Assembly (NCBI GenBank): GCA_964647855.1
Contig: CAZYJW010000003.1
Span: forward strand, 67,431 to 131,430
DNA length: 64,000 nucleotides
Origin: Candidatus Micrarchaeota archaeon
GTDB lineage: Archaea; Micrarchaeota; Micrarchaeia; Anstonellales; Bilamarchaeaceae
Direction: 5' to 3'
The translations under genes were made by a program, and so were the position numbers. This document shows positions 1 through 64,000 of this stretch, piece after piece. Below the pieces are notes generated by a model. The model did no database searches. It had not been told where the DNA came from and worked only from the letters and a program-made list of their open reading frames with translations. Within the stretch, counting starts at the first letter, position 1, and each line of letters begins with the position of its first letter.

Positions 1-118
1 ACATGGCCTACTGAAGGCCGGTTTCCCCGTTTTCCATCTTCTTTCCTTTGTTCGCCCCCTCTTTCCCCCGACCGTCCCCTGAAGACGCTTTATATTCTCT
101 CCTTACCTATCATACTGC

Positions 119-802
119 ATGCTCTCCTACATCGCCGGCATAGACGAGGCGGGCAGGGGGCCGGTGATAGGGCCCCTCGTCATCTGCTGCGCATCGTGCA
201 AGAGGGACGACGAGAAGCTGCTCCGCAAACTCGCCTCCAAGGACTCCAAGGCCCTGACGCGGGAGCAGAGGGAGCGGGCTTACGAGGGCCTCAAGGCGTT
301 CGTGACATTCCGCTGGGTGGAAATCAGCGCCAAGGACCTCAATTCCCTCATGGACACGATGTCCCTCAACGACATCGAGGCCAAGACCATGGCCGACCTC
401 ATCAAAAAGCTCGGAGAGGGCGACGTGATGATCGACATGCCCGACCGCTACGGCTGGACCTTCCGCAGGCGCATGGAGCGCTTCGGCGTGAAGAAGTTCG
501 AGGCCGAGCACAAGGCCGACGAGAAATATCCCATAGTCGCGGCGGCATCTATATGCGCCAAAATCCTCCGCGACCGGAAAATCGAGGAGATACGCAAAGC
601 CACATGCGATTTCGGGAGCGGCTATCCCGGCGATTCGAAGACCGTCGCGGCGCTCAAGGACAAGGCGAGCCGCAGGCTCCTCGAGCCGTTCATCAGGCAG
701 AAGTGGAAGACCCTCGAGAACATCAAGCAGACCAAATTGTTCGCCCACGAGGAGCCCGCGAAGGGCCCCGGCGCGGGGGAAGAGGGAGCCGGAGGGCAGT
801 AG
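119..802 (+). CDS. rnhB: Ribonuclease HII
   Basis: N-terminal GIDEAGRGPVIGP, DSK, KAD..YPIVAAASI.AK and GSGYPGD motifs; TTTATATT box near 88-95. Confidence 0.97.
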   Translation: MLSYIAGIDEAGRGPVIGPLVICCASCKRDDEKLLRKLASKDSKALTREQRERAYEGLKAFVTFRWVEISAKDLNSLMDTMSLNDIEAKTMADLIKKLGEGDVMIDMPDRYGWTFRRRMERFGVKKFEAEHKADEKYPIVAAASICAKILRDRKIEEIRKATCDFGSGYPGDSKTVAALKDKASRRLLEPFIRQKWKTLENIKQTKLFAHEEPAKGPGAGEEGAGGQ

Positions 803-803
803 G

Positions 804-1085
804 ATGGCGAAGCTCTTCGTGAAGAACGACGGGGTGGAGCTCGAAATCCCGGACGGCTCGGCCATCCTAAGCTTCCTGTGGGAGGGAACGGCGTTTCCTC
901 AGGCCTGCGAGGACGGGAGCACGCCCATGTGCGCCTGCGTCATCATTTCGGGGGAGGAGAACGTGAGCCCCAAGACGCAGCGCGAGATTGAGACCCTGCA
1001 CAGGGCGGGGCTTCCGAACTCGCCCCGCAACCGCCTTGCCTGCCAGATGTGGATACGCAAGGGGCGCGTGGAAATCGAATACTGA
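804..1085 (+). CDS. 2Fe-2S ferredoxin-like protein with atypical Cys motif
   Basis: ACEDGSTPMCAC ... RLACQ; plant/adrenodoxin-type pattern with the second Cys replaced by Thr. Confidence 0.75.
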   Translation: MAKLFVKNDGVELEIPDGSAILSFLWEGTAFPQACEDGSTPMCACVIISGEENVSPKTQREIETLHRAGLPNSPRNRLACQMWIRKGRVEIEY

Positions 1086-1142
1086 TGGGGGCAGGGAAAA
1101 ACAGAAAAGGACGGGGGAACGCGCGAACGCCGATGAGCCGGC

Positions 1143-1880
1143 TCATTCCGCCGCGGTTCCGTTGCTCTCCACGGTTATTTTCGCCGTGAGCGCCCTGAAG
1201 AGCTGCGAGTAGTAGTCGCATTCGAACTCCTCGCCCATCGTTATGGTGGCGCTGTTTCCTGAGGCGATGGAGCCCGTGTCGAAGACCTTCCTCGCAGCTA
1301 TGAAGCATGTCGCGGTCTGGGGCATCTTTCCGCTGTTGACCCAGGTAACGCGGTCTCCCACCTTCACCGTGAGGTCGGCCGGCTTGAAGCCCTTGTCGTC
1401 GATTGTCACGGTGTGGTCCACCGGGACGTATTCGGCCGGCTTCTCCCTCTCTATCGTGAACTGGACCTCCCGCATTATCGAGGGCGAATACTGCGTCCTG
1501 TCGTTGTTGAGGACCTCGACCTTTATCGTATGCTCGCCCACGGCGAGGCCGCTGACCAGGTAGTTCTTGGTGGTCACCGTCTGCGGGACGCCGTCATCGA
1601 CCGTGACCCTGAAGTGGCCCTCGCCCTTCTTGGCTGCTCCGCCGGGGGATTTCAGGAGGAGGTTCTGCGTGGATATCGCAAGAGTGACATCCAGCGTGTC
1701 GCCCTGCGACATCATCACCTCGCCCGCCGTCGGGCTGACGATGGAAACCACGGGGTTCGGCGGGGGCGGCGGGGGCGGCGGGGGCTCGGTCTCGTTGGTG
1801 ACGTTCTGCTCCTCGCCGAATATTACGCATCCCGAAAACAGGGCCATGGCGAGCGCCAGGCCCAGGAAAAGCGCTTTCAT
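1143..1880 (-). CDS. Predicted lipoprotein: poly-Pro linker, Ig-like domain, C-terminal cupredoxin-like domain
   Basis: Signal peptide with lipobox LFSGC; FKPADLTVKVGDRVTWVN is a cupredoxin start; Cu ligands degenerate. Confidence 0.7.
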   Translation of the reverse strand: MKALFLGLALAMALFSGCVIFGEEQNVTNETEPPPPPPPPPNPVVSIVSPTAGEVMMSQGDTLDVTLAISTQNLLLKSPGGAAKKGEGHFRVTVDDGVPQTVTTKNYLVSGLAVGEHTIKVEVLNNDRTQYSPSIMREVQFTIEREKPAEYVPVDHTVTIDDKGFKPADLTVKVGDRVTWVNSGKMPQTATCFIAARKVFDTGSIASGNSATITMGEEFECDYYSQLFRALTAKITVESNGTAAE

Positions 1881-1934
1881 GGGGTTTTATCGCCTGAATA
1901 TGATTATAAATCGTTGCACGGGCCAATTTCATGC

Positions 1935-2579
1935 ATGATAAGGGCGCTTCTTTTCGATTTCGACGGCGTGGTGGTCCGCTCCGAGGCCCTCCACATGGAG
2001 ACGTTCATGGAACTGCTCTCCCCCCACGGGGTCAGCGTGCCGAAGGAGCGCTGGTACCGGGAGTTCGCCGGGACCGGCTCGAGGCACATATTCGAGGTCC
2101 TTGTCCGGGAGAACAACCTCCCGCTCGAGGTGGACGCCCTTGTCGCGCGCAGGAAGGCCGCGTATGAGGCCCGTGTGCGGGCGGGCGCCCTTTCGGAAAC
2201 GAAGGGGTTCCGCGCGTTCGCTTCCAAGGCCAGGGAGCTGGGGATAAGGACGGCCGTAGTCTCCGGAAGCCACAGGACCAACGTCCAGGCCGCCCTTGAG
2301 ACCCTGGGCCTCGGGGGATTCTTCGACCTTATCGTCAGCGGGGACGATCTGCCCGAGCGCAAGCCCGACCCCGGGCCGTTTCTCCACGCGGCGCGGGCTT
2401 TGCGCGCGCACCCGTCCGAATGCCTCGTGATAGAGGATTCCCCAGCCGGATGCGAGGCGGCGCGGCGGGCCGGGATGAGGCTCGTGTGGATGCGGCCGGA
2501 GGTGAGCGCGGGGGAGCAGAAGGCGGACCTCGCGGTGGATGACTTTTCCGACCCCGCCCTCATGGGAATGCTCTCATGA
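1935..2579 (+). CDS. HAD-superfamily hydrolase (beta-phosphoglucomutase/CbbY-like)
   Basis: Start trimmed to MIRALLFDFDGVV (DxD motif I); KPDP and IEDS..G motifs. Confidence 0.92.
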   Translation: MIRALLFDFDGVVVRSEALHMETFMELLSPHGVSVPKERWYREFAGTGSRHIFEVLVRENNLPLEVDALVARRKAAYEARVRAGALSETKGFRAFASKARELGIRTAVVSGSHRTNVQAALETLGLGGFFDLIVSGDDLPERKPDPGPFLHAARALRAHPSECLVIEDSPAGCEAARRAGMRLVWMRPEVSAGEQKADLAVDDFSDPALMGMLS

Positions 2580-3476
2580 GCGGAGGGGCCAGTGCCTTCT
2601 CAGGGCCTCGAGCATCTCAGATGCGCTCTGGTAGCGTTCCTCGGCGCGCTCCCGCACCGCCTTCAGGATAATCGACGCGGCCGCGCATGGCGCGGTTTCC
2701 CGCAGGCCCCCGAGCAGAATTCTCTCGGATTCGTCCATCCAGTAGGGGGCGGCCGGAGCCCTGCCGGATACCATGTGGTAGGCAAGCATCCCGAGCGCAT
2801 AGAGGTCGGTCCGCTCGTCCGTCCTTCCGCCGAAGAGCTCGGGAGCGCAGTATGAGAGGTTGCCCGGCATGAAGGAGACGCGTAAAAGGCGCGAGAGCAC
2901 GCTGCCCCCGTGCACGCGCTCGGAGACGCCGAAATCGAGCAGGACCGCGCCGCCTTCCGTGATCATCACGTTGGACGGCTTGATGTCGCGGTGGATGAAC
3001 CCTGCTGAATGGACCGCAATGAGGGCGCTGCATACGCCCAGGAGTATGCCCCGGGCCTCCCCCGCTTCATAAACGCGCCCTTCCCCAAGCCGCGCAGAAA
3101 GGCTCTTCCCCCGCACGTGCTCCAGCACCAGGAAATCCGAGCCTTCGAAAGGCCCGTCCCCGAAGCGCCCGGAATCCAGCAGGTTTGCTATGTTCGGACT
3201 TGTGATTTCTGAAAGCGCCCTTTTTTCGCGCCTGAGCGCCTCCCTGGCTCCTGCGGATTCCCTCGCGACCTTGAGCGCGACCTCCCTGCCGGTTTTCCTG
3301 TCGAATGCGCGGTAGACGCCGCCCATGCATCCCCCGCCCAGCGCGCCCAGCCCGTCGAATCGCCCCATCTGCTCGGTCTCGGCCTTGAAGATGGAGAACG
3401 CTCCGTTTCGCCTTCGCGCAGGGGTGTGGTTCAGCCCGCCGCCGTGCATGGATGAATCTGGGCGCCTTTGTTTCAT
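2574..3476 (-). CDS. Hanks-type Ser/Thr protein kinase (stand-alone catalytic domain)
   Basis: Gly-rich loop LGGGCMGGVY, VALK, HRDIKPSN, DFG, YCAPE, D.YALG. Confidence 0.93.
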   Translation of the reverse strand: MKQRRPDSSMHGGGLNHTPARRRNGAFSIFKAETEQMGRFDGLGALGGGCMGGVYRAFDRKTGREVALKVARESAGAREALRREKRALSEITSPNIANLLDSGRFGDGPFEGSDFLVLEHVRGKSLSARLGEGRVYEAGEARGILLGVCSALIAVHSAGFIHRDIKPSNVMITEGGAVLLDFGVSERVHGGSVLSRLLRVSFMPGNLSYCAPELFGGRTDERTDLYALGMLAYHMVSGRAPAAPYWMDESERILLGGLRETAPCAAASIILKAVRERAEERYQSASEMLEALRRHWPLRS

Positions 3477-3593
3477 GTTATATTTAATGGATAAATGTTA
3501 TTATAAATATGCCGCCCTGCCCGCGCCCGCCGGTGTTTTATTCCCTTCCCCAGAAAGTCAGCCCTGATACGGAAATCCGCTCGAGAGATTGGC

Positions 3594-4772
3594 ATGATAA
3601 GGCTTGAGCTGGACCGGAAAAGGCGTTCAATCTCTGTGAAGGAGCCGGCCGACGTCTCCTCGCTGCAGAACGGCTTCTACGGCCAGATGAAACGGGGAAT
3701 CATTTACCTCACACCGGAGGAGGCACTCTACGTGATGGACATCCGCAACGGCAGGTGCTTCGACTCCGCCGGCAACGAATACGGCTTCAACGAGGTCGCC
3801 TCGCTCTTCCTCCGGAACAGGAAGCTCCTCGCGCGCTACCTCACCTACAAGGATTACCGCGACAAGGGGCTCATTCCCCGCCCGGCAGAAGAGGCCGAAG
3901 GCGGCTACGGGAGGGGCACGTCAGTGAAATACGCCGAGGGGAGCCTCTCGATGGACTCCTTCTCGTTCCAGGGGCTTTACTTCCCGAACGACCTCATCAC
4001 AATCGTTGACGACGAGAAGGCGGGGAAGGAGCTTTATGAAAGATACTGGCTCGGCCAGTTCGGGACGTACAAGGCCGCGCACCGGGGCAGGATTTCCAAG
4101 CTCGACGTCTACGAGACCATATTCCTGCTCAAGCACGGCGACCTCCACCTGAGGAACGCGAAGCTTGCAGATGTGGAGAAGGGGGCCCGAAAGCGCATCA
4201 GATTCTTCGCGGACATGTATCTAGTGTACGAGGACTGGCGCAAGCGGGGCTACGTGGTGAAGACGGGATTCAAGTTCGGGACGCATTTCCGCATCTATTT
4301 CCCGGGGGCGTCCCCGGTGCGGAGCGAGGACGAGTGGATGCATTCCAAGCACGTCATCCACGTGTTCCCGAGGAGGCACAAGCAGCTGATATCCGAATGG
4401 GCCCGCGCCATACGCGTCGCCCACAGCGTGAAGAAGACGTTCATACTCGCCATACCCGGCAAGAAGGCCGAGCCGCCCGCGGCCGGAGCGAAGAGGCGGA
4501 GGCTGGACTTCATCCTGTATCACCGGAAGAAGGGCGGGATAGATACCCCGAAGGACGGGACCCCGAAATACCTCATGTACTCCCTCACCGAGGACGAGTA
4601 CATCGGCGGGGAGGAGCTCGCGAAGGCCCTTGCCGAGTGCGGCGCCTCCGGCCTCGAGATGATGATGGCGATAGCCGACCGGGAGAGCAGCGTGACGTAT
4701 TACGTCATCAAGTCCATCGACCTCCCGGGAAGCGAGTACGAGTATTACGAGATAGAATGGCTGCAACCATAG
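3594..4772 (+). CDS. endA: tRNA-splicing endonuclease, epsilon2 (three-unit, ARMAN/Micrarchaeota) type
   Basis: GFKFGTHFRIY, H and K catalytic-region motifs; 392 aa; GTYK loop with Lys160 resembling the ARMAN-specific loop. Confidence 0.92.
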   Translation: MIRLELDRKRRSISVKEPADVSSLQNGFYGQMKRGIIYLTPEEALYVMDIRNGRCFDSAGNEYGFNEVASLFLRNRKLLARYLTYKDYRDKGLIPRPAEEAEGGYGRGTSVKYAEGSLSMDSFSFQGLYFPNDLITIVDDEKAGKELYERYWLGQFGTYKAAHRGRISKLDVYETIFLLKHGDLHLRNAKLADVEKGARKRIRFFADMYLVYEDWRKRGYVVKTGFKFGTHFRIYFPGASPVRSEDEWMHSKHVIHVFPRRHKQLISEWARAIRVAHSVKKTFILAIPGKKAEPPAAGAKRRRLDFILYHRKKGGIDTPKDGTPKYLMYSLTEDEYIGGEELAKALAECGASGLEMMMAIADRESSVTYYVIKSIDLPGSEYEYYEIEWLQP

Positions 4773-4897
4773 CAGCCATTCCCGCCAAATGCTTTCGCAT
4801 TTGACGGTCGAGTGGATTCAGCCGTGAATCCGCTTCAGGCAAAAAGAGGGCTTTTTGCTATAGAATGGCTCCAGAAATAGCCGTTTATGAGGTGTCA

Positions 4898-5176
4898 ATG
4901 ATGCAAGTGAGGGCAAGCCACATCCTGGTGAAGGACGAGAAGACTGCGAAGAAGCTGAAGGGCGAGATAGACGCGGGAGCCGACTTCGCGAAGGCCGCGA
5001 AGATGCACTCGGAATGCCCGAGCGGGGAATCCGGCGGGGACCTCGGGTTCTTCGGGAGGGGCCAGATGGTCCGGGAGTTCGAGGATGCCGCGTTCTCGCT
5101 TCCCGTGGGCGTCGTTTCGGCTCCGGTGAAGACCGAATTCGGCTACCACCTGATTGTCGTCACGGCGAAGAAATAG
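4898..5176 (+). CDS. ppiC: Parvulin-type peptidyl-prolyl isomerase
   Basis: [39 protein letters not shown]; GAGGTG RBS before ATG 4898. Confidence 0.95.
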
Positions 5177-5254
5177 GCCGCTGCCGTCGGTGCTTCGGGG
5201 TGGCAATGGGTAGCTTTTTATACTATTTGTTTCATAAATTAGATAGGTGTGTAT

Positions 5255-5908
5255 ATGAGGTGGGCTACGTTCATCGCGCTCCTAGCGCTTTTCGTGCTTC
5301 CGGCCAGCTTCGCCGCGATAATACAGTCCGGCGACAACGGCGGGGAATTCGTGGAGAAGACGGCGCAGGCGCAGTGCGGCGCCCAGGACGTCCAGGCTGT
5401 CTACAAGTGCCTCGGCAACGTCGTGAGGGTCGTATCCTCGGTTCCCGGCGAAGGCAGCACGTTCTATAAGCCCGAGGGCAAGGCCGTATACTGCCCCGTG
5501 GTTGCGCCCTCCGAGATGGGCGCGGAATGCCTCCAGATGATGACCCCCAACTTCTGCCCAATCCAGGCTGAATGCGGCCTCTCTCCGGCTCCGGAGATTT
5601 TCCCGGGGCAGAACGATACCCCCGAGCAGACGGGCGATGAAGACGCCTACATTGTGCCAGGCCAGGCCGCAAGCGACAACGTCCAGGACGATGCCGCTGA
5701 GGCCGAGCCGGAGCCCGAGAAGCCCGCTGCGCCACCCAAAAGGACGACAATAATAAAGGACAACGAGGTCGAGGCGGCCGGGCCGGTGCAGAACGACGTC
5801 GACGCGCCATTCGGATATCTGGTTCTCGTGGTCCTCCTGCTCGGAATCGGCGCCGTGGGTGTGCTTTTCCTGCTCTTCCGCAACAGCCTCGCAGAAGACG
5901 AGGCCTGA
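5255..5908 (+). CDS. Cys-rich secreted protein with C-terminal membrane anchor
   Basis: Signal peptide, several Cys in the N-terminal domain, acidic/Pro linker, hydrophobic C-terminal helix. Confidence 0.7.
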   Translation: MRWATFIALLALFVLPASFAAIIQSGDNGGEFVEKTAQAQCGAQDVQAVYKCLGNVVRVVSSVPGEGSTFYKPEGKAVYCPVVAPSEMGAECLQMMTPNFCPIQAECGLSPAPEIFPGQNDTPEQTGDEDAYIVPGQAASDNVQDDAAEAEPEPEKPAAPPKRTTIIKDNEVEAAGPVQNDVDAPFGYLVLVVLLLGIGAVGVLFLLFRNSLAEDEA

Positions 5909-5909
5909 A

Positions 5910-7304
5910 TCATACGAGGGCCGTGAAGGCGGCCATTATTCTTTTCCTCTCACGGTCCACCAGCGCAGGCTTTGGCGCCCTGACCCTGCATTCCAGCCCC
6001 GGCCGCTCGAGGGATTTCATGGGGCCCCATTGCGCCTCGGAAAGCCGGACCCCGAGCGCCTTGGACGCCTCCGCGGCATCGAGGAGGCCTATCGTTTTCC
6101 CTTGCCCCTCGCAGTAGCGCACGAGCCCCCCGGCCTTTTCGTGCGCCTCGCGGAACGGCATCCCTCCCATGGCCAGCCTGTCGGCGACCTCGGTCGCCTG
6201 GCAAAAGCCGCGCTCAAGCTCTTCGCGGATTGCTGCGCTGTCGAAGGATATTCCGGCGACAATCAGCGCGGCCGTTTCCGCGCACTCCTGGGCCGTCGCA
6301 AGCCCGCCCATCACCGCGGCCTTCGTCTCCTGCATGTCGGAGTTGTACCCGCCGGGAAGCCCCTTGAGCGAGGCGAGCGCGTGGAAAAGCGCGCCGTACA
6401 CCCTGGCGCTGCGCCCCCTGATGAGCTCGAGGGCGTCGGGATTCTTCTTGTTGGGCATGATGCTGCTTCCGGTCGTGTGCTCCTCGGAGATGGACAGGAG
6501 GCCCTTCTCTGAGAGCCATATGAGCTCCTCGGAGAGCCTTGAGAGCTTGCACATCGCCAGGGAAAGCGCGCCGAGCACCTCCGCCTCGCACTCTCCGCGC
6601 GAGCTTATTGCGTCCATCTCGTTCTCCTGGACCGATTCCATCGCAAGGAGTGCGGCGGTCCTCCCGCGGTCGATTTTCCACGGCGTCCCGGCCACCGCGC
6701 ACGCCCCGAGCGGGTTCTGGTTCACCCTCCGGTAGGCCTCGGCAAGCCGGTCGATGTCGCGGGCGAGCGATGACACCCATGCGTCGCACCAGAAGGAGAC
6801 CGTGACGGGCTGGGCCGCCCGCGTGTGGGTGTAGGCGACCATGGGGCCGCCCGCCTTCGAAAGCCCGGCGAAGGCCGCCCTGAGGGCCCCTAATGATTCG
6901 ATGACCGCGAGGATGCGGTCCCGCATGAAAAGCCGCATGTCCAGGAGCGCCTGGTCGTTGCGCGAGCGGGCGGTGTGCATCTTCTTCCCCGCCGGGGTGA
7001 GGGCGCTAACGGCAGCCTCCACGTTCATGTGGACGTCCTCAAGACGGGGGTCGAGGATGAACACGCCCCCGTCCCAGCGGCGATATACCGTCCGGAGAGC
7101 CTTCCGGATGGATTCGTAATCCGCGGTGGATATTATCTGGGCCTCGTAGAGCATTTGGACATGCGCCAGGCTCCCGAGGATGTCGTAGGGTATCAGTGCG
7201 GCGTCGAGCCGCACGTTCTCCCCGCTGTTGAATGCGATGATTCGGTCCGAGGGCGGCTTGCCGAACCGGCCGCCCCAGAGCATTTTTTTCATGGCATTCC
7301 CCAT
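5910..7304 (-). CDS. argH: Argininosuccinate lyase
   Basis: LWGGRF start, HTARSRNDQ, GSSIMPNKKNPD signature (start may be 7292). Confidence 0.96.
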   Translation of the reverse strand: MGNAMKKMLWGGRFGKPPSDRIIAFNSGENVRLDAALIPYDILGSLAHVQMLYEAQIISTADYESIRKALRTVYRRWDGGVFILDPRLEDVHMNVEAAVSALTPAGKKMHTARSRNDQALLDMRLFMRDRILAVIESLGALRAAFAGLSKAGGPMVAYTHTRAAQPVTVSFWCDAWVSSLARDIDRLAEAYRRVNQNPLGACAVAGTPWKIDRGRTAALLAMESVQENEMDAISSRGECEAEVLGALSLAMCKLSRLSEELIWLSEKGLLSISEEHTTGSSIMPNKKNPDALELIRGRSARVYGALFHALASLKGLPGGYNSDMQETKAAVMGGLATAQECAETAALIVAGISFDSAAIREELERGFCQATEVADRLAMGGMPFREAHEKAGGLVRYCEGQGKTIGLLDAAEASKALGVRLSEAQWGPMKSLERPGLECRVRAPKPALVDRERKRIMAAFTALV

Positions 7305-7376
7305 GCACGTGAAGGAATATGAATGTGCGCCGCGCCGGAAGCGGCGCGCCGTTTTTCCCCCGCGTCTTCGTGCGGC

Positions 7377-8606
7377 TCAGCGCCTGCGCCTGTGCATGAT
7401 GGCGTGGTGGGCCATGAGGCGGATGGCGTTTATCCTGATGAAACCCGCGGAATCCGCCTGGTTGAAGCCGCCCTCGATGTCCATGCTCGAGAGCTCCTTG
7501 TCGTAGAGGGAGCTCGGCGACTCCCTGCCCCTTATCGTGATGTTCCCCTTGAAGAGGCTTAGGTGTACCACGCCGTCGATGACCTCCTGGCTCTTGTCTA
7601 TCGCGGCCATCAGGAAGTCCATCTCGGGGCTGAACCAGAAGCCGTTGTACACGAGCTCGGAGAACTTCGGCTCGAGCATGTCCCGCAGGCGCATCACCTC
7701 GCGGTCCATCGCGATTGCCTCGATGTCCATGTGGGCGGCGCGCAGGATGGTCGCGCCGGGCGTCTCGTAGACGCCCCTGGACTTGATTCCGACGAAGCGG
7801 TTCTCCACTATGTCGATGCGGCCGACTCCGTGCTCCGCGCCCGCCTCGTTCAGGAACATGAAAAGCTCCAGCGGGTCCGTCTTCTCGACGCCCCTGCCCT
7901 TGTCCACCGCCTTCACCGGGATGCCGTCCTTGAAATGTATCTCGAGCTCGGCCGGGGTGTCGGGGGCCTCCGCGGGGGATTTCGTCCACTCGAACATGTC
8001 CTCCGTGGGCGCGGTCATCGGGTCCTCGAGTACGCCGGACTCGTAGCTGATGTGCATGAGGTTCGCGTCGGTGCTGTAGGGCTTCTCGTGCGTCGCCTTG
8101 ATAGGTATGCCCTTCTCCTTCGCGTAGTTGATGAGGTCGGTCCTTCCCTTGAACCTTGAGAGGAATTCCGCGTCCTTCCACGGGGCGATGACCCTGATTC
8201 CCGGATTCAGGGCGAAATAGGTGAGCTCGAAGCGCACCTGGTCGTTGCCCTTTCCGGTGGCCCCGTGGGATACGAACTGCGCGCCCTCCTTCTCCGCTAT
8301 CTCTATCTGCCTTTTTGCGATGAGGGGCCTTGCGAGGGACGTTCCCAGCAGGTATCTCCCCTCGTATATGGCGTTCGCCTTTATGGCCGGGAAGATGAAG
8401 TCCGTCACGAACTCCTTTTTCAGATCCTCCACATACACCTTGGACGCCCCGACCTTTAGCGCCTTCTCCTTCGCGGCCGCGAAGTCCTCCTTCTGCCCCA
8501 CGTCGGCGATGTACGCCACGACCTCGTAGCCCTTGTCCACGAGCCACTTCAGGATGCACGATGTGTCCAATCCGCCGGAATATGCCAAAACGACCTTGTT
8601 GCCCAT
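7377..8606 (-). CDS. argG: Argininosuccinate synthase
   Basis: [53 protein letters not shown]; start trimmed to MGNKVV. Confidence 0.98.
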
Positions 8607-8620
8607 AGCCTCACCGTTGT

Positions 8621-9223
8621 TCATATCATCGTGGATGGCAGGGACGCCGCAAGCGGGACAAGCCCCGATGCAGTCCCGGCGTCCATGCCGTACCAGTATA
8701 CAATCCATTTCCCCGCCCGGGCCGCCCCGTCGCTGCTGCGCAGGTACCAGCCGTTCGCGGGGTTCTCCGCCGACGCCCTCCATATCAGGCTGCCGCACTC
8801 GCCCCGGATGCTCTCCCAAAGCCTGCCGCCGACGCCCGCGCCCTGCGCAGAGGGTTCGACCGCAAGCTTGTCCAGGTAGTCAATCCCGGCGAGCTTTTTT
8901 ATTATAGCGACTCCGCTGTAGTCGCCGCAAATCAGGACCTTGTGCGCCGGAAGCTCGAAATACCCCGCGATGAGGATTTTTCCGAAGCTGCGCTCGAGGA
9001 GGGCCTTCACCCGCCCGGTGTCGACGCCTGCATAGCCGGCGCAGGCCGCCACCCGGCCCCCGTCCGGCTGCCCGCGCAGGCGAGGCTCGGCGAGGGGCGC
9101 GCCGGCCCAGCCGGCCTTCGCAAGGAGAGGAAGGCTCGTCCGCGGACGCACGGGGCCAAGGAGCGCCCGGGCTGGAAGGGGGGCCGAGGCATGGCAGGCG
9201 AGGATAGCGCTGTATGTGTGCAT
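8621..9223 (-). CDS. Stand-alone GNAT domain of N-acetylglutamate synthase type (DUF619-like)
   Basis: YLDKLAV...QG.GVG..LW...LIWRA...NP.N.WY...SDG pattern; directly upstream of argG. Confidence 0.75.
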
Positions 9224-9387
9224 TTTATCCGGCGGACTTGCGCCCTGGCACGCTTAAAAGGATTGCGCAAATGTTGTTTCAAAAAAAGGCATCGGTGTTC
9301 CACATGTAACGGAAAGGGATATAATGCCATCCCACCACCCATTGATAGCGGCGCTACGCGGCCGCATATGCCTGAGGGAAGGACACC

Positions 9388-9984
9388 ATGGCAAGCACTT
9401 CGGAACTGGTATGGCTATATGTGAAGCGGAGGCCCTTCCTCAAGGAGGTCCTGAGGCAGGGGATCGTCAACCATTCCGCCCTCGCGCGGAAAATCTCCCA
9501 GGAGGCGTTCGGCTCGCTCGACAGGCAGGCCGCGGTCAAGATGGCGCTGATACGCCTGGGGGACCGCATGGAACGCCTCGAAAGCGGCCTCGAGGAGAGG
9601 GTGCTGGGATTGCTAAAGCGCAGCTCGATGGTCCTCAAGAGCAGGGTTGCCGTCGCGATAGCGAAGCGCGAGCTCGAGGGGGTGCACCCGCTCTCCCAGA
9701 CCAAGTCCGGCAGGCACATCACCTACATACTCGAGCAGAGGGAGCTGGAGAAAATCCCTCCGAAGGCGCTCTGGAAGTGCGAGGAGAACCTCAACCTGGT
9801 AATCATCGAGAGCCCGGAGGATGTAGAGGAAACCCCAGGCGTGATATCCTTCCTCCTCGGCGCCCTGGCCTCCGAGGGCATCAACGTGGTGGAATTCATT
9901 TCGTGCTACACCGACACTATTCTCGTGCTCAACCAGGCTGACACGGAGCGGGCTTATCGCATCCTCTCCGGAATCATGGGCTGA
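9388..9984 (+). CDS. ACT-domain protein, putative amino-acid-sensing regulator
   Basis: N-terminal HTH-like VNHSALARKI; C-terminal ACT-like GVISFLLGALASEGINVVEFIS; divergent from the arg genes. Confidence 0.75.
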   Translation: MASTSELVWLYVKRRPFLKEVLRQGIVNHSALARKISQEAFGSLDRQAAVKMALIRLGDRMERLESGLEERVLGLLKRSSMVLKSRVAVAIAKRELEGVHPLSQTKSGRHITYILEQRELEKIPPKALWKCEENLNLVIIESPEDVEETPGVISFLLGALASEGINVVEFISCYTDTILVLNQADTERAYRILSGIMG

Positions 9985-10010
9985 CCCTGAAGGGAAAAGG
10001 ATGCGGGCCT

Positions 10011-11531
10011 TCAGCCGCCCGACATGTTGCCGATGTCGTCGAATTCGCCGGAGAAAAGCAGGTCGAAGAAGTCCCGGACCAGCATGCCCGCGTATCTCCG
10101 CGTGAGGGCGTGCTCGGCCCTCCTCGCAATGCGCCGCAGCCCGTCCGGAATCGCCGCGCGCTCGGAATGCACTGTTATTGCCTCCTTCCTCGCGACCGCG
10201 AAGACGCTGCCGGCCATCTCGACCGCGCGGCTTCGGAGCATGTCGATGAGCTCCGGCACGCCCGGGCGCCCCCTGAAGGAGCCCTTCGGGACAACGATGG
10301 AGGTGCTGCCCATCGCAAGCGAATCGCCCCCCAGGATGTAGCCTTTGCCGCCGGGGGGCCGGACGAAAGGAAGCGTCTTGTGCTCGTCGGTCTCGAAATG
10401 GGTGTGCAGCCCGAATGATTCGCGGAGGTGCTGGGCGAGGGCGTAGTTTGTCTGGTTCACCCACAGCCTCCTGTTGCCGACATGCCTGCGGTTCGCCTCC
10501 CTGAGGAAGGCCTTGAGCTTCGCGTTCCCTATGCCCACCTCGTCCGCCTTCGCATGCAGGCTCGGGTTCCACATGGCGATGCTGTCGAAGCGCTGGGCTA
10601 TCATGTTCGCCTGGTCCAACGTGAGCGCGCCGGTGTCCACGGCCGTATAGAGCCCGACCATGGGGACCGGGAGGCCCGGTGAGTTGAAATTGACCGGATG
10701 CGCTATCCCCAGGAGCGCCATGTTGGCCTTCTGGAGGGCGAAGAGCACGTCCAGCATGTCCCCCATCGGCATGCCGCTGAAGTAGGACGGCATGTCCAAA
10801 TCATCGCGGCGCGCAAGGACGCTGCGCGTAAGGTATTCCGCCGCGCTCGCGTTGCGCAGGAGGACGAGGAAATGGGGGCCGTTGGGCTCCCGAAGGGGCG
10901 CGGTCAGCTCGGTGGCCCGCACTGGAATGAAGCCGAGCCAGTGGCCCGCCCACGCCATCACGTCGTATGTGGCCTTCGAAAAGCTGTTGTGCGGGGTGAG
11001 GGCGTAGTAATCCACGTGGTAGAACAGGGCCTTGCGCAGGTTGTCGGTGAGGTATGATATGCCGTCGTCGTATTTCACGCTGCCCCATCGCAGGCGGCTG
11101 CCGTCGGCGTCCCGCATGGGCGGGCAGAGGGAGCCGAAATGCGAGTGCATGTCGATTCTCAGCTCGTTTGGCGCCTTCTTTGCCGAGTCCCCGATGATTT
11201 TCTCGACCGCCCCCTCTATCATCCAGTCGCTCGCGCCCGGCGGGAGAACGGTCTTGCGGAGGTATTCCTCCCTGCGGAGGGAAACGCCGCCCGGGTCGGG
11301 GTTGTACCAGTGCACCGCCACCGAGCCGTCCTGCTCCCTGGTGGCCAGCACGCAAAAGGACGAGCTTTTTCCGTCGAGGGCCCGGTTGAATACCAATTCG
11401 TCTTCGCGGTATATCGCCCTGCCCATAGGGCGCTCGTGGAGCGGGGCGTGCCTGGCCAGGGGGAACCCCGCCTTCGCCATCCTCTCCGCGAGCCTCTCTG
11501 CGACGTTCTTCGCAACGAGCGCGCCTGCCAT
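10011..11531 (-). CDS. PHP-family metal-dependent phosphoesterase-like protein with N-terminal extension
   Basis: DMHSH, TPHN, E...H, IAHP, TDEH motifs in PHP order; start trimmed to MAGALV. Confidence 0.65.
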   Translation of the reverse strand: MAGALVAKNVAERLAERMAKAGFPLARHAPLHERPMGRAIYREDELVFNRALDGKSSSFCVLATREQDGSVAVHWYNPDPGGVSLRREEYLRKTVLPPGASDWMIEGAVEKIIGDSAKKAPNELRIDMHSHFGSLCPPMRDADGSRLRWGSVKYDDGISYLTDNLRKALFYHVDYYALTPHNSFSKATYDVMAWAGHWLGFIPVRATELTAPLREPNGPHFLVLLRNASAAEYLTRSVLARRDDLDMPSYFSGMPMGDMLDVLFALQKANMALLGIAHPVNFNSPGLPVPMVGLYTAVDTGALTLDQANMIAQRFDSIAMWNPSLHAKADEVGIGNAKLKAFLREANRRHVGNRRLWVNQTNYALAQHLRESFGLHTHFETDEHKTLPFVRPPGGKGYILGGDSLAMGSTSIVVPKGSFRGRPGVPELIDMLRSRAVEMAGSVFAVARKEAITVHSERAAIPDGLRRIARRAEHALTRRYAGMLVRDFFDLLFSGEFDDIGNMSGG

Positions 11532-11743
11532 TCTCCCACCCGCATATATATGTGTGTAAAAGTGTTTATAATAGGGCTGGAAGGATGGAAAACGCGCCCG
11601 CTGCGAAAGCCGGCGCTTTCGCTTCCGTCCCGAATCCAATTGGCACGGCTGATTCCGCATGGGATAAAAAAAGGGGTTCGGGCCCGGGCATTGTGTCGTT
11701 CCGACACTTCGCCCCATGCCCTGCAGTGCGGCTTATGTATTCA

Positions 11744-11957
11744 CGGGCCCGGGGGGATTTGAACCCCCGACCTACAGCTGCCATCTTTTTGGGAAAAAGG
11801 TGGCTCCAAAAACCACCCCTTCGCCAAATAATAGAAGGCTGCCGCTCTATCCAAGCTTCTCTCCGCCGTTGATTTGGAACGGGCCAAAACGCGAAGCGTT
11901 CTCATCTACGTGTTTTGGGCCGCCTTTTCCCAAAAGGCGGAACTGAGCTACGAGCCC
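11744..11957 (-). tRNA. tRNA-Arg(TCT) with two introns (15/16: 11856-11942, 87 nt; 37/38: 11780-11831, 52 nt)
   Basis: Spliced GGGCTCG TA GCTC AGCTTGGATA GAGC G GCAGC CTTCTAA GCTGT AGGTC GGGGG TTCAAAT CCCCC CGGGCCC G folds to a cloverleaf; BHB-like junctions. Confidence 0.93.
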
Positions 11958-12009
11958 TGCGACAATTAGAAGGATAAGCGAAATTAAAAAACAAACCTAA
12001 AACGGGGAT

Positions 12010-12114
12010 TCAGTCCCCCTCTTCCTCCCCCCAGTCCTCATCCTCGAAATCGTCCTCGCTCCAGCCCTCCTCTTCTTCGATGCCGAGCGGATGGGCGAAA
12101 TCCAGGGGTGTCAC
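12010..12114 (-). CDS. Hyper-acidic microprotein 2 (34 aa, GTG start)
   Basis: MTPLDFAHPLGIEEEEGWSEDDFEDEDWGEEEGD; GTGA overlap with the upstream ORF; aligns without gaps to microprotein 1. Confidence 0.6.
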   Translation of the reverse strand: MTPLDFAHPLGIEEEEGWSEDDFEDEDWGEEEGD

Positions 12115-12197
12115 TCGTCCTCTTCCTCTTCCCACTCCTCTTCCTCGGAGTCTTCGTCTTCCCAGTCTTCCTCTTCGTCAATGCTAAGGGGCATCAT
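12111..12197 (-). CDS. Hyper-acidic microprotein 1 (28 aa)
   Basis: MMPLSIDEEEDWEDEDSEEEEWEEEEDE; AGGTGGA RBS-like element and AT-rich TATA-like sequence near 12238-12250 upstream. Confidence 0.65.
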   Translation of the reverse strand: MMPLSIDEEEDWEDEDSEEEEWEEEEDE

Positions 12198-12299
12198 GCT
12201 ATCCACCTGGAATTTTGATGGTATAACGACGCAAGTCTTTTAAATATACTCGATGAGCCGGCGCGGAAAAGGTAAAAAACCGGAGCGAGATGAATAGGC

Positions 12300-12776
12300 A
12301 TGGACCTTCTCCGGATGAACTGGGATTCGACGATTCGGCATTGCGAGGAGCTTGCGGGCATGATCGGCGGTTATAAGCCGGACATGATTGTCGGCCTCTC
12401 CAGGGGCGGCCTCGTCCCGGCGCGCATAATGTCCGACCTCCTCGCCGTGAAGGATGTCGGGGTTCTTGGCATAAGCTTCTATCGGGCCATGGAGAAGGCC
12501 TCCGACTTCCCGAAGATAACGCAGGAGCTTGCGATGGACCTTTCAGGAAAGCGCATCCTCGTCGTGGACGATGTCGCGGACACCGGACGCAGCCTCATGG
12601 TCGCGAAGGATTACCTGAAGCGCAAGGGCGCGGCCGAGATAAGGATCGCCACCATACACTACAAGCCGGTCTCGGCGTTCAAGCCGGACTATTTCGTGGC
12701 CACGACCACGGCGTGGATAGTCTACCCGTGGGAGCGCCACGAGATCGAGCGCGAGCTCGCCGCGAGGAAGGGATGA
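12300..12776 (+). CDS. Purine phosphoribosyltransferase (type I PRTase)
   Basis: GLSRGGLVP, ILVVDDVADTGRS PRPP loop, WIVYPWE. Confidence 0.93.
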   Translation: MDLLRMNWDSTIRHCEELAGMIGGYKPDMIVGLSRGGLVPARIMSDLLAVKDVGVLGISFYRAMEKASDFPKITQELAMDLSGKRILVVDDVADTGRSLMVAKDYLKRKGAAEIRIATIHYKPVSAFKPDYFVATTTAWIVYPWERHEIERELAARKG

Positions 12777-14672
12777 CTATTTCAGCCGCACGGCCTCGAG
12801 GTCCGCAATCGCCCTGGAGTCCTTGCGCATCATCATGCCCACGGAGCGGGCGAAATCCTCCGTCTTGCCCCAGTCGCCGTGCATCGTCAGGATGCGCTCG
12901 GGCGCGGGGCGCAGGTTCTTGAGGTACGCCATCAGCTGGGCCCTGTCCGAGTGGCCCGAATAGCCCTCGCAGGTCTCCACGCGCATGTTGATGTTTAGCG
13001 TCTTCATCTTCCCGTCGTCGCCGAGGATGGGCAGTTCCCTCATGCCGCGCTGAATCTTGTTGCCCAGCGAGAGGGCGCTCTGGTAGCCCACGAAGAGGAG
13101 CGCGTTGTTCGGGTCGTCCGCCATGAGCTTCAGGTACTCGTAGGACGGCCCGCCGGTGAGCATGCCCGACGGGGCGAGGATTATCGCCGGCTCGCCGTTC
13201 ACTATCTCCTCGCGGGACATGCCGCGCGCGACCTTTATGAGGGGCGACTCGAAGGGGCTCCTGTCGGACAGGATGCGCCTCTGGAGCTGCTCGCGCATGT
13301 ATTCGGGGTATGCCGTGTGGATGGCCGATGCCTCCATAATCATGCCGTCGATGTATATCGGCAGGTTGAAGTCGGGGTCGCGGCGGGTCATCTCCTCCAG
13401 GACGAGGAGCATCTCCTGCGAGCGGCCGACCGCGAACACCGGTATCAGCACCTTGCCGCGCTTGGCAGCCGTCTCCTTTATGATGGCATGCAGGCGCTTC
13501 TCGCTGTCGAAGCGGTTCACCGATATGTCGTTCCTTCCCCCGTAGGTGCTCTCTATGAAGAGCGTCTCGAGCCGCGGGAAGTGCGTGGTCGCGGGGTCGA
13601 AGAGCCTCGTGAATCCGAACTTGAGGTCGCCCGTGTAGACCAGGTTGTGGGCCCCCTCGCCGATGTGGAGGTGGACGCTCGAGCTGCCGAGCATGTGCCC
13701 GGCATTGTAGAGCGTCATCTTTATCTCGGGGGTGATGTCCACGACCTCCTCGTAATCCACGGTCACCACGTTGCGGAGCTCCTTGTAGATGTCCTTCTTC
13801 GTGTAGGGCGGGTCGACGTCGAAGGCCTTCTTGCACAGGTTGAGATAGTCCTGCTGCAGGAGCACCATGAAGTCGCGGGTCGGCGGGGTGCAGTAGACCG
13901 GGCCGTCGTAGCCGTATGCGAAGAGGTATGGCAGGAACCCCATGTGGTCCATGTGCCCGTGGCTCACCACCACGGCGTCTATGTCCTCGAGCGAGAAGCC
14001 CATCATGTTGAGGTATGGGTATGCCTTGGTGGAGTCTCCGGTCGCCGGATTGACGCCAACGTCGATGAGCACCTTCGAGTTCGGCGTCTGGACCAGCATG
14101 CACGAGCGGCCGACTTCCCGGAACCCGCCGAGGGCCATGACCCGCACCCAGTCGCCCGAGGGGGATGGCTGGCATATCTTCTTCCCGATGTTCACGAGGA
14201 ACTTCTTCCTCTCCGCGGCCTCGAGCGCGTTTATCTTCCGAACGCCCTCCAGCGTGGCCGATGGCATCGTCGGGGCGCGCAGCGTCACCGGCGCCCAGTT
14301 GGTGCGGAGCATTATCTCCTTGAGTATGGAGCCGCCCTTGCCTATCACGAGGCCGGGCTTTATCGCCTCGATGCGCACCTCGCACATCTCCGGCACGAAG
14401 GTTATGCTCTTGATGTCCGCTTCCTTGGGGACCAGCGTCTCTATGGCCTTCCGGGCCTCCTCGACGTCTGATAGGTGCGCCGGGTCGACGCGAATCGTGA
14501 CCTTCTTCTTGAGCGCGCTCGCAAGTTCCTTGATGAGCCGGTCGTTCGAGTAGAACGCGCGTATGTTCTTGATGTATATCACTGTGGAGAGCCCCTCTGG
14601 CTCCACTTTCGTCACCTCGCAGTCCGGAGGCATGATTTCTCCTATTTTCTTTACTATGTCCTTATAGTGCAA
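12777..14672 (-). CDS. fttA: aCPSF1/FttA KH-domain beta-CASP ribonuclease (transcription termination factor)
   Basis: KH domains (PGLVIGKGG), GGFREVGRS, SHGHMDH, AGHMLGSS, GYSGHSD; follows psmB as in the conserved archaeal pair. Confidence 0.96.
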   Translation of the reverse strand: MHYKDIVKKIGEIMPPDCEVTKVEPEGLSTVIYIKNIRAFYSNDRLIKELASALKKKVTIRVDPAHLSDVEEARKAIETLVPKEADIKSITFVPEMCEVRIEAIKPGLVIGKGGSILKEIMLRTNWAPVTLRAPTMPSATLEGVRKINALEAAERKKFLVNIGKKICQPSPSGDWVRVMALGGFREVGRSCMLVQTPNSKVLIDVGVNPATGDSTKAYPYLNMMGFSLEDIDAVVVSHGHMDHMGFLPYLFAYGYDGPVYCTPPTRDFMVLLQQDYLNLCKKAFDVDPPYTKKDIYKELRNVVTVDYEEVVDITPEIKMTLYNAGHMLGSSSVHLHIGEGAHNLVYTGDLKFGFTRLFDPATTHFPRLETLFIESTYGGRNDISVNRFDSEKRLHAIIKETAAKRGKVLIPVFAVGRSQEMLLVLEEMTRRDPDFNLPIYIDGMIMEASAIHTAYPEYMREQLQRRILSDRSPFESPLIKVARGMSREEIVNGEPAIILAPSGMLTGGPSYEYLKLMADDPNNALLFVGYQSALSLGNKIQRGMRELPILGDDGKMKTLNINMRVETCEGYSGHSDRAQLMAYLKNLRPAPERILTMHGDWGKTEDFARSVGMMMRKDSRAIADLEAVRLK

Positions 14673-14751
14673 TAAAACACCCGTAGAGTTAGTCGGTGAT
14701 TATTCAAACGCAGAAGCCCGAAGATTCCGGGAAAAACGAAAGATGCGGCGC

Positions 14752-15384
14752 TCAGCCGTTCAGCAGCCTGGAGACGTCTTCCTTCTCCATCCGCTTGAAT
14801 CCGAATTTCGTGACGACACAGAGGTCGACCCTCTCCCCGCTCGCGGCGTCGCGCTTCATCGCGGCGCTAACAGCCTTCGCCGCGACGGGAAGGTTGACGC
14901 TGATGTCGCGGTCGGCGATGAAGAGCTCCTCAAGGACGCCGTAGGCTATCGGGGAGCCGCTCCCCGTGGAGGTGTATTTCTCCTCCGTGATGCCGCCTAG
15001 CATGTCGACCGAGAAGAGCCGGGGCCTCTCGTCGATTCCCCCGATGAGGAGCTGGACGAAGAACGGGAAGAACTTGTACTGGGAGAGGATGTTGGCGAGA
15101 AGCGTCGCGGCGGCCTCCACCGTTGCGGGCTTCTCGTGCTTGAGCTCGTAGAGCTTGAGTTCTGCGGTCATCCACCGGATCAGGGTCTGCGCGTCGCCCA
15201 CGCCGCCCGCGATGGTCATGGCGATGCGGTCGCTGACCGGATATATCTTGTCGATGTCCTTGCTGGCTATCAGGTATCCCATCGTGGCCCTGCGGTCGCT
15301 CGCAAGCACAACGCCATCCTTGCAGATCAGGCCCACGGTTGTGGTCCCGGTCTGGATGCCGTTCGATTTGGCGGTATCTTCCAT
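14752..15384 (-). CDS. psmB: Proteasome subunit beta
   Basis: Short propeptide then TG/TTTVG, ASDRRAT, TGSGSP.AYGVLE, RDAASG. Confidence 0.97.
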   Translation of the reverse strand: MEDTAKSNGIQTGTTTVGLICKDGVVLASDRRATMGYLIASKDIDKIYPVSDRIAMTIAGGVGDAQTLIRWMTAELKLYELKHEKPATVEAAATLLANILSQYKFFPFFVQLLIGGIDERPRLFSVDMLGGITEEKYTSTGSGSPIAYGVLEELFIADRDISVNLPVAAKAVSAAMKRDAASGERVDLCVVTKFGFKRMEKEDVSRLLNG

Positions 15385-15479
15385 AAAATCACGGGAGAAC
15401 GAGTTGTAAGGGAATGTATAGGGGAGCATTTATAATACTGATTGAGCGCCGTCCGAAGATGAATGGGGGCACGGGCGGC

Positions 15480-15929
15480 CTACTGGCATTTTCCCATGAG
15501 CGGCTTCGCCCCCGCCTGCCTCAGGCCTGATATCGGCCCCCGGTCATAGGTGATGACCACGTTCTCCAGGATGAAGGCGGTTCCCGGCTCGCCGCAGCTT
15601 GAGGCGAGGCCCACTGAGAATGCCTTCGCCTCGCCGCCATCCAATACCGATTCGCCGGAGAACACGGGGTCCCCGCCCACCGAGATGCCCGTTATCGTCA
15701 GCGCCTCCGCGTCTTTGTTCTGGAGCGTGAAGCCGAGCTCTGTGCCGCTCGCGTTGTAATCCGTTATGGCGAAGGGCGAGGCCGACTTCCAGTAGGCCCT
15801 GCCCTGCTGCTCGATGGAGCCAGCGCCGAGGCCGGAGTAGCCGCCGGCCAGGTACACGACGACAAGCGCAATCACCAGCACGACCGCGAGGATGACGATG
15901 TATTCCGTCGACATCTGGCCCTTAACCAA
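15480..15929 (-). CDS. Archaeal type IV pilin-like protein (class III signal peptide)
   Basis: KG/QMSTEYIVILAVVLVIALVVV; probable TTG start after GGTGA RBS. Confidence 0.85.
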   Translation of the reverse strand: MVKGQMSTEYIVILAVVLVIALVVVYLAGGYSGLGAGSIEQQGRAYWKSASPFAITDYNASGTELGFTLQNKDAEALTITGISVGGDPVFSGESVLDGGEAKAFSVGLASSCGEPGTAFILENVVITYDRGPISGLRQAGAKPLMGKCQ

Positions 15930-15960
15930 AGCATCACCGGACGTGAAAGGGAAGGCAAGG

Positions 15961-18690
15961 TTATAATTCCTTCCCCATGCCACGGCGAGGGGCGGAATCA
16001 GCGGCCCTTGCGCCGCTTCGGCTCCCGTGACCCGGAAGAAGGAACGGCTCGAGCCTGAGCAGGACTGCCAGGATGGCGAGGTATGCGACGAGACCCGCCG
16101 CTATCTCCTCGAGCTCCCCGATTCCGAGCGGGACTGTGCCGAAGTACGTGTTGAGAGGCGGGTTGATGACCGCGAACTCGAGCGCCAGCGAGACGGCGAC
16201 CGCAATGTGGAGGTAGCCGTTCGAGAGCAGCCCGGCGCCGAAGCGCCAGCGCACGATGTATACGGTCAGCATCTCAAGCATCACGAAGGTGACGAAAAGG
16301 ACTGTTTGCGCCTTGATGGCGTCCCCGAACGATAGCATGTGGGCATAGACCGCCAGGATGGCCGCCGTGGCGCTGACGCCGATGGCCGCAAGCAGGTAGA
16401 TGGTTCTCGCGTCCACCATGCGCTCGCCCTTCCTGCGCGGGGCGCGCCTCATGATTCCCCTGGCGGGCGGGTCCACCCCGAGAGCCAGGGCTGGAAGCCC
16501 GTCGGTCACGAGGTTTATCCAAAGCAGCTGTATCGCTATCTTGGCGGATATGCCAAGCGAGAGGATGGTCGCGAGGAACACTATCAGGACCTCGGCGATG
16601 TTCGCGCCCAGGAGGTATACCACGAACTTGCGTATGTTGTCGAACGTGCCCCGCCCCTCCGAGATTGCGTTGCGTATCGTGATGAAGTTGTCGTCGAGGA
16701 CTATGATGTCGCTCGCCTGCTTGGTGACCTCCGTGCCGCGTATGCCCATGGCGATGCCCACATCCGCGTTCTTGATGGCCCCGGCGTCGTTGACGCCGTC
16801 GCCGGTCATGCAGACCACATGATTGTTCGCCCTGAGGGCCTTTAGGAGCATGACCTTGTGCTTTGGGCTCGTCCGGGCGTATATGTCAATCTGCTCCACA
16901 GCCCGCGAGAGCCCCTCCTCGCCGAGCGCATCCATCTCGGCGCCCGCCATGGTCTTCGGGCCGAAGCCCAGCTCCCGGCCAACGGCCTCGGCCGTATACC
17001 TGTTGTCGCCGGTGACCATTATCACGCGGATGCCCGCCCGCCTGCAGTCCTCGACCGCCTCCTTCACGCCTTCACGGGGTGGGTCTATCATGCCCATCAG
17101 CCCGAGGAAGGTGAGGCCGTGCTCAAGGCCTTCCTCGTCCATCGAGGGGGGGGAGTCCCGGGTCGCGAAAGCGAGGACACGGAGGGCGGATGCGGCCATC
17201 TGGTTGTTGTGGCCGAGGATATGTTCGCGGTCCTTTGGCGTGATTTTCTTCGAGCGGCCGCGGATCATGATGGATGTGCAGCGCTCGAGAAGGACCTCGG
17301 GCGCCCCCTTCACATAGGCGGATGTGCGCTTGCCGTCGCTGTTCGCGGTCGACATCAGCTTGCGGTCTGCCGAGAACGAAACCTCGCCCACGCGCCGGCT
17401 GGCCGAGCGAAGGGCCGTCACGTCCATCCCCGCCTTGATGGCGGGTATCAGGACGGCTATCTCGGTCGGGTCGCCCTTGAAGCCGCCCTCTCCGGCCTCT
17501 GCGTCGTTGCAGAGGGCCGCGCAGCGGAGAAGCGGCTCGATGTCGCCCTCCCGGCCGCCGCTAAGCGGTATGAACTCGCCCCGCAGGTCGTGGCCGGTTC
17601 CGGTGATTTCGAACGACTCGCCGTCCAGATAGATGCGCGTGACCGTCATCACGTTCTCGGTCAGCGTGCCGGTCTTGTCCGTGCAGATGACGTCCACGGA
17701 CCCCAGGTCCTGGACCGTGGAGAGGCGGCGCATCAGGGCCTTCTGCTTGACCATGCGGTTTGTGGCGATAGAGAGCGAAAGCGTGACGACTGCGGGGAGG
17801 CCCTCCGGAATGGCCGCGACTCCGAGCGCGACTGCGGTCATGAATATGAAGAGAAGGTCCCCGGTACCCATGATGAATTCGGTCGCCGCTATCACGGCGA
17901 GGATGCCGAGGGTGAGTATCGAGACCTTTTTCCCGATGTCCTCGATTTCGAGCTGGAACTGCGTCACCTTTTCCGGAGCTTCGGCAATCTCGCGGGCGAT
18001 CATTCCGACCTCGGTCCGCAGGCCGGTCTCTACCACGACGGCGTTCGCCCGGCCCCGCGTCACCACCGTGTTCATGAACGCCATGTTCGTGCGCTCGGCC
18101 ACCGGCACCCCGGGCTGCAGGGCGCCGGCCCCCTTTGAGACGGGAACGCTCTCGCCGGTGAGGGACGACTCGTCGGTGAAAAGGGAGAAGCATTCGAAGA
18201 TGCGCGCGTCCGCCGCCACCTTGTCCCCCTCGCGGAGGACCAGGACGTCGCCCGGCACCACATCCTCCGAGTCGATTACTATTTCCTTCCCGCCGCGGAT
18301 GACCGCGGCGCGGGGGGCCGACATGCGCGTCAGCGCCTCGATGCTTTTTTCAGCCCGGTATTCCTGGATGAAGCCGAAGCACGCGTTCGCCACCACTATG
18401 GCGAAGATCAGGATTGCGTCGAAAATGTCCGCCTCTTCCGGGTCGACGAAGCTCAGTATGAACGACACCAGCGCGGCGGCGAGCAGCAGGAGAACGAGGG
18501 TGTTCCTGAACTGGTTGACGAAGATCCGGAGCGGGGACACCTCCTTCTTAATGGCTATCGTGTTGCGCCCGCGCGAGGCGAGCCGCTCCGCAGCCTCTTC
18601 TACGGAAATCCCCCGCGGGCCGGAGCCAACGCGCCGGAAGACGCCCTCGGCCGCCTCGGCATGCCAGGGGGCATCGGGCTTTCCGGCCAT
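15961..18690 (-). CDS. Cation (Ca2+-type, P-IIA) P-type ATPase
   Basis: TGES, AAIPEGLP, DKTGT, KGAPE, DPPR, TGDN, GDGVNDA, LWINLVTDGLPALALG. Confidence 0.96.
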   Translation of the reverse strand: MAGKPDAPWHAEAAEGVFRRVGSGPRGISVEEAAERLASRGRNTIAIKKEVSPLRIFVNQFRNTLVLLLLAAALVSFILSFVDPEEADIFDAILIFAIVVANACFGFIQEYRAEKSIEALTRMSAPRAAVIRGGKEIVIDSEDVVPGDVLVLREGDKVAADARIFECFSLFTDESSLTGESVPVSKGAGALQPGVPVAERTNMAFMNTVVTRGRANAVVVETGLRTEVGMIAREIAEAPEKVTQFQLEIEDIGKKVSILTLGILAVIAATEFIMGTGDLLFIFMTAVALGVAAIPEGLPAVVTLSLSIATNRMVKQKALMRRLSTVQDLGSVDVICTDKTGTLTENVMTVTRIYLDGESFEITGTGHDLRGEFIPLSGGREGDIEPLLRCAALCNDAEAGEGGFKGDPTEIAVLIPAIKAGMDVTALRSASRRVGEVSFSADRKLMSTANSDGKRTSAYVKGAPEVLLERCTSIMIRGRSKKITPKDREHILGHNNQMAASALRVLAFATRDSPPSMDEEGLEHGLTFLGLMGMIDPPREGVKEAVEDCRRAGIRVIMVTGDNRYTAEAVGRELGFGPKTMAGAEMDALGEEGLSRAVEQIDIYARTSPKHKVMLLKALRANNHVVCMTGDGVNDAGAIKNADVGIAMGIRGTEVTKQASDIIVLDDNFITIRNAISEGRGTFDNIRKFVVYLLGANIAEVLIVFLATILSLGISAKIAIQLLWINLVTDGLPALALGVDPPARGIMRRAPRRKGERMVDARTIYLLAAIGVSATAAILAVYAHMLSFGDAIKAQTVLFVTFVMLEMLTVYIVRWRFGAGLLSNGYLHIAVAVSLALEFAVINPPLNTYFGTVPLGIGELEEIAAGLVAYLAILAVLLRLEPFLLPGHGSRSGARAADSAPRRGMGKEL

Positions 18691-18705
18691 GGGAATCCCT
18701 CCGGG

Positions 18706-19602
18706 CTACTGCGCCGCGGCCGGCTCCGCGTCCAGCAGCGTCACGGTGAATTCAAGCGTCTTGTTCGCGAGCTTGTGGTTTGCGTCAAGCGTGATGTTCT
18801 GGTCGGTCTTGCCGGTTACCGTGAACACCGTGGCCGCCCCGGTGCGCGGGTCGGGCAGGGAGTATATCCTGCCCTCGTCGAGCATGTACTGGATGGTGGC
18901 CATCATCGTGGTGGCGTTGGAGACGTTCATGACCTTCTGGGGAATGCCGTTGTAGGTGAAGGATGCGCCCTCTATCGCCAGCGTGACGTAGAACAGGGTG
19001 ACGTTCTCATCGTTGAAGTCGTGGACGAACACGTCGCCGTAGGGGGAGTTGAACGTCGTGCCGTTCGAGATGTTGAGCCCCCGCTCCGTGAAATACGAGC
19101 GGGGCATGGTCTCGAAAACCGAGCGCTGGTAGTAGCGCGGAACGGTCACGACCTTGGATTCGTCATAGAGGCCGTATCCGCGCTCGGGGTCCACGCGGAA
19201 GCCGCGCGTCTCGTTCACCCTCATCCCGATGGTGTTTATTATGAACCCGTCTATCACGCCCTGGTTGAAGAGCACCGTGTAGGTGAATGGCGTGTACGCC
19301 TTCCTCGGATTGTATATGCCGGACTCGTTGGCTAGCGTGGCGTTGTTGGTGTCGTAGAGCTCCCCGTCCACGCGGAGCGCGTATGTCACCGATACCGTGT
19401 CGCCGAGGCTGACCGTGTAGTTGGCCGGAAGGCCGGGGGCGGTAGCGTTCTGTGCCGGGGTCAGGTTCTGGGCCGCCGATGCGTTCGTGGCGTTCGGCGC
19501 GGTCATAACCGGCGGGGAGCCGGTCGTGTTGCCGCCGTCCTGCGGGGGCGGATTCACGCACCCTGCCAGCACCATCATCCCGATTACCGCTAATATCATC
19601 AT
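18706..19602 (-). CDS. Lipoprotein FKBP/SlyD-type peptidyl-prolyl isomerase
   Basis: Lipobox LAGC; GDTVSVTY...DGELYDT, GVIDGF, PERGYG, DANHKLA..L.F; many NxT/S sequons. Confidence 0.85.
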   Translation of the reverse strand: MMILAVIGMMVLAGCVNPPPQDGGNTTGSPPVMTAPNATNASAAQNLTPAQNATAPGLPANYTVSLGDTVSVTYALRVDGELYDTNNATLANESGIYNPRKAYTPFTYTVLFNQGVIDGFIINTIGMRVNETRGFRVDPERGYGLYDESKVVTVPRYYQRSVFETMPRSYFTERGLNISNGTTFNSPYGDVFVHDFNDENVTLFYVTLAIEGASFTYNGIPQKVMNVSNATTMMATIQYMLDEGRIYSLPDPRTGAATVFTVTGKTDQNITLDANHKLANKTLEFTVTLLDAEPAAAQ

Positions 19603-19692
19603 GTTGCGCACGTTTTGCACCTCTCTTCCCGGGGATTCCCGGGGCCTTGCCCGCTGGGGGATTCGGGGGCCTTGCCCCCGAACCGCCCGAAT

Positions 19693-19827
19693 TGGGGTCA
19701 CGGAGATTTGAACTCCGACGTACAGGTTTCACGGCTCGCATGCCCCCGCACGGGCGGGGGCGGGATCTGGAGCCTGCCGCGCTACCAGGTTGCGTGGCCT
19801 CGGATGAGGCCCTTACGCCATAACCCC
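19693..19827 (-). tRNA. tRNA-Trp(CCA) with two introns (15/16: 19790-19812, 23 nt; about 37/38: 19728-19766, 39 nt)
   Basis: Spliced GGGGTTA TG GCGT AACCTGGTA GCGC G GCAGG CTCCAGA CCTGT ACGT CGGAG TTCAAAT CTCCG TGACCCC A; the D-loop intron has a perfect 4-bp GCGT/ACGC helix with 3-nt bulges. Confidence 0.9.
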
Positions 19828-19946
19828 GCTTCAATGCAATCAGGCTGCCGGCCTGAAAGCGTATTAATCTGCGCTGCCGCCTTTTTATAAATAACTGAAA
19901 GCCCCGGTTTCAATATCAATAAAAAGAAAGAGCGGGTTCAAGGCTT

Positions 19947-20777
19947 ATGGACGCCATAACGCTGCTTTCAGAAAGCGCCGCGCAGAGGAGGACCATCCTC
20001 TGCTTCGGGATAGACCCGGACATCGCCCGCATGGAGGCGGCAATAGGCAGGGGGAAGACCGCCGAGGAGACCATCGCCCCGTACTTCCACCCAATCGTGG
20101 AGAGGCTTCTGGACGAGAACGGGATATCGGCCCTGAAGCCGAACTACGCCTACTTCGCGCAGTACGGGTTCGAGGGGCTCTACGCCCTCGAGGACATCAT
20201 GCAGCACTATCGCGGCAAGGTGCCCATAATCCTGGACGGAAAGCGCGGGGACATAGGGAAAAGCAGCGAGGCCTACGCGCGGGAGGCATACGATTTCTGG
20301 GGCGCTGACGCAGTGACCGTCAGCCCTTATATGGGCGGGGACTCCGTGAAGCCGTTCTTGCGGGATGGGAAGATCGCGTACATGCTATGCCGGACGTCGA
20401 ACCCCGGGGCCATGGACTTCGAGGAGCTGGAAGCGAAAGCGAAGGGCGGCAAGGAAGGAAGGCGCGTATACGAACACGTTGCCGCGAAGGCGCTGGAGTG
20501 GAAGACCGGCCTTGTCGTTGGGGCGACAAGCGACTCCATCAGGAAGCTCGCGCAGGAGACGAAAAACTCGGTGCCGTTCCTGATTCCGGGCATCGGCGCG
20601 CAGGGCGGGGATTTGGGGATGGTGATGGACGCGATAAAGGCCAACCCGGCGATACACAGGATAAACGCCTCCTCATCGATAGCCTACGCATACCAGAAGG
20701 CGGGCGGAAAGCCCGCGGACGGCGCGCTCGCCGAGGCGCAGAGGCTCAATATGGCAATTAGGAAGGCGTTCAAGTAA
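19947..20777 (+). CDS. pyrF: Orotidine 5'-phosphate decarboxylase
   Basis: LCFGIDP, LKPNYAYF, ILDGKRGDIG, TVSPYMG.DS, RTSNPG, GLVVGAT, LIPGIGAQGG. Confidence 0.96.
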   Translation: MDAITLLSESAAQRRTILCFGIDPDIARMEAAIGRGKTAEETIAPYFHPIVERLLDENGISALKPNYAYFAQYGFEGLYALEDIMQHYRGKVPIILDGKRGDIGKSSEAYAREAYDFWGADAVTVSPYMGGDSVKPFLRDGKIAYMLCRTSNPGAMDFEELEAKAKGGKEGRRVYEHVAAKALEWKTGLVVGATSDSIRKLAQETKNSVPFLIPGIGAQGGDLGMVMDAIKANPAIHRINASSSIAYAYQKAGGKPADGALAEAQRLNMAIRKAFK

Positions 20778-20782
20778 TCAGT

Positions 20783-22438
20783 TCAGGTGAGCTTGAGAGC
20801 GTCCAGCAGCCCCTGCACAAAGCCCCAATTCACTGCGATTACATACAGCAGGAGCAGGAAGATGAGGAAATAGAGCATCCTGATTGGCTTCTTGGTCAGG
20901 TATTTGTAGAAAGACTTCAGCGGCTTGATTATTATTGCCGTGACCACCATCCCCGCGGCCTTGAGGATGAAATGCAGGAGCTTCAGGAGCCCTCCGAGCA
21001 CCGCGTCAAGTATGCCCGGGCCGGCCTTCTTCACGACCTTCTTCTCGACCACGACCTCCTTCACCACTTCCCTTACCCGAACGGGCTGTGTTTGGGGCGC
21101 AGGAGCGGGCATTGTGTTTCGGCTTCCGGGTTTTGCGCTTGCGGTTTTAGGTTTGGGTGCCGGTTCCGGTGAGGGTCTCGGCTTCCCCTTCGGCGCTGCC
21201 GCCTCCGTCTTCGCATATTTTTTCAGCAATGCATGGTCGCACGCCTTGCGGAGCGCATCATCCGGAACCACGGCCATCGTGGTTGCCGGAGCGAACACCT
21301 TCACCCGCACCGGCGCGGTCTGGTTGCCTGAATCATCCAGGGTGGACAGGAGGGCGGTTCCGGGAGGAAGCCCCTTGAGCGCCTCCATCACATCGAAATC
21401 CGATTTCGGGAACGATTTCGCGAGGGCGCGGAGGCGGGCGTTGCCCTTCTCGGTCATGGTCTTCTGGGAAAAGATGGTTTTGGTGGAGAGCTGGCCGAGG
21501 ATTTCATCCGGGATGTCCGTGACGTCCTGCGTGACGAAGAAGACCGACACGCCCTTGGAGCGTATCTGCTTGAGCATGGTCACCATCAGGTCCCGAAGCG
21601 ACCGGTTCGCATCCTTGAAAAGGTAGTGCGCCTCGTCGAAGAAAATCGCGAACACGGGCTTCTGCGCGTCCCCGACCTCTGGCAGGCTGGAAAAAAGCTT
21701 CTGGAGCAGGAAAGCCGGCGCCATCGTGACGGCCATGTCGCTCCGGGCGTCCGAAAGGTTGAGGACGTTCAGGCCGCCCAGGTCCTCCAGCCTCACCGCG
21801 GGCCTGCCGAACATCCGCTCGAGCCCGGACTCCTGAAGCGCGATGATTTTCCTCTGGATTACGGAGATGCTCGGAGGGCTGATGCCGCGCTGATTGGTGG
21901 AGACGAGCGCGTCGAGGACATCCAGGAGCTGCTCCGGGGTGTCCAGCGGAAGCGAGTTCTTTTTCGCATATGAGAAGGCGATGGCAAGATGGCTTTCCTG
22001 CGTGGGGTTGAGGGAAAGAAGCCGTGAAAACAAAACGCTCCCTACGCCCGAAACCGAGAAGCGGAAGGGGATGAACCGTTCGCTCGCGCTCCAGTAGTTG
22101 GCGCCGAATGATTTCGGCTCGAACGGAGCGAGCTTGTTTCGCTCATTCCATTTATTTTCCGTTTCGGACGGTGTTTTGCTTTCGCCGTCCTTAACGAAGG
22201 CAGGGGCGCAGAAGCCGCTGGCATCGCCCTTCACGTCGGAAACGAACACGTGGACCCCGGCATCCGCAAGCTGCTCCGCCAGGACCTGCATCGCCCGGCT
22301 CTTGCCCGTTCCCGTGCTTCCTGCGATGATGCCGTGCCGGGTGAGGTAGCGCAGCGGAATTCCGCGGACGCTGCCTTCAGACTCGCCGAGGCTGAGCATC
22401 GGCGGCGCGCCCGCATCCTTTTCCTCCCCTTTTGCCAT
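20783..22438 (-). CDS. HerA-like P-loop ATPase (DUF853/YjgR-like) with Pro-rich linker and C-terminal transmembrane segments
   Basis: RHGIIAGSTGTGKS, DVKGD.SG, FFDEAHYLF, RSKGV..FFVTQ; hydrophobic C-terminal helices. Confidence 0.85.
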   Translation of the reverse strand: MAKGEEKDAGAPPMLSLGESEGSVRGIPLRYLTRHGIIAGSTGTGKSRAMQVLAEQLADAGVHVFVSDVKGDASGFCAPAFVKDGESKTPSETENKWNERNKLAPFEPKSFGANYWSASERFIPFRFSVSGVGSVLFSRLLSLNPTQESHLAIAFSYAKKNSLPLDTPEQLLDVLDALVSTNQRGISPPSISVIQRKIIALQESGLERMFGRPAVRLEDLGGLNVLNLSDARSDMAVTMAPAFLLQKLFSSLPEVGDAQKPVFAIFFDEAHYLFKDANRSLRDLMVTMLKQIRSKGVSVFFVTQDVTDIPDEILGQLSTKTIFSQKTMTEKGNARLRALAKSFPKSDFDVMEALKGLPPGTALLSTLDDSGNQTAPVRVKVFAPATTMAVVPDDALRKACDHALLKKYAKTEAAAPKGKPRPSPEPAPKPKTASAKPGSRNTMPAPAPQTQPVRVREVVKEVVVEKKVVKKAGPGILDAVLGGLLKLLHFILKAAGMVVTAIIIKPLKSFYKYLTKKPIRMLYFLIFLLLLYVIAVNWGFVQGLLDALKLT

Positions 22439-22488
22439 CGGATTGAGTTTGCAATCAGGATTTTTAATCATGAGCGAGAAGGCAGGCC

Positions 22489-23280
22489 ATGGACCGATTC
22501 GTGCGGATGCTTAAGGAGCCGGAGCCGGAGTCCCGCAAGGGGGACAACGGCAGGCTCCTCATAGTCGGCGGAAGCCGGGAGTACCATGGCGCGCCGATAT
22601 TCTCCCTTCTTGCGGCAAGGCGCTTCGTCGACCTGCTCTATTTCCTGCCCGGGGAGCGGGACCCGCAGCTGATAGGCGCGGCCAAGCGCATCCCGGAGGC
22701 GATTGTGGTGAGCGGCTACCGCAGCATGGCGATTCGCGGCCTCGACTGCATCCTCTATGGAATCGGCCTCGGGACTGCAAGGCCCCTCGTTCCCCGCCCG
22801 GAAGCCGGAGGGGGCCCTGCGCTCGTATTCGACGGCGACGGCCTCAGGAGGGCGAAGGGGAGGATACCCCACGGCTCGCTGCTGACGCCGCACGAGAATG
22901 AGTTCAGGATGCTTTTTGGCGTGGAAGGAAGCGAGCGCAACGTCCTCGCCATGGCAAAGGAACACGGGTGCGTCATCCTGAAGAAGGGCCCCGTGGACAT
23001 CATCGCGGACGGCAGAACGGAAAACGCAAAACTCGAGACCAACTCCGTGCACAACCAGGGCATGACCAGGGGCGGCACCGGGGACGTTCTCGCGGGGCTG
23101 GTGGCGGCGCTTGCATGCAAAAACGACCTTTTCACCGCAGCTGTCGCAGGGGCGAGGATAAACGGCCATGCGGGGAACATGCTGATGAGGAGATACGGCT
23201 ACAATTACAGCGCGGGCGACCTCGCGGAGGCGCTTGCGGAAAGCTGCGCCGCGCTTGGCGGAAAACGAGTGGTCGCATGA
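22489..23280 (+). CDS. nnrD: ADP-dependent NAD(P)H-hydrate dehydratase (YjeF C-terminal)
   Basis: KGDNGRLLIVGGS..YHGAP, LTPHENEF, GGTGDVLAG. Confidence 0.92.
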   Translation: MDRFVRMLKEPEPESRKGDNGRLLIVGGSREYHGAPIFSLLAARRFVDLLYFLPGERDPQLIGAAKRIPEAIVVSGYRSMAIRGLDCILYGIGLGTARPLVPRPEAGGGPALVFDGDGLRRAKGRIPHGSLLTPHENEFRMLFGVEGSERNVLAMAKEHGCVILKKGPVDIIADGRTENAKLETNSVHNQGMTRGGTGDVLAGLVAALACKNDLFTAAVAGARINGHAGNMLMRRYGYNYSAGDLAEALAESCAALGGKRVVA

Positions 23281-24173
23281 CGATACGGGACATCAGGGCG
23301 AAAGACATCGGGGGCTTCGACGGGGCGGTTCTCGCGGACTGCGGGTTCCAGGCCACGAACGTCGCAAGGGCGATAGACATCATCGGAAGGATGAGGAAGG
23401 ACAAGGCGACAATCTTCCTCACATTCACATCGAACATGGTTGCATCCGGCCTGCGGGGCATCATAACCGAGATGTGCAAGAGGAAATTCGTCGATGCCAT
23501 CATCACCGCCGGCGGCTCGCTCGACCACGACCTAATCAAGTCCGCGATGCCCTACGAGCTCGGCGACTTCATGATGGACGACGCCAAGCTGCACCAGAAG
23601 GGCGTCAACAGGATTGGAAACATCCTGGTCCCGAACGACCGCTACGAGTATCTCGAGGCGTTCATGAAGGAGGCCTACGACGAACTCTATGCGGCAAACA
23701 AGCTTGCCTGCCCATCCGCCATCGCCCGCAAGATCGGCGAGAAGACGAAGCCCGACTCTTTCCTGCACTGGTGCACGAAAAACAGGATTCCGGTCTTCTG
23801 CCCTGGCATCACGGATTCGGCGATCGGCCTGCAGACGTACTTTTACAAGCAGAGGAGGAAGGATTTCGGCATTGATGTCACGGGGGACATGGGCGAGCTG
23901 GCGCAGCTCTCGCTCAACGCCGAGAAGACCGGCGGCATCATCCTGGGCGGCGGCATCTCCAAGCACCATGCGATAGGCGTGAACCTCCTCCGCGGCGGAT
24001 TCGACTATGCCGTCTACGTCACGACGTCCTCGCCCTGGGACGGCTCGCTTTCCGGCGCCCGGACGAACGAGGGGATATCTTGGGGCAAGATAAAGGAGAA
24101 GGCGAACCATGTCACGGTGGATGCGGACGCGACGATTGCGCTTCCGCTGATAATGGCGGGGTTCCTGAGGTGA
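23277..24173 (+). CDS. dys: Deoxyhypusine synthase
   Basis: GFQAT, FTSNMVASGLR, RIGNI, TDSAIG, GGGISKH, DGSLSGA...E.ISWGK, DATIALP; ATGA overlap with nnrD. Confidence 0.96.
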   Translation: MTIRDIRAKDIGGFDGAVLADCGFQATNVARAIDIIGRMRKDKATIFLTFTSNMVASGLRGIITEMCKRKFVDAIITAGGSLDHDLIKSAMPYELGDFMMDDAKLHQKGVNRIGNILVPNDRYEYLEAFMKEAYDELYAANKLACPSAIARKIGEKTKPDSFLHWCTKNRIPVFCPGITDSAIGLQTYFYKQRRKDFGIDVTGDMGELAQLSLNAEKTGGIILGGGISKHHAIGVNLLRGGFDYAVYVTTSSPWDGSLSGARTNEGISWGKIKEKANHVTVDADATIALPLIMAGFLR

Positions 24174-24177
24174 GGCG

Positions 24178-24777
24178 ATGCTGGGGTATCTTATTGCTTT
24201 CACGGCCGGCGTGCTTGTGAAAACCGTGGACTGGATGGATGACACGCTGAGGAGCAGGAACCCGGCGAAATACGCGCTCGCCGCGATATACGGGGCGCTA
24301 ATAGGCTACATCATAGGCACCACGCCGTTCTCGCTCATCTTCCTCGCAGCGCTAGCGGCGCAGGTCTTCGCCAGGAAGGTAGACACCGCCGCCCACAGGC
24401 TCGGCTTCCTGATCGCCGCGCTCTCGCTCCTCGTCTTCAGCTTCCCCGCCATAGACCCCCTCCTGTTCTTCTTCTTCCTCGCGCTGGCCGTGCTGGACGA
24501 GGCGGACTACATCGGGAGGCTGCGGCCGCTCGTCGAATACCGCCCGTTCCTGAAGCTGGGCTCCCTGGTCCCGGCGCTCTGGGGCGTGTGGGACTTCTTC
24601 CTGGGGATAATCGTCTTCGACATCGGCTACGAGATTGTCGCGGCGCTGACAAAGGAGCGGGAGGGGGAGGCGAAGGCTGAGGGGGCGCGCAGGGCCCACC
24701 GCCGCACGGGTCGCCGCCGCAAGCAGGCGGCAGAGGACGAATCCGAAGGCTCCGACCGGCCTCCGCCCCAGCCCTAG
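24178..24777 (+). CDS. Multi-pass membrane protein of unknown function
   Basis: Several hydrophobic helices and a charged tail; operonic spacing. Confidence 0.7.
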   Translation: MLGYLIAFTAGVLVKTVDWMDDTLRSRNPAKYALAAIYGALIGYIIGTTPFSLIFLAALAAQVFARKVDTAAHRLGFLIAALSLLVFSFPAIDPLLFFFFLALAVLDEADYIGRLRPLVEYRPFLKLGSLVPALWGVWDFFLGIIVFDIGYEIVAALTKEREGEAKAEGARRAHRRTGRRRKQAAEDESEGSDRPPPQP

Positions 24778-24809
24778 GTATTTTAGCGGTATCCGAAGAA
24801 TAGCACATC

Positions 24810-25766
24810 ATGGCGCAGAGCCTGGATTTCGCCCTCAGATACCCGTTTTGCGCAGCGGCCAGGGATGCCCTCGGCTCGATGGAGCTCAACGGCCGCATCG
24901 TCGAGCTTGCGGTCGCAAGGATAAAGAAGGGCCTTGAGGGCGACCGCTCCGTCCGCCTGCTCATCCACGAGGGCGAGAAGCGCGAGGAGATAGCCGCTTA
25001 CGCGGCGGCGCGCATGATTCTGGGCTCCCTCCGGAACAGCTTCATAACCAATTCTTTCGCGGTGAACGAGTCCAAGAGGGTGGGCGACATGCTGGAGAGG
25101 GAGGACGCCGCCGCCCTGGACGCCGTCGCGGCTGAATTCGGGATAAAAACGTCGGGCTCGGGCAAGCTCCTCACAGTCGACCTGCCGACCTACCTGAGAT
25201 ACAGCACGCGCAACCCCCACTACAGGCTGATAAACCGCAGGCTCGTGTCGGGAACCGTCGAGATAACCCGCGGCGAGAAAATCCGCCTCATAGAGGAGGC
25301 CGTGAAGAAGCACATCGAGGCCATCCCGCTTGTGAAGGACCCGCCGGGCATTATCACGAAAGCCGGGGAGGCGCTGGTCGCGGAGCTGCCCAGGCACGCC
25401 GGCAGCCGGATGCAGGTCACCGTGAAGGAGGGCGACCACCCCCCGTGCGTCGTTAGGCTGCTTGATGAGATGAAAAAGCACCAGAACCTGCCCCACCAGG
25501 CCAGGCTTTTCCTCGCCGCATACCTGATACGCATCGGGATGGATGATGATGCCATCAACGCCCTGTTCTCCATGCTTCCGGACTACAACGAGAGGACGAC
25601 GCGCTATCAGGTCGGCCACATCAGGAAAAAGGGGTACAGCGTGCCCGCTTGCTCCACCGTTATGACATACGGCCTGTGCGTCGCCGTCTGCAGGATAGGA
25701 ACCCCCCTGAACTGGCATACGCTCGAAGAGGGCAGGAAAGAAACCCTGCGGAGGAAGGAGGGCTGA
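24810..25766 (+). CDS. priL: DNA primase large subunit
   Basis: HPPCV, NLPHQAR..LA.YL...G, TRYQV.HI...Y..P.C, C-terminal Fe-S cysteines; adjacent to priS. Confidence 0.9.
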   Translation: MAQSLDFALRYPFCAAARDALGSMELNGRIVELAVARIKKGLEGDRSVRLLIHEGEKREEIAAYAAARMILGSLRNSFITNSFAVNESKRVGDMLEREDAAALDAVAAEFGIKTSGSGKLLTVDLPTYLRYSTRNPHYRLINRRLVSGTVEITRGEKIRLIEEAVKKHIEAIPLVKDPPGIITKAGEALVAELPRHAGSRMQVTVKEGDHPPCVVRLLDEMKKHQNLPHQARLFLAAYLIRIGMDDDAINALFSMLPDYNERTTRYQVGHIRKKGYSVPACSTVMTYGLCVAVCRIGTPLNWHTLEEGRKETLRRKEG

Positions 25767-25768
25767 CT

Positions 25769-26866
25769 ATGGACATCCTCGACCTGCAGGCGGCCAAGAA
25801 GGCGTTCGCGGAGTATTATTCGACGGCCGAGCTGCGGATACCCTCGATAGAGCGCAGGGAGTTCGGGGTAGGCAACCAGAAGAAGATTGACGCGAGGCAC
25901 CTGAACTTCGCGAACGCGCAGGAGTTCCGCAACTACCTCTGCAACAACACCCCGCTCTTCGTCTCCCACTCGACGGCGTATTATGATTATCCCGGAGCGA
26001 CCCCGATGGCGAAGAAGGGCTGGAGGGGCGCGGACCTGGTCTTCGACCTCGACATACATGCCGAGGGGAAATACGGCGCATACGCCCATCTCCCCCGCGT
26101 GCGGGAGGACGCCGCGCGCCTTGCCCGGGACTTCATCCTGAACGATTTCGGCATCAGAAGGGAGCACGTAGCGGTCGTGTTCTCCGGCAACCGCGGCTAC
26201 CACATCCACGTCAGGGACCCCGCGTTCCTGCCGCTCGGGAGCGAGGAGCGCCGCGAGCTCGTGGATTATATCATGGGCCAGGGGCTCGATTACACCCAGT
26301 TCTTCAGCCACGATGGAAAGCCGGCAAGGCTGATAGGCCCCCGCCCCGACGAGGGGGGCTACCGCGGCAGGTTCGCAAGGGGCGTCCTCGCGCTGCTTGG
26401 GAGCGACCCCGGCTCGCTCTCACGCCTTTTCACGAAGGAGAAGGAGCGCGGCTTCTTCATCAGCGGAATCAACGAGGGCAACTGGGGGAGGACGTCGCTT
26501 AAGTTCCCGGACATTATAGCCAGGCTGAAGCCGGTCGCAGCGACGCTGCCGGTGCGCTCGGTGGACACGGACGCCGGGGTCACGCAGGACCTGAGCAAGC
26601 TCATCCGCGTCCCTAATTCCATCCACGGCGACACGGGGATGGTGGCGAGGGTCGTGGACGACATATCGAAATTCGACCCCTGGCGCGACGCGGCGATGCC
26701 CGGGGGCGGGGAGATGCGGGTGAGGTTCGCGGAGGACGTCCCCGCCATCGAGATGGACGAGACCATGGGGCCGTTCGGCAAGGGCGACGAGAGGGCGCTC
26801 CCGCGCCCGAAGGCGATGTTCTTCGTCCTGAAGGGGAGCGCATCTTTTGCAAGAGCGGGGGATTAG
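25769..26866 (+). CDS. priS: DNA primase small subunit
   Basis: REFG, STAYY, GADLVFDLD, FSGNRGYHIH, D..VT.D...LIR.P.S.HG.TG. Confidence 0.96.
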   Translation: MDILDLQAAKKAFAEYYSTAELRIPSIERREFGVGNQKKIDARHLNFANAQEFRNYLCNNTPLFVSHSTAYYDYPGATPMAKKGWRGADLVFDLDIHAEGKYGAYAHLPRVREDAARLARDFILNDFGIRREHVAVVFSGNRGYHIHVRDPAFLPLGSEERRELVDYIMGQGLDYTQFFSHDGKPARLIGPRPDEGGYRGRFARGVLALLGSDPGSLSRLFTKEKERGFFISGINEGNWGRTSLKFPDIIARLKPVAATLPVRSVDTDAGVTQDLSKLIRVPNSIHGDTGMVARVVDDISKFDPWRDAAMPGGGEMRVRFAEDVPAIEMDETMGPFGKGDERALPRPKAMFFVLKGSASFARAGD

Positions 26867-27792
26867 AGCTTCGAAACCACTTCTTGGATATCTTCCCGGC
26901 CTATGCCAAACAGCGTAAGATACATGCGGGAGTATTCCGACTTTCCGCACGCCTTGAGTCTTTGCAGCAGTTCAAACTGGTATGGGCGTGATTCATCAGG
27001 AAACATCAGCGCGCCCATGGCCAGGTCGATGTCGGTTTTGGAAAATCCGTGGACCGCACGAAGCTGAAGTTCGAACAGCTTCGCCGCAAGCCCGTATGGG
27101 CGGGTGGTGCTTGTTTTTATCCTTTCCCGGAACATGATGCGCGATTCCCCGATCAGGCCGTGGCCGTCCGCCCCAATCATGGCTGCGAGCATCGCCAGGT
27201 ATTCTCTGATAAAGACAGGAAGAAGCCGATGATGCAGCCCCGCCATGCCCCATAGAGACATGTGAATCGCATGCTCCCGTTCGTGCGCCTTTGTTTCGGA
27301 AAGGTCGTTTCCTCTGGGGCTTATGAAAACCTGGAAGATATGGTCGTGATAGGAGGCGCCATTCATTATGCAGACTTTTGAGTCTTCATCCAGCACTGTA
27401 GAATATTTGAGGTCGCCTTCGAATTCCGTGGAACACCTCCTCTGCTCGAACCGAGCCAGTTCCCCTGCATATTTTCGGACTGGGACATATTGCAAGCCAT
27501 CATCGTAGGTGGTTTCATTGAGGCGTGCGACATGCGCCAGAGAGCTCCGTGGATCTATCAGGGGACCGATGCTGGTTTTGACAACGAAGGGCGGTTGGGG
27601 CGATGCGAACTGCCTTGCTGGGGGAGGAGGTGTGATCTCGATGCCGCAAAGCGCCTTCTTCAGAAAGGGTATCCGTGTCGGCACGCCTTCGGATGAGCGC
27701 CTTTCGGCCTGGCGCAGGGCGTTTTCCCGTAGTCTGCGCCTGCGCCCGCTGGCGCTGATGCCGAGGGCCGAGCAGATTAGCGGGTTGCGCAT
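26863..27792 (-). CDS. Orphan HExEH putative zinc metallopeptidase-like protein (paralog A)
   Basis: AHEREHAIH ... EYLAML; lower GC than flanks; paralog of 27838..28830. Confidence 0.55.
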   Translation of the reverse strand: MRNPLICSALGISASGRRRRLRENALRQAERRSSEGVPTRIPFLKKALCGIEITPPPPARQFASPQPPFVVKTSIGPLIDPRSSLAHVARLNETTYDDGLQYVPVRKYAGELARFEQRRCSTEFEGDLKYSTVLDEDSKVCIMNGASYHDHIFQVFISPRGNDLSETKAHEREHAIHMSLWGMAGLHHRLLPVFIREYLAMLAAMIGADGHGLIGESRIMFRERIKTSTTRPYGLAAKLFELQLRAVHGFSKTDIDLAMGALMFPDESRPYQFELLQRLKACGKSEYSRMYLTLFGIGREDIQEVVSKL

Positions 27793-27837
27793 TTGAATAA
27801 ATGTGGTTAGAAAAGGTTAAAAGTATTTCTTAAACGC

Positions 27838-28830
27838 TTAAAGGCTGAGCCTTGAAACGATATCGCGCAGATCGTCGAAGTGGACGCCGAACATGCGGTA
27901 GTAAGTGGCGTTGTATTCCGCAATCGCCGCATCGCGCATCCGGACGAACTGCTCCTGGAACGGGGAATCGAGCGCCTGGCCGTATTCCCGCCTCAGCTCC
28001 TCCCTGAACATCCAGGCGATGCCCATCGCGACGTCCTTCCTCTGCATGCCGTATCGTTCCGTGAGGCGCCCAATGAGCCCAAGCGCCGCCTTGTCGTGCG
28101 CGGGATGGCCGCCGCTTTCCGCGCCGGTCGGTTGCACATTGATGAATTCATTGCGCCAGGCAAGCAGCTGCGGCGCCTCTCCAAGGTCAATCAGCGTGCG
28201 GAGCATGGCGAGGTATTCCGTGGTTGCTGAGGGCAGGGCAAGGGACGGAAAGCCCGCCAGGTTCCAGAGCGAATGGTGCCGGGCGTGCTCAAGCTCATGC
28301 GTCATGACGTGCCGATGGGAATAGAAGTCCTGGTCCCTCCTGAGGAAGATGTTGTAGAGACATGTGAAGACCCCGCCTCCGCCAAGCAGAAGCCCGGCTT
28401 CATCACCCGTCACCCGGGCGACGCGGAGGTCGCCGATATAGGAAATGTCGCAGGGCGTGACGCGGTAGAGGATGCGGCCGTCCACGGGCTTCTCGACAGA
28501 TATCGCCTGCAGGCCCCTGCTGGAGTTGAATGAATTGAACCGGGCGATTTCGTCCCAGAAGGCCCTGAAGCGGAAATATGCCCGGAAATCCGCCCGCAGC
28601 CCGAAGACATGCCCTTCCCCGGCCGTCTTCTCAAGGGAGCGCGGCTCGGACCGGACCGACTCGCAGTTAGGGGTTGCCGCCCCGCAAAGCTCGCTCTTGA
28701 GGAATGGAATCCGCGTGCTGAGCCCCCCGAAGGCGTTTTTCGCGGCCCGCTCCTCCATTCTCGCATGGAGCCTCCTCTTCCTGGATGCTGCAGAGAGGCC
28801 GAGGGAAAGATAGAGCGGAGGCACTGCCAT
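27838..28830 (-). CDS. Orphan HExEH putative zinc metallopeptidase-like protein (paralog B)
   Basis: THELEHARH ... EYLAML; shares S(G/R)R(R/K)RRL, TRIPFLK..LCG and SLW..AG with paralog A. Confidence 0.55.
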   Translation of the reverse strand: MAVPPLYLSLGLSAASRKRRLHARMEERAAKNAFGGLSTRIPFLKSELCGAATPNCESVRSEPRSLEKTAGEGHVFGLRADFRAYFRFRAFWDEIARFNSFNSSRGLQAISVEKPVDGRILYRVTPCDISYIGDLRVARVTGDEAGLLLGGGGVFTCLYNIFLRRDQDFYSHRHVMTHELEHARHHSLWNLAGFPSLALPSATTEYLAMLRTLIDLGEAPQLLAWRNEFINVQPTGAESGGHPAHDKAALGLIGRLTERYGMQRKDVAMGIAWMFREELRREYGQALDSPFQEQFVRMRDAAIAEYNATYYRMFGVHFDDLRDIVSRLSL

Positions 28831-28836
28831 GGGAGA

Positions 28837-28864
28837 GATGTGTATGGAAAAGGTTAAAAGAGAT
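28837..28864 (-). promoter_or_regulatory. 28-bp promoter segment, copy 1 (ATCTCTTTTAACCTTTTCCATACACATC on minus strand)
   Basis: Exact duplicate at 29937-29964; both lie 6 bp upstream of an ATG; contains a TATA-like TTTTAA. Confidence 0.8.
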
Positions 28865-28898
28865 TATATGGCGGGAGTTCCAGTTCCAGATGAAAGGC

Positions 28899-29930
28899 TT
28901 ATTTTGTAGATTGGGATTGGATAGCAGAATGGAGCTCGGGGTTGATGGATGCAAGGGAGTCGAGAGCCCCGGCTTTGCCCCCCTGAGGCAGTTCCGCAAG
29001 GAACGAGAATGCCCTGAGGACGTCCTGGGGGCCGTATTCCATGTGCGAGACCTCCTCGCTATAGATTTCATAAATCTCCCCGCTGACATAGCACGGGTCG
29101 GCGCCCTTCGCGGCGACTTCCTGGGGAGTCTCCCGTTCCACACCGATAACCTCCGCGGGGCGGTCAACCACCTTGATGCTCCTTGGGGTCAAGGACGAGA
29201 TTGACCTCGCGAGGGCGGATGGAGGCGCGTCAGGATTCTTGAGGATTCGTTCCAGCACTGTCTGGTTCGCGCTCGTGGAGAGCGCTTCCAGTTCTTCCGC
29301 TGATAGCCCCCCACCAAGCTTCGAGCGATATGCCCCGCCTTTTGAAGTCGGGCGCTCAAGCGCATCGTAGGCTTCCATAGCTGGATTGGAGCCATCATAT
29401 GAAGCGGTGCCGCAAGCAAGGACCGCCCTAACCAAATGTTCCCGCGAGAGCTTTCCGCTAATTTCTTTGCGGAGGTCCGGGCCCGCGTTCACTGCCGAAT
29501 AAACGATTAGCAGGATTTCCGGAGAGCCGCTGCGGCCAATCCGCTCAAGTTGTTTAGGCGCGAGCGCACGTATGAAGTCCGACATCTCCTTCCCCGCGGA
29601 ACATCCGCCGGAGAGGGCCACGGCTTCGATGATGTCTTCGCTGCAAAAAAGCCGGAAAATGCCAGGATGCAGTCCGGGCGTGCTCAGCCTGATTGAGAGG
29701 GTGCGGACGGCTTGGCGCCGCACTGCCTCGCTGCCATTGCCAGAGAGCCTGGATAGCGTGCGCAGGTTTATATGGGGGTCCGCGGCTTTGCGGATGTCAT
29801 CGCCCAGGGGATTATGAATGCCAAAAAAGCGGCCGTGGCCGAAAAAGCGGCCCTTTTTTTCCCGGGGAGCGGATTCGCACGCTTCCGGAGATTTGATGCA
29901 TTGCCTTGGTGGAATGAATTCGCCGCTCAT
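28899..29930 (-). CDS. Orphan helical-repeat (HEAT/LRV-like) protein
   Basis: Repeating patterns such as VRRQAV..L and VLERILKNPDAP..AL; own duplicated promoter. Confidence 0.5.
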   Translation of the reverse strand: MSGEFIPPRQCIKSPEACESAPREKKGRFFGHGRFFGIHNPLGDDIRKAADPHINLRTLSRLSGNGSEAVRRQAVRTLSIRLSTPGLHPGIFRLFCSEDIIEAVALSGGCSAGKEMSDFIRALAPKQLERIGRSGSPEILLIVYSAVNAGPDLRKEISGKLSREHLVRAVLACGTASYDGSNPAMEAYDALERPTSKGGAYRSKLGGGLSAEELEALSTSANQTVLERILKNPDAPPSALARSISSLTPRSIKVVDRPAEVIGVERETPQEVAAKGADPCYVSGEIYEIYSEEVSHMEYGPQDVLRAFSFLAELPQGGKAGALDSLASINPELHSAIQSQSTK

Positions 29931-29936
29931 GAGGGG

Positions 29937-29964
29937 GATGTGTATGGAAAAGGTTAAAAGAGAT
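29937..29964 (-). promoter_or_regulatory. 28-bp promoter segment, copy 2
   Basis: Identical to 28837-28864. Confidence 0.8.
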
Positions 29965-30005
29965 GATAATATGGGGAAAAGCAGAAAATAGGAATTGCCG
30001 TGCGG

Positions 30006-30431
30006 CTACTTCTTCTTCGCCGGGGCGGCCGCCTGGGCCGCTCCGCCGTCGCCCTTCGAGAGCTGGATTTTCGGAGGAATCAAGGGCGCCGTCAGGCCGA
30101 GGACGCGCGCGACCAGCGTGCCGTTCGCGCTTCCGCTGTAATTCACCGCGCTAAGGACCACGGTCGCGTACTCGTCCGGGACCTTCTTGCTCTTCTTCCA
30201 GGTGTCGACTATGTCCTTGGAGAGCTTCGCGTCCTCCTTCGCGAGGAGCACGCCGCGTATCTTGATTTCCCCGACGCCGTCGTTGTAGTTCGCCGTGTAA
30301 ACGTAGGTGATTTCGACGGTTTCCCCGCCCATCTGGACATCCTCGAGCGAGATGTTGATGTTCAGGCCCTTGATGTTCAGCTTCGGCACTTTGTTCCCGC
30401 TGACTTCCAGTATCCTTTCTCCGACAATCAT
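30006..30431 (-). CDS. Conserved archaeal hypothetical protein, divergent from cdc6
   Basis: GAGG RBS, host-like codon usage, beta-rich N-terminal half. Confidence 0.75.
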   Translation of the reverse strand: MIVGERILEVSGNKVPKLNIKGLNINISLEDVQMGGETVEITYVYTANYNDGVGEIKIRGVLLAKEDAKLSKDIVDTWKKSKKVPDEYATVVLSAVNYSGSANGTLVARVLGLTAPLIPPKIQLSKGDGGAAQAAAPAKKK

Positions 30432-30563
30432 GCTTTCGCCTCCTATAAGTCGATGGGACTTATCTGCAGGATAACAATTTTAAAGGTGCGCGGGAGGCCG
30501 GGGGGAATAGTGGAAGTACGACCAAATATAAACATTGCAGGAGAATAGGCTTCCGCTGATGCA

Positions 30564-31754
30564 ATGGCTTCTTTTGACAAGATCCTTTCAGAGAAATCCA
30601 TCTTCCGGGACCTCTCGGTGCTCTCGCCGCATTACGTCCCCCGCGACCTGCCCTACAGGGAGGGCCAGATGCACGAGATAATGTCGGTGATTTCCCCGGC
30701 CCTGCGGGGGCAGAAGCCCAGGAACCTCATCATATACGGGACGACCGGCACCGGCAAGACATGCAGCACGAAGAGGGTGATGGAGGAGTTCGTGAAGGCC
30801 GCCGAAGCCGGCAGGGCGAGCATGCATTACGTCAACTGCAGGATATACAATTCCAGGTACAGGATACTCCAGAAGATTCTCAGGGGATACCTGCCCGAGC
30901 TCGAGAAGGCCGGATTCGGCCTGCCTTTCCTCTATGAGAAGCTCGTGGAGATTGCCACGCGGGGGGAGCAGATAGTCATCATACTCGATGAAATCGACAT
31001 GGTGAAGGACCTTGACGAGCTGGTATACACGCTCACGCGCTCGAACGACGAGATAACCAAGGGGGGCGTCAGCATCATCGGCATCTCCAACAAGCTCTCG
31101 TTCAAGGATTCCCTGGATCCCCGCAGCAAGAGCAGCCTGTATGAGACCGAGATGGTCTTCGAGCCCTACAGCGCCGAGCAGCTCAAGAGGATACTCGAGC
31201 AGAGGGCGGCCGAGGGCTTCAACGACGGCGTGGTGGAGCCCTCCGCGGTGAACCTCGCGGCCGCGATAACATCGCAGGAGAGCGGCGACGCGCGCTACGC
31301 TCTGAAGCTCCTGAACAAGGCCGGCGAGATGGCCCAGCAGGCCGGGAAGGCCAGGATAACGGATGAGGACGTCGAGGCCGCCTGCAGGAAGGTCGAGATA
31401 GACCTCGTCCTCGAGACGCTGAAAACCCTTCCCGAGATGCACCAGCTCGCCCTCTATGCGGTAGCAACGCTTACGTCGTCCGGAAGCAGGTACGCGCGCC
31501 TCGAGGGCGTGGACCCCGGCTTCCTTTTCTCCGGGGAGGTCTACGAGGAGTACGAGCGCGCCTGCAAAAGCGCGCGCAAGAGGCCGCGCAGCTCGCGATG
31601 GTTCAAGGAATACGTGAACGACCTCGAGACCCTCGGCCTCATCGTCACGACACCGAGCGGAAAGGGCGTGCGGGGGCAGACCACGCTGATAAAGCTCGGC
31701 CCGGGGCCGGAAAGCGTCCTTGGGATACTGAAGAAGAACCTTTTCGGGGCATAA
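30564..31754 (+). CDS. cdc6: Orc1/Cdc6 replication initiator
   Basis: LSPHYVP..LPYRE, GTTGTGKT, ILDEID, SGDARYAL.LL, C-terminal wHTH with G.RGQT. Confidence 0.96.
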   Translation: MASFDKILSEKSIFRDLSVLSPHYVPRDLPYREGQMHEIMSVISPALRGQKPRNLIIYGTTGTGKTCSTKRVMEEFVKAAEAGRASMHYVNCRIYNSRYRILQKILRGYLPELEKAGFGLPFLYEKLVEIATRGEQIVIILDEIDMVKDLDELVYTLTRSNDEITKGGVSIIGISNKLSFKDSLDPRSKSSLYETEMVFEPYSAEQLKRILEQRAAEGFNDGVVEPSAVNLAAAITSQESGDARYALKLLNKAGEMAQQAGKARITDEDVEAACRKVEIDLVLETLKTLPEMHQLALYAVATLTSSGSRYARLEGVDPGFLFSGEVYEEYERACKSARKRPRSSRWFKEYVNDLETLGLIVTTPSGKGVRGQTTLIKLGPGPESVLGILKKNLFGA

Positions 31755-31835
31755 AGTCCCACGCCTGTTTTTTTAAATCCCGGCGCGAAAGCGCTTAATG
31801 GCGCCATCAAACGGTCTGAAACTGCACCTGGCCGG

Positions 31836-34103
31836 GTGCCGTCAGTGAGGAAGGAGAATATCCCTGTAACGGGCATGGACTGCGCCTCATGCGCGCTGAA
31901 CATAGAGCGCGGACTGCGGAGGGTACGGGGCGTCAGGTCGGCCAGCGTGAACTACGCGAGCGGCAAGGCCCTGGTCGAATACGACGAGGGGAAGGCCGGC
32001 CCGGAGGATTTCAGGCGGGCGATAACCGGGCTAGGGTATGGCGTCGCGAAGGGCTACGGGGCCGGGCTCCCGGGAGAAGCCGTTGACACGGAGAAGGCCG
32101 AGCGCGAGAAGGAGATTGCTTCCCTAAAATCCAGGGCCCTGGTTTCCGCCATCTTCACCATCCCCGTAGTCGCCCTTGCCCTGCCCGAGATGCTGGGCTG
32201 GGCGCTCCCGTTCGCTTATCCTGGATATTTCATGGAGAGGATGGCATCAATCCAGTTCCTTCTCACCCTCCCGGTGGTCTACGTCAACAGGGAGTTCTTC
32301 AGCAGGGGCTTCCGCGGCCTCCTGATGCAGGCCCCCGGCATGGACAGCCTTGTCGCGCTCGGGGTGGGAACCGCTTTCGCCTACAGCACTGCGGTCGGCT
32401 TCGGCTTCATCGGCGGAAGCGTCTACTATGAGACCGCCGCCCTTCTGCTGACCTTCATCGTTTTCGGGAAATACCTGGAAGCCGTTGCGAAGGGAAAGAC
32501 TTCGGAGGCGATTAAGAGGCTGGTCGGCCTCCAGCCCAGGACGGCGCTGGTCGTGAAAGGCGGCAGGGAAGCCGAGATTCCGATAGGCGATGTCGTCGCA
32601 GGGGACGTGGTAATCGTCAAGCCGGGGGGGAAGGTTCCGGTCGATGGGGTGGTTCTGGAAGGGATGAGCGATGTTGACGAGAGCATGGTCACCGGGGAGA
32701 GCCTTCCGGTCCATAAGAGGAAGGGGGATCCGGTCATTGGCGCGACGATAAACCGGACCGGCTCGTTCAGGTTCAAAGCCACGAAGGTGGGCAGCGGGAC
32801 CATGCTCGCCCAGATCATCCGCCTTGTCGAGGGGGCGCAGGGGAGCAAGGCGCCCATCCAGAGGCTTGCCGACACCGTCGCCGGCTATTTCGTCCAGGGG
32901 GTCCTCGCGCTGGCCGTTCTTGCCTTCTGCTATTGGTACTTCGTCGCAGGGCAGGGGTTCCTGTTCGCGCTCACCGTGCTGGTATCTACGCTCATCATCG
33001 CCTGCCCGTGCGCGATGGGGCTCGCGACCCCCACGGCGGTGATGCTCGGCACCGGCAAGGGAGCCGAGAACGGCGTGCTTTTCAAGAGCGCCGAGAGCCT
33101 TGAGATGCTCGGGAAGGCGGATATCGTGGTCTTCGACAAGACCGGAACCATAACGAAGGGCGAGCCGACCGTGACCGATGTCATTCCCGCTGCGATTGGC
33201 GCCGATAGGGCGCTCGCCTTCGCCGCCTCGGCAGAAAGCCGCTCCGAGCATTTCCTCGCCGGCGCGATTGTTGGGGAGGCGCGGAAGCGCGGCCTGCGGA
33301 TTGCCAAATCCTCGGCATTCCGCGCAATCCCCGGAAACGGAGTCTCGGCCAGCGTCGGCCGGATAAAGGCGCTAATCGGGAACCGGCGCCTCATGGATAA
33401 GAAGGGCGTGGCGATTGGCGCAAATGTCGAGAAAGGCATCATACGGCTCGAGGCCGAAGGGAAGACCGCGGTCATCGTGGCGGCGGGCGGGAAGGTGGCG
33501 GGGGTCATAGCCGTCGCGGATACGATGAAGGAGCATTCCGCGGATGCCGTCAGGGAGCTAAAGGGGCTCGGGTATGAGACGGCGATGATTACCGGGGACA
33601 ACGAAAGGGCCGCGATGGCGGTGGCAAGGCTGGCGGGGATAGACAGGGTGATGGCCCGTGTCCTTCCGGAGGACAAGGTTAACGAGGTCAAGGGGCTCCA
33701 GGAGAACGGCAAGAGGGTAGTCTTCGTCGGCGACGGCATCAATGACGCGCCCGCGCTCGCACAGGCGGACATCGGGATAGCGGTCGGCTCGGGAACGGAC
33801 GTCGCAATCGAAAGCGGCGGCGTTGTCCTCGTGAAGAACGACCTGCGCGACATCGCGAAGGCGATGGAGCTGAGCAGGTACACGCTTGCGAAGATCAGGC
33901 AGAACCTGTTCTGGGCATTCGCCTACAACGCCGTGGGCATACCGGTCGCCATGGGCGCGGTGCGGATAATCGACCCGGCAGGGGGATTCCTTCTCAGCCC
34001 GGTGATTGCCGGCGCCGCGATGGCCCTCAGCTCTATTAGCGTGGTGTCGAACAGCCTGCTGATGAGGGGCTGGAAGCCGAAGGCTATCCGCCCCGAAGCC
34101 TGA
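31836..34103 (+). CDS. copA: Copper-translocating P1B-type ATPase
   Basis: GMDCASC metal-binding domain, [22 protein letters not shown] and MxxS. Confidence 0.96.
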
Positions 34104-34461
34104 GAAAGAGGAACGAAAGCGCGAAGAAGGCGAACGCGGAGAGCGACGCCAGCGCCAGGTTGCCAAGCTCCGGGAACCAGAGGAAGGCAAGGAAGCCCGC
34201 GAGCGCCATGAGGGCGAGGCGCGAGGATATGCTCCGGAGCCCGAACTCCTCGCCGAAGTAGTCGCGCGTCGGGGGGCGCTCGGTTTCAGCCGCAACCGGC
34301 CGCGGGGGCATTCCGGTGTCTGCCGGAGCAGGGCGTCCGCCCGCCCGGACCAAAGCGGAGCCGATGTAGCCGCACGTGCGGCATGAGGCCTGCATCGTCC
34401 TGAGGTTGATGTCCTCCGGCGAAACAGGGTTCCCGCACCTATGGCACCGCGGCATCTCCAT
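34084..34461 (-). CDS. Small zinc-ribbon membrane protein
   Basis: CHRCG...CRTCG and two C-terminal hydrophobic helices. Confidence 0.6.
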
Positions 34462-34467
34462 TATGCA

Positions 34468-34749
34468 TCAGCCTTTGCGTGGTTTCTCCAGGGCCGTCAG
34501 CATCCGGTCCACGGGGTCCTGGCAAAACGCGTTAAGGTTCCTTTCATCGCGCAGCGTCACCGGAACGCCGAGCAAGTCGCGAAGCTCCCGCTCGAGGGAC
34601 AGGTCGCTGTCGCCGCTGCGCCCGACGCTGAGCATCCTGCCGCAGCTCGTCTGGAGGGCTTCCGCAAGAAGCTCCTGCCCTGCGAATCTGTCGTTGCGCG
34701 CCTGAGAGCGGGCTCCGGGTTCCTGCCTGGTCTTTGTCCTGGGGGCCAT
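34468..34749 (-). CDS. Hypothetical protein
   Basis: Upstream TTTAAA promoter near 34790; operonic with the zinc-ribbon gene. Confidence 0.45.
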   Translation of the reverse strand: MAPRTKTRQEPGARSQARNDRFAGQELLAEALQTSCGRMLSVGRSGDSDLSLERELRDLLGVPVTLRDERNLNAFCQDPVDRMLTALEKPRKG

Positions 34750-34829
34750 GTGGATTCCTCTGCCTCTGGCCGATAATATGTGGAAAAATGTTTAAAAAAG
34801 AGACATACTGGGCAGGGAATCATGCCCGC

Positions 34830-34947
34830 GGGGCTTCCATGCCCTTCCAGGCATGTGCCCCCTAACTCCCGGTTTTTGGGCGCTTTTTCCTAAAAAGCGC
34901 AACGCTAGGGGGGCTTCCATGTTCGGCGAACCGAACACGCGCCCCCC
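34830..34947 (-). repeat. Two related GGGGC-NN-stem-GGAA-GCCCC hairpins downstream of tRNA-Ser
   Basis: 12-bp direct repeat ggggcttccatg at 34830 and 34910; each copy folds into a helix, a 2x4 internal loop and a hairpin. Confidence 0.55.
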
Positions 34948-34961
34948 TTCGCGCATGCGAG

Positions 34962-35096
34962 CGCTAGGGGGGAGATTTGAACTCCCGGACGCTTGCGCGC
35001 AACAGGTTTCCGACCGCCTTTGGCACCCCGTTTTGGGGCGCCTTTTGCTAAAAGGCGCTAGCAACCTGCCGCCCTACCAGTCTAGGCGACCCCAGC
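34962..35096 (-). tRNA. tRNA-Ser(GCT) with a 37/38 intron (35008-35058, 51 nt)
   Basis: GCTGGGG/CCCTAGC acceptor, GCAGG TTGCTAA CCTGT anticodon arm, long variable arm GCGC-GCAA-GCGT, GGGAG TTCAAAT CTCCC. Confidence 0.93.
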
Positions 35097-35229
35097 ATGA
35101 TAACATCTGTCGAACCTTAGCTGGGGGGCTTTGGACGGAATGCCGTCCAAATTGACCCCAGCGTGAAAACTTATGTCGAACAACAGCTGGGGTATGATGG
35201 CCGAAACGTCGGCCAGCAGCGACCCCAGC
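35097..35229 (-). ncRNA. Two tandem acceptor-stem-mimic hairpin cassettes with 22-nt linkers, upstream of tRNA-Ser
   Basis: Units 35186-35229 and 35120-35162 start GCTGGGGTC, end CCCCAGC+T and enclose 7-bp and 9-bp hairpins; linkers 35163-35184 and 35097-35118; expression not shown. Confidence 0.6.
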
Positions 35230-35324
35230 GGAAAATTTCCTTAGAACCAACTTCGGGCAAATTTTCATCAAACTTCAGCCGGTTTGACTAAGCATGAATG
35301 GAAAGGGGGTTATAATAAGTTTCC

Positions 35325-36518
35325 TCAGACTATCCGGCCCCAGGCCGAAAGCCTCCACCTCTGGCCCACGCGGCGCGAGAGCGCGACCGGCATGTCCTTG
35401 TAGACCACGGTGGGCTTCTTGAGCTTGATTGTGGCGATGCCCTTCGCGAGCTTCATCACGACGCCGACCCCCGTGGACGTGTGGACGTTAACGACGACCG
35501 GCTCGGACTCCCGCAGGGGCATGTTCTGCATGTCCGTGCGGTTGAGGACCGCGTATTTCACGCTCACCGTCTCGACCGGGTCGGGCACCTCGCCCTTGCG
35601 CCCCACCACCGAGCCCACCAGGGCGTCGGACTTCGTCAGCGCCGGGTCGAGCGTGGTGCCTATCGCGACCAGCCCGCCGGCCCGGGCGGATTCGAGCTTT
35701 TCGGACTCCTCCATGAGGCTTTTCACCGCGCAGGCGATGGGGACGGGCTTGGCGCCCTCCTTCCTCGTCACGCCCGGCTTGATTTCTATCTCGTCGCCGA
35801 CTTTCAGGAGCCCCTGGACGATGGACCCCCCGAGCACGCCGCCCTTTAGCCCGGCAATCTCCGCCCCGGGCTTGTTGACGTCGAAAGAGCGCGAGACGTA
35901 CATGCGGAGCTGGGCGGATTCGTCATGCTCGGGCGCCTTCATGACGCCGTTTATCGCCCGGAGCAGCGCGTCCACGTTGAGGCCTGCGTTCGCCGAGACA
36001 GGTATTATCGGCGCGTTCTCCGCCGCGGAGCCCTTGAGGAACTCCCTTATCTGGCGGTAGTTCTCCAGCGCCTTGTCCTTCGCGACGAGGTCTATCTTGG
36101 TCTGGACCACGATGATTTTCTTTATGCCGATGGAATTCAGGACCAGGAGATGCTCCGCCGTCTGGGGCTGGGGGCAGGGCTCGTTCGCGGCGATAAGGAA
36201 CAGCACGCCGTCGAGGATGCTGGTCGCGGAGATGACCGTGGTCATCAGCGTCTCATGGCCGGGCGCGTCCACTATGGACAGCTTGCGCAGGAGCCTGGGC
36301 TTGCCGCCGCATCCGGGGCATTTCGCTTCGGGGGAGTGAAGGTCGCACTTGGCGCAGTGGTAGATGAAGGCGTCCGCATAGCCGAGGCGGATGGAGATGC
36401 CCCGCTTGACCTCCTCGCTGTGCGTGTCCGTCCATTTCCCGGTGAGGACCTTTGTGAGGGTCGTCTTGCCATGGTCGACATGCCCCAGCATGCCGATGTT
36501 CATCTCGGCCTGCATCAT
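35325..36518 (-). CDS. eif2g: Translation initiation factor 2 subunit gamma
   Basis: GHVDHGKT, RGISIRLGYA, zinc knuckle, DAPGHE, RSFDVNKPG, SRRVGQRWRL.AWG. Confidence 0.97.
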   Translation of the reverse strand: MMQAEMNIGMLGHVDHGKTTLTKVLTGKWTDTHSEEVKRGISIRLGYADAFIYHCAKCDLHSPEAKCPGCGGKPRLLRKLSIVDAPGHETLMTTVISATSILDGVLFLIAANEPCPQPQTAEHLLVLNSIGIKKIIVVQTKIDLVAKDKALENYRQIREFLKGSAAENAPIIPVSANAGLNVDALLRAINGVMKAPEHDESAQLRMYVSRSFDVNKPGAEIAGLKGGVLGGSIVQGLLKVGDEIEIKPGVTRKEGAKPVPIACAVKSLMEESEKLESARAGGLVAIGTTLDPALTKSDALVGSVVGRKGEVPDPVETVSVKYAVLNRTDMQNMPLRESEPVVVNVHTSTGVGVVMKLAKGIATIKLKKPTVVYKDMPVALSRRVGQRWRLSAWGRIV

Positions 36519-36904
36519 TTATTCTCCTTTTTCTCGGCCTTGGGGAAAAGCTGCTCGAGAGGAGTCGGCCCGGGGGCCTTGACCTTGCAGTTGACCTGGA
36601 CTATTTCCGATGAGAACGTGTTCCCGCGGACATGGGTCCTCTTGCGCTCGCCCCCCCGGGTTGCGTTGAAGCCCACGCCGTCGCTTGTGAGGATTGATTT
36701 CTTCGCCGAGCCGTGCACCTCGGCCCTCATCGGGAATCCGCTTCCGTCTGAGCCTCCGGTCAGCTGGAGCGTGTAGCCCGCGGCGCCGACGAGGTTGCCC
36801 TCTATCTCGTCGCCTATCCTCTTCCCGACGATGCCGGGTTCCTTGTCCTTGGGAAGCTCGAGCTGGAAACTCTTCCCGCCCGCTTCCGAGATAACTATCC
36901 GCAT
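36515..36904 (-). CDS. rps6e: 30S ribosomal protein S6e
   Basis: GKRIGDEI.G...G..GY.L.LTGGSD.SGFPMR, R.RGN. Confidence 0.96.
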   Translation of the reverse strand: MRIVISEAGGKSFQLELPKDKEPGIVGKRIGDEIEGNLVGAAGYTLQLTGGSDGSGFPMRAEVHGSAKKSILTSDGVGFNATRGGERKRTHVRGNTFSSEIVQVNCKVKAPGPTPLEQLFPKAEKKENK

Positions 36905-36993
36905 ACATACACCTCATGCAAACTAGAATAGAAGCAGGAAATAATTGGAGGGGGTTGTTTTATAAAAGATGAGGAAAAGAAAAAGGGAAGAAT

Positions 36994-37209
36994 TCAGGCG
37001 TTCTTCAGCCTGGCCTTGTAGACGTAGCCGTCCTTGCCGAGGTAGTACATGAAGCCCTCTTCCTTGCTGATCTTCTCGGAGCCGACCTTCTTCTTCCTGC
37101 CCCTGGTGTTGTGCTTCATAGGGGCGGCCCAGACATAGCCGTCCTTTCCTACGAAATACAGGTATCCGTCTTCCCTAGAGATTTTTTCCGAACCGACTTT
37201 CGATCCCAT
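36994..37209 (-). CDS. Small basic protein made of two internal repeats (putative nucleic-acid binding)
   Basis: KVGSEKIS(R/K)E(D/E)G(Y/F)(L/M)Y(F/Y)(V/L)GKDGYV twice; AGGAAGGTG RBS. Confidence 0.8.
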   Translation of the reverse strand: MGSKVGSEKISREDGYLYFVGKDGYVWAAPMKHNTRGRKKKVGSEKISKEEGFMYYLGKDGYVYKARLKNA

Positions 37210-37347
37210 GTTGACACCTTCCTAATGCCTCCCGCGGGGAGGATTCACACGTTTCCGAGAGATAAACCGAGAGATATTTTTTAAAGCTATCCCCGATGGA
37301 ACGACGTGCAAATACGTTTTAAAACAGGCGCGGTCTATAGGGGGCGT

Positions 37348-37608
37348 ATGTTCCAGTCCTTCGCGCGGCCCAAGCCGTGCCGCATCCTGAGCCTGCTGCG
37401 CGACGCCGATACCAACTGGCACCTATCGAAAATAGCCAAGGAGAGCGAGACCACATATGTCTACGTAACCAAGCTGGTGGCGGCGCTCCAGAAGGAAGGG
37501 TTCGTGTCGGTTGAGCCCAAAGGCAAGAAGCGGGTCGTCAAGCTCACCGACAAGGGGATGAAGGCGGCCAAGGCGATAGAGGAGCTCAGGAACGCCCTCG
37601 AGGGCTGA
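37348..37608 (+). CDS. Winged-helix (MarR-like) transcriptional regulator
   Basis: LSKIAKESETTYVYV.KLV..L...G.V.....G....VKLT.KG. Confidence 0.8.
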   Translation: MFQSFARPKPCRILSLLRDADTNWHLSKIAKESETTYVYVTKLVAALQKEGFVSVEPKGKKRVVKLTDKGMKAAKAIEELRNALEG

Positions 37609-37667
37609 TTTTCAGGCGCGGCGGCCGGATTCGTTCCGGGCTGCCCCGGGACCGTGCGGCGCCGGTT

Positions 37668-38102
37668 TCAGACCGCGCGCAGCGAAGTGCTCTTCTTGAT
37701 GTAGCTTAGCACCTTGTCGTAGCCGATGTAGTGCGAATATACTGTGACTTCGACCGGATAGCTGCCCTCCTTCGTCTGGTTGCTGGACCAGATGGTTATC
37801 GGGACGTCCATCGCGGCCCCGGGCTTGAGCTCGCCTATGCGCTTCTCGGCGGCCTTGTTGATGCATGCGGGGTCGAAGCCAATGAGCGCGTCCCTTGGGA
37901 GCAGCGCGTCCACGGAGACCAGCGCGGGCGACTGGGAGACGTTCTTGACCTTGACTACGAGGTCGACCGAGCTTCGAGCCTTCGCGGAGAGGCGCAGCGG
38001 CGCGAACGACACCGACACGTTGAACGGGTTTGACTGCCTGTCGCCCTGAGGCTTCTCCTGCGCTTCCTTGTCAGAACCGAGCACTGAATCCCAGAATCCC
38101 AT
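37668..38102 (-). CDS. Hypothetical protein with a probable beta-sandwich domain
   Basis: Beta-strand patterning (VDLVVKVKNVS, GELKPG..MDVPITI); host-like codon usage. Confidence 0.65.
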   Translation of the reverse strand: MGFWDSVLGSDKEAQEKPQGDRQSNPFNVSVSFAPLRLSAKARSSVDLVVKVKNVSQSPALVSVDALLPRDALIGFDPACINKAAEKRIGELKPGAAMDVPITIWSSNQTKEGSYPVEVTVYSHYIGYDKVLSYIKKSTSLRAV

Positions 38103-38138
38103 CGTTACACCCTGGATTACGAGTTGCCATTATCCACC

Positions 38139-38687
38139 TTAAAATATTAAAACAGCAGCGGCGACGACCGAAGTCCATTTCCCGTCCTTGTCGCATACCG
38201 CGGACTGGGTGACGTTCATGGTCTTGACGAACTTGCCGCTCATCTTGAACTGCTGCTCGCGCTCGTCCCAGGCGGTGTCCGAATCGAACTCAAGGCCGAG
38301 CGAGGACGCGAGCATGGTCGCGGCGAGGTCCTCGGCATAGTCGCCGGCCTTCTCCTCGGTCTGCCCGAATGCATGGTGCTCGCTGAGGTACCCGTAGGTC
38401 TGCCGGTCCGCGGGGACCGCGCAGCCGACCGATGCCGCAATGAGCCGGTTCGGCTCGTTCGCCGAGCAGCGGGACATCACCGTGAATACGACCTGCCCGC
38501 TCCCAAGGTATTTCAGCCCCTCCGCGCGGGGGATTATTTCCGCCTTCGGGGGCAGGATGCTCGAGACCGAGACGAGGTTGAACGGGGATATCCCCGCGTC
38601 GCGAAGCGCCATCTCGAAGGATGTGAGCTGCTCCCTGCTGCGCCCCACGCCCTTGGTGAAGAACACCTTCTTCGGTATGAAATCCAT
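38139..38687 (-). CDS. pdaD: Pyruvoyl-dependent arginine decarboxylase
   Basis: [20 protein letters not shown] (Ser-Ser cleavage site), GYLSEHH.FG. Confidence 0.94.
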
Positions 38688-38802
38688 GATGAGCGTTATT
38701 TCGCAAATGCTTAAAATCCGGATGAATGCCCCCAGCGCGCCCCGCGGATAATGGAAAGGAATTTATTGGGAACCGTCAAATCTGAGTCCACGAGGTGTCA
38801 TC

Positions 38803-40059
38803 ATGGAGTATCAGCACAAGCTATTGCTGGTGACCGCAATTCTGGTCGCCGCTGCCCTGTATATCGCTTTCACTGCGGCCCCTGGGCCGGCCCCGGGGGC
38901 GGAGCAGTCTGAAGCCGAAGAGCTTCTCGTCCGCTCCGCGGGCTTCGGAAGGGACCTTGCGGACTATGTGTATTCATACAGCGAGAACTCGGACGGCTTC
39001 CGGGTCTCCTACACGCTCACATCGTCAAAAGGCAGCATGCTGATGGCCGTCGAGAATCCGCTCTCGCTCAAGAGGGTCTACCTGCTCCCCAACGACACAG
39101 TTTTCTGCATCAGGTATCTTGGGAACGAGTCGTGCGCATCGGTGAAGGATGACGCGCAGATGTCGAATTATGTGGCATTCGCAGCCTCCAGGTTCTTCAA
39201 CGAGACCACAATCGTGCGCTCCAGGGAGACTATGGAGGCCCTGATAGGCAAGGGATACCTCAAGGCCGGCCCTGACATCGAAAATGCGACAGTCGGGTCC
39301 TTCGGATGCCGCAGGGTCAGGTATGTCATCGACTACTCGAACGCTACGGTGAACGACGCCGCGCTTTTCGGAATAGGCGCCCAGTCGCCCAAGATCTACA
39401 GCCTCACAAGATGCATCGACGCCGAATCATGGCTCGCATACGAGACAACGCTTTCCTATGAGGACGCAGGAATGAACCATTCGAAAACAACAAGGGTCCT
39501 GTCGTTCAGGGAGGGCGCGGAGGAGATAGAGCCGCCCGCACTTTCCGGAAGCCCGGTCGGCGAGTTCGCAAACGAGAGGGAGAAGCAGGTGAAGCTCGCC
39601 GGCTGCTTCACGGGGCTGCAGGGGAGCGAGCGCGAAGCGTGCATCGCGGAGGTCGCCCTGAGCATACGCAGGACAGACATCTGCCAGCTCGCCGGGAGCC
39701 GCAGGGACCGCTGCCTGGTCTCGATAGTCCCGCTGACCAGGGACACGTCAATATGCGGCATGATAACTGATCCCGGATTCAGGGAGGACTGCTATATCGA
39801 GCTCGCGGGGGCCTATAAGGACTCCTCGTACTGCGGCAGCGTCTCGGACGCCCAGAAGAACGCCTTCTGCCTGGAGGTCTCGAGGCCCAAGGAGGCCGGA
39901 GGCGGCGAAGCCGATGGGGCGGAAATCCCGGCCGAAGGCGGCGTTTCCCCCGATAACGAGACCGGCGGGATTGTCGACATCGGGGAGTTCATCGACTACG
40001 TGGACAAGGGGCCTTCCGGCGGCACCGTTCCGGACGCGAACGCCAGCGAGCCTTCATGA
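38803..40059 (+). CDS. Membrane-anchored secreted protein with C-terminal Cys-rich helical repeats
   Basis: N-terminal TM helix; repeated C...R..C...A...D..IC pattern typical of DPANN surface proteins. Confidence 0.7.
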   Translation: MEYQHKLLLVTAILVAAALYIAFTAAPGPAPGAEQSEAEELLVRSAGFGRDLADYVYSYSENSDGFRVSYTLTSSKGSMLMAVENPLSLKRVYLLPNDTVFCIRYLGNESCASVKDDAQMSNYVAFAASRFFNETTIVRSRETMEALIGKGYLKAGPDIENATVGSFGCRRVRYVIDYSNATVNDAALFGIGAQSPKIYSLTRCIDAESWLAYETTLSYEDAGMNHSKTTRVLSFREGAEEIEPPALSGSPVGEFANEREKQVKLAGCFTGLQGSEREACIAEVALSIRRTDICQLAGSRRDRCLVSIVPLTRDTSICGMITDPGFREDCYIELAGAYKDSSYCGSVSDAQKNAFCLEVSRPKEAGGGEADGAEIPAEGGVSPDNETGGIVDIGEFIDYVDKGPSGGTVPDANASEPS

Positions 40060-40098
40060 ATATAAACCGGGAGCGCGCCATTGCTTAGCGGTGCCCAG

Positions 40099-41277
40099 AT
40101 GAGGATTGCCTGGTTCACGGACACGTACCTGCCCCAGACGAACGGCGTCGCCATCTACATTGCCGACGCCCTGAGGCTGCTTTCGAAAACCCACGAGGTC
40201 GTGCTGTTCGCCCCCGGCGAGGGCGGCTTCCGGACCGAGGAGGAGGGGCCGAATTTCCGGATAATCCGGATACCGTCATCGCCGTTCCCGTTCTACGAGG
40301 GCTATCGCGTGGCATCGGCGGACTACCGCCGGATTAGCGCCCTCCTGAGGAAGGAGAGGCCCGATATCGTCCACGCGCATGCGCCCATCAACCTCGGGAT
40401 ACAGGGAATAATCGCGGCAAAGAGGGCGAAAATCCCCTGCGCCGCCACGTACCACACGCATTTTCCGGACTACGTGCCGCACCTTCTCAACGGCAGGCTG
40501 CCGAAATTCCTCCATCCCGTCGGCGACGCGACCGCGAAGGAGTTCGTGAAGCGGTTCTATGGAATGGCTGATTTGGTCGCAGCACCCACTGAGGAGCTGG
40601 CGGCGGAGCTGCGCTCCTACGGGCTCGGGGGGGCAATCTGCCTCCACAACGGCATAGACTTCTCCAAGCTCGAGTGCACGGACCGGGATGCGGCGGCTTT
40701 CCGCAAGGCGCATGGCATAGGCGCCGGCAGGAGGGCGGTCCTCTACCTGGGCAGGCTCAGCTTCGAGAAGAGGGTTGACCGCCTCATGGAGGCGTTCGCG
40801 ATGGTGGATGATCCCGAGGCGGTCCTCGTTCTGGCCGGGGGCGGCCCCCGCCTGGACGAATTCAAGAGGCACGCGGGAAGCATGGGCCTGAAGAACGTCG
40901 TTTTCACCGGCTTCATCCGCGAGACCGGGCCCGCCTACCGCGCCTGCGACATCTTCGCCTCGGCTTCGGACAGCGAGACTTTCGGCCTGACTTTCGTGGA
41001 GGCGATGCATGCCGGCCTTCCGGTTGTGGGGGTGAGGCGGCTGGGCACGAAGGAGGTCGTGAGTGACGGCAAAAGCGGAATCCTGGTCGACCCGGGGGAT
41101 GCGAAGGCTCTTTCCGCGGCCCTGGGGCGCCTGCTTGGCGACCCGGCCCTGCGCGAGCGGATGGGCGCCGAGGGCAGGAAGGAGTCCGAGAGGTATTCCA
41201 TCGAGCGGAACATCGAGGCCACGCTTGCCCTATACGGACGCCTTCGGGGCGGGGGGGGCAGGGCATGTTCGTCATAG
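40099..41277 (+). CDS. GT4 family glycosyltransferase
   Basis: TDTYLPQTNGV, YLGRLSFEKRVD, ETFGLTFVEAM..GLPVV. Confidence 0.94.
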   Translation: MRIAWFTDTYLPQTNGVAIYIADALRLLSKTHEVVLFAPGEGGFRTEEEGPNFRIIRIPSSPFPFYEGYRVASADYRRISALLRKERPDIVHAHAPINLGIQGIIAAKRAKIPCAATYHTHFPDYVPHLLNGRLPKFLHPVGDATAKEFVKRFYGMADLVAAPTEELAAELRSYGLGGAICLHNGIDFSKLECTDRDAAAFRKAHGIGAGRRAVLYLGRLSFEKRVDRLMEAFAMVDDPEAVLVLAGGGPRLDEFKRHAGSMGLKNVVFTGFIRETGPAYRACDIFASASDSETFGLTFVEAMHAGLPVVGVRRLGTKEVVSDGKSGILVDPGDAKALSAALGRLLGDPALRERMGAEGRKESERYSIERNIEATLALYGRLRGGGGRACSS

Positions 41278-41714
41278 CCGGCATCGACCCGGGGATAAAG
41301 ACGGGCTACGCCGTATTGGACCTCGACGGCAGGCTTGTATCCTGCGGCTGCGTCAAGGAGGCGAGCGACGAGGCCCTCGTCCGCATAATCTCCGCCGCGG
41401 GCATACCGGTCCTCATAGCGTCCGACACCAGCCCACCGTCCCATTTCGTGCAGAAAATCGCCTCGCGCCTCAATGTCAGGGTGTGTTCGCCCAGGGAAAG
41501 CATGAGCCGGCTGGAAAAAAGGCGGATAGGAGCCGAAATCGGGGACCCGCACGTCCGGGACGCTTATGCGGCGGCGGTGAAGGCCTACCGGCGCTTCCAG
41601 AACCGCCTGAGGCAGATTGACGCGGACGGAATCGGCGGCAAGGAGGAGAGGAAGCGCATGGCCCTCACGGGCAGGAGGGTGTCCGACTGGAAGGACCGGA
41701 ACATTTATATATGA
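41265..41714 (+). CDS. DUF460-like RNase H-fold protein
   Basis: IAGIDPG..TG.AVLDL.G, IASD..P, H.RDA.AAA..AY. Confidence 0.8.
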   Translation: MFVIAGIDPGIKTGYAVLDLDGRLVSCGCVKEASDEALVRIISAAGIPVLIASDTSPPSHFVQKIASRLNVRVCSPRESMSRLEKRRIGAEIGDPHVRDAYAAAVKAYRRFQNRLRQIDADGIGGKEERKRMALTGRRVSDWKDRNIYI

Positions 41715-41745
41715 AGAATGAGCAATAACAGGATTGTTGTGGGTG

Positions 41746-42423
41746 ATGCTCTTGGCGCGCAGGATGTTGAATAAGACGGCTAAAGCGAATAAGGCGAAGG
41801 CCCCGAAAAAGTCTGTTCCTAGGAAAATGCCGAAGAAAAAGCCCGCCAGGGCGCCCGCAGTGAAGGCCCCCGCAAAGGCGGCCAAAAAGCCCTTGAAAAA
41901 GCCGGAGGAGCCGAAGGTCGACCTCGAGAGAATCCGCGCGCAGGAGCTCATGGCGAAGGTCAGCAGGATACTCGGCGATTCCAACGTCAGGCAGAACCTG
42001 ATAGGTATAGGCGGGGAGAACGCCCTCGCAATCGTGAGGAACTTCTACGGCAACCACAGCGACGAGGAGATTGCCAAGAGGCTGAAAATAAAGATTAGCG
42101 ACGTCAGGGCGACGCTCAACAAGCTCCATAACGAGGGCCTCGTCAACTATATCCGCGAAAAGGACAGCGAGACCGGATGGTATTCCTACAGCTGGTCGCT
42201 GAACCACGACCGCATGGAGCGCTGGGCCCTTGGCCAGGGAAGCCGGATGGGGGGCGCGGAAATCGAGGGCGGCGACCATTATTTCTGCCCCGCGTGCGGC
42301 TCCGCGAGCATCACGAACTTCGAATCGGCGGCATCCATCGATTTCAGGTGCGAGCGCTGCAACAGGCTGCTGGAATTCATCGACGAAAAGAAGATGGCCT
42401 GCCTTTTCCTGAAAAACAAGTAA
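41746..42423 (+). CDS. tfe: Transcription factor E (TFE-alpha) with a Lys/Ala/Pro-rich N-terminal extension
   Basis: SDEEIA..L.IK..DVR..L.KL...GLV.Y.R.KD..TGW..Y.W; CPAC...CERC zinc ribbon; start uncertain (41734-41764). Confidence 0.92.
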   Translation: MLLARRMLNKTAKANKAKAPKKSVPRKMPKKKPARAPAVKAPAKAAKKPLKKPEEPKVDLERIRAQELMAKVSRILGDSNVRQNLIGIGGENALAIVRNFYGNHSDEEIAKRLKIKISDVRATLNKLHNEGLVNYIREKDSETGWYSYSWSLNHDRMERWALGQGSRMGGAEIEGGDHYFCPACGSASITNFESAASIDFRCERCNRLLEFIDEKKMACLFLKNK

Positions 42424-42426
42424 GAA

Positions 42427-44994
42427 TCACATGCTCTTGAATTCGACAAGCATCCTCTCGAGCTCATCCGTGGTGTGGAGCAGGAGGGAAGAGCTGTCGG
42501 CCTCCATCTTGACTATTATCGGGCCGACCGTGGGCGAAGAGTTCATGAGGCGCTGGAACTGGTCCTTGTCGGCGGCGTTCCTGAATATTATTATCGCTAT
42601 CCCGCGGCCAACGGTCGGAATGACCCGGCTCAGGAAGGCGGCGGGGTCCGCCCCCCGCTCGTAGAAGTGCAGCGACATCTGCTGGCCGACCACGGTGATT
42701 TCGCTGTCGGCATCCTTTGACTCGCCGAGGCCCGTGAACGGTATGGCGTTGTTGACGCATATGTCGCGCAGGCGGCGCATGATTGAGAGGTATTCTATGG
42801 AATGCCCCGAGCGCTCCTGCCAGGATGCAAGGCCGTAGTAGCCCAGGGACTCCCGGACCAGGCCCTTCTTTTCGAGCTCGTCGAGGAGGAATTCCACGTT
42901 GTAGTCCGTGATATAGATGGGCTTGCCCTGGTAGAAGATGTCCTTGAAGCCGTTCTTCACCTCGGACGAGGTGAGCGGCGTGCTGGACCAGCGGTAGTTC
43001 TCGTTGACCTTCTCGAACACCCCCAGGATGGTGTCGGAGTTAAGCGGAATTTTCGTGCGCGAGACGGGCGGGAAGTCGGGCACGTCCAGCGAGAAGAAGA
43101 CCTCCTCCTGGCGCGCGAAGATGACGCCCACGCCCACTATGCCGCCGGTGAGTATGATGGTTATCCAGAACATCGGCTCGTCGAAGAGCGTCTTGGCCCT
43201 CGTATGGACCACCGGCACGGTGACCTTGAGGCCGCCGGCGGTGAAGTCGAAGGAATGGTTGCCGTAGGGGAGCGGCTCGCCTCCGGTGTACTGGCTGAGG
43301 TCCACCCGCACCCTGTCGACGTTGTTGTACGTGTAGGAGCCGTACTGCCCCTTGTTTATCGTGAGGCGCAGCTCGCTCAGGATGCGCGGGGAGCCGTCCA
43401 TCGTTATGTCGAAGCGGTATATCGATTTCTTCTGCGGGTCGTAGCCCTGGTAGCCGATGTCGATTGAGACCACCTTCATGTATGTCTGGGCATAGACCCT
43501 GCTCTCGTCGTCCATCAGGCGCACCGTGTATTCGCCCTTGTCCAGGTAAAGGAGCAGGTCGAACGACGCGTCCGCCTGTACGTTGATGTTCCCCTGCGGG
43601 AAGGACTGCACCTCTTCGCCCTCCTTGTCCACGACAACGAGGTACATGTTGGGCTGGGCGGCAACGGGCTCGCGGAGCTGCGCGTTCATGCGCACGGGCA
43701 GGTTGGTGATGTTTGCGGAGACGACCCTCCCCCCCTCCTCAATCACGAGGGTGTTCCTCAGGGCCTTCTCGGTCCGGATGAAGAGCGTCTCGCGTATTGG
43801 GTTGTTTGATGTCGCAGAGTGGCCGGTGAACTCGACCTTGACGGTCGCGTTGGCGGACTCGAAGGGCTCGGAGAAGAAATATGAGGTGCCGCCGTATTCC
43901 GTCTGGTTGGCCAGCACATAGACCTTGCTCGGCGCATTGGGCTCGACCCACGGGGTCTCGAAGACGATGCGCGCGACGTCCTCGGCGGCTGCGCTGAAAT
44001 TGCCCCTCCAGCCGCCGTCGAGGGTCTGGGGCAGGAACAGGAACGCCCCGTCCCCGCGCTTCGCGATGCTCACGGAGCCGTAGGCCAGCCCGCTTCCCCA
44101 GCCGCCCCCGCTCGGCACGGCGCGGTAAAGCGGCTGGAACAGCTTGAAGCCGTCCGAGCTCGAAAGGACGGACGTCTCGTCGAATTTGAGGGGTATTCCG
44201 CCCAGCGCCTCCTTGGGGGTCGACGAGACCAGGGTGCCGTTGAGCATCCTCGTGAAGGGCTGCCCTATATAGACGACGACCACGCCCCGGTCCGCGAGCT
44301 TGTTCATGCTGAGGGTGCTGTCGACCCCGAGTATCTCCTTGGGTACCGCGCCCGAGGGTATTATCACGAGGGCCCCCTCCGGGACCGTCTCAAGCTGCTT
44401 GATGGTTATCTCGTTGAGCATGATTTTCCTTTTAGCGAGGTTGGAGCGCAGGCTGGCGATGAAATCCGCGTATGTCGTTGCCTCGAGCCTCTCGCTGTTG
44501 AGGATGAAAACCTCCGAGGGCACCTTGTTGTCGTAGGTCGTGAGGTTTATCGTATAGTTCACTAGGTTGGCTGTCCGGTAGTCGATCATGACCGCCGACA
44601 GGTGCGTTTCGGCCCCCCTTGTCCCCGTGTCCAGGATTTCCCCGCGGACAAGCGTGTTGCCTATCTCGGCCTTCTCCGTCTGGGGCTGGAAAACCCCCGG
44701 CGGGGGCTGGAGCAGGGCGGTCAGGTAGAGCCATGAGAGCCCCACGATTATGAGGGCGATGAAGATGAATGCGCCGAAGACCATGAAGTTGAAGCCGCCC
44801 GGAGGGGGGCGGGACGCGGACTCGGCCTTCTTTTCGGGCTTCTTGGGGGCGAGAAAGGCGCGGACCGTGTCCTTGAAGCGCTCTATGGGCGGCCTTTCCT
44901 TGACCTTGAAATGGCCGACGTACTGGTACTTGCGCTTCAGCTCGAAGCTGTACGTCTTTCTTTTCACCTTGCTGCTCAGATCGGCCATGGGCAA
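42427..44994 (-). CDS. Large two-TM membrane protein (about 520-aa extracellular region, about 230-aa cytoplasmic tail), operon gene 5
   Basis: TM at about aa 70-93 and about aa 610-627; NxT/S sequons between them; wHTH-like segment after the second TM. Confidence 0.75.
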   Translation of the reverse strand: MPMADLSSKVKRKTYSFELKRKYQYVGHFKVKERPPIERFKDTVRAFLAPKKPEKKAESASRPPPGGFNFMVFGAFIFIALIIVGLSWLYLTALLQPPPGVFQPQTEKAEIGNTLVRGEILDTGTRGAETHLSAVMIDYRTANLVNYTINLTTYDNKVPSEVFILNSERLEATTYADFIASLRSNLAKRKIMLNEITIKQLETVPEGALVIIPSGAVPKEILGVDSTLSMNKLADRGVVVVYIGQPFTRMLNGTLVSSTPKEALGGIPLKFDETSVLSSSDGFKLFQPLYRAVPSGGGWGSGLAYGSVSIAKRGDGAFLFLPQTLDGGWRGNFSAAAEDVARIVFETPWVEPNAPSKVYVLANQTEYGGTSYFFSEPFESANATVKVEFTGHSATSNNPIRETLFIRTEKALRNTLVIEEGGRVVSANITNLPVRMNAQLREPVAAQPNMYLVVVDKEGEEVQSFPQGNINVQADASFDLLLYLDKGEYTVRLMDDESRVYAQTYMKVVSIDIGYQGYDPQKKSIYRFDITMDGSPRILSELRLTINKGQYGSYTYNNVDRVRVDLSQYTGGEPLPYGNHSFDFTAGGLKVTVPVVHTRAKTLFDEPMFWITIILTGGIVGVGVIFARQEEVFFSLDVPDFPPVSRTKIPLNSDTILGVFEKVNENYRWSSTPLTSSEVKNGFKDIFYQGKPIYITDYNVEFLLDELEKKGLVRESLGYYGLASWQERSGHSIEYLSIMRRLRDICVNNAIPFTGLGESKDADSEITVVGQQMSLHFYERGADPAAFLSRVIPTVGRGIAIIIFRNAADKDQFQRLMNSSPTVGPIIVKMEADSSSLLLHTTDELERMLVEFKSM

Positions 44995-44997
44995 AAC

Positions 44998-45786
44998 CTA
45001 CTGCACCACTTCCAGATAGCCTTCGTTCACGAGCTTGTTCAGCATCTCCTCGACGCGGGCTTCGGACATCCTGTGCAGCTTGCTGAACTCGGTGACGTTA
45101 ATCGTCCCGCTGTGCTCGGCGACCCACTCCTGGAGCTTTGCCTTGAGCGCGTCGTCCGAGAGCCCCTCGAGCTGCGAGAGGCGGAGCTTGATGTCGTCGT
45201 TCTGGGTCTTGAGCTCGTAGTTCTGCGATGTGAGCGCCTGGTTCTGCTCGGTCAGCCGCTCGACCTTCTTGCGAAGGTCGTCGACGTCCTTCTTCATGGA
45301 GTCGTATGACGTGTAGAGCTTGTTGTAGTCCATCGTCACCGAGCCGGCGAGCTCCTTTATGGCGTTTTCGATGAGCTGGTAAAGGGCCTTGTTGTCCACC
45401 TCGTAGGACGACTCCACCAGCGACAGGATGTTGAGAAGGTAGCGGATGACGTCCACCCTGCGCTTCTTCGGGCCTATTTCGGAAGGAATGGTGTAGAGCA
45501 CCTCCACCTCGTCCTCCTTTATCTTGACTATCGAGAACAGGTAGGGGTTCTTGTCGATGTCCCGGCTCTCAACGTAGATGACGTTGAGGAGGTCTTTTTC
45601 CGGCGCCAGCTCGAGGAACGATATGGAGCGTAGCGTGTTCGCGAGGTCCTTGAGCTTGCCCTTGGCGAGCTTCCCCTTGATCTTGAATCCGTCGACCTGC
45701 GGGGGGTGGACCTCCTCCTTCTGCGCGGCGCCCCCGCCGGATGGCTGGGGGGCGCCGGCTTTCTGTTGTGCATTCGGAAGCGCCAT
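44998..45786 (-). CDS. Soluble coiled-coil protein with a C-terminal winged-helix-like domain, operon gene 4
   Basis: Heptads VDDLRKKVERLTEQNQAL...; terminal GTINVTEFSKLHRMSEARVEEMLNKLVNEGYL. Confidence 0.7.
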   Translation of the reverse strand: MALPNAQQKAGAPQPSGGGAAQKEEVHPPQVDGFKIKGKLAKGKLKDLANTLRSISFLELAPEKDLLNVIYVESRDIDKNPYLFSIVKIKEDEVEVLYTIPSEIGPKKRRVDVIRYLLNILSLVESSYEVDNKALYQLIENAIKELAGSVTMDYNKLYTSYDSMKKDVDDLRKKVERLTEQNQALTSQNYELKTQNDDIKLRLSQLEGLSDDALKAKLQEWVAEHSGTINVTEFSKLHRMSEARVEEMLNKLVNEGYLEVVQ

Positions 45787-45797
45787 TGTTCAACACC

Positions 45798-46319
45798 TCA
45801 TTTTTTCTCGCGTTTTCTCTTCCTTCTCGGGACCGGCTTCGGCTTGCCGGCTGCCTCAGGCGCGCCCTCCGCCTTTCCGGCGGGCACGGCCGCCGGCGGG
45901 GGCTGCCGGGGCGGCGTCTGCGGCGCAGCCGCCGGCGCCCTCGCTGAGGCGCTGACGCCCTCGACCGCCGGGACATACTTGAACAGGACGGGCATCGCGA
46001 CTATCAGGCATGCGACGACGATGCCCGAAAAGATTGCCGCGGCCTCGAACCGCCCGTAGAGGAGCGGCGATATGACTATTACGAGGAGCATGATGCCGGC
46101 GAGGACGGCGGCGAAAAGCAGGGTCTTCTCGAAAGAGCGGCGGCGCTCCATGTGCTTCGGCAGGCAGGCCTCGCAGACGAAGAGCTGGTTGTTCTGGGCA
46201 ACCCCGAGGGCGCGCTTGGCTGCGCGAATAGCCCCGATGACGCGGTCCTCGCGTACGGGGAAGGCGCGCTTGCCCCCGACATCCGCCTGGCACGTGACGC
46301 AAACCTTCATCAGGCTCAT
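45798..46319 (-). CDS. Zinc-finger two-TM protein with Pro/Ala/basic tail, operon gene 3
   Basis: CVTC...CEAC, two hydrophobic helices; ATGA overlap with the ATPase stop. Confidence 0.7.
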   Translation of the reverse strand: MSLMKVCVTCQADVGGKRAFPVREDRVIGAIRAAKRALGVAQNNQLFVCEACLPKHMERRRSFEKTLLFAAVLAGIMLLVIVISPLLYGRFEAAAIFSGIVVACLIVAMPVLFKYVPAVEGVSASARAPAAAPQTPPRQPPPAAVPAGKAEGAPEAAGKPKPVPRRKRKREKK

Positions 46320-47899
46320 TCCTCCAAGACGACCTGGCTGATGTCCCGGCCCACTCCGCCGCTCTTTTTGAGGTCGACCTTGCCGAAGATGTTGATGATG
46401 GTTATGTCGTCAATGCCCGCATCCTTGAGGAAGTCGCCGATGTTGCGCCGGGCGATGCCGTCGCGCTCGAGCTGGATGACGAAGCCGACCACATCCATGC
46501 GCCGGTTCGACTTCTCGAACGTCTTCGTAAGCTCCTCGATCTTGTCGTCGGTCATGCCGAACTGCCTGAGTTTCCTCCTGAAGTCCTCCTTCAGGAACGA
46601 TACGCTTCTTGACACCGCAACATCCCTCCGCTGTTTGTCCGTGAGCACGCCTGTGAGGTCGAGGAAATATTCCTTGCTCGGCTCCTCGCCCTCTATCTTC
46701 GAAATGAGGAAGGTGGACGGGTAGGGGGTCGGCAGGGTGAGCGCCATGTTCACGGCGCACTGCCCGACGCCAAGGCGGCTTATCTCCTCCCGCATGTAAT
46801 TGCTGAAATTGAGCGAGCCCTGGAGGTAGTCGAGGAACTTCTCGAACTTGACCTTGAGCATGAAGGTGGTGCCGACGTTCGAGAATATCGCCTCGCTGAT
46901 GTCGGTCGGGTTCTGGGAGGCGATTATCATCGCGAAGTTGTACTTGCGCCCCTCGCGGACGATCATGACCGCGTCCGAGTTCTCCTCCTTGCCTATCTTC
47001 CACGCCTCGTCGAGGACTATGAGGAGGCGCAGCCCCTTCACGTTCGACCAGCCTTCGAGGCGCATCTTCTCCTTGATGAACTGCAGTATCGTGAGTGCGG
47101 CCAGGGCGCGCGAGGTCTCGTCGGGCAGGCCCGCGAGGTCCAGGTCGACTAGGCCCGACGTGATCAGGTCGTCGAGGCTCACCGTGCTCTGCTGGGCGAA
47201 GAAGTCCTCGCCCGGCTTGGTGAACTGCTTGAGCCGGTAGATGGCGTTCTCGAGCTCGGCCGGGAACTCGTATGTCCCGACCTGCGACTGCTCGCTGAGG
47301 ATGCGCACGACGTCCTTGAGCGTCGGGGGGATGATGGGCTTGCCCAGCTCGTCCTTCTGCTCGCGGGCGTCCATCCTGAACTTGCTCTCCATGTACACCT
47401 TCTCAATCGCCTGCTCGGTGAGCCGCCTCTGCTCGGGGTAGTTGGCTATGTCGGTGAGGAGCTCCAGCGTCCTCATGACCTGCTTGATGCGGTCGTAGGG
47501 CTTCATGCCGCCCAGGTCGAGGAGGTTCAGGTAGGAGCCCTTTCCGAGCGAGACTATCTTCCCGCCCGTCTGCTTGACCCAGTCCTTGTATTCCCCGGCC
47601 CAGTCGATTATGAGCGCGTTGCTGTTCCAGACGAACGCCGAACGCAGCAGGAAAGTCTTGATGAAGTAGGATTTGCCCGAACCCGATATTCCTACGACCG
47701 CGATGTGCGGGTTCGCCACGTTCTGGAAGCTCCAGTAGAACGGCATGTTGAATATCTTCGTCCTGCCGATGTAAATCGCGTTCGTGGGGTCGTCGAAGAG
47801 GACCTCCATCGGGGGCTCGGGCGGGTGCACCAGGAGGTTGCGCCTGGATATCGCCGAGTTGGAGAGCTTGACGAGCCGGAGCTTTCCGCCGATGGCCAT
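46316..47899 (-). CDS. VirB4/HerA-like P-loop ATPase, operon gene 2
   Basis: NPHIAVVGISGSGKS, IIDWAGEY, LNLLD, LIVLDEAW, REGRKY...IIASQ; start trimmed to MAIGGK (TGATG overlap). Confidence 0.88.
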   Translation of the reverse strand: MAIGGKLRLVKLSNSAISRRNLLVHPPEPPMEVLFDDPTNAIYIGRTKIFNMPFYWSFQNVANPHIAVVGISGSGKSYFIKTFLLRSAFVWNSNALIIDWAGEYKDWVKQTGGKIVSLGKGSYLNLLDLGGMKPYDRIKQVMRTLELLTDIANYPEQRRLTEQAIEKVYMESKFRMDAREQKDELGKPIIPPTLKDVVRILSEQSQVGTYEFPAELENAIYRLKQFTKPGEDFFAQQSTVSLDDLITSGLVDLDLAGLPDETSRALAALTILQFIKEKMRLEGWSNVKGLRLLIVLDEAWKIGKEENSDAVMIVREGRKYNFAMIIASQNPTDISEAIFSNVGTTFMLKVKFEKFLDYLQGSLNFSNYMREEISRLGVGQCAVNMALTLPTPYPSTFLISKIEGEEPSKEYFLDLTGVLTDKQRRDVAVSRSVSFLKEDFRRKLRQFGMTDDKIEELTKTFEKSNRRMDVVGFVIQLERDGIARRNIGDFLKDAGIDDITIINIFGKVDLKKSGGVGRDISQVVLEE

Positions 47900-48708
47900 C
47901 AGACCACGCTCTCCTCGAGCTCCTGCGGGCTCGTCGGGAAGAACCTCTCCCACTCGAAGCACTTCATCATCTCGTCCCCGGTCAGGACGACCACCTCGAC
48001 GTTGAGGGCGTTCGCGAGCACGGTCTTGAGCTCGTTGGCCTGCGAGCGGACCTGCGCCGTCGCGGCGTCCTTGCTCAGGCCGGTTGCCGTCGTCTGGGCG
48101 TAGGCAATAACCCCCATGGGCTTGACGCCCTTGATCAGCTTGGTGAGCTGGGCGTCCCAGATTGCGACCTCGCGCTCGAATTTGTCTATCTTGAGGACGT
48201 CGGGCTGGGACTTGTCCCTCTCGCGGGCGAGCCGCAGCTGGGCCTCCGCGCGCTTGGTCTCGATTTCCTTGCGCTTCTCCCCCAGGTCCTCGACGTAAAG
48301 CATGTATGCGATTTTCGTGACGTACTTGATGTTAGATATGGCCCTCTCGAAGAACTGGTTGTAGGACATCGTCTCCTCGGATGTCTTTTCCGTGGCCGAC
48401 TCGAAAATCTTGAGCCCCATGAAGGCGGTGGCATAGTAGACGCCGTTCGCGCTCTTCACGATGCAGTCCTGGCTGGGCGGCACCTCGTAGCCGAGGTCGG
48501 ACAGCATTACGATTTTCGCCCTCTCGGTGATAAGGGGTATCATGATGTAGCCGTACCTCCAGAAAAGGACGCCCAGGACCGAGCCCATGAACGCAAGCAG
48601 GCCGCCCAGGAGCGAGAAGATGCCCCCGCCCCCTATAAGGGCGAATAGGGCGCCGATGAAACCGACCGCGATAGCGGCATAAGTGTAGGTCTTTGCGGAT
48701 GAAACCAT
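47899..48708 (-). CDS. Two-TM protein with a cytoplasmic alpha/beta domain and coiled coil (VirB3 plus VirB4-N-like), operon gene 1
   Basis: N-terminal hydrophobic hairpin; GAGGT RBS; TTTTATATAC promoter at 48751-48760. Confidence 0.7.
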   Translation of the reverse strand: MVSSAKTYTYAAIAVGFIGALFALIGGGGIFSLLGGLLAFMGSVLGVLFWRYGYIMIPLITERAKIVMLSDLGYEVPPSQDCIVKSANGVYYATAFMGLKIFESATEKTSEETMSYNQFFERAISNIKYVTKIAYMLYVEDLGEKRKEIETKRAEAQLRLARERDKSQPDVLKIDKFEREVAIWDAQLTKLIKGVKPMGVIAYAQTTATGLSKDAATAQVRSQANELKTVLANALNVEVVVLTGDEMMKCFEWERFFPTSPQELEESVV

Positions 48709-48793
48709 ATGCCATACCTCTGCTGGGACTGATATGATAATCAGGAAAGGGTATATAAAACCGCACGATTGGATTTCCGACGATGGGAAGCGG

Positions 48794-50104
48794 TCAGTCG
48801 CGTACTGCGGCCTCCACGATCTTTTCCGCCGACCCGACATATGTCGTATAATCGAACAGCGCTTCGGCCTCCTTCGCGCTCAGGAGCCTGCGCTCCAGCA
48901 CGACTTCCTTCATCGGCCTCCCCTTCGCGAAGGCCTCCTGCGCGGCCTCCCGCACCGCCTCGTGCGCCTCCTGCCGGCCCATCCGCCCGCCTTCGACAAG
49001 ATATATCATGATGCGCTCGCTCATAACGAGACCCTTGGTGTGATCGAGGCTGCGGCGGATATTGTCGGGGTAGAACACGAGGCCGTCGAGGATTTTCGTC
49101 ATCTCCAGCGCCATGTAATCCAGGGAGACGAAGCTCTCGCCGAAAATCGCCCGCTCGTTCGCGCTGTTCGTGAGGTCGCGCTCGTGCTCCAGGGCGATGT
49201 TCTCTATCGCCGTGAGGACGTTCGCCCGGGATAGGCGCGCAAGCGAGCATATGCGCTCGCTCTTATGGGGGTTGCGTTTCTGCGGCATGGTGGAGGAGCC
49301 GACCTGCTTCGCCGAGAACGGCTCCGACACCTCGCCGATTTCGCTGCGCTGGAGGTTCCTTACCTCCTTGGCCATCTTCTCGAGCAGCGCGGCCGTCAGG
49401 GCTATGCAGCAGAGCACCTCGGCATGCCGGTCCCGCTGAACGACCTGGTTCGTGACCGGGTCCTCGCCGAGCCCCAGTTCCTTCATGACGAGCTTCTGCA
49501 TCCTAGGGCCGTCTTTCCCGAATGTCGCCATGGTGCCCACTGCGCCGGACATCTTCCCCACCGCGATGCGGGACTTCGCGGCGGCGAGGCGTTCGAGGTT
49601 GCGGCCGAGCTCCCGGTAATAAAGGGCGAACTTCATGCCGAAGGTCGTGGGGACGGCGTGCTGGCCGTGCGTCCTTCCGATGCACACGGTCCCTTTGTGG
49701 GCGAGGGCGAGCCTTTTGAGGCTCGCGGCGAGGGTCCCCAGGCGCTTCTCGAGCAGCGATATCCCTTCGATGAATATGAGCGCCGTTGCGGTGTCCTCTA
49801 TGTCGTAGCTGGTGGCGCCCAGGTGGACGTATTTTCCGGCATCGCCGGCCTGCTCTGTCAGGGCCTTCACCATCGCCATAAGGTCGTGGTGTATCTGGGA
49901 CTCTATCTCTATGACGCGTGAGTGCTTCACCTTCGCCGCCGCCGCCTCGATGGACCCCGGCGCGTCCTTGGGGATGTGCCCGAGGGCCGCATGGGCTCTG
50001 GCGAGGGCCACCTCCACCGCCATCCATTTCCGGAGCTTGGCATCGTCGTCGAAGACCGCGTTCATCTCCGTCCTGTACCTTTCTTCGAATGGAGAAATCG
50101 CCAT
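48794..50104 (-). CDS. purB: Adenylosuccinate lyase
   Basis: HLGATSYDI, GRTHGQHA.PTTFG, GSSTMPQKRNP. Confidence 0.96.
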   Translation of the reverse strand: MAISPFEERYRTEMNAVFDDDAKLRKWMAVEVALARAHAALGHIPKDAPGSIEAAAAKVKHSRVIEIESQIHHDLMAMVKALTEQAGDAGKYVHLGATSYDIEDTATALIFIEGISLLEKRLGTLAASLKRLALAHKGTVCIGRTHGQHAVPTTFGMKFALYYRELGRNLERLAAAKSRIAVGKMSGAVGTMATFGKDGPRMQKLVMKELGLGEDPVTNQVVQRDRHAEVLCCIALTAALLEKMAKEVRNLQRSEIGEVSEPFSAKQVGSSTMPQKRNPHKSERICSLARLSRANVLTAIENIALEHERDLTNSANERAIFGESFVSLDYMALEMTKILDGLVFYPDNIRRSLDHTKGLVMSERIMIYLVEGGRMGRQEAHEAVREAAQEAFAKGRPMKEVVLERRLLSAKEAEALFDYTTYVGSAEKIVEAAVRD

Positions 50105-50324
50105 GGGATGATATCTGTGCCTATGATTAAAAACGCAAGCCGCATGCGGGCTGCGCGAAAAAATACGGCAATTGCCAACATTTATATACTTGAAAATGCA
50201 AAAGGAATAACACGATTCCAGGCTCCCCAGAGAGTTTTTTCCCTCAGGCACGGGAAAGGCAAGGTTTAAATATACGAAAAGCCATATATTAACACACATA
50301 TCCGGAACCCCGAGGTGGTGTAAT

Positions 50325-51443
50325 ATGATAAGCGAGGAGACTTTCAACGGGCTGGCGGCCTGCGACCCCCATGCGACGGGCATGGTCCAGTCCGCTGTCG
50401 AGAGGCGGAACCTCTCCCAGTCCGACATAACGAGGATATGGAAGACCATCACGGATTCCGTGCTCGAGGGCAATCCCGGCTCCAGGCAGCTAGTCCAGCT
50501 GGGGATAACCCTTGGCGAGGTGAGCCAGAATCCCGAGGCCAGGGACCACTACGAGAAGCTGTTCATGCTCGCCGCATTCCCCATAAATCCGCTCACTCAC
50601 GTTGGCATCATCGGGGTCGGCGCGGCAATCGTAAAAATCAAGAGGGGGGAAATCGAGAGCAGGGCGCTCGACCGGGAATGGTACCTCGGGGCCGCGAAGA
50701 GGGCGCTCATCCGGACCGCCCGCGCGCTCGAGGCCGCGATAGGCGCGGCCGCATCGAAGGGAGAGGACGCCGCCGCCCTCGAGCAGGACCTCGTCTTCAC
50801 CGTCGAGGCGCTTCGCCATGTGGAGGGGCCCGAGGTGAAGGAAAGGCTCGTATCCATAGTCAAGAACGGATTCGGAGAGAGCGTCGTCAAGGCGGCGGGG
50901 GAGAGCATCCGCCCCATCCGGCTGAAGGACGAGCGGGAGGGCGCTCTGGAAGACCTGGGATTCCTTCTCGAGACCGTGCACCCGGATCCGACCACTCCGC
51001 AGAGGATGTATATCGAATGCATATTCGGTGCGGTCATCAAGGCATATGCCCCGGACACGCCGCCCGGCGAGGCCGCGGTCGCCGCGAGGCAGCTCGCGAC
51101 CTTCGCCGTCATGCCTGAGGGCATGTCGCAGCTCTTCGACGCCCACACCCTGAGGCTAATCGGCAGAAACGTCGAAAACGCACTTCTCCATACGCTGGAA
51201 TGCGGCGCGCCCCAGCCCAGAAGCGAGGCCGCAACCGCGCTCGTGCGCATCGGAAGCGACCGGGTGGAGGGCATCCTCGAGAGCATGGAGCGCAGGCTCA
51301 GGGGCACGCCGGCCTGCGGGCTGGTATCGGACACCCTCAGCGAGATAAGGGGCGCCAAGCTCGAGCTGATTGAGATATCGCTTGCGCCGCCAAGGCCAAT
51401 GCCTCCTCTGGCGAAACCCAGGGCCCCCAAGCTAATCCAATAA
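50325..51443 (+). CDS. Orphan helical-repeat (HEAT-like) protein
   Basis: All-alpha patterning (RSEAATALVRIG..RVEGILE); GAGGTGG RBS and TTTAAATA promoter. Confidence 0.6.
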   Translation: MISEETFNGLAACDPHATGMVQSAVERRNLSQSDITRIWKTITDSVLEGNPGSRQLVQLGITLGEVSQNPEARDHYEKLFMLAAFPINPLTHVGIIGVGAAIVKIKRGEIESRALDREWYLGAAKRALIRTARALEAAIGAAASKGEDAAALEQDLVFTVEALRHVEGPEVKERLVSIVKNGFGESVVKAAGESIRPIRLKDEREGALEDLGFLLETVHPDPTTPQRMYIECIFGAVIKAYAPDTPPGEAAVAARQLATFAVMPEGMSQLFDAHTLRLIGRNVENALLHTLECGAPQPRSEAATALVRIGSDRVEGILESMERRLRGTPACGLVSDTLSEIRGAKLELIEISLAPPRPMPPLAKPRAPKLIQ

Positions 51444-51474
51444 GGCTATAAACAACGCCTGAGAATCCCGACCG

Positions 51475-52260
51475 ATGGCGAGGGTAAGGGTTCTCAGGAG
51501 GCAGGAGAAGGGATACATTGAGCTCCCGCCGGATGTCGCTTCCGAGGGCGAGCTCGAGCTGTTCGCGCTCCGCGACGGCTATTATCTGCTCAGCAGGCCC
51601 CTTCCGGGCCAGGCGGGGCGCCAGGGGGAGGGCCTAAGCGAGGGAGAGCGGGCGGTCCTCAAGCGCCTGCTCGCCATACGTTTCGAGAACCGCACGCCCG
51701 AGCAGGTGGGGAAGGCGCTTTCCGCGCCCGAGCTGGAGATTCTCGGGGGGCTCGAGGCCAGGGGCCTCGTGAACATCTTCCGGGGAAGCAAGTACAAGGA
51801 GGGCGTGTACAACATAAGCGACAGCACATACGGCCTCGTGTATCCCAAGAGCGTCTCGGGAAGCGGGACGGGGCGCCAGGGGGGAAGGGGCGAGGAGGGC
51901 GCGAGGCCGCCGCGGCCGGGCCCGGTATCCGGCACCATGGGCGAGCTGCACAGCAGGGGGTTCATAATCGTGCAGGACAAGAGGGAGGCGATCGCGCTGT
52001 CCGAGCTCCTCGGCGCCAAGATGAAGAGCGGCGAGGTGCTAGGCGTGAAGGGCTTCGACGGCAAGTTCTACATCGTGACCAAGGATTACTTCTCGGGCGC
52101 CCAGAGGGCGGTCTCGGCCGCGCTCAAAGACGAGATGGACGCCCCGTCCATAGCATCGGCCGCGAAGCTGGATTCCGAAGGGTGCGTCGCGGTTCTCCGC
52201 CTCATGGCGGAGGCCGGGGAGATAATCGAGAAGAAGAGGGGCGTCTTCGCGCCCGTCTGA
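51475..52260 (+). CDS. Hypothetical protein, possible AbrB-like N-terminus plus wHTH domains
   Basis: KGYIELPPDV start; LEARGLV and LMAEAGEIIEKKRGVF wHTH-like ends. Confidence 0.55.
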   Translation: MARVRVLRRQEKGYIELPPDVASEGELELFALRDGYYLLSRPLPGQAGRQGEGLSEGERAVLKRLLAIRFENRTPEQVGKALSAPELEILGGLEARGLVNIFRGSKYKEGVYNISDSTYGLVYPKSVSGSGTGRQGGRGEEGARPPRPGPVSGTMGELHSRGFIIVQDKREAIALSELLGAKMKSGEVLGVKGFDGKFYIVTKDYFSGAQRAVSAALKDEMDAPSIASAAKLDSEGCVAVLRLMAEAGEIIEKKRGVFAPV

Positions 52261-52272
52261 GCGGCGGCAGCC

Positions 52273-53412
52273 ATGATAGTGAAGGACGAGATACACGGCA
52301 CGATAACTTTCGACGAGCTCGAGGCCAGGATAATCGACAGCCCCCCCTTCCAGCGCCTGCGGCGCATCAGGCAGATGTCGGTCACCAACCTGGTATATCC
52401 CGGCGCGAACCACACCCGGTTCGAGCACTCGCTGGGCACGGCGCACCTTGCGAGCGTGATTGCGAGGCGCCTCGGCCTCGACGACGAATCGGCCCGCAAG
52501 GCCAAGCTCTACGCCCTTCTCCACGACATCGGCCACACATGCTTCTCCCACGAGGGGGAGGACGTCCTGCGCGGCCACGTGGGCGACCATGAGGCCCTGG
52601 GGGCGAAAATCATCACGAAAAGCGAGGTGGCGGACATTCTGGGCGAGAACTACCGCCCGCCCGAAATCGCCCGCATGGGCGCCTCCCCCTTCGGAGGGAT
52701 AGTCACCTCAGACCTCGGGGCGGACAGGATGGACTACCTCAAGAGGGACGCGCTGAACACCGGCGTCGCGTACGGGGTCGTTGACATCGACCGCATCGTG
52801 CACACGCTCGCCATGGAGGGCAGGGAGCTCTGCATCCAGAAAGGCGGCTTCGAGGCGGCCGAGTACATGCTCGTCGCAAGGTTCATGATGTTCTCCGCGG
52901 TCTACCTCCACCGGACGGTGAGGATTGCGACCGCCATGCTCTACCGCGCGATGGAAGGGGCGATAGCCGACGGAACCTGCGACCCGCACGCGCTTGCCGC
53001 CATGGACGACGAGGAGGCGATGGCTGCGCTCCAGGGGAGCGGGGCTGGGGGGCCGTTCGCAAGGGCGCTGCGCTCGCGCAGGCTCTACAAGGAGATATGC
53101 AGGCTTCCGCGCGGGGGCATGGACGGGCGCAAGGCACGGGGGCTCGAGGCGCGCATAGCGCGCGAGGCAGGCTGCGGAATAATCGTGGACTATCCGCACA
53201 GGTTCTTCAAGCCCGTGGATTTCCGGGTCATGACGGAGGGCGGGCTCGTGCCGATAATGAGGATGTCCAAGCTCGTGCAGTCGCTCCGCAGGGCTGAGGA
53301 CGACCGGATGCGCGTGCTCGTGCTTGCGGACGAGAAATCAAGGGACGAAAACTCGGACGGGATAAGGGCGCTTGCGCTCAGCGGACGGCGAATTCCGCGA
53401 CGTGCACGATGA
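52273..53412 (+). CDS. HD-superfamily phosphohydrolase (dNTPase-like)
   Basis: FQRLRRIRQ, HTRFEHSLG, LLHDIGH..FSH, ADRMDYL.RD, VYLHRT. Confidence 0.93.
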   Translation: MIVKDEIHGTITFDELEARIIDSPPFQRLRRIRQMSVTNLVYPGANHTRFEHSLGTAHLASVIARRLGLDDESARKAKLYALLHDIGHTCFSHEGEDVLRGHVGDHEALGAKIITKSEVADILGENYRPPEIARMGASPFGGIVTSDLGADRMDYLKRDALNTGVAYGVVDIDRIVHTLAMEGRELCIQKGGFEAAEYMLVARFMMFSAVYLHRTVRIATAMLYRAMEGAIADGTCDPHALAAMDDEEAMAALQGSGAGGPFARALRSRRLYKEICRLPRGGMDGRKARGLEARIAREAGCGIIVDYPHRFFKPVDFRVMTEGGLVPIMRMSKLVQSLRRAEDDRMRVLVLADEKSRDENSDGIRALALSGRRIPRRAR

Positions 53413-53545
53413 CGACCACCGCGAAGATGGCTATGATGAGCGCCTTCGGGTCGATTTCCATGCCGCTGATTTTGATGTCGGGCGAGAAGCCGATTATGCC
53501 CGCCGACCCCATCGGCATCGAAACCTTCTCCTGCTTGAAGGACAT
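53378..53545 (-). CDS. secG: Preprotein translocase subunit Sec61beta/SecG (55 aa, absent from the ORF track)
   Basis: MSFKQEKVSMPMGSAGIIGFSPDIKISGMEIDPKALIIAIFAVVVIVHVAEFAVR; MP..SAG...IDP plus one TM; divergent from the PAC2 gene. Confidence 0.8.
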   Translation of the reverse strand: MSFKQEKVSMPMGSAGIIGFSPDIKISGMEIDPKALIIAIFAVVVIVHVAEFAVR

Positions 53546-53601
53546 AGGATTGCGATTTGATGCGAATAGTATAAAAGCCTTTAGAGGCCAATTACTGGGG
53601 T

Positions 53602-54342
53602 ATGGGCGACGTAGAAATCCACAGGACCGCTGACATGAAGAAGCTCAGGAAGCCGACCCTCATCATGGGATTCCCGGGGACCGGGCTTGTCGGGAGCGTC
53701 GCCGCATCGCAGATAGTTGAATCCCTGCAGATGGATTTCGGCGGCTACCTCTCGAGCTCCGAGTTCGCGCCCCTTGCGGCGATTCACGACTACAAGCCGA
53801 TGCCCGCGGCGCGCATCCACTATTCCGAGAAGCACAACATGGTGGTCGTGATATCCGAGATGACGATTCCGATAGGCTCCTCTCAGGATGTCGCGGAAAA
53901 GGTTTACGATTTCGCGAAATCCGTGGGCGCATCGACAATAATATCGCTCGGGGGCATATCGCTCCAGGACGAGAAGAAGGGCGTCTTCGTGGTATCGAGC
54001 GACCCCGCGACCGTCAAGGAAATAATCGCGAAGAAGATAGCCAAGCCCATAAAGGAGGGGGCGACGACGGGCGTCACCGGAATCCTGCTCGCGAAGGGCG
54101 CGCTCGACAACTTCCCGGTGACGACCATCCTCGCGGAATCGTCCGAGGAATACCTCGACCCGCGCGCGGCTTCGAACGTGCTCAAGGTCCTCACAAGGAT
54201 GACCGGCATCCAGGTCAGCACGGCAAGGCTGGAGAAGGAGGCCGAGGAGTTCTCGAAGGACATCAAGGAGGCAGTGCTCAAGTCGCGCGTGGTGAGGAAA
54301 AAGGGGCCGGGCGCGAACGAGGGCGGCTCCATGTACGGGTGA
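53602..54342 (+). CDS. PAC2-family proteasome assembly chaperone-like protein
   Basis: LIMGFPGTGLVG.VAA, IISLGG, G.TG.LL, DPRAA. Confidence 0.9.
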   Translation: MGDVEIHRTADMKKLRKPTLIMGFPGTGLVGSVAASQIVESLQMDFGGYLSSSEFAPLAAIHDYKPMPAARIHYSEKHNMVVVISEMTIPIGSSQDVAEKVYDFAKSVGASTIISLGGISLQDEKKGVFVVSSDPATVKEIIAKKIAKPIKEGATTGVTGILLAKGALDNFPVTTILAESSEEYLDPRAASNVLKVLTRMTGIQVSTARLEKEAEEFSKDIKEAVLKSRVVRKKGPGANEGGSMYG

Positions 54343-54438
54343 TGTCTTCTTTATTTTGTGGAGGGCGGGAATCCGCTGATTCTGTTGTAGAATATGTAAA
54401 AGAATAGTTTTAAATACTCTTTCCAGCAGGTTAAATGC

Positions 54439-54684
54439 ATGAAGCTGCACCACAACAGATTGATATCGGAAACCGCCCAGCACAAGAATAAGGATAATCC
54501 TACTGCGAAACCAAGGGGCGACGCATTCAGGAGTTTATTGCGCCATGAGCTGAGGCCGGTCTTGTTCCTTGGACTTGTGGCCGTCGCAACCGGGCTTGCC
54601 AACTGCACATCGTGCGGCTCGTGCGGGGAGAAGGCAAGCGCGGCGATGGCCGGGCAGGACCGGCTGCCTACGGGCGGTTTTTAG
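54439..54684 (+). CDS. Small hypothetical protein with a TM helix and CxxCxxC
   Basis: TTTTAAATA promoter at about 54408; LFLGLVAVATGLANCTSCGSC. Confidence 0.4.
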   Translation: MKLHHNRLISETAQHKNKDNPTAKPRGDAFRSLLRHELRPVLFLGLVAVATGLANCTSCGSCGEKASAAMAGQDRLPTGGF

Positions 54685-54779
54685 CCGAAAACGGGTGGGG
54701 CCGTTTATCATTTTATTCTCCGCATGTCCGCCTTCCCCTCAGGTAGCTTGATAAACGCTCCAGAGCAAGCAATAATCAC

Positions 54780-54852
54780 GCAGGAGCAGCGAGGTCATTG
54801 AACTGCGGTTCAATATTCGCGACTCCCGCTGGTGTGAAACGGCTGTGTTCAC
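54780..54852 (+). ncRNA. Acceptor-stem-mimic hairpin cassette with 22-nt linker, upstream of tRNA-Leu
   Basis: GCAGGAG...CTCCCGC+T (54780-54830) with inner GCGA/TCGC and ATTGAAC/GTTCAAT stems; linker 54831-54852; expression not shown. Confidence 0.6.
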
Positions 54853-55039
54853 GCAGGAGTAGCGAAGCGGTCAAACGCGGGGGACTTAAGGGGCCTTTTG
54901 GCTTCGGGTGAAATCCGGGCAAAACGCCCGCGAAAAGCCCTGAGGCGAGGCATAGGCCGCGTTATTTTTCCCTTTCCGAACGCGGTTCGGGAAATCCTCT
55001 GGCCCAGCGCCTTCGGAGGTTCGAATCCTCCCTCCTGCA
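54853..55039 (+). tRNA. tRNA-Leu(TAA) with a 37/38 intron (54891-54993, 103 nt)
   Basis: GCAGGAG/CTCCTGC acceptor, GGGGA CTTAAGA TCCTC anticodon arm, long variable arm, GGAGG TTCGAAT CCTCC. Confidence 0.92.
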
Positions 55040-55097
55040 AAAACTTTTTTGGAAAAAGTTTTATCAAAAACCCGCAGTAAACGAAGCAGGTGAAGGT

Positions 55098-55565
55098 ATG
55101 GAACGCATTTACCGAATGCTTTACCCGATGAGGGCCTGCCTGATAACCAGCAGGCACAACGGAAAGGAGAATGCGATGTCCGCGACGTGGGTCTTCCCTC
55201 TCTCCATGGACCCGCCGCTCTTCGGAGTGTCAATCTCGCCCAAGCGCCACAGCTTCCAATTGATACGCGATAGCGGGGCCTTCGGCATAAACATCCCTTC
55301 GGAGGACATGGAGGATGCGGTGAAGCTGTGCGGCACGAAAAGCGGCAGGGACTCCGACAAATTCGCGGAGGCGAAGCTTACGAAGGAGGAGGGAGCCGGG
55401 CGCGTACCGCTGATACGCGAATGCCTCGCCAGCATAGAATGCGAAATCGAGCGTGAAATCGTGCTCGGCGACCACAGCGTCTTCGTGGGCAGGGCAATCA
55501 AGGTCGTGAGGAGGAAGGAGGGGAAGGGGCTCTATCAGAGCGCGGAGGGATTCGTCCGGGTGTGA
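55098..55565 (+). CDS. Flavin reductase-like FMN-binding protein
   Basis: NAMSATW..PLS.DPP, G.KSGRD.DKF, EC...IEC, GDH.VFVG. Confidence 0.92.
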   Translation: MERIYRMLYPMRACLITSRHNGKENAMSATWVFPLSMDPPLFGVSISPKRHSFQLIRDSGAFGINIPSEDMEDAVKLCGTKSGRDSDKFAEAKLTKEEGAGRVPLIRECLASIECEIEREIVLGDHSVFVGRAIKVVRRKEGKGLYQSAEGFVRV

Positions 55566-55581
55566 AGCCCGCGCATGGCTT

Positions 55582-56526
55582 TCAGAGGACGCGTGCGCGC
55601 TTCCCGTCGAAATGCACCGTCTCCTCGTAGCGCATGCCGTAGTTTTTCAGGTAGAACGACGGCTCTATCGCGAGGGTCGCGCCCTTGAGGGAATCGTCGG
55701 ATTTCGGCCCGAGGCGCGGGAACTCGTGGATGTCCAGCCCGACGCCGTGCCCTATCGCATGCGGCATCTTCGGGAAGCCCGCCTTCGAGATGAGCTCGTC
55801 GGCCAGCTTGGCGGCATCCTTGCCGGAATCGAGGCCGGGCAGCGCGTCGGCAAGGAAGAGGCAGATGTCCTGCAGGCGCTCGTACTGCGCCTTTTTCCTA
55901 AGGTCGCCGTCACGTATGAAGCATCTCGTCATATCCGCGCAATAATGCCGGTAGCGGACGCCGTAATCCACGAGCACGAGGCCGCCGAGGCGCCCCGCGC
56001 CGGCGCGGTAATGCGGGAATGCCGTGCTCCGGCCGCTGGCGACTATGGGCTCGAACGCGGGCTCGAGGCCCCTCTCGAGCGTCATCATCAGCAGCTGCTT
56101 ATGGACGTCCTGCTCGGTACGGGCGGCATCCCAGTCTATCGAGCCTATTATTTCCCGGGTCTCCCTCACCGCCCGCCGGACGCAGGCGGCCTCTGCGGGG
56201 CTTTTCACCGCCCGCGCCTCGAGGAGCTCCTGCGAATGGTCCTCCAGCCTGCAGAGCTTGCGGATTTTTTCCGCCATACGCGCGCTCATCGAGGCGGCGT
56301 CGTAGAGAACCTTCCGGCCCCGGATGAGAGGCGCGATTGCCTTCATGGCGTCGCCGTAAGCGACGACACGCCCCCGGAACGACCTGCGGGCGAGCGCCTC
56401 GTTCATGCGGGGCACGGCAAGCGCCCGCCGTTTGCCGTCCGAGATGAAGAACGAGTGGTCGATGTCCACGCCGGATTGATGGAAGAAGTTCGCATCGAAT
56501 TTCTCGCCGCGATAGAGCAGGAGCAT
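55582..56526 (-). CDS. pepQ: Xaa-Pro aminopeptidase/dipeptidase (M24B)
   Basis: PHY, VLVDYG......ADMTR, HAIGHGVGLDIHE.P, IEP, RYEE. Confidence 0.92.
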   Translation of the reverse strand: MLLLYRGEKFDANFFHQSGVDIDHSFFISDGKRRALAVPRMNEALARRSFRGRVVAYGDAMKAIAPLIRGRKVLYDAASMSARMAEKIRKLCRLEDHSQELLEARAVKSPAEAACVRRAVRETREIIGSIDWDAARTEQDVHKQLLMMTLERGLEPAFEPIVASGRSTAFPHYRAGAGRLGGLVLVDYGVRYRHYCADMTRCFIRDGDLRKKAQYERLQDICLFLADALPGLDSGKDAAKLADELISKAGFPKMPHAIGHGVGLDIHEFPRLGPKSDDSLKGATLAIEPSFYLKNYGMRYEETVHFDGKRARVL

Positions 56527-56628
56527 GCCGTTGATGGGCAGGGATTCATTATATCGGTTGCGGTCGGGAGCGCATGAAAAGCGAAAGGAGTTAATGTTTG
56601 CCTGGGCAAGCACTGCCAGGTGGATTTG

Positions 56629-57450
56629 ATGGATGTCAGGCTCATAATGGCCGTATTGGCTGTTTCCATGCTCGCGCTCGGATGCACAGGCATTATGGAA
56701 GGCGGCGCTTCCTCATCCGGCGGCTACGGTGCCGTCAGGGAGGCCATGGCGCCGGCCCCTTACGAATACGCCGAGGACGGCTATGGCGAATCGGGGCAGT
56801 ATGTCGCGAAGGCCGGCTCCATAACGCTGAAAGTGCCCGAGGGGACGCTGGAGGACCGCTTCGAGGACATGAAGGAGGACCTCCGGGCGGAGGGCGCCTC
56901 GGCAAGCGACATAAGGTACGGCGAATACGGGAACCGCAAGCAGTACACGATGACCGTGAAGGTCGCGCCTTCGAAATTCGAGGCCATCAGCGACATGCTC
57001 AAGGAGGCGGGCGAGGTCAAGGACATCTCGGTCTCGCTCGAGGATGTTTCGCAGCAGTATACTGACCTCGCGACGCGCATCTCCAACAAGGAGGCGGAAG
57101 TCGCACGGCTGCGGGAAATGTACAACATGAGCGGCAAGATAAGCGACCTGCTCGCGGTCGAGCGCGAGCTGACGAGGGTCGAGACCGAGCTCGAGCTTCT
57201 CAAGGGACAGAAGCAGAATCTCGAGTCCCGGGTCCAGCGCTCCACGATAGCGATAACCATGTACGAGGAGAAGCCCGCCACCACCCAGCTCACGAATCCG
57301 CTTGAGAACCTCGGGGGGCTGTTTTTCGGGGCGCTTGGCGCGGCGATAACGCTGCTCGTTGTTGCGGCGGGGTTCCTGCTCCCGATAGCGCTTGTGCTCG
57401 CCCTGATTTACCTGGGCGCGAGAAGGCTGCTGAAGAAGAAGCAGAAATGA
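56629..57450 (+). CDS. DUF4349-like lipoprotein with C-terminal TM
   Basis: Lipobox LGC; EDVS.QY.DL..RI..........ERELTRV..E.E...G coiled coil; C-terminal TM. Confidence 0.85.
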   Translation: MDVRLIMAVLAVSMLALGCTGIMEGGASSSGGYGAVREAMAPAPYEYAEDGYGESGQYVAKAGSITLKVPEGTLEDRFEDMKEDLRAEGASASDIRYGEYGNRKQYTMTVKVAPSKFEAISDMLKEAGEVKDISVSLEDVSQQYTDLATRISNKEAEVARLREMYNMSGKISDLLAVERELTRVETELELLKGQKQNLESRVQRSTIAITMYEEKPATTQLTNPLENLGGLFFGALGAAITLLVVAAGFLLPIALVLALIYLGARRLLKKKQK

Positions 57451-57471
57451 GCCGGCGGGCGGGGGGCGCCT

Positions 57472-57798
57472 TCATACCTCGACGGTATGGGGGCTCCCGA
57501 CCTCGGATTCCACGACGAGCCTGGCCTTCCGGTCGGAGCGCGGGAAGACGAAGTCGACGCTCTGGCCCTTCCTTATCCTTTTCCTTTCGAAGGTTATCTC
57601 CTCCTCCCCGAAGCGGGCGATGACGCTGACGCGCGCCAGGTTGCGCTTCGCGGTCACCGTGAGGCATGTGTTGGCGCCCTCCTTCCTCTTGGTGTAGGTG
57701 AAGGCCTTGAGGTTGAGGATTATCATGGCCAGCACGGCTATCGCGGCTAGAATCAGCAGGCCCGCGCATCCTGCCACGAGCAGCTCGTCATCGTTCAT
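57472..57798 (-). CDS. Small membrane-anchored hypothetical protein
   Basis: N-terminal TM; ATGA overlap with the PIN gene. Confidence 0.6.
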   Translation of the reverse strand: MNDDELLVAGCAGLLILAAIAVLAMIILNLKAFTYTKRKEGANTCLTVTAKRNLARVSVIARFGEEEITFERKRIRKGQSVDFVFPRSDRKARLVVESEVGSPHTVEV

Positions 57799-58187
57799 AC
57801 GTATCCCAGCTTGGATTTCGATTTCAGCGTAATGACTTTAATATCGAGCGCACGGAGCCTGCGGCGCAGGGCGCTGTCGTTCGTGCACACGATGGCGGAG
57901 TTCTCCCGGGCATAGGACACTATCCAGTCGTCCACGTGGCCGCCGCCCTCCACGATGTCAATCGCTGCGCGGTTGGCTTCGACGAGCTTCTGGGCTAGGC
58001 GCGCCGCCATGCCGTCCTTGCCCACCCGCCCCCCGAGCCTCCGCAGCTCGTCCATGGTCCGGCTGCACACCACGTAGCGGTGGCTGTAGTCGATGAGGTA
58101 GTCCAGCTCCCTGAGTATGTCTATCCTGAACCGGAAGGGGACCAGAAGGAAGTTGGTGTCGAGGACGACGGGCCGGGGGGGCATCAT
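57795..58187 (-). CDS. PIN-domain protein (Fcf1/Utp24-like)
   Basis: VVLDTNFL, EL, HVDD.I, VCTND..L.RRL. Confidence 0.92.
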   Translation of the reverse strand: MMPPRPVVLDTNFLLVPFRFRIDILRELDYLIDYSHRYVVCSRTMDELRRLGGRVGKDGMAARLAQKLVEANRAAIDIVEGGGHVDDWIVSYARENSAIVCTNDSALRRRLRALDIKVITLKSKSKLGYV

Positions 58188-58321
58188 GCAAAGAACAAGG
58201 GCGCGGCATATAATCCTTTCGAAGCCGGACTTGGGGTAAGGTGTGGGAAAAAGTGAATATTTATAAATACTTGGGGGCTAAATATGGTCAATAGGAATAA
58301 TCACGGGAGGGTGATTGTTGA

Positions 58322-59050
58322 ATGGCAGGCAACCCGGTTGCGAATGAGGAGATGACGAAGAAGAGCGGCCCGCAGAAGGGCGATGAGAAGAAGGAGAGTC
58401 CTACTGAACAGAAGGGCATTGGTGGCAGGTTCGCGAAGATGAAGGGCCTTGTCGCCGGCCTCATGGTGGCCTCGGCGCTCGGATTGGGCGCGCAGGCGTG
58501 CGGCGAGAGCGACGACAGCCTTCCGCCCGTTCCGGACGCTTCGGTCTGCGACGGCGGCGACTGCGACACCGACACCGGCCCCGACGCCGATGTGGACACG
58601 GATGCCGACACCGACATGGACGCCGACACGGACCTGGACGGCGGACCTGACGCGGACACGGACGTGGACGCTGATACTGACGCCGACACGGACCTGGACG
58701 GCGGACCTGACACCGACGCTGACACGGACACCGACAGCGGCCCTGAATACCCGGTCTGCGACACGGCATCCGAAGGCTCCTGGAGCGGCGTGATTAGCGC
58801 TGGCACCCCCAAGATTGTCGGCGGCCACTCGTTCGACTACACCGGCCTAAACGGCGACGGAGATGCGGTCTTCAACGTCGGCTGCGGAAGCGCGGAGACG
58901 CTCGTCATGGAATGCCCGCCGGGCGAAACGACCTCTGTCGAGGTCACATACCAGACGCCCTCGGGCACGAAGAGCTTCACCGTTTCGGTCGATATGTACG
59001 TGGCGCTCGATTACTCGTGCCAGGGCGCGCTGAGCGTGGAAGCCCTTTGA
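58322..59050 (+). CDS. Lipoprotein-like surface protein with Asp-rich D-x-D repeats
   Basis: Hydrophobic stretch ending AQAC; about 55-aa DADTD/DLDGGP tract; Cys-containing C-terminal beta domain. Confidence 0.75.
   Translation: MAGNPVANEEMTKKSGPQKGDEKKESPTEQKGIGGRFAKMKGLVAGLMVASALGLGAQACGESDDSLPPVPDASVCDGGDCDTDTGPDADVDTDADTDMDADTDLDGGPDADTDVDADTDADTDLDGGPDTDADTDTDSGPEYPVCDTASEGSWSGVISAGTPKIVGGHSFDYTGLNGDGDAVFNVGCGSAETLVMECPPGETTSVEVTYQTPSGTKSFTVSVDMYVALDYSCQGALSVEAL
58619..58711 (+). repeat. 33-bp direct repeat with 60-bp period within the D-x-D tract
   Basis: gacgccgacacggacctggacggcggacctgac at 58619 and 58679. Confidence 0.9.
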
Positions 59051-59070
59051 GCGTTTTTTCTTTTTCATCC

Positions 59071-59463
59071 CTATTTTACGCCCAGGACCTCCTGGGCCTT
59101 TCCGAAGTCCTTCTGCATGGGCCTTATCGCGACCTCGGTGAAGTCCTGCTTCCGGCTCACTATGTAAAGCGATTCGAGGTTCACGCCCTTGTTCGCGAGC
59201 TTGCGGGTGATTTTGCCCAGCTCGCCGGGCCGGTTCATCATCCGGTACACGATGGTATCCGCCTCCTTGACCTCGACGCCGGTGATTCTGGAGAGCGCCT
59301 TGGTCGCCGTGGCCACGTCGTTCGTGATGATGCGGAAGACGGCCTTGCCGTCGAGCCCGTACGCCGATATTGCCTCGATGTTGACGCCGACCGAGCCGAG
59401 CGTCTCGGCCACCTGTGCGAGCGAGCCGAGGTCGTTCCCTGCGATTACGGTTATCTCTTTCAT
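59071..59463 (-). CDS. Tandem ACT-domain protein
   Basis: N..G.LA.VAE.LG..GVNIEAI and NRPGELG.I...LA..GVNLE. Confidence 0.88.
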   Translation of the reverse strand: MKEITVIAGNDLGSLAQVAETLGSVGVNIEAISAYGLDGKAVFRIITNDVATATKALSRITGVEVKEADTIVYRMMNRPGELGKITRKLANKGVNLESLYIVSRKQDFTEVAIRPMQKDFGKAQEVLGVK

Positions 59464-59521
59464 CAGATACCACCCTCGAAGGTGATTCCCTCCCAATATT
59501 AAATAACCTTTCCGTGAGAAG

Positions 59522-59845
59522 ATGATGAACATGGTGACGAAGCAGGACATCCTCGACAAGATGGCCCTCGTCATCGACCCCGAGCTCGGCATAAACATAG
59601 TGGACATGGGGCTCGTCTATGGCGTGGACATAAGGCCGAAGGAGGCCGGGGCGCCCCAGAAGGTCCGGATAAGGATGACGTTCACGACGCCGGCATGCCC
59701 GCTGATAAATGAGATGCTTAACGAGGTCGCTGCCAGGCTAGACGAGTTCAAGGACCTAGATATCGAACTCTCGGTCGTCTTCGACCCGCCATGGACGGCG
59801 GACCGCATGAGCGAGAGGGCGAAAATAAGGCTGGGGATGGTGTGA
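59522..59845 (+). CDS. DUF59/MIP18 (SufT-like) Fe-S assembly protein
   Basis: VIDPELGINIVDMGLVY, MTFTTPACP, VFDPPWT.DRMS. Confidence 0.93.
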   Translation: MMNMVTKQDILDKMALVIDPELGINIVDMGLVYGVDIRPKEAGAPQKVRIRMTFTTPACPLINEMLNEVAARLDEFKDLDIELSVVFDPPWTADRMSERAKIRLGMV

Positions 59846-59849
59846 TTGC

Positions 59850-61154
59850 ATGAGGATTACGTTCTACGGAGGCGCGCAGGAGGTCGGAAGGGCGTCCATC
59901 CTCCTCGAGGAGGGCAACAGGAACCTGCTTCTCGACTGCGGCATCAAGCTGGGCGAGAAGACGGAATACCCGCTGCTGCATGAGGACGAGCTGCGGCGCA
60001 TCAACGCCATCGCCGTCTCGCACGCGCACCTCGACCACAGCGGCTACCTGCCCCACGTGTACTCCAAGAAGGCGAAGCCGAGGATATTCGTCACCAAGCC
60101 GACGCGCGACCTGATGGGCGTACTGCTCTCGGACTACTGCAGGATACACCACGGGGAGAGGGAGCAGAGGAAGCTCTTCGGGCAGAAGGACGTGGACGGC
60201 GTGATGAGGGACGCCATCATCCGCGAATACCACGAGCCTTTCGACGCCGGATTCCGGGCCGAGTTCTTCTCCGCCGGGCACATCATGGGGAGCGCGATGG
60301 CCCGCGTCGAATACGGAGGGGGGAAAAAGGTCCTCTTCAGCGGGGACATATGCATGAGAAAGAGCAGGGTCCTCGACCCTTGCGAGAGGGGAATCCACGC
60401 CGAGACGCTGATAATGGAGAGCACATACGGTTCGCGCACCGACATAGTGCCCAGCTACAAGGACAGCTACCAGAAGATGGCGGCGATAGTGAAGGAGACG
60501 CTGGACAAGGGGGGGCATGTCATAATCCCGTCGTTCGCTGTGGGAAGGGCGCAGGAGGTCCTGCTCGCGCTTGACGATTACATGCGCTCCGGCGCGATTC
60601 CGGAAACGAAGATTTTCATCGAGGGCATGATAACCAAGGCCATGAAGATATACAGGCACAACGCGATCTATGCCAACGAGGACATCAAGCGCAGGATACT
60701 TATGAGCGAGGACGACCCGTTCAAGAGCCCCAATTTCCACCATTCGAGGGTGAAGACGAAGGAGGACGTCCTTAAGGAGCCCTGCATAATAGTGACCACC
60801 TCGGGCATGCTCACAGGCGGGCCGGTCCTTTTCTACCTCGAGAAGCTGGGGAGGGACCCCCGGAACACCATGATTTTCGTGGGCTACCAGGCCGAGGGCA
60901 CTCCCGGAAGCCGTGTCATCGCGGGCGCAAAGTCGTTCCGGGTGCGCGACAAGGAGATACGGCTCGGCCTGAGGGTCGAGAGCGTGAGGCTGACCGGCCA
61001 TGCGGACTTCAACGAGCTGGTCCAGTTCGCGAAATCCGTCAGGGGCCTCAAAAGGATATACCTCATGCACGGGGAGAAGACAGACCTCGAGGACGCCCTG
61101 CACAAGGACTTCGACGTCGTGACCCCCAGGCTCCTTGAGACCTACCAGATATAG
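59850..61154 (+). CDS. Beta-CASP metallo-beta-lactamase ribonuclease (aCPSF2-like, no KH domains)
   Basis: GGAQEVGRA, SHAHLDHSG, AGHIMGS, MESTYG, SFAVGRAQE, LTGHAD. Confidence 0.93.
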   Translation: MRITFYGGAQEVGRASILLEEGNRNLLLDCGIKLGEKTEYPLLHEDELRRINAIAVSHAHLDHSGYLPHVYSKKAKPRIFVTKPTRDLMGVLLSDYCRIHHGEREQRKLFGQKDVDGVMRDAIIREYHEPFDAGFRAEFFSAGHIMGSAMARVEYGGGKKVLFSGDICMRKSRVLDPCERGIHAETLIMESTYGSRTDIVPSYKDSYQKMAAIVKETLDKGGHVIIPSFAVGRAQEVLLALDDYMRSGAIPETKIFIEGMITKAMKIYRHNAIYANEDIKRRILMSEDDPFKSPNFHHSRVKTKEDVLKEPCIIVTTSGMLTGGPVLFYLEKLGRDPRNTMIFVGYQAEGTPGSRVIAGAKSFRVRDKEIRLGLRVESVRLTGHADFNELVQFAKSVRGLKRIYLMHGEKTDLEDALHKDFDVVTPRLLETYQI

Positions 61155-61235
61155 CGGCGGCCCGAAGATTTCCTATTGCCTGCCGCAGGCTGGACGGATG
61201 GAAAAACAGAAGGAAGGGCGGGAAGCCCGCCGATT

Positions 61236-63341
61236 CTATGTGTACTCCCAGCACTCCGGCTCGAGGACAAAGACGTCCTTCCAGCAGACGTGCGTCGGGT
61301 CCCCGTCGACGATGGCGGTTATCCTGACCGTGTTGTGCGGGTCGGCCGTCACGGTGTAGTAAGTGCCGTCGCTGTCCGAGTCCGAGAGGGTTATCCCGCT
61401 CTCGGCGCTCCAGGAAACGCTGGTGCAGCTCTCGTTGGCATGCGGCCCGCACATGATGCCCACCCAGCCGTAATAGCCGGGGAAGGCGTTCTCGGGCCCG
61501 CTGCCAATGGTGCACCACTGCGTCGAGCCCGGGTCGTCCGGGTCGGTGTCGTTGGTGTCGTTGCCGCCGGAGGTGTCGTTCACTACGGTAATCGGCGCGA
61601 AAACAACAACGCCCACCATCGGATCGGGCATGCCTGACCAGGACGCGAAGCCGCGCAGGTCGCCGGAATCGGGGGATGCCGGGGAGTTGTATGTCGTGCC
61701 GTCGGTGCTCGAGTCGCTCGTGCTGCCGCCAAGGCCGTTCACCGGGTCGTATTCCGCGTCGTCCGGGTCGTCCTGCACGGTGTCCACGAAGCAGTTGAGG
61801 TCGAACCATCTCGACGAGCTGATGTTCATCGTCGCGCTGGGCGGGATGAACTCGCACTCGTACTCGTTCCCAAGGCCGTCGTCAGTCACATCCACGTCGG
61901 AAAGGCAGTGGGCGATGCCGGAGCGGTAGTTGAGCGTTCCGCTCGAGCCCTGGGGCGAAATGGAATACGCCCATGCGTACGAGCTCGTCTTCTCGATAAA
62001 GCCCCCGTCAAGGCCGAGCCAGTACCAGTTGCTGCCCGAACACGGAATCGTGTCGCCAGCCAGGTTCTCGCAGGTGACGAGGTATTCCGCCACAATCATG
62101 GGCGCGACCTCGAGCTCGGGTGGCTCTATCTCGCATGTTATCGCGCCGGAGAGGTCTATCGTGTCCGTGCATGTCGCCGCAGAGCCGCACGTCGCCGAGA
62201 CGGTCTGGCCGGTGAAGGTCAGGACCGTTCCGCCGGATGCGCCGGCTCCGCGCTGGATGAGGACGTAGACGTCCTTGTTGGCGCCGGAATTTATCTGCTC
62301 GTTGAAGCCGTTCGAGGCCGGGCAGAGCGATGGCGGGAAGCCCAGCACGTCGCATGTCGCGACCGGGAATGCCATCACCGAATAGTCCGGATTCGAGCTG
62401 GAAACGGACGTCACCCTTATCGGGTCCCCGCTGTTGTGCATCGTCGCCTCGAGCATTATCAGGTCCTCGTCGAGGAGCGAGCCGCTCGCGGAGACGCTGT
62501 TTAGGACCTCGTTGAAGCTGCATGTCCCGCCCGAGTTCACGACCTGAACCGTGACCGTGTCGGTGGCGGAGGTCGATGGTATCGAGGGCGCGTTGTGCGT
62601 GAAGTAGTCGAGCCAGAACCATGACGGGTTGTCGGGGATGTCGAGCGGGTGCTTCACCACCGCGGCGAAGCAGCTCACCCCGGAGAGGCTGGTGGTGATT
62701 GCGTGGGCCCCTGAGCCGGTCACGGCGAAATCCACATTGCTCACTGAAGGCATGTCGGAGCTTCCCTTCACGGTGGCTCCGTCTTTCACCTGCAGCGTTC
62801 CCTTGCAGAAGACGGCGGCGCCGCCCTCCTTGCCGCTGATGAACACGCCGGATGCGTTGTTGTACGTTATCGGCTGGTTGTAGAAGTTCGATTCGCCAAG
62901 GGCGCTGTATTTGGACGGGTCCTGGGAGAAGTCGTTGGAGTCGCCGAACGATTTCTGGGTGTTCCATGCGGACGAGGCCAGCCATGCGATGTTGCGGTTC
63001 GAGCTTACGCCGCCCGCGTTAATCATGGCGGGGCAGTAGCCGCCGCCGCAGGTCGGGTATATCGCGGTCGCTGCGAAATCGGGCGTCGCCCACTTGGCAT
63101 TGACCGAAGGGATGACCCGAAGCGTGGCCCCCGAGCAAACCTCGTCCCCGTTCTGCAGGTTGTTCGGGTCGCCGCTTGCGACGTCCCCCGATACCACCCT
63201 GAGCGTGAAATCGCTCGTGAACTGCATGTCCGTGTCGAAGTGCCATGTCGAGTCCGAGCCGCGGAAGTTGGCGTTGTTGACGTCGGTCGCGAACGCCCCC
63301 GCAGCAAGCAGGGCCAGCAGGGCAATTATTCCCATCCTCAT
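61236..63341 (-). CDS. Large secreted, Cys- and Ser/Thr/Asp-rich multi-domain surface protein (about 700 aa)
   Basis: Signal peptide MRMGIIALLALLAAGAFA; repeated Ig-like beta patterns; no C-terminal TM. Confidence 0.75.
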   Translation of the reverse strand: MRMGIIALLALLAAGAFATDVNNANFRGSDSTWHFDTDMQFTSDFTLRVVSGDVASGDPNNLQNGDEVCSGATLRVIPSVNAKWATPDFAATAIYPTCGGGYCPAMINAGGVSSNRNIAWLASSAWNTQKSFGDSNDFSQDPSKYSALGESNFYNQPITYNNASGVFISGKEGGAAVFCKGTLQVKDGATVKGSSDMPSVSNVDFAVTGSGAHAITTSLSGVSCFAAVVKHPLDIPDNPSWFWLDYFTHNAPSIPSTSATDTVTVQVVNSGGTCSFNEVLNSVSASGSLLDEDLIMLEATMHNSGDPIRVTSVSSSNPDYSVMAFPVATCDVLGFPPSLCPASNGFNEQINSGANKDVYVLIQRGAGASGGTVLTFTGQTVSATCGSAATCTDTIDLSGAITCEIEPPELEVAPMIVAEYLVTCENLAGDTIPCSGSNWYWLGLDGGFIEKTSSYAWAYSISPQGSSGTLNYRSGIAHCLSDVDVTDDGLGNEYECEFIPPSATMNISSSRWFDLNCFVDTVQDDPDDAEYDPVNGLGGSTSDSSTDGTTYNSPASPDSGDLRGFASWSGMPDPMVGVVVFAPITVVNDTSGGNDTNDTDPDDPGSTQWCTIGSGPENAFPGYYGWVGIMCGPHANESCTSVSWSAESGITLSDSDSDGTYYTVTADPHNTVRITAIVDGDPTHVCWKDVFVLEPECWEYT

Positions 63342-63358
63342 GTCTTCCCACCCGTTTT

Positions 63359-64000
63359 TTACCTGTCCCTCCTTCTGGGGACCGTCTCTCCGCTGATTCT
63401 CCGCTGCCGCTCCTCTGCGCTTTCGAACCACAGCTGAGGCGTCAATGTGATGTTGAGGCCGCCATACGGCGTGCCGGGGACGCGGAGTTCCTCCCTCCCC
63501 CCGGTCTCCCCTATGTAGCCGCCGCGGATGTCGACCGAGACCCCGCGGTCGTAGCGGAATCCGAACGCGCCGTATCCGTCGAGTGTGTGTATGCCCTCGG
63601 TGGCGTTGAAGTCGTAGCGGAAGCCCGGGCCGAAGAAGAGCGTCCAGTTGGGGGTCGCCTGGATTGTGAAGTCCGCCGGGCGCAGGTCGAAGCCCACGCG
63701 GTGCTGTTGGAGGAAATACGAGTACTGCGGCGTGACCTCGGAACGTATCCTGAGGGTGTTGCCCTCGAGCCAGCGGCCCTCGAACGAGACGTTCGCATAG
63801 ACGTTCTCGGGGCTGCCGACCCCGCCGATGCTTATCTGGTTCATGCGGACCATCATCCGCTGCCCTTCGCGGCCGGGAAAGTTGAGCTGCGCGCCCCAGG
63901 GGCCCACGAAGAAGGTGTCCGCGCCGGTGCTCAGGCGCTCGGTCGTGCCGGCGCCCGTCTGGACGTCCGCGCCTATCTCATAGCTCTGGTATCCGACGCT
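63359..64000 (-). CDS. C-terminal part of a beta-strand-rich protein (start lies beyond the window)
   Basis: Frame open from 64000 (SVGYQSYEIGADVQ...) to the stop at 63359; alternating aromatic/Gly strands. Confidence 0.7.
   Translation of the reverse strand, partial: SVGYQSYEIGADVQTGAGTTERLSTGADTFFVGPWGAQLNFPGREGQRMMVRMNQISIGGVGSPENVYANVSFEGRWLEGNTLRIRSEVTPQYSYFLQQHRVGFDLRPADFTIQATPNWTLFFGPGFRYDFNATEGIHTLDGYGAFGFRYDRGVSVDIRGGYIGETGGREELRVPGTPYGGLNITLTPQLWFESAEERQRRISGETVPRRRDR

Follow-up and report, generated by a model that had tools for sequence, protein, structure and literature searches.

In the 64,000-nt window analysed here (the whole stretch of DNA), tRNA-Ser(GCU) is preceded by two tandem hairpins whose outer stems copy the acceptor stem of that same tRNA, and an equivalent hairpin precedes tRNA-Leu(UAA). 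The design is thus present at two different tRNAs, with arms fitted to each (GCUGGGG for Ser, GCAGGAG for Leu) and with the same unpaired T and 22-nt spacing. These units very likely originated by duplication of a tRNA end and are shown below to be under purifying selection, and the arrangement probably acts in the processing or folding of the tRNA precursor.

The tRNA-Ser(GCU) gene lies on the minus strand at 35096-34962 and is recognised by the Rfam tRNA model in sensitive mode (37.1 bits, E = 5e-6). It consists of exon 1 (35096-35059), a 51-nt intron after position 37 (35058-35008), whose limits were set by comparison with the intronless orthologue of the relative L093, and exon 2 (35007-34962). 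G1 is at 35096, and the acceptor stem GCUGGGG/CCCUAGC contains a G4.U69 pair and is followed by discriminator G73. Upstream, on the same strand, each of the two hairpins (35229-35186 and 35162-35120) opens with the first 9 nt of the tRNA, is closed by the perfect complement, and is followed by an unpaired T and then 22 nt. Unit 1, a 44-nt hairpin (GCTGGGGTC...CCCCAGC), has an outer stem GCUGGGGU/ACCCCAGC and an inner stem UGGCCGA/UCGGCCA (TGGCCGA/TCGGCCA in the DNA) closed by the loop CGUU; homologous units are found in L001 and L086. Its unpaired T at 35185 and the 22-nt spacer 1 (GTTGTTCGACATAAGTTTTCAC; spacer 35184-35163) span 35185-35163, and in the alignment the 3' end of this spacer, GTTTTCAC, is kept in every related genome. 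Unit 2 is a 43-nt hairpin with outer stem GCUGGGG/CCCCAGC and inner stem UUUGGACGG/CCGUCCAAA (TTTGGACGG/CCGTCCAAA in the DNA), loop CAUU. It belongs to type B, being homologous to the L093 and L097 units with an A-U to G-C compensatory change, and is followed by T (35119) and spacer 2 (AAGGTTCGACAGATGTTATCAT; 35118-35097), the last nucleotide of which is tRNA position -1. Folded in isolation, unit 1 reaches -28.4 kcal/mol (z = -5.0 against shuffles) and unit 2 -28.7 kcal/mol (z = -6.4), and they score 80.1 and 68.9 bits, respectively, with the covariance model R1. The original prediction had described the two units as tandem acceptor-stem mimics chained to the 5' end of the tRNA. This is the right description, and all of its sequence statements on coordinates, lengths, spacers, hairpins and complements hold.

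At tRNA-Leu(UAA), the hairpin and spacer (54780-54852, plus strand) follow the Ser design with Leu-specific arms. The 50-nt hairpin (54780-54829) has an outer stem GCAGGAG/CUCCCGC with one A.C mismatch and an inner stem AUUGAAC/GUUCAAU, and folds at -24.2 kcal/mol (z = -4.6; R1 score 45 bits). Next come a T and the 22-nt spacer GGTGTGAAACGGCTGTGTTCAC (54830-54852), which by eye agrees with the L097 Ser spacer (ACTGTGAAACAACTGTTTTCAC) in 17 of 22 positions, and then the tRNA itself (54853-55039; Rfam tRNA 41.9 bits, gathering threshold), interrupted by an intron of 80 nt and by one more insertion. In its left half, the Leu unit resembles nt 1-24 of tRNA-Leu, and the likeness beyond nt 8 was reached in 14 of 2000 shuffles, while its eighth position is C, where U8 is near-universal. 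For the left halves of the Ser units, likeness to the tRNA beyond nt 8-11 was not significant in the shuffle test. All 12 units (Ser and Leu, window and relatives) have a 7-8-bp outer stem starting from G1 with an unpaired T after it. Four tRNAs were found in the window, each of them with an intron. Since tRNA-Trp and tRNA-Arg of the window have no 5' unit, the module is dispensable. Default ARAGORN reported none of the four tRNAs; its intron mode reported three, but assigned them an incorrect isotype and anticodon. Genes of this type are thus missed or mis-assigned by standard tRNA finders, and the flanking mimics could mislead annotation.

Mirror-image hairpins that repeat the last 10-11 nt of the tRNA were found downstream of tRNA-Ser and tRNA-Arg in the window. 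At both tRNA ends the outer 7-8 bp mirror the acceptor stem, the distal strand being the exact tRNA 5' strand on the 5' side and the exact 3' strand on the 3' side. The Ser 3' module (34903-34954, minus strand) is the hairpin GCGCGAAGGGGGG-(GUGUUCGG UUCG CCGAACAU)-CCCCCCUAGCG and folds at -35.4 kcal/mol; it follows the 3' end of the tRNA and precedes the first T5 run. Its distal strand (34913-34903) repeats the last 11 nt of the tRNA (34972-34962), and its orthologues in L092 and L095 have equal spacing and co-varying inner stems. The first T5 run after tRNA-Ser is held by GCGCTTTTTAGGAAAAAGCGCCCAAAAACCGGGAG (34866-34900, minus strand), a copy of an element made of a hairpin and CCCAAAAC. The tRNA-Ser intron begins with the same element (35058-35024), which is also present in the L001 intron, in the D-loop intron of tRNA-Arg and 3' of tRNA-Leu-like ends in L099 and L101. 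After tRNA-Arg, whose anticodon is tentatively UCU (11957-11744), the 3' module (11679-11743, minus strand) reads GGGCAU..GUGUCG GAA CGACAC..AUGCCC, then a copy of the last 10 nt (CCCGGGCCCG, 11688-11679) and a T7 run; it folds at -25.7 kcal/mol and gives a weak R1 match at 11686-11744. The 3' module of L101, CCTCCTGCA-ATTTC-GAA-GAAAT-TGCGGGAG, pairs either way. The tRNA-Leu case, the 3' mirror modules and a second candidate promoter box described below were absent from the original prediction.

When sought in related genomes, the pattern is present in related Micrarchaeota, as the original prediction required. Ser modules stand at the orthologous aIF2-gamma/tRNA-Ser locus of six other genomes in one to three tandem copies (three in L001, two in L097 and one each in L086, L092, L093 and L095), with aIF2-gamma proteins 76-82% identical to that of the window. 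In the unit alignment the outer helix is 94.6% paired and the inner stems carry compensatory changes; 17 alignment cells are changed on both sides, compared to 6.5 in shuffles (none of 500 reaching 17) and 3-6 in slid controls. The orthologous pair L093_U1 and L097_U2 is identical at 42 of 44 positions, both differences falling in the tetraloop, while over the final 231 nt of the neighbouring aIF2-gamma gene the two genomes agree at 74% of positions, and at only 52% of third codon positions. Therefore, the units are not decaying scars, and they are under purifying selection. The original prediction had also considered scars of an inserting element; as passive leftovers, these are argued against by the strong conservation of both sequence and structure. 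Its idea of variable cargo finds no support, as the inner hairpins are one homologous, co-varying stem across units rather than imported sequence, and their exact matches among IMG/VR viral contigs are absent or irrelevant. Units 1 and 3 of L001 are nearly identical. L099, L117 and L115, in which the flavin reductase next to tRNA-Leu is 75-78% identical, have no Leu unit at that locus. A link of the units to intron-containing tRNAs is refuted by L093, in which an intronless tRNA has a unit.

In the GC-rich window, a 7-mer followed by its reverse complement and again by the 7-mer is not rare. It is the placement of this pattern at the tRNA G1, not the pattern itself, that exceeds chance: the three cases in tRNA leaders that have a 23-nt gap and at most one mismatch (two Ser, one Leu) all stop exactly at G1. 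A scan of metagenomes for the pattern gave 18 matches, five of which are true Micrarchaeota loci; the other 13 comprise 12 unrelated bacterial palindromic repeats and one chance match. No such unit was seen at tRNAs of archaea beyond the clade among the loci fetched. Searching the window and 25 loci with R1 yielded no more 5' modules, and the extra matches were the weak ones to 3' modules and one orphan hairpin in L097. In a genome this rich in GC, an energy scan for local hairpins was uninformative. Independent Logan assemblies with the same aIF2-gamma protein (SRR21006537, SRR33114998 and SRR33114999) contain exactly this Ser array. Of seven loci from independent Logan assemblies that share the flavin reductase, six have an identical Leu unit, and L106, the seventh, retains the unit with a difference confined to the T arm. 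This recurrence means that neither is an assembly artefact, a point the original prediction had left to be checked. No exact match to the tRNA-Ser 5' and 3' segments was found in IMG/VR. As that prediction had also claimed, the architecture of self-matched hairpins at tRNA gene ends seems undescribed, with no leader of this kind found in full-text literature or Rfam.

For the Ser locus, a candidate promoter region was read at 35259-35315 on the minus strand. The original prediction had placed a TATA-like element at 35315-35307; TTATTATAA is indeed present there, but it is one of two candidate boxes, the other being GAAAATTT at 35266-35259 (-37 to -30 from G1 of unit 1). Upstream of the Leu unit, a candidate TATA-like box, TTGATAAA (54748-54755, plus strand), lies at -32 to -25 from G1 and is kept in L099 and L117. 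TATA-like boxes 25-32 nt 5' of the first-unit G1 are seen for Leu and, on visual inspection, also in L097 and L095; the one in L093 is too near the unit. Inspection of the stretches between modules and tRNA gave no AT-rich box and T-runs of T4 at most, and runs of T5-T9 stand 3' of the tRNA or of the 3' module. Since no promoter-like box or strong terminator separates them, module and tRNA are probably co-transcribed in one precursor.

The reading we tentatively favour is that the units are tRNA-derived acceptor-stem minihelices in the leader or trailer of the precursor, serving as t-element-like processing or stability modules. Each would be a 43-50-nt hairpin derived by duplication from the terminus of the neighbouring tRNA gene, in a precursor that might read [hairpin - U - about 22 nt] one to three times, tRNA, at some loci [about 10 nt - hairpin], and T-run. 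The hairpin would fold as soon as it is made, so that its arm antisense to the tRNA end is sequestered, and would display G1 in an acceptor-like stem together with an unpaired 3' nucleotide, so resembling a tRNA as a processing or stability signal. RNase P might then cleave 5' of each G1 and tRNase Z after the unpaired nucleotide, which would release leader and trailer in defined pieces and free the tRNA, with terminal hairpins shielding the precursor ends until cleavage. Excision of minihelix RNAs by RNase P and RNase Z, another option of the original prediction, would be compatible with the anatomy. In vitro, model hairpins are cut by archaeal RNase P RNA (PMC3035440), and end formation in plant mitochondria is directed by tRNA-like t-elements (PMC1920247). 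The units have no T-loop and no continuous 12-bp acceptor/T helix, which makes it uncertain that archaeal RNase P or tRNase Z would recognise them efficiently; they have tetraloops (CGUU, UGUU, CAUU, UGCG) and internal loops, with the GTTCAA motif in a stem, and the Rfam tRNA model matches the true tRNA only, not the hairpins. Also against this reading, a signal for processing in general could do without arms that match the cognate tRNA, the stems fit a DNA-level palindrome as well as an RNA, the Leu unit is lacking in the relatives named above, tRNA-Trp and tRNA-Arg do without a 5' unit, and the reading does not account for a gain from chaining two or three copies. More broadly, the units might possibly represent previously unrecognised cis-encoded tRNA-maturation elements of DPANN archaea, self-matched minihelices made from the ends of the tRNA and chained in the precursor, which would be either discrete, stable small RNAs once RNase P and tRNase Z release them, or an 'anti-acceptor' switch gating how specific tRNAs fold and are processed.

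Such a conformational leader, one of the options of the original prediction, is physically plausible from the predicted folds, although as the explanation of the units we consider it rather unlikely. It would have an attenuator-like layout with the unit left arm (identical to the tRNA 5' strand) as segment 1, the right arm as 2, the tRNA 5' strand as 3 and the tRNA 3' strand as 4. Pairing 1:2 and 3:4 would give hairpin and cloverleaf, while 2:3 and 1:4 would give a misfolded, strand-swapped precursor, and tRNA maturation would be gated by the balance of the two, set for instance by the choice of start site or by a factor bound to segment 1. For unit 2, its spacer and the spliced tRNA, the predicted minimum free energy structure is indeed the strand-swapped one (-71.7 kcal/mol), about 2.6 kcal/mol more stable than the hairpin and cloverleaf folded apart (-28.7 + -40.4 = -69.1 kcal/mol), so mutually exclusive pairings of comparable predicted stability exist, as in an attenuator. 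In the 401-nt precursor, unit 1 is swapped in the minimum free energy structure, but the centroid structure shows hairpins. That the distal arm strictly matches the tRNA end is what a competitor strand would need, and the 3' modules share the direct-inverted-direct layout, most clearly in L101. However, co-transcriptional order favours 1:2, making a plain normal tRNA the default; the alignment gives no evident sensor or ligand site, the internal loops being without a conserved motif, and tandem copies bring nothing obvious to a switch. That same layout at both tRNA ends could also stem from palindromic, inverted-triplication duplications of tRNA gene ends, by-products at the DNA level without RNA function, arising by template switching in replication or by tandem duplication with internal deletion, and changing in copy number through unequal crossing-over. 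They would persist because quasi-palindrome 'correction' keeps the arms complementary and also because tRNA folding would suffer from an antisense arm set free. The lasting resemblance of the left half of the Leu unit to the tRNA, the copy number of one to three, the near-identity in L001 that points to recent duplication, and degenerate tRNA-Leu remnants with such hairpins in L100 and L101 all agree with this. The stems are almost purely Watson-Crick (9 sense and 7 antisense G.U pairs in about 290 bp), and neither G.U counts nor sense-versus-antisense folding energies are biased towards a strand of action, so a DNA-level palindrome fits as well as an RNA. Correction preserves pairing and not sequence, however, and so does not account for the L093/L097 identity, which extends to unpaired internal-loop bases despite the divergence at third codon positions. 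Also, the spacer is conserved and common to the modules of both tRNAs, even though relatives have different Leu leaders, and persistence of the units across lineages as diverged in aIF2-gamma as these argues for selection. We regard a pure by-product as rather unlikely.

The common spacer might alternatively belong to a small mobile or duplicative cassette, with core TTGAAC..GTTCAA and spacer GTGAAAC..GTTTTCAC, which would insert at tRNA termini with target duplication and target-matched arms, an active version of the inserting element in the original prediction. Core and spacer are indeed common to the Ser type-B units, the Leu unit of the window and the distant L068 unit, with different arms, and the orphan hairpin of L097 (2737-2790) has the identical 22-nt core with other arms and no adjoining tRNA. 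The first Leu leader of the window (AATAATCAC) matches the tRNA-adjoining leader in L117, as if unit and spacer had been inserted, and the intron-like elements are likewise repeated in these genomes. Yet no transposase or integrase is associated, no more copies occur within the 64-kb window, and an inverted target copy is the product of no known mechanism; the shared spacer could come from a shared 8-nt leader and its inverted copy, and the TTGAAC/GTTCAA core may arise independently from the T-loop of each tRNA (GTTCAAAT). Such a cassette is improbable. Finally, the first GCUGGGGU might be the true tRNA 5' end of a leaderless 5' exon, set by a fixed-distance promoter as in the RNase P-free Nanoarchaeum, everything up to the last copy then being an intron for a broad-specificity splicing endonuclease. 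The boxes about 25-32 nt 5' of the first-unit G1 would suit this, as would the introns in all four window tRNAs and a 392-aa tRNA-intron endonuclease, with N-terminal and catalytic domain, encoded in the window (3594-4772). It is nonetheless very improbable, as no strict bulge-helix-bulge (BHB) motif links equivalent repeat positions, and the sole candidate, one in the window, would contain two G.U pairs among the four of its central helix and does not survive in L001 and L097, where position 9 varies; in addition, C8 of the Leu unit departs from the near-universal U8, and the L093 box lies too close to its unit.

If the hairpins act as RNA, this would be the first tRNA precursor with structured copies of its own acceptor stem in leader and trailer, with bearing on tRNA maturation and control in very small archaea, whose tRNA genes are full of introns and whose RNA-processing machinery is reduced, and on the in vivo substrate range of RNase P and tRNase Z. 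Minihelices made from tRNA genes would also be the reverse of the classic idea that tRNAs came from minihelices. Should they be maturation elements, an RNA copy of the tRNA's own acceptor stem would control tRNA supply. At the DNA level, they would instead reveal a recurrent direct-inverted-direct duplication at tRNA gene ends, relevant to tRNA gene disruption.

Several known identities were tried and rejected. A strict scan of 34880-35300 gave no BHB motif joining equivalent repeat positions, a result that concerns strict motifs only as the tRNA's own intron was missed too, and a pseudo-BHB formed by copies of the direct repeat would include two G.U pairs and lacks conservation. In a CRISPR array, the repeated part would be spacer plus arms, which is only partly conserved within the array, and the 'spacers' would be hairpins homologous between genomes; Tandem Repeats Finder reported no array, and no cas domains were found among about 39 ORFs scanned. 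Matches to C/D-box sRNAs stay below threshold in Rfam (16.9 and 18 bits, where the gathering scores are 41 and 50). A k-turn-like GA/GA arrangement is confined to the antisense strand of unit 1 and, by eye, not conserved in other units, and CUGUGAG, the part of the spacer that recalls a hammerhead core, is not conserved in the spacers of the window. A mini-hairpin in the spacer (GUGAAAC/GUUUUCAC) is 77% paired, without covariation and weak in the Ser spacers of the window.

Among known systems, tRNA-like processing signals include the mascRNA of MALAT1. Hölzle et al. (2008) reportedly found that tRNase Z cuts a tRNA-like element 5' of the Haloferax 5S rRNA. With t-elements, the units share a short acceptor-stem-like hairpin with an unpaired 3' nucleotide inside a longer transcript, placed for possible cleavage by RNase P/tRNase Z. 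Known t-elements flank mRNAs or rRNAs, usually keep a T-arm and are not known to be copies of an adjacent tRNA's acceptor stem, whereas the units here flank their cognate tRNA, occur in tandem, have no T-loop and have a 3' mirror form. An attenuator or riboswitch likewise has four successive segments pairing as 1:2 and 3:4 or as 2:3 with near-equal predicted energies, but here the competing helix is the tRNA acceptor stem and not a terminator, and no sensing element is evident. Disrupted archaeal tRNAs (non-canonical BHB introns, split or permuted genes; PMC4090602, PMC3978253) belong to the same kind of organism, with intron-rich tRNAs and a tRNA-intron endonuclease gene (here in the window), and likewise have extra sequence next to acceptor strands; the units differ in having no strict BHB at their boundaries and a downstream tRNA that is complete without them. 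Bacterial REP/BIME elements and MITEs are also small, stable, imperfect intergenic palindromes of variable copy number, but REPs are dispersed in hundreds of fixed-sequence copies, whereas the arms of the units match the adjacent tRNA and there are no other copies in the 64 kb. Ser and Leu tRNAs are common integration targets. The tRNA fragments left by integrative elements (PMC9897764, PMC3293823) are, like the units, short direct repeats of a tRNA gene terminus beside an intact tRNA gene. No integrase or other element gene lies at the units, where the only ORF is a mechanical one of 65 aa (35074-35271) that overlaps the units and the tRNA 5' end and is implausible as such. Integration leaves a direct repeat across a kilobase-scale element with an integrase, while the repeats here measure 8-11 nt and are 50-66 nt apart; unlike att duplications, the units also carry an inverted copy, hence the hairpin, and are conserved and co-vary across species.

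The tRNA-Ser(GCU) gene lies on the minus strand at 34962-35096 (G1 at 35096; 37.1 bits in Rfam sensitive mode), with the aIF2-gamma gene upstream. It is preceded by two hairpin units on the same strand, unit 1 (35229-35186; GCTGGGGTCGCTGCTGGCCGACGTTTCGGCCATCATACCCCAGC, then T and the 22-nt spacer GTTGTTCGACATAAGTTTTCAC) and unit 2 (35162-35120; GCTGGGGTCAATTTGGACGGCATTCCGTCCAAAGCCCCCCAGC, then T and the 22-nt spacer AAGGTTCGACAGATGTTATCAT). Read over 34900-35400, the minus strand bears out the original prediction's description of this array. The tRNA has the anticodon GCU, an acceptor stem GCUGGGG/CCCUAGC with a G4.U69 pair, a discriminator G and an intron of 51 nt 3' of position 37, as placed by comparison with the intronless orthologue of the relative L093. 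Folded singly, each unit reaches about -28 kcal/mol (z = -5.0 and -6.4). Logan assemblies made independently from other sequencing runs carry the array byte for byte, which argues against an assembly artefact.

The tRNA-Leu(UAA) gene (54853-55039) is the sole gathering-level Rfam tRNA in the window. Its G1 is preceded by GCAGGAGCAGCGAGGTCATTGAACTGCGGTTCAATATTCGCGACTCCCGC, T and the 22-nt GGTGTGAAACGGCTGTGTTCAC, therefore following the same design as Ser, and the unit arms match tRNA-Leu save for one A.C mismatch. The locus is identical in six of seven loci from independent assemblies. The seventh, L106 (a Logan assembly of the same organism), differs in the T arm only, which is scrambled at about 1040-1060 (GGTTTGGGTGGTGGTTCCTGCA) by assembly error or as a variant in that one assembly. 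Scanning the window for a 7-mer, its complement, 18-28 nt and the 7-mer again gave many chance matches in GC-rich DNA; exactly three matches with a 23-nt gap stand in tRNA leaders (two Ser, one Leu), each ending at the tRNA G1. No 5' unit was found at the intron-containing tRNA-Trp(CCA) (19693-19827, minus) and tRNA-Arg (11744-11957, minus; anticodon tentatively UCU) of the window, which have two introns each; all four tRNAs seen here carry one or two. Default ARAGORN called no tRNA in the window, and tRNA-Trp and tRNA-Arg also escaped gathering-level Rfam. In intron mode, ARAGORN finds the Ser, Leu and Trp genes with wrong isotype and anticodon (for example Ser as Pro, Leu as Ser) and not tRNA-Arg, which was revealed through a spacer-motif scan.

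A hairpin element (arms T4-5/A4-5, GCGCYTTTTAGNAAAARGCGC or CCGCCTTTTGGGAAAAGGCGG; then CCCAAAAC) opens both the tRNA-Ser intron and the tRNA-Arg D-loop intron and also occurs just beyond the 3' ends of tRNAs. Its positions are 35024-35058 (in the tRNA-Ser intron), 34866-34900 and 11912-11940 in the window and, among comparison loci, L001 2546-2575, L099 ~2385 and L101 ~7350. It looks like a repeated intron/trailer element, possibly a mobile one. The window also encodes a tRNA-intron endonuclease (3594-4772, plus; Pfam PF02778 N-terminal and PF01974 catalytic domain), whose size of 392 aa fits the three-unit (fused multi-unit) type reported in ultrasmall archaea, as well as FttA/aCPSF1 (KH + beta-CASP; 12777-14672, minus) and the small primase subunit (25649-26866, plus). 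The distance between the Orc1/Cdc6 gene (30564-31754, plus) and the tRNA-Ser array is ~3.3 kb, so an origin of replication may lie nearby.

In one-genome-per-species GTDB, the closest aIF2-gamma relatives are Micrarchaeota, and the unit pattern recurs among them. L001 (aIF2-gamma 81% identical) has three units before tRNA-Ser, and a metagenome pattern scan yielded five further loci in the same gene neighbourhood, with one unit in L086, L092, L093 and L095 and two in L097. The remaining 13 matches were unrelated: one was a chance match, and 12 were palindromic repeats of bacteria; the bacterial contigs (L081-L085, L088-L091, L094, L096 and L098) match by chance through a nested palindromic repeat, GTCACCCCAGCGAAAGCTGGGGTCTC...GAGACCCCAGCTTTCGCTGGGGTGACG. 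In the unit-bearing genomes, aIF2-gamma is 76-82% identical to that of the window. Ser units are absent in L002 (79%), L003 (75%), L004, L005 and L006, and L068 (64%) has a variant unit, in which the stem is shorter and the spacer 12 nt long. Because L093 has a unit without an intron, units are not tied to introns. No Leu unit was found at the tRNA-Leu loci of L099 (a different leader hairpin), L117 (no hairpin) and L115 (tRNA inverted), three relatives with 75-78% identity in the flavin reductase next to the tRNA. The window shares with them the TATA-like TTGATAAA and the leader 5' of its Leu unit, so that unit and spacer look as if they had been added between the leader and the tRNA.

Between units and tRNA there is no AT-rich box and no T-run beyond T4; T5-T9 runs come after the tRNA or after the 3' module. 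For Leu, a TATA-like box occupies -32 to -25 relative to the G1 of its first unit, and in L095 and L097 similar boxes were seen by eye at about -30 to -21. As the equivalent box in L093 is just ~15 nt from the unit, and the aIF2-gamma stop codon in L003 lies 11 nt before the tRNA start, co-transcription with aIF2-gamma would be possible too.

Mirror modules occur on the 3' side. Between tRNA-Ser and the first T5 run, a hairpin (34954-34903, minus) ends in CCCCCCTAGCG, an exact copy of the last 11 nt of the tRNA. This module is present with the same spacing in L092 and L095, where the inner stems (GGTAATCGG/CCGATTACC and CATGATCGG/CCGATCATG, vs GTGTTCGG/CCGAACAT in the window) are different yet still paired. 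tRNA-Arg is followed by a hairpin, a copy of the tRNA's last 10 nt and T7. In two relatives, L100 (region 1020-1175) and L101 (regions 9870-9965 and 7268-7450), fragments of the 3' end and minihelix units are all that occupies the place of tRNA-Leu by the flavin reductase gene; the fragments end in CCTCCTGCA, and next come a unit GCGGGAG-hairpin-CTCCTGCA and a run of Ts. Every 3' module has the exact copy on its tRNA-distal strand and the complement on the proximal one, giving a direct-inverted-direct layout.

The tRNA-Trp trailer (19640-19692, minus) forms a strong hairpin (UUCGGGGGC AA GCCCCCGAA) followed by UCCCCCAGCG and may be a degenerate 3' module, though it copies the tRNA end imperfectly. 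In L002 (LFW-283_2, 12220-12340), the last 20 nt of tRNA-Ser (CCTCCCCGGCGTTTTGGTTT) recur ~92 nt downstream with hairpins between, a longer version of the 3' duplication. L101 has, 2.5 kb away from its tRNA-Leu site, an 81-nt tRNA-Leu-like piece (GCAGGAG...CTCCTGCA) whose D and anticodon arms are not recognisable, and the ~40-nt TTTTTGTTCACTGGCCTCGTTTTTGTTCGTTAGCTCGC stands 3' of tRNA-Ser in L001 (2645-2690) and beside the tRNA-Leu-like piece in L101 (~7440-7480).

An alignment of 12 unit sequences shows an outer helix that is 94.6% paired and nearly invariant, and an inner helix with both sides changed at four pairs. Counted across the full structure, both sides are changed in 17 cells, vs 6.5 +/- 2.3 in shuffled alignments (0 of 500 as high) and 3-6 when partners are slid. 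The units L093_U1 and L097_U2 agree at all but 2 of 44 positions, and those 2 fall within the tetraloop, whereas the neighbouring aIF2-gamma genes are 74% identical over their last 231 nt (third positions 52%); a rough binomial estimate puts the chance of such similarity under neutrality in the order of 1e-10. The spacer consensus T-A-N-N-G-T-G-A-R-A-C-N3-T-G-T-T-T-T-C-A-C is kept in most genomes, and by eye 17 of 22 positions agree between the Leu spacer and a Ser spacer from a different genome. The covariation and the near-identity of these two units speak against the earlier suggestion of insertion scars; the units are not decaying ones.

As to their origin, the Leu unit is similar in its left half to nt 1-24 of tRNA-Leu (score reached by 14 of 2000 shuffles), and the match of the Ser units is limited to nt 1-8 to 1-11. 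The type-B Ser units (including window unit 2) have an inner core TTGAAC..GTTCAA in common with the L068 unit and the Leu unit. The tRNAs concerned carry GTTCAA too, as their T-loop motif, so the units may derive either from a foldback duplication or from a tandem tRNA copy that suffered an internal deletion. A palindromic duplication at the DNA level, kept by correction and counter-selection, is possible but rather doubtful; the stems are almost purely Watson-Crick, and because G.U pairs are equally rare on both strands (9 sense vs 7 antisense), RNA- and DNA-level constraint are indistinguishable this way. Dispersal is hinted at by an orphan hairpin in L097 (2737-2790; GCTATGGAC-TTGAACGGCGATCCGTTCAA-GTCTAGC), which is intergenic, precedes a fluoride riboswitch (2967-3040, 42 bits) and adjoins no tRNA; its 22-nt core is identical to that of Ser unit 2 in the same genome, and its arms are different. 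No further unit copies occur in the 64-kb window, and a mobile cassette seems unlikely. A leaderless 5' exon plus intron is highly improbable, a strict scan of 34880-35300 having given no BHB that would join the repeats.

For unit 2, spacer and spliced tRNA, the predicted minimum (-71.7 kcal/mol) is a strand-swapped fold, with the left arm of the unit bound to the 3' strand of the tRNA and its right arm to the 5' strand; hairpin plus cloverleaf reaches -69.1 kcal/mol, and the 401-nt precursor behaves likewise in its minimum-energy fold. The conformational leader of the original prediction is therefore physically possible, but transcription order favours the hairpin, and such a switch is about as doubtful as DNA-level duplication. 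Ranked first, though tentatively, is a t-element-like role. In this reading, the hairpins of leader and trailer would serve as acceptor-stem minihelices. Being the first to fold, they would hide the antisense arm and shield the ends of the precursor, and RNase P and tRNase Z would remove them. Archaeal RNase P RNA, which cleaves hairpins (PMC3035440), and t-elements (PMC1920247) serve as precedents. Against this role, the T-loop is absent and cognate arms would be needless.

No Rfam family matches the units, and a full-text literature search, outside which most subscription papers fall, gave no description of hairpins that copy the acceptor stem of a tRNA and are chained to it. What it did give were tRNA-like processing elements, fragments of tRNA genes that integration leaves behind, and tRNAs that are split, permuted or interrupted by introns. 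The units, belonging to no tested family, are filed here as kin of tRNA-like cis elements.

Follow-up and report, generated by a model that had tools for sequence, protein, structure and literature searches.

Five adjoining genes of a Candidatus Micrarchaeota archaeon, lying in a stretch of 64,000 nucleotides that was analysed as a whole (the window), form an operon that is taken here, with a probability of about one half, to encode a domesticated envelope translocase derived from a type IV secretion system (T4SS), probably for DNA. The motor of this machine would be a VirB4/CedB-type ATPase divided between two genes. A T4SS/Ced-derived reading had been proposed in a first-pass annotation of the window; it is supported by the profile matches of the ATPase, by the homology of the protein encoded next to it, and by remote relatives that have a pilin-like gene as a neighbor.

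The operon and its chromosomal setting

The open reading frames (ORFs) of all five genes are confirmed on the minus strand at 42427-48708. The genes, the features predicted for their products, and the putative signals that precede them are:

48751..48760, minus strand: operon TATA box TTTTATATAC, 43-52 nt 5' of the g1 ATG
~48715-48719, minus strand: GAGGT ribosome-binding site, ~7 nt before the g1 ATG
47899-48708, minus strand: g1, 269 aa counted from ATG (homologues likewise 269 aa); from hydrophobicity, a two-helix membrane hairpin at about residues 13-48, then a cytoplasmic domain of ~200 aa with a helical hairpin
46316-47899, minus strand: g2, 527 aa (as are its homologues); from motifs and profiles, a VirB4/CedB-type P-loop ATPase motor without an N-terminal domain of its own
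45798-46319, minus strand: g3, 173 aa; a partly degenerate Zn-ribbon at the N-terminus, two transmembrane (TM) helices at about 66-113, a Pro/Ala-rich tail and a terminal basic stretch
44998-45786, minus strand: g4, 262 aa; soluble; residues ~55-140 form a conserved N-terminal domain, ~145-210 a coiled coil, and ~215-262 a winged-helix-like domain at the C-terminus
42427-44988, minus strand: g5, 853 aa from ATG (855 aa from an alternative TTG at 44994); a cytoplasmic N-terminus, TM1 (about 66-92), an ectodomain (105-597), TM2 (about 603-626) and a cytoplasmic domain (645-853)

Five coupled genes behind a TATA box of their own had been described at first pass, and the description holds: g1 and g2 overlap by 1 nt (TGATG), g2 and g3 by 4 nt (ATGA), g3 and g4 are 11 bp apart, and g4 and g5 are separated by 9 bp if g5 starts at the ATG that homologues support, or by 3 bp if it starts at the TTG. 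(A technical note on starts: the 855-aa g5 that was originally listed is a genuine ORF, but only from the TTG at 44994; homologues favor the ATG, and a database record holds the identical 853-aa protein. A GTG at 47962, at which the ORF listing has g2 begin, is probably unused as a start.) The orthologous loci are built alike: a TATA-like motif 31-56 nt 5' of g1 is found together with GAGG in 68 of 70, and median intergenic gaps are 2, 4, 4 and 12 bp. By every sign in the sequence, the five genes are real and co-transcribed.

The operon is flanked by genes that Pfam identifies as purB, for adenylosuccinate lyase (Lyase_1 and ADSL_C), and tfe, for TFE-alpha (TFIIE_alpha); its five genes have GC3 values of 0.84-0.89, where the window's remaining real genes span about 0.78-0.90. 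The purB-tfe setting and host-like codon usage noted originally are thereby confirmed. The reported lack of a mobile-element context is backed by a Pfam scan of 30 larger flanking ORFs, which turned up neither an integrase nor a transposase nor a relaxase, by a search of IMG/VR, in which the operon proteins have no relatives, and by fixed synteny. Elsewhere in the window, at 20783-22471, lies a separate HerA_C-type ATPase (277 bits).

Gene order is conserved phylum-wide: relatives occur in at least 584 species genomes, and in the best 80 of these every Micrarchaeota locus not interrupted by a contig end has the order g1-g2-g3-g4-g5, with g2 and g4 on either side of g3 in 74 of the 80. The slot between purB and tfe is kept in dozens of species, and the operon is single-copy at every locus seen across the phylum. 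Identity of g2 over the 80 species is 65-94%; it is conserved above purB in 46 of 46 loci, and in some lineages its homologues carry inteins, in the P-loop and in Walker B. The operon is under strong purifying selection and is, to all appearance, chromosomally fixed and vertically inherited in the phylum.

An ATPase divided between two genes

The motifs of g2 (Walker A, GISGSGKS; Walker B, VLDEAWK; REGRKY; ASQNPTD) are invariant across its family. The Pfam models DUF87, AAA_10 and P-loop_TraG match above their cutoffs, to about residue 405, and beyond the ATPase domain lies a conserved C-terminal tail of ~115 aa, where about 100 had been estimated. The NCBIfam models CedB (74 bits), VirB4_plasma (70), CD1110 (69) and CedD (65) match g2 across residues 60-400, the first three covering residues 60-370, 70-356 and 61-397, respectively, while HerA models cover only residues ~300-410, with 35-45 bits where their cutoffs are 800-970. 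No T2SSE-type (PilB/FlaI) secretion ATPase is found in the Pfam or NCBIfam lists, and in a rough neighbor-joining (NJ) tree g2 adjoins CedB-like clades, far from the HerA_C-type ATPase of the window. The original call of a VirB4/HerA-type ATPase is thus borne out by CedB and VirB4 models that match best and span the whole ATPase domain, and neither the profiles nor the rough tree group g2 with HerA, nor do the profiles group it with pilus ATPases: its sequence evidently belongs to the VirB4/CedB branch of the FtsK-HerA superfamily, not to HerA. Against the CedB equivalog NF041017 g2 scores 74 bits where the cutoff is 700; it is, judged by these profiles, a distant relative of CedB and no orthologue. 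Walker A begins at residue 63 of 527, and the 62 residues before it consequently leave no room for a HAS-barrel.

What g2 lacks at its N-terminus, g1 appears to supply. The protein has no match in Pfam, NCBIfam or the PDB, and its AF2 model is poor (pLDDT 53); its two hydrophobic helices, predicted at first pass, are recovered by computation. When 75 g1 orthologues are compared by hhalign with residues 1-256 of fused CedB-like proteins, the two profiles align over 230 collinear columns with a probability of 90.8% and P = 1.2e-6 (89-91% and about 1e-6 across the comparisons made); real comparisons score 37-55, and the soluble part of g1 alone 36.8, while controls made by reversal and shuffling reach 10-24. 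The fused proteins are ~880 aa long, and the CedB model matches them over nearly its full length (e.g., 13-587 of 590, 141 bits); mapped onto them, g1 corresponds to residues 1-256 and g2 to residues 286-653. One of their genes lies directly 3' of two genes that match Pfam CedA1; another, at locus L087, adjoins an integrase. The NTD of CedB is structurally homologous to part of the NTD of VirB4 (PMC11868833). By a single profile-profile comparison, whose probability is about 90%, g1 is a probable homologue of the N-terminal membrane and NTD region of CedB-like proteins, and because of this homology g1 and g2 are best described as a split CedB/VirB4-type ATPase whose NTD is supplied in trans.

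Partners, remote relatives and known systems

Two hydrophobic helices are found in each of g1, g3 and g5. For g3, which had been called a zinc-finger protein with two TM helices, the helices stand and a conserved zinc finger does not: of 76 orthologues, only 34 have the complete CxxC...CxxC/H, and zinc binding is therefore not conserved. The last 20 residues of g3 carry a median net charge of +5.5, and the protein matches no family in Pfam or NCBIfam. The description of g4 as a coiled-coil/wHTH protein is consistent with Pfam coiled-coil matches on residues 140-210 and several sub-threshold matches to winged-helix families on 214-261; its orthologues lie 3' of the ATPase in Micrarchaeota, as they do at three distant loci, L004, L090 and L089 (the match in L005 is weak). 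That g5 is a two-TM protein with a large glycosylatable ectodomain agrees with its hydrophobic helices and with 8 N-x-S/T sequons in the ectodomain. The AF2 model of g5 (pLDDT 82) predicts six ectodomain units: a beta-sandwich, a flavodoxin/GATase-like alpha/beta domain in which the motif PQTxDGGW is invariant, and four Ig-like domains; the Foldseek matches are confined to GH42 domains and to generic folds of the macroglobulin/Ig/FN3 kind. The ectodomain evolves faster than the cytoplasmic parts, of which residues 645-853 are conserved and, by AF2 topology, winged-helix-like plus alpha/beta. The winged helices may be real in both proteins, that of g4 being a sub-threshold assignment and that of g5 one of topology only.

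The supposition that the partners would be unlike CedA and TedA is upheld: they match neither CedA/CedA1 nor any other family. The orthologues of g1, g3, g4 and g5 in L001-L003 have no precomputed Pfam match, in a set that includes CedA1 (PF27251), and none of the five operon proteins matches CedA1, T4SS_pilin or TrbC in Pfam. The operon encodes no polytopic (6-7 TM) VirB6/CedA/TedA-like channel protein, and no coupling ATPase, helicase, nuclease, relaxase or VirB2/CedA1-like pilin. In Micrarchaeota, g3 and g5 occupy the gene positions of the pilin and of VirB6/CedA.

Remote relatives are furnished with more of the T4SS inventory. Two clusters, L005 and L092, keep the order of a g1-like gene (E = 3.6e-9 and 9e-21), an ATPase and a g4-like gene (a weak match in L005) and lack g3 and g5; they add a VirB2-like pilin gene (T4SS_pilin, 25.6 bits, where the gathering cutoff is 26.6), a polytopic protein of 342-352 aa, and a second ATPase of 755 aa. 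In a third cluster (L091), a g5-like gene of 845 aa (E = 1.4e-14) lies directly 5' of a related ATPase, and an SF1 helicase (UvrD/AAA_30), for which the operon has no counterpart, lies beside them. At 365-465 aa, the related ATPases of these three clusters are shorter than g2 and have no counterpart of its C-terminal tail. The link of the operon to T4SS and Ced is stronger because g1 is, in all probability, a detached CedB-like NTD and because the remote relatives at L005 and L092 cluster with a pilin.

The nearest known systems are Ced (CedA, CedA1, CedA2, CedB and CedD/CedE, of Sulfolobales and Desulfurococcales) and Ted (of Thermoproteales), which are domesticated T4SSs (PMC9905601). Like the operon, they are chromosomal and without a relaxase, are driven by a VirB4/HerA-superfamily ATPase (CedB being the best NCBIfam model for g2) and have small partners with two TM helices; g1 matches the two-TM and NTD region of CedB-like proteins. 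The differences are considerable: the operon splits the ATPase into two genes, lacks a CedA1/TedC-type pilin and a polytopic CedA/TedA, has in g3, g4 and g5 proteins that are absent from Ced and Ted, and resides in a mesophilic DPANN phylum instead of hyperthermophilic Thermoproteota. In the inner-membrane core of bacterial monoderm T4SSs (VirB3 and VirB4, e.g., PrgI/PrgJ) a small two-TM protein, whose gene lies directly 5' of the ATPase gene, as g1 does to g2, fixes the ATPase to the membrane, as g1 is proposed to do. VirB3, however, is far shorter than g1 (269 aa), which includes the NTD normally found within VirB4; homologues of VirB6, VirB8, VirB1, VirD4 and VirB2 are missing from the operon; and its archaeal host has an S-layer envelope. 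In Patescibacteria, epibiotic growth depends on a chromosomal T4SS that lacks a relaxase and occurs in nearly all members of the group (PMC12102498, PMC12857230): as with the operon, a chromosomal, relaxase-free system is near-universal in an ultra-small, host-dependent lineage (PMC12102498). The giant SPEARE proteins of nanohaloarchaea, proposed to be secretion devices for host interaction, have a VirB4/TraG ATPase together with Ig-like repeats, a TM segment and a coiled coil (PMC10266531). The likeness of these DPANN proteins to the operon is one of architecture: SPEARE is one giant polypeptide in which ~75 Ig repeats precede a full-length VirB4, whereas the operon consists of five small genes. 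The operon does not coincide with an already characterised system.

Proposed mechanism and its rivals

The operon is proposed to descend from a conjugation-type (type IV secretion/Ced-like) apparatus and to specify a chromosomally fixed membrane translocation machine. The hairpin and cytoplasmic domain of g1 would hold a ring of the g2 ATPase at the inner face of the membrane, g1 thus playing the role that VirB3 and the VirB4/CedB NTD play elsewhere; g3 and g5 would provide the other membrane helices. With its six domains, the glycosylated ectodomain of g5 would span a pseudoperiplasm of roughly 20-25 nm toward the S-layer or a neighboring cell, while its cytoplasmic domain, the basic tail of g3, and g4 would constitute a cytoplasmic platform for docking and substrate binding. 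ATP hydrolysis by g2 would push a polymer through the complex, most likely DNA, as in Ced; the features of nucleic-acid-binding type (the putative winged helix of g4, the winged-helix-like domain of g5 and the g3 tail) are all on the cytoplasmic side. Complex formation, ring stoichiometry, a DNA substrate, the direction of transport and a role in host contact are what we infer for such a machine. There are counterpoints: the channel-forming part (pilin and polytopic protein) is absent from the operon, and VirB4 proteins themselves are, to our knowledge, unproven as DNA pumps.

Is the machine instead a housekeeping translocase? Chromosome segregation in the manner of FtsK/SpoIIIE is the main rival reading: a ring of g1 and g2, with g4 in the place of FtsK-gamma, would clear or segregate the chromosome at the division site, tethered by g3 and g5. 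The superfamily is the same, the layout of membrane anchor, pump and winged-helix DNA reader parallels that of FtsK, and FtsK proper is, as far as we know, missing from most archaea; single copies at every locus across the phylum, in a housekeeping neighborhood, fit as well. Inteins in the P-loop and Walker B are typical of essential ATPases, and these insertions, together with the conservation of g2 above purB, suit a housekeeping role (chromosome handling, for example) no less well than a host interface. All the same, segregation is judged unlikely: the similarity of g2 to FtsK_SpoIIIE (PF01580; E = 4e-4; 20 bits, cutoff 24) is confined to the P-loop (residues 71-107), whereas CedB and VirB4 models span the whole domain; the anchor is a different one, a probable homologue of the CedB-type NTD; relatives adjoin pilin and polytopic T4SS-like genes; and a fast-evolving, Ig-rich, glycosylated ectodomain of 500 aa is hard to fit to an intracellular segregation motor. 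A T4SS-derived machine that moves no DNA, but exports proteins or effectors or assembles a surface filament or adhesin for attachment to a host, would share its ancestry with the translocase proposed here; such a function has been put forward for the T4SS of Patescibacteria and for the SPEARE/VirB4 proteins of nanohaloarchaea. Bacterial VirB4 ATPases do power pilus assembly and protein secretion (PMC12857230), the predicted Ig-rich ectodomain of g5 is adhesin-like, the architecture of the nanohaloarchaeal giant proteins (PMC10266531) is in keeping with such a use, and filaments and surface remodelling are seen at contacts between Micrarchaeum and its host (PMC8975820). This reading is nevertheless doubtful: the operon has neither a pilin nor an effector candidate, its cytoplasmic partners resemble nucleic-acid binders (winged helices, basic tail), a related cluster includes the SF1 helicase, and Ced, the closest characterised relative, transports DNA.

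A HerA-type soluble repair helicase, or a DndH/DptH/HerA-associated anti-phage module, that neighbors membrane genes by chance is suggested by the best PDB sequence match of g2, the DUF87 domain of DptH (E = 3.5e-10), which is followed by HerA chains, by the DndH and HerA models of PADLOC (45-67 bits), and by the JGI label "DNA helicase HerA-like ATPase" on some homologues. These matches reflect the common DUF87 core, and every one falls far short of its family cutoff; g2 lacks a HAS-barrel region, and its neighbors are membrane proteins, with NurA, Dnd, Sir2 and nuclease partners all absent; an order with three membrane proteins that is invariant phylum-wide contrasts with patchy defence islands; and the window already has its separate HerA_C-type ATPase. 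The reading is accordingly very improbable, and the identity of g2 as the helicase of a HerA-NurA pair was rejected on the partial HerA match and the 62 residues before Walker A. That the operon is the remnant of an integrated conjugative element or of a plasmid transfer module is scarcely credible: the integrase beside a related fused CedB-like gene at L087 and the frequency of arCOG HerA-like ATPases in archaeal "dark matter" islands (PMC4158269) can be cited for it, but the same slot is occupied in dozens of species, GC3 is genome-typical, the 30 flanking ORFs scanned hold no integrase, transposase or relaxase, IMG/VR has no relatives, and purifying selection is strong. A conjugative T4SS of a mobile element was likewise discarded, being contradicted by the fixed chromosomal position, by the lack of relatives in IMG/VR and by flanks that, where scanned, contain no relaxase, coupling protein or integrase.

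The translocase of T4SS descent is thus the preferred reading of an operon that is phylum-wide in Micrarchaeota and was previously uncharacterised; the homology of g1 and the remote pilin-bearing clusters are new here. Being fixed in the chromosome throughout the phylum and so far uncharacterised, the operon is a good candidate for moving DNA, or other large molecules, across the Micrarchaeota envelope.

Organization and conservation of the operon

The five operon genes lie on the minus strand, with start codons chosen to reproduce the lengths of database homologues:

g1, 47899-48708, minus strand: 269 aa
g2, 46316-47899, minus strand: ATPase, 527 aa
g3, 45798-46319, minus strand: 173 aa
g4, 44998-45786, minus strand: 262 aa
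g5, 42427-44988, minus strand: 853 aa (855 aa if a TTG at 44994 is used)

Successive genes are joined as the first-pass annotation had described (TGATG, ATGA, 11 bp and 3 bp, the last becoming 9 bp with the ATG start of g5), and its promoter assignment holds: TTTTATATAC is found upstream of g1 at 48760-48751, and GAGGT about 7 nt upstream of the g1 ATG. The host-like codon usage noted there is borne out by a GC3 of 0.84-0.89 in g1-g5, matching other genes of the window. The flanks are also as reported: purB (adenylosuccinate lyase) upstream and, downstream, the TFE-α gene, which is convergent to the operon and 3 bp away from it. Other genes of the window are housekeeping ones (eIF2-γ, Orc1/Cdc6, primase small subunit, FttA/aCPSF1, deoxyhypusine synthase, tRNA-splicing endonuclease, P-type ATPases), and a scan of 30 window ORFs agreed with the first reading in yielding no integrase, transposase or relaxase.

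(A note on the neighbors: the Orc1/Cdc6 gene [Cdc6_lid, Cdc6_C; 30564-31754, plus strand] lies ~11 kb from the operon, and a replication origin may be nearby. Between it and the primase small subunit gene are three successive minus-strand ORFs [26863-29930; 309, 330 and 343 aa] that look paralogous, have similar N-termini [e.g., …LSLGLSAASRKRRL…] and have no Pfam match. Just before tfe, a DUF460 protein gene [41265-41714, plus strand; 108 bits] shares 13 nt with the 3' end of a GT4 glycosyltransferase gene; in 12 of the related loci it is conserved together with tfe. Two large ORFs without a Pfam match may encode envelope proteins: 38803-40059 [plus strand, 418 aa], whose product starts with a TM or signal sequence, has numerous sequons and is Cys-rich at its C-terminus, and 61236-63431 [minus strand, 731 aa].)

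All close homologues come from Micrarchaeota (DPANN), including Ca. Bilamarchaeum and Anstonellales-type MAGs. When the ATPase was surveyed with one genome per GTDB species, at least 584 genomes were found to have a g2 relative; the best 80 of these all belong to Micrarchaeota (NCBI labels a few "ainarchaeum sp."). In these best 80 loci the order and orientation g1-g2-g3-g4-g5 are kept unless the contig ends (tblastn), so that the synteny is conserved; of the 86 loci searched, 52 have purB upstream and 39 have tfe downstream. Intergenic gaps in the orthologous operons are short (medians of 2, 4, 4 and 12 bp), and a TATA-like motif and GAGG precede g1 in 68 of 70 loci. In the 46 complete loci where purB is present as well, median identities to the window proteins are 73% (g1), 80% (g2), 46% (g3), 67% (g4) and 48% (g5), with 69% for purB; the g2 ATPase is more conserved than purB in every one of the 46. 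No relative was found in IMG/VR. The operon is a core, vertically inherited one and not a mobile element.

A probable split CedB/VirB4-type ATPase

G2 exceeds the cutoffs of Pfam DUF87, AAA_10 and P-loop_TraG. That it is a VirB4-like ATPase is upheld by its best NCBIfam models, CedB (74 bits, residues 60-370), VirB4_plasma (70), the CD1110 VirB4-like family (69) and CedD (65); HerA models reach 35-45 bits and span only residues ~300-410, all of these scores being far under the equivalog cutoffs. The Walker A motif starts at residue 63 of 527, so early that neither a HerA HAS-barrel nor a VirB4 N-terminal domain could fit before it, and the chain ends in a tail of ~115 aa that is conserved within the family. 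Sequence matches in the PDB (DptH, HerA, the VirB4 C-terminal domain) were set aside as reflecting the shared core only. The genome holds a separate HerA-like protein besides g2: a second FtsK-HerA-superfamily ATPase (20783-22471, minus strand, 562 aa; Pfam HerA_C PF05872, 277 bits), unrelated to g2. (Two Micrarchaeota-type g2 homologues, P0233 [1026 aa] and P0234 [1196 aa], contain large intein-like insertions, one in Walker B [...LFC|...|VVDEAWK], the other in the P-loop [GSGKS|...HNS|YLIKT], and both with LAGLIDADG/Hint-like sequence features.)

Where, then, is the missing N-terminal part? An exhaustive phmmer search with the ATPase against 1.8 billion cluster representatives retrieved, beyond relatives of ~500 aa, a set of ~810-910-aa proteins in which the ATPase starts near residue 285. 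These fused proteins match the CedB model almost end to end (P0275: residues 42-643 against model positions 13-587 of 590, 141 bits); the gene of one (P0279) lies directly 3' of two genes matching Pfam CedA1, and another adjoins an integrase gene. Their first ~280 residues, a two-helix membrane hairpin followed by a soluble domain, have the layout of g1. Profile-profile comparison of 75 g1 orthologues with seven fused N-terminal regions gave a probability of 90.8% (P = 1.2e-6) over 230 collinear columns; against full-length fused proteins, g1 aligns to residues 1-256 and g2 to residues 286-653. The soluble part of g1 by itself scores 36.8 (P = 8e-5), while reversed and 20 column-shuffled controls score 10-24. 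The g3 and g4 profiles do not match the fused proteins.

Because g1 aligns with the fused N-terminal region and g2 with the ATPase part, we conclude, at the level of sequence, that g1 and g2 probably constitute a split CedB/VirB4-type ATPase, of which g1 would be the membrane anchor. Structural homology has been reported between the N-terminal domain of CedB and part of that of VirB4 (PMC11868833), and in bacteria VirB3 is the membrane anchor for VirB4 (PMC12102498). An AF2 model of g1 built with 37 orthologues is too poor (pLDDT 53) for a structural test of the anchor role, and a search of the g1 alignment profile against PDB sequences gave no match. The UniRef label "SPFH/Band 7" on the Bilamarchaeum g1 orthologue is treated as unsupported, since g1 has no such match in Pfam or NCBIfam. 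In a rough neighbor-joining tree without support values, rooted on a single outgroup (the HerA_C-type ATPase of the window) and only indicative, g2 falls among short, split ATPases, and the fused clade associated with CedA1 belongs to the same large group.

(Six of the fused proteins, P0263, P0275, P0279, P0283, P0306 and P0503, carry a C-terminal extension of ~200 aa without a Pfam domain; by eye it resembles a winged helix with a restriction-endonuclease-like core after it [...IDLVxD...xVExE(T/K)...; D...ExE/K]. Its equation with the cytoplasmic C-terminus of g5 was dropped: hhalign P = 0.074, not significant.)

Partner proteins and relatives outside Micrarchaeota

Searches of g1, g3, g4 and g5 against Pfam, NCBIfam, PHROG, PADLOC and PDB families gave no match, and their orthologues have no precomputed Pfam match. 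G3 had been described as a zinc-finger protein with two TM helices. The helices stand; the full N-terminal CxxC...CxxC is seen in no more than 34 of 76 orthologues. The conserved features are the TM pair, an FE(K/R) motif next to the membrane and a Y-x-P-A-x-E motif; the chain ends in a Pro/Ala-rich tail with a basic end. G4 is soluble: its N-terminal domain is conserved, a coiled coil follows, and the C-terminal part (215-261) has sub-threshold matches to several winged-helix families (RQC, IclR, FeoC, Fe_dep_repress, EAP30).

G5 is modelled well by AF2 (pLDDT 82): a cytoplasmic N-terminus, TM1 (~66-92), an ectodomain, TM2 (~603-626) and a cytoplasmic winged-helix-like plus α/β domain. The ectodomain comprises one β-sandwich, one flavodoxin/GATase-like α/β domain, in which a PQTxDGGW motif is invariant, and four Ig-like sandwiches. 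The cytoplasmic winged-helix part (median 57%) and the α/β ectodomain (47%) are the best conserved, the Ig-like domains less so (33%). Whole-chain Foldseek (PDB, BFVD) returned only generic tandem β-sandwiches (macroglobulin, complement, RbmA, Ig/FN3, tail proteins) and GH42, none of them specific, and the g5 alignment profile found no match among PDB sequences. The pseudoperiplasm of Ca. Micrarchaeum harzensis has been measured at 20-25 nm; six ectodomain domains of ~4 nm each could bridge it. That g5 is the S-layer protein is contradicted by the Micrarchaeum S-layer protein, which is different and carries PF05123, a match that g5 lacks.

HMMs built from the Micrarchaeota g1-g5 families were used to search other loci, from uncultured organisms:

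L004 and L090: ATPase ~38% identical; g1-ATPase-g4, then pheT
L089: ATPase 37% identical (blastp); ATPase-g4
L091: ATPase of 433 aa; 845-aa g5-like gene directly upstream (E = 1.4e-14); 1243-aa UvrD/AAA_30 SF1 helicase directly 3' of the ATPase; g1-like gene 5 kb off

The L091 g5-like gene matches the α/β ectodomain and the TM2/winged-helix region of g5. Two further loci, L005 and L092, with ATPases of 365-465 aa, share a compact cluster (3858-11452 and 5672-13507, respectively) with the same gene order:

Gene 1: 123 aa, signal sequence and hydrophobic hairpin; Pfam T4SS_pilin 25.6 bits (gathering score 26.6)
Gene 2: polytopic protein, 342-352 aa
Gene 3: g1-like (E = 3.6e-9 in L005, 9e-21 in L092)
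Gene 4: short VirB4/CedB-like ATPase
Gene 5: g4-like, weak match
Gene 6: second ATPase, 755 aa, DUF87/Zot-like

The cluster looks like a minimal T4SS/Ced-like system that has not been described before. (Close to it in L092 are ftsZ and an SMC/Rad50-like gene.) Outside Micrarchaeota, the g1-ATPase-g4 triad is thus found in clusters that bear the marks of a minimal T4SS or Ced system, and from its recurrence there we take it to be an old module. The Micrarchaeota operon differs in having neither pilin nor polytopic protein, with g3 and g5 there instead.

Function and significance

On this evidence the operon belongs to the T4SS/Ced lineage and is a domesticated chromosomal system whose set of subunits is novel. 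Readings of it as HerA-type repair, as defence or as a mobile element are contradicted by the family scores, synteny, the flanking ORFs scanned and IMG/VR; PADLOC and PHROGs gave only likeness to the DUF87 core (DndH, HerA, a terminase-like family) and coiled-coil noise. What might such a machine move? DNA is the favored substrate, for three reasons: 1) the only characterized archaeal relatives, Ced and Ted, import DNA (Beltran et al. 2023, PMC9905601); 2) the partners on the cytoplasmic side resemble nucleic-acid-binding proteins; 3) an SF1 helicase is encoded in a related cluster.

Two rivals keep some weight because the operon has no obvious channel protein and is very highly conserved. An FtsK-like role in chromosome segregation we consider unlikely. 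Just as unlikely, in our estimation, is secretion of something other than DNA, or surface assembly, at the host interface, a kind of role that has been proposed for Patescibacteria and nanohaloarchaea (PMC12102498, PMC12857230, PMC10266531) and against which the arguments for DNA tell directly. Returning to the domesticated T4SS/Ced machine, one can go further and think of it, tentatively and with more doubt than confidence, as the DPANN equivalent of the T4SS that is essential in Patescibacteria: an independently domesticated conjugation-type motor that would have lost its pilin and VirB6 channel, would have gained the envelope-spanning g5 and the cytoplasmic adaptors g3 and g4, and would serve as the indispensable conduit for host DNA, nucleotides or other macromolecules.

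We found no description of the operon in Micrarchaeota or DPANN in the open-access literature, and we know of no transport apparatus assigned to Micrarchaeota. What sets the operon apart is a probable split CedB/VirB4 motor with three family-less partners, fixed across a DPANN phylum. A 2025 review of T4SS lists for archaea only Ced-type and plasmid systems, DPANN being absent (PMC12857230), and Beltran et al. (2023, PMC9905601) know of no further case of domesticated conjugation machinery.

The operon is a concrete candidate for how DPANN archaea physically get material from their hosts, and one of some weight: it is phylum-wide, more strongly constrained than a gene of purine biosynthesis, and demonstrably akin to the only known archaeal DNA-import machines (Ced, Ted) and to conjugation systems. 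The division of VirB4/CedB into an anchor/N-terminal-domain gene and a motor gene is a clue to how these ATPases are built. Micrarchaeum-Thermoplasmatales co-cultures are in cultivation and make the hypothesis testable. If it is true, "domesticated conjugation machinery" would reach beyond the hyperthermophilic Thermoproteota, and the essential T4SS of the ultra-small Patescibacteria would have an archaeal parallel.

Follow-up and report, generated by a model that had tools for sequence, protein, structure and literature searches.

The window (the whole stretch of DNA that was analyzed, 64,000 nucleotides in length) carries, directly in front of the gene for tRNA-Leu(UAA), a short cassette that consists of a hairpin, a single T, and a linker ending at the first nucleotide (G1) of the tRNA. 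The neighboring genes are archaeal housekeeping genes, including those for aIF2-gamma, S6e, a PAC2 protein, a proteasome subunit, Cdc6, FttA, and a three-unit tRNA splicing endonuclease, and the best genomic relatives of the aIF2-gamma are found in Candidatus Micrarchaeota MAGs, with 64-81% identity. The cassette is real and recurrent, as it is present in this uncultured Micrarchaeota (DPANN) archaeon and in some of its relatives. The features of the tRNA-Leu locus are as follows.

54742-54756, + strand: promoter-like box GGTAGCTTGATAAAC, resembling the box GGTAGCTTTTTATAC 26 nt before the start of gene 5249
54780-54829, + strand: hairpin (the "mimic"), gcaggagcagcgaggtcattgaactgcggttcaatattcgcgactcccgc, 50 nt
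54830, + strand: single T after the hairpin, read from the sequence
54831-54852, + strand: Leu linker, ggtgtgaaacggctgtgttcac, 22 nt, directly before tRNA G1
54830-54852, + strand: T plus Leu linker, GGTGTGAAACGGCTGTGTTCAC, a member of the leader motif C-T-AAGGTG.AACAG.TGTT.TCAC
54853-55039, + strand: tRNA-Leu(UAA) with A73, Rfam tRNA score 41.9 bits; G1 is 54853
roughly 54891-54993, + strand: intron of tRNA-Leu(UAA), ~103 nt, with limits taken from the intron-less orthologue L086

A sequence-only reading of this locus had described a hairpin, a T, and a linker of exactly 22 nt before G1 of tRNA-Leu(UAA), and the sequence agrees with that description. The 5' arm of the hairpin is a copy of tRNA-Leu nt 1-21, with 18 matches and a 3-nt gap. 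The inner hairpin ATTGAAC-tgcg-GTTCAAT occupies 54797-54814, and the 3' arm is an imperfect inverted copy that ends in ...TTCGCGACTCCCGC. The predicted fold has an energy of -21 kcal/mol (z = -3.6). The tRNA is assigned as Leu(UAA) because of its discriminator A73, its anticodon loop CUUAAGA, and the intron-less L086 orthologue. Since every tRNA gene in the window carries introns, ARAGORN with default settings finds no tRNA in the whole window; in its intron-aware mode, it calls only the tRNAs and not the hairpins.

On the opposite strand to tRNA-Leu, two units, each composed of a hairpin and a 22-nt linker, form an array (35229-35097) in front of tRNA-Ser(GCU). The folding z-scores of its hairpins 1 and 2 are -4.7 and -6.4, respectively. 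The features of this locus are listed in the order of the minus strand.

35259-35276, - strand: promoter-like box GAAGTTTGATGAAAATTT upstream of the entire Ser array, followed by CTAAGGAAATTTTCC and then by the first hairpin
35186-35229, - strand: Ser hairpin 1, GCTGGGGTCGC..TGGCCGAcgttTCGGCCA..CCCCAGC
35163-35185, - strand: T plus Ser linker 1, GTTGTTCGACATAAGTTTTCAC
35120-35162, - strand: Ser hairpin 2, GCTGGGGTC..TTTGGACGGcattCCGTCCAAA..CCCCAGC
35097-35119, - strand: T plus Ser linker 2, AAGGTTCGACAGATGTTATCAT
34962-35096, - strand: tRNA-Ser(GCU) with G73 and an intron of ~51 nt, mislabeled as Pro by ARAGORN
34902-34954, - strand: mirror-image 3' unit beyond tRNA-Ser, z = -4.7

The 3' arm of the mirror-image unit is an 11-nt direct copy of the 3' end of tRNA-Ser, CCCCCCTAGCG (34913-34903), and its segment CATGGAAGCCCCCC(T)TAGCG is kept in a relative (locus L097). 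Annotators of such genomes should be aware that standard tools overlook or mis-call not only these hairpins but also the intron-rich tRNAs and the partial tRNA copies.

Orthologous loci in relatives (given L numbers here) were identified by synteny with aIF2-gamma for tRNA-Ser and with PAC2 for tRNA-Leu, and further loci came from one metagenome scan with a linker pattern derived from the leader motif of class II genes, which biases the search. The contig of one locus, L098, ends before the tRNA. Full cassettes are present at five Leu(UAA) loci (the window, L081, L082, L090, and L091), at three Ser(GCU) loci (the window, L001 with three units, and L097 with one displaced unit), and at one Ser(UGA) locus, L087, in which the tRNA is intron-less. 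Variants occur at L084 for Leu and at L068 for Ser. The nine full loci and two variants are thus all found at Ser or Leu genes, in a small sample collected with a class II-biased pattern, and they belong to several genomes with proteins 64-90% identical. Gene content just downstream of tRNA-Leu varies among the relatives, and the types of tRNA body are swapped relative to the flanks.

Each full unit is built of a direct copy of the tRNA start, one or more inner palindromes, an inverted copy, and the linker. The direct copy is 8 nt long in L081, L082, and L001, 9-11 nt in the Ser units of the window and in L087, and 14-15 nt in L084 and L090; it begins at tRNA nt 1, ends between nt 7 and 21, and at its longest reaches the D arm. 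The arms enclose one to three perfect palindromes with loops of 3-6 nt, and the three palindromes of L091 generate a cloverleaf-like outline. The outer stem comprises 7-12 bp and is followed by one base before the spacer. The proposal that the stem tracks the adjacent tRNA holds in relatives as well, with GCAGGGG/CCCCTGC in L091 and GCCGAGGTC in L068. The term "acceptor-stem mimic", however, is too narrow: although the arms copy the adjacent tRNA, the copy may extend into the D arm, and the inverted arms of L084 and L068 pair with nt 6-14 or 4-9 rather than with acceptor bases. A 7-nt copy of a start together with an upstream complement is found at 0.8% of random window positions. The recurrence of the architecture with a near-identical linker at Ser-GCU, Ser-UGA, and Leu-UAA genes bears out the earlier view that the cassette is not a chance duplication.

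The inner palindromes fall into a few families. TTGAAC..GTTCAA is found at Leu in the window, in L090, and at Ser in L068; TGGCCGR-nGTT-YCGGCCA is found at Ser in the window, in L001, in L097, and at Leu in L091; and GGAC..GTCC is found in L081, L082, L084, and unit 2 of the window Ser array. In the TGGCCGR family, pairing is kept in 96.9% of the cells, with two compensatory pairs. The interior of the hairpins shows no significant homology to tRNA beyond the 5' copy, as its alignments are no better than those of shuffled sequences (59-500 of 500 shuffles score at least equally), so that a decayed tandem tRNA was rejected as an origin. A minimal tRNA was rejected as well, since the hairpin has a tetraloop rather than a 7-nt anticodon loop and matches no model; a search with Rfam RF00005 gave no hit on the hairpins even at E <= 10, with only the true tRNAs scoring. 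No Rfam family covers the cassette in the window or in the loci of relatives, and the cassette insert of 43-130 nt contains no ORF.

A pattern for the linker, GTNNNACNNNNGTNNTCAY, occurs three times in 64 kb, always at a cassette, compared to 0.07 expected occurrences, although this count taken alone is circular, as the pattern was written from the same three sites. Independent of that count, the Leu linkers of relatives (AAGGTGAAACAGCTGTTTTCAC and near variants) have 16-19 of 22 positions in common with the window's Ser linker 2, which argues that the recurrence is not due to chance. The linkers of five relatives are given below.

L081, Leu locus: AAGGTGAAACATCTGTTTTCAC
L082, Leu locus: AAGGTGAAACAGCTGTTTTCAC
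L090, Leu locus: AAGGTGAAACAGCTGTTATCAC
L091, Leu locus: AAGGTGCGACAGATGTTTTCAC
L087, intron-less tRNA-Ser(UGA): AAGGTGAAACAACTGTTTTCAC

Across tRNA types and genomes, 16-21 of the 22 positions are conserved, far above the hairpin interior. The "exactly 22 nt" of the sequence-only reading describes 10 of 14 units but not the other four, in which the linker or spacer measures 21 nt (L001 unit 2), 34 nt (L084), 14 nt (L068), and ~73 nt (L097). The base pairing within the linker that had been proposed is not supported, with a minimum free energy of 0 for both Ser linkers and z = -0.2 for the Leu linker. A small hairpin in the linker was rejected on these grounds for Ser and is weak for Leu, and the GAA/GCG/TCG changes are uncompensated.

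Several observations connect the linker to the leaders that such tRNA genes possess anyway. The T after the stem belongs to a motif, C-T-AAGG, that is also found before the first hairpin and before cassette-less tRNAs, as in CTAAGGAAATTTTCC at the window Ser locus, CTTAAGGAAAATTTTCT in L092, and CTAAG...TCTTTT in L086; in the longer form CTAAGG...TTTTC, it likewise occurs in the sequence preceding the first hairpin. Linker-like native leaders abut the tRNA in the cassette-less relatives L086 (CTAAGtatatgGTGgGAACtcTTTT|G), L083 (AAAAGTGATCATACTTGT|G), and L092 (CTTAAGGAAAATTTTCT|G). The presence of the motif at these places therefore makes the linker a paralogue of the native leader. The right end of the cassette is a conserved stretch of 24 nt with the imperfect palindrome GTGAAAC-AGCT-GTTTTCAC, and the units are both preceded by and end in TCAC-like tetranucleotides. 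A role of the linker as a promoter for leaderless tRNA transcription was rejected, as positions -31 to -24 consist of GC-rich arm sequence with no TATA box. No duplex between the linker and a trans target within the window stands out except that with its own antisense.

The occurrence of the cassette among relatives is patchy. It is absent from 6 of 12 Leu loci (L092, L085, L093, L094, L086, and L083) and from 5 of 9 Ser(GCU) loci (L002-L006), and the cassette-less orthologues include those of relatives with neighboring proteins 84-87% identical. As many orthologous Ser/Leu genes in close relatives do without it, the cassette cannot be an essential class II signal, and the suggestion of a required class II processing signal loses its ground; the absence of the cassette from such genes is in part what the sequence-only reading had named as evidence against itself.

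The gain or loss of the cassette takes the form of precise indels at G1. Alignment of L081 with L092 reveals a 62-nt indel exactly at G1, bounded by GCAGGAGT repeats, next to ~110 nt of near-identical upstream sequence that the two loci have in common. L084 and L093, likewise by alignment, differ by a 77-nt indel, and L082 compared to L085 gives a like filled/empty pattern when read by eye. The inserted segment is bounded by direct repeats of 7-15 nt (7, 8, 9, 11, 14, or 15 nt depending on the locus). The number of units also varies, with one at Leu, two at the window Ser locus, and three in L001, whose units 1 and 3 are identical except at 3 of 67 positions.

These observations are best accommodated, at a probability of about 0.4, by a tentative reading in which the cassette is a lineage-specific, dispensable, duplication-born expansion of the 5' flank of Ser/Leu tRNA genes. 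A local duplication at the DNA level would have created a unit with four parts: (a) a direct copy of the first 7-21 bases of the tRNA gene; (b) one or more short perfect palindromes from a few common families; (c) an inverted repeat of (a), with which parts (a) to (c) make up one long hairpin; and (d) a duplicate of the conserved leader segment found next to G1 in these genes as a rule (C-T-AAGG...GTTTTCAC). Recombination or slippage between the copy and the real tRNA start could then add units, giving arrays of two or three, and the same process could delete the cassette precisely, leaving empty alleles. Template switching, or else unequal exchange, at a gene under heavy transcription may be the mutational origin.

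Several lines of evidence support the duplication-born expansion. First, the three filled/empty pairs have near-identical flanks and a precise, repeat-bounded indel, and the copy number of units ranges from one to three. Second, the copy passes through the acceptor stem into the D arm, and the interior has no other tRNA homology. Third, the linker resembles the native leaders of cassette-less relatives, and direct and inverted copies are found at the 3' ends of tRNA-Ser and tRNA-Arg, with a small one before tRNA-Trp. The lack of an Rfam family covering the cassette and of an integrase or transposase among the scanned window proteins is in keeping with this reading. Against it, the conservation of the linker implies constraint on the leader or recent spread, unlike passive junk, and independent duplications would not yield palindrome families common to Ser and Leu genes and to distant genomes. 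Furthermore, we know of no simple mutational route that repeatedly makes a direct and an inverted copy of its target. As linker conservation and the sharing of palindromes between loci are left unexplained, a functional or a mobile reading stays alive. Should the ordinary reading hold, the edges of tRNA genes in reduced DPANN genomes would accumulate palindromic duplications that the processing machinery tolerates.

The position of promoter-like boxes bears on how the cassette might be transcribed. Boxes of the TTTATA or TTTTAA type precede gene starts in the window by about 24-27 nt, and the TATA-like part TTGATAAA of the Leu box ends 24 nt before the first G of the hairpin. This Leu box is also found upstream of tRNA-Leu in L081, L082, L085, L090, and L092, and the box GAAGTTTGATGAAAATTT of the Ser locus recurs in L081, L092, and L097. 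The box lies 22-29 nt before the first hairpin G in filled alleles (Leu and Ser in the window, L001, L081, L084, L090, and L091) and, with similar spacing, 23-29 nt before G1 of the tRNA in the empty alleles L092, L093, and L094, as the duplication-born expansion would have it. Judging by motif and spacing, these boxes may serve as promoters. Where the box precedes the cassette, the transcript would then begin with a 5'-terminal hairpin followed by a single-stranded leader of ~22 nt. As the presumed 5' end of the primary transcript, the cassette would have to be cut off at G1, in one piece and presumably by RNase P; scans with Rfam and Pfam detected no gene for RNase P RNA or protein in the window. 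The inverted arm would keep the spare 5' strand paired, so that it would not compete for the 3' acceptor strand of the tRNA. In L097, the hairpin is upstream of the box GAAGTTTGATGAAAATTT, which lies between hairpin and tRNA, and this hairpin may be outside the transcript altogether, a point that counts against the duplication-born expansion. A C/D-box sRNA in the GTTTGATGA box was considered and rejected, as its boxes are not conserved (TGATCA and TGATAGA in relatives).

If the hairpins acted as RNA, a strand-specific signature might be sought in their stems. Of 268 pairs on the sense strand 7 are G·U, compared to 10 of 264 on the antisense strand. Several of the sense-strand mismatches are A·C, and the antisense fold at least equals the sense fold in stability. 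A strand-asymmetry test for selection at the RNA level thus showed no sense-strand bias. With Watson-Crick pairing on both strands, the stems look like DNA palindromes rather than strand-specific RNA helices, which favors the duplication-born expansion. The repeats also allow a strand-swapped fold that joins the upstream copy to the 3' strand of the tRNA, and the inverted arm to the real 5' strand. In eight loci, the native and swapped folds differ by -3.0 to +1.9 kcal/mol, a comparison biased by multiloop terms, and the near equality follows from the repeat architecture itself. The modeling favors the swapped fold whether the 3' arm is present or not, probably as an artefact of the multiloop parameters, and is thus uninformative on the sequestering role. 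It does not show that the hairpin protects the true acceptor stem, which, together with the near-isoenergetic folds, is a point against the duplication-born expansion.

Four strands (the copied 5' strand, the complement of this copy, and the real 5' and 3' strands) are also the basis of a different explanation, which we consider unlikely, namely that the cassette is a class II-specific functional RNA element in the pre-tRNA leader. Two mutually exclusive pairings of these strands would exist, and a protein that binds the conserved linker or the inner hairpin would determine how far each prevails, and thereby how fast the 5' ends of tRNA-Ser and tRNA-Leu mature. The closeness of the two folds in energy would suit such an element, as would a linker kept in sequence and not in structure, like a protein-binding site; every full cassette found is at Ser or Leu, compensatory changes preserve the pairing of the inner stems, and both arms of L091 follow their tRNA. 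However, the cassette is missing from about half of the orthologues in close relatives, equal energies arise automatically from the repeats and the multiloop terms make their comparison unreliable, the G·U signature of the sense strand is missing, the L097 hairpin is upstream of the promoter-like box, and the restriction to class II rests on a biased search pattern. Were linker and hairpin nevertheless to act in RNA, they would constitute the first leader element common to Ser and Leu tRNAs and tailored to their own 5' strand, and would offer a handle on how 5' maturation is controlled in archaea whose tRNA genes are unusual. Under either reading, the occurrence of both filled and empty alleles among close relatives represents a natural experiment that metatranscriptomes could read.

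Unlikely to the same degree is that the cassette represents a small mobile insertion of the non-autonomous kind, or a module that recombination has spread. Its target would be the first 8-15 bp of class II tRNA genes; it would duplicate this target, carry a segment complementary to it, and have the linker as its conserved right end. The precise indels flanked by direct repeats are what such a module would leave behind, and the 24-nt right end with its imperfect palindrome, the TCAC-like tetranucleotides before and at the end of units, and the DNA-type palindromic stems with inner families common to different tRNA types and distant genomes are also in its favor. The repeats, however, vary from 7 to 15 nt or more, unlike a target-site duplication of fixed length, and the cassette ends have no terminal inverted repeats and no conserved left end. 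Copies away from tRNAs are also wanting. The three units of the window are all at tRNAs; the linker pattern has five matches in metagenome contigs, of which three are real and all three adjoin a tRNA; and about 0.8 Mb of fetched loci contains one stray match. A linker copy borne by a virus or plasmid was rejected, as a scan of IMG/VR gave only two matches, both by chance and in coding sequence. Pfam scans of about 50 window proteins detected no integrase or transposase, and we know of no transposition chemistry that makes an inverted copy of its target.

In a further reading, which we regard as improbable, the cassette would be an RNA switch, programmable and acting in cis, or else an insertion module templated by its target, and in either case would serve class II tRNAs specifically. 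Its "lid" would copy the 5' strand of the tRNA, and an "anti-acceptor" arm would have two alternative pairing partners, the lid and the real 5' strand. A factor on the 22-nt platform would select the pairing and so gate the 5' maturation of tRNA-Ser and tRNA-Leu, and the module could move between tRNA genes with its arms re-tailored to each new target.

The direct repeats may instead call to mind site-specific integration. By this account, which is quite improbable, an element with an att site matching the 5' end of the tRNA would have integrated, brought its own leader (with its own promoter in L097), and decayed, leaving a displaced 5' fragment. Partial tRNA copies on both sides of tRNA genes, direct repeats of part of the tRNA gene flanking the inserted DNA, the promoter-like box within the L097 spacer, and the variable genes and swapped tRNA bodies at the tRNA-Leu locus are all consistent with it. 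The repeats are short (7-15 nt), though, the cassettes and their surroundings contain no integrase or other element genes, and the inverted copy and the perfect inner palindromes are left unexplained. The spacing of the inverted arms, at about 20 nt, is moreover too large for the core site of a recombinase.

Compared to known systems, the cassette exhibits both familiar and distinct features. First, like the pre-tRNA 5' leaders that RNase P removes, it lies, in most loci, between a promoter-like box and G1 of the tRNA, has a U-rich single-stranded end with a pyrimidine at -1, and would be cut off whole. Known leaders, by contrast, do not repeat the 5' end of their tRNA in direct and inverted form, show no tandem iteration, and are not a common module of different tRNA genes. 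Second, the att repeats of archaeal plasmids and viruses are likewise direct repeats of a tRNA terminus flanking a segment that is present or absent among relatives, and the tRNA-Leu locus adjoins a variable gene region; the cassette differs in its 7-15-nt repeats, in the targeting of the 5' end, in its inverted copy and palindromes, and in the absence of a nearby integrase. Third, the hairpins of REP/BIME, PATE, and MITE elements are also short, DNA-type palindromes with tandem units and a conserved end, whereas the cassette has no dispersed copies, terminal inverted repeats, or transposase, and copies its arms from the neighboring gene. Literature searches found no description of such cassettes.

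Two further comparisons concern RNA processing. In haloarchaea, a tRNA-like structure upstream of 5S rRNA is cut by tRNase Z. The cassette resembles this element in placing an acceptor-stem-like helix just upstream of an RNA gene in one transcript, but it has no T arm or loop, its stem often extends or shifts to D-arm sequence, and there is no indication of cleavage at its borders. The split and permuted tRNA genes of archaea (Nanoarchaeum, Caldivirga, and Thermofilum) similarly belong to a DPANN or intron-rich lineage with a broad-specificity splicing endonuclease, and in them too sequences outside the mature tRNA pair together; the order in the cassette, namely a 3' acceptor-like strand, a spacer, and a 5' acceptor strand, recalls permuted genes. 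Unlike in these genes, the downstream tRNA is complete and collinear, and the predicted folds show no bulge-helix-bulge at the borders.

Two related possibilities are both very improbable and the least favored of the explanations considered. The hairpins could be tRNA-like minihelices that serve as processing punctuation, with RNase P and tRNase Z excising them and releasing small RNAs and the 22-nt linker, or the cassette could be an intron, removed by the broad-specificity splicing endonuclease EndA, with the upstream copy as the true 5' exon. An outer stem of 7-12 bp with a single base before the spacer, a three-unit EndA encoded in the window, and introns in every window tRNA gene are in agreement with these ideas. 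Nevertheless, the hairpins have no T-loop or cloverleaf and obtain no score from tRNA models, the "discriminator" T belongs to the CTAAGG leader motif, which is present without a preceding hairpin, and the predicted folds show no 3-nt bulges. As for the intron, an in-register bulge-helix-bulge would, by reasoning, need a self-complementary 4-mer, and the repeat GCAGGAGTAGCGAAG has none; in the window, the universal U8 is replaced by C8 in the upstream copy, whose D loop also has a 3-nt gap. A strict bulge-helix-bulge scan yielded no in-register motif, but the known introns escaped it too, and a three-unit EndA accepts relaxed motifs.

The final issue is whether the cassette is confined to class II tRNAs, as had been supposed. 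In support of this, the full cassettes are all at Ser or Leu, and the intron-bearing tRNA-Trp(CCA) (complement of 19827-19693) and tRNA-Arg(UCU) (complement of 11957-11744) of the window have no full cassette. On the other hand, a class II-like tRNA in L090 lacks it, and the search was biased; three non-class-II tRNAs were inspected in cassette-bearing genomes. The association of the full cassette with class II tRNAs, resting on a biased search and a small sample, is therefore suggestive. Direct and inverted copies of tRNA ends as such are not restricted to class II, because smaller ones occur at the 5' side of tRNA-Trp and the 3' side of tRNA-Arg. At tRNA-Arg, a 10-nt copy of its 3' end closes a downstream hairpin, and at position -133 upstream of tRNA-Trp, a 10-nt copy of nt 4-13 lies within the hairpin TTATGG-cgt-CCATAA, an arrangement with a background rate of 0.3%.

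All four tRNA genes in the window are interrupted by introns, and a splicing endonuclease gene lies on the same stretch:

3594-4772, plus strand: tRNA splicing endonuclease of 392 aa, with N-terminal and catalytic domains (PF02778, PF01974)
11744-11957, minus strand: tRNA-Arg(UCU), two introns
19693-19827, minus strand: tRNA-Trp(CCA), two introns
34962-35096, minus strand: tRNA-Ser(GCU)
54853-55039, plus strand: tRNA-Leu(UAA)

The Arg and Trp genes each have one of their two introns in the D arm or the D loop. None of the four genes was detected by ARAGORN with default settings, three of the four were given a wrong label when introns were allowed, and Rfam detected the Leu gene alone. The size of the endonuclease agrees with that of the three-unit epsilon-2 type of ARMAN-2, which cuts relaxed bulge-helix-bulge motifs (PMC3239211). 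Three perfect hairpins follow one another (4786-4858, plus strand) in the 90 nt that separate the endonuclease gene from a PPIase gene.

The Ser intron (35038-35058) and the D-loop intron of tRNA-Arg (11920-11940) share a motif, NNNCCTTTTnnnAAAAGGNNN followed by CCCAAAAC. An additional copy, outside any tRNA, is found in the intergenic region downstream of tRNA-Ser (34868-34900, minus strand) and is almost identical to the Ser intron of L001, the tRNA-Ser(GCU) locus of a relative. A similar hairpin, AAAACTTTTTtggAAAAAGTTTT, directly follows tRNA-Leu (55040-55062).

Copies of tRNA ends are present near three of the genes:

34902-34954, minus strand: hairpin downstream of tRNA-Ser, its 3' arm an 11-nt direct copy of the tRNA 3' end
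about 11679-11721, minus strand: hairpin downstream of tRNA-Arg, its 3' arm a 10-nt direct copy of the tRNA 3' end
about 19945-19962, minus strand: 133 nt upstream of tRNA-Trp, GTTATGGCGT, which duplicates 10 nt of that tRNA (nt 4-13)

Both downstream hairpins are followed by a T-rich terminator, and the one at tRNA-Ser is kept in L097, a further tRNA-Ser(GCU) locus. The tRNA-Trp copy forms the hairpin TTATGG-cgt-CCATAA and overlaps the predicted start of a divergent OMP decarboxylase gene; such a configuration has a background rate of 0.3%.

The tRNA-Leu locus looks like a hotspot of recombination. Between tRNA-Leu and a conserved Peptidase_M24/DUF4349/PIN_9 block, the genes differ in almost every relative (L082-L086 and L092-L094; window 55040-55600). 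The tRNA-Leu(UAA) bodies are of two types, TAGCGAAGCGG and TGGCAGAGCCCGG, each of them joined to either kind of flank on both the upstream and the downstream side. In L085, a 25-nt unit, gagttctttcgatctccctcaattt, occurs four times in tandem between the PAC2 gene and the tRNA-Leu promoter (2057-2160); L093 has one copy. In L090, a tRNA scoring 39 bits (2130-2211) combines a Leu-like D arm and long variable arm with the anticodon GCC and a poorly paired acceptor stem; a TATA-like box lies 26 nt upstream of this tRNA, which lacks the cassette, the hairpin and linker preceding tRNA-Ser and tRNA-Leu.

Elsewhere in the window, three adjacent paralogous genes (26863-29930, minus strand, and 30564-31754, plus strand), for which Pfam gave no match, have the upstream sequence ctcttttaaccttttccatacacatc in common. 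Because a Cdc6/Orc1 gene adjoins this group, a replication origin may lie nearby.
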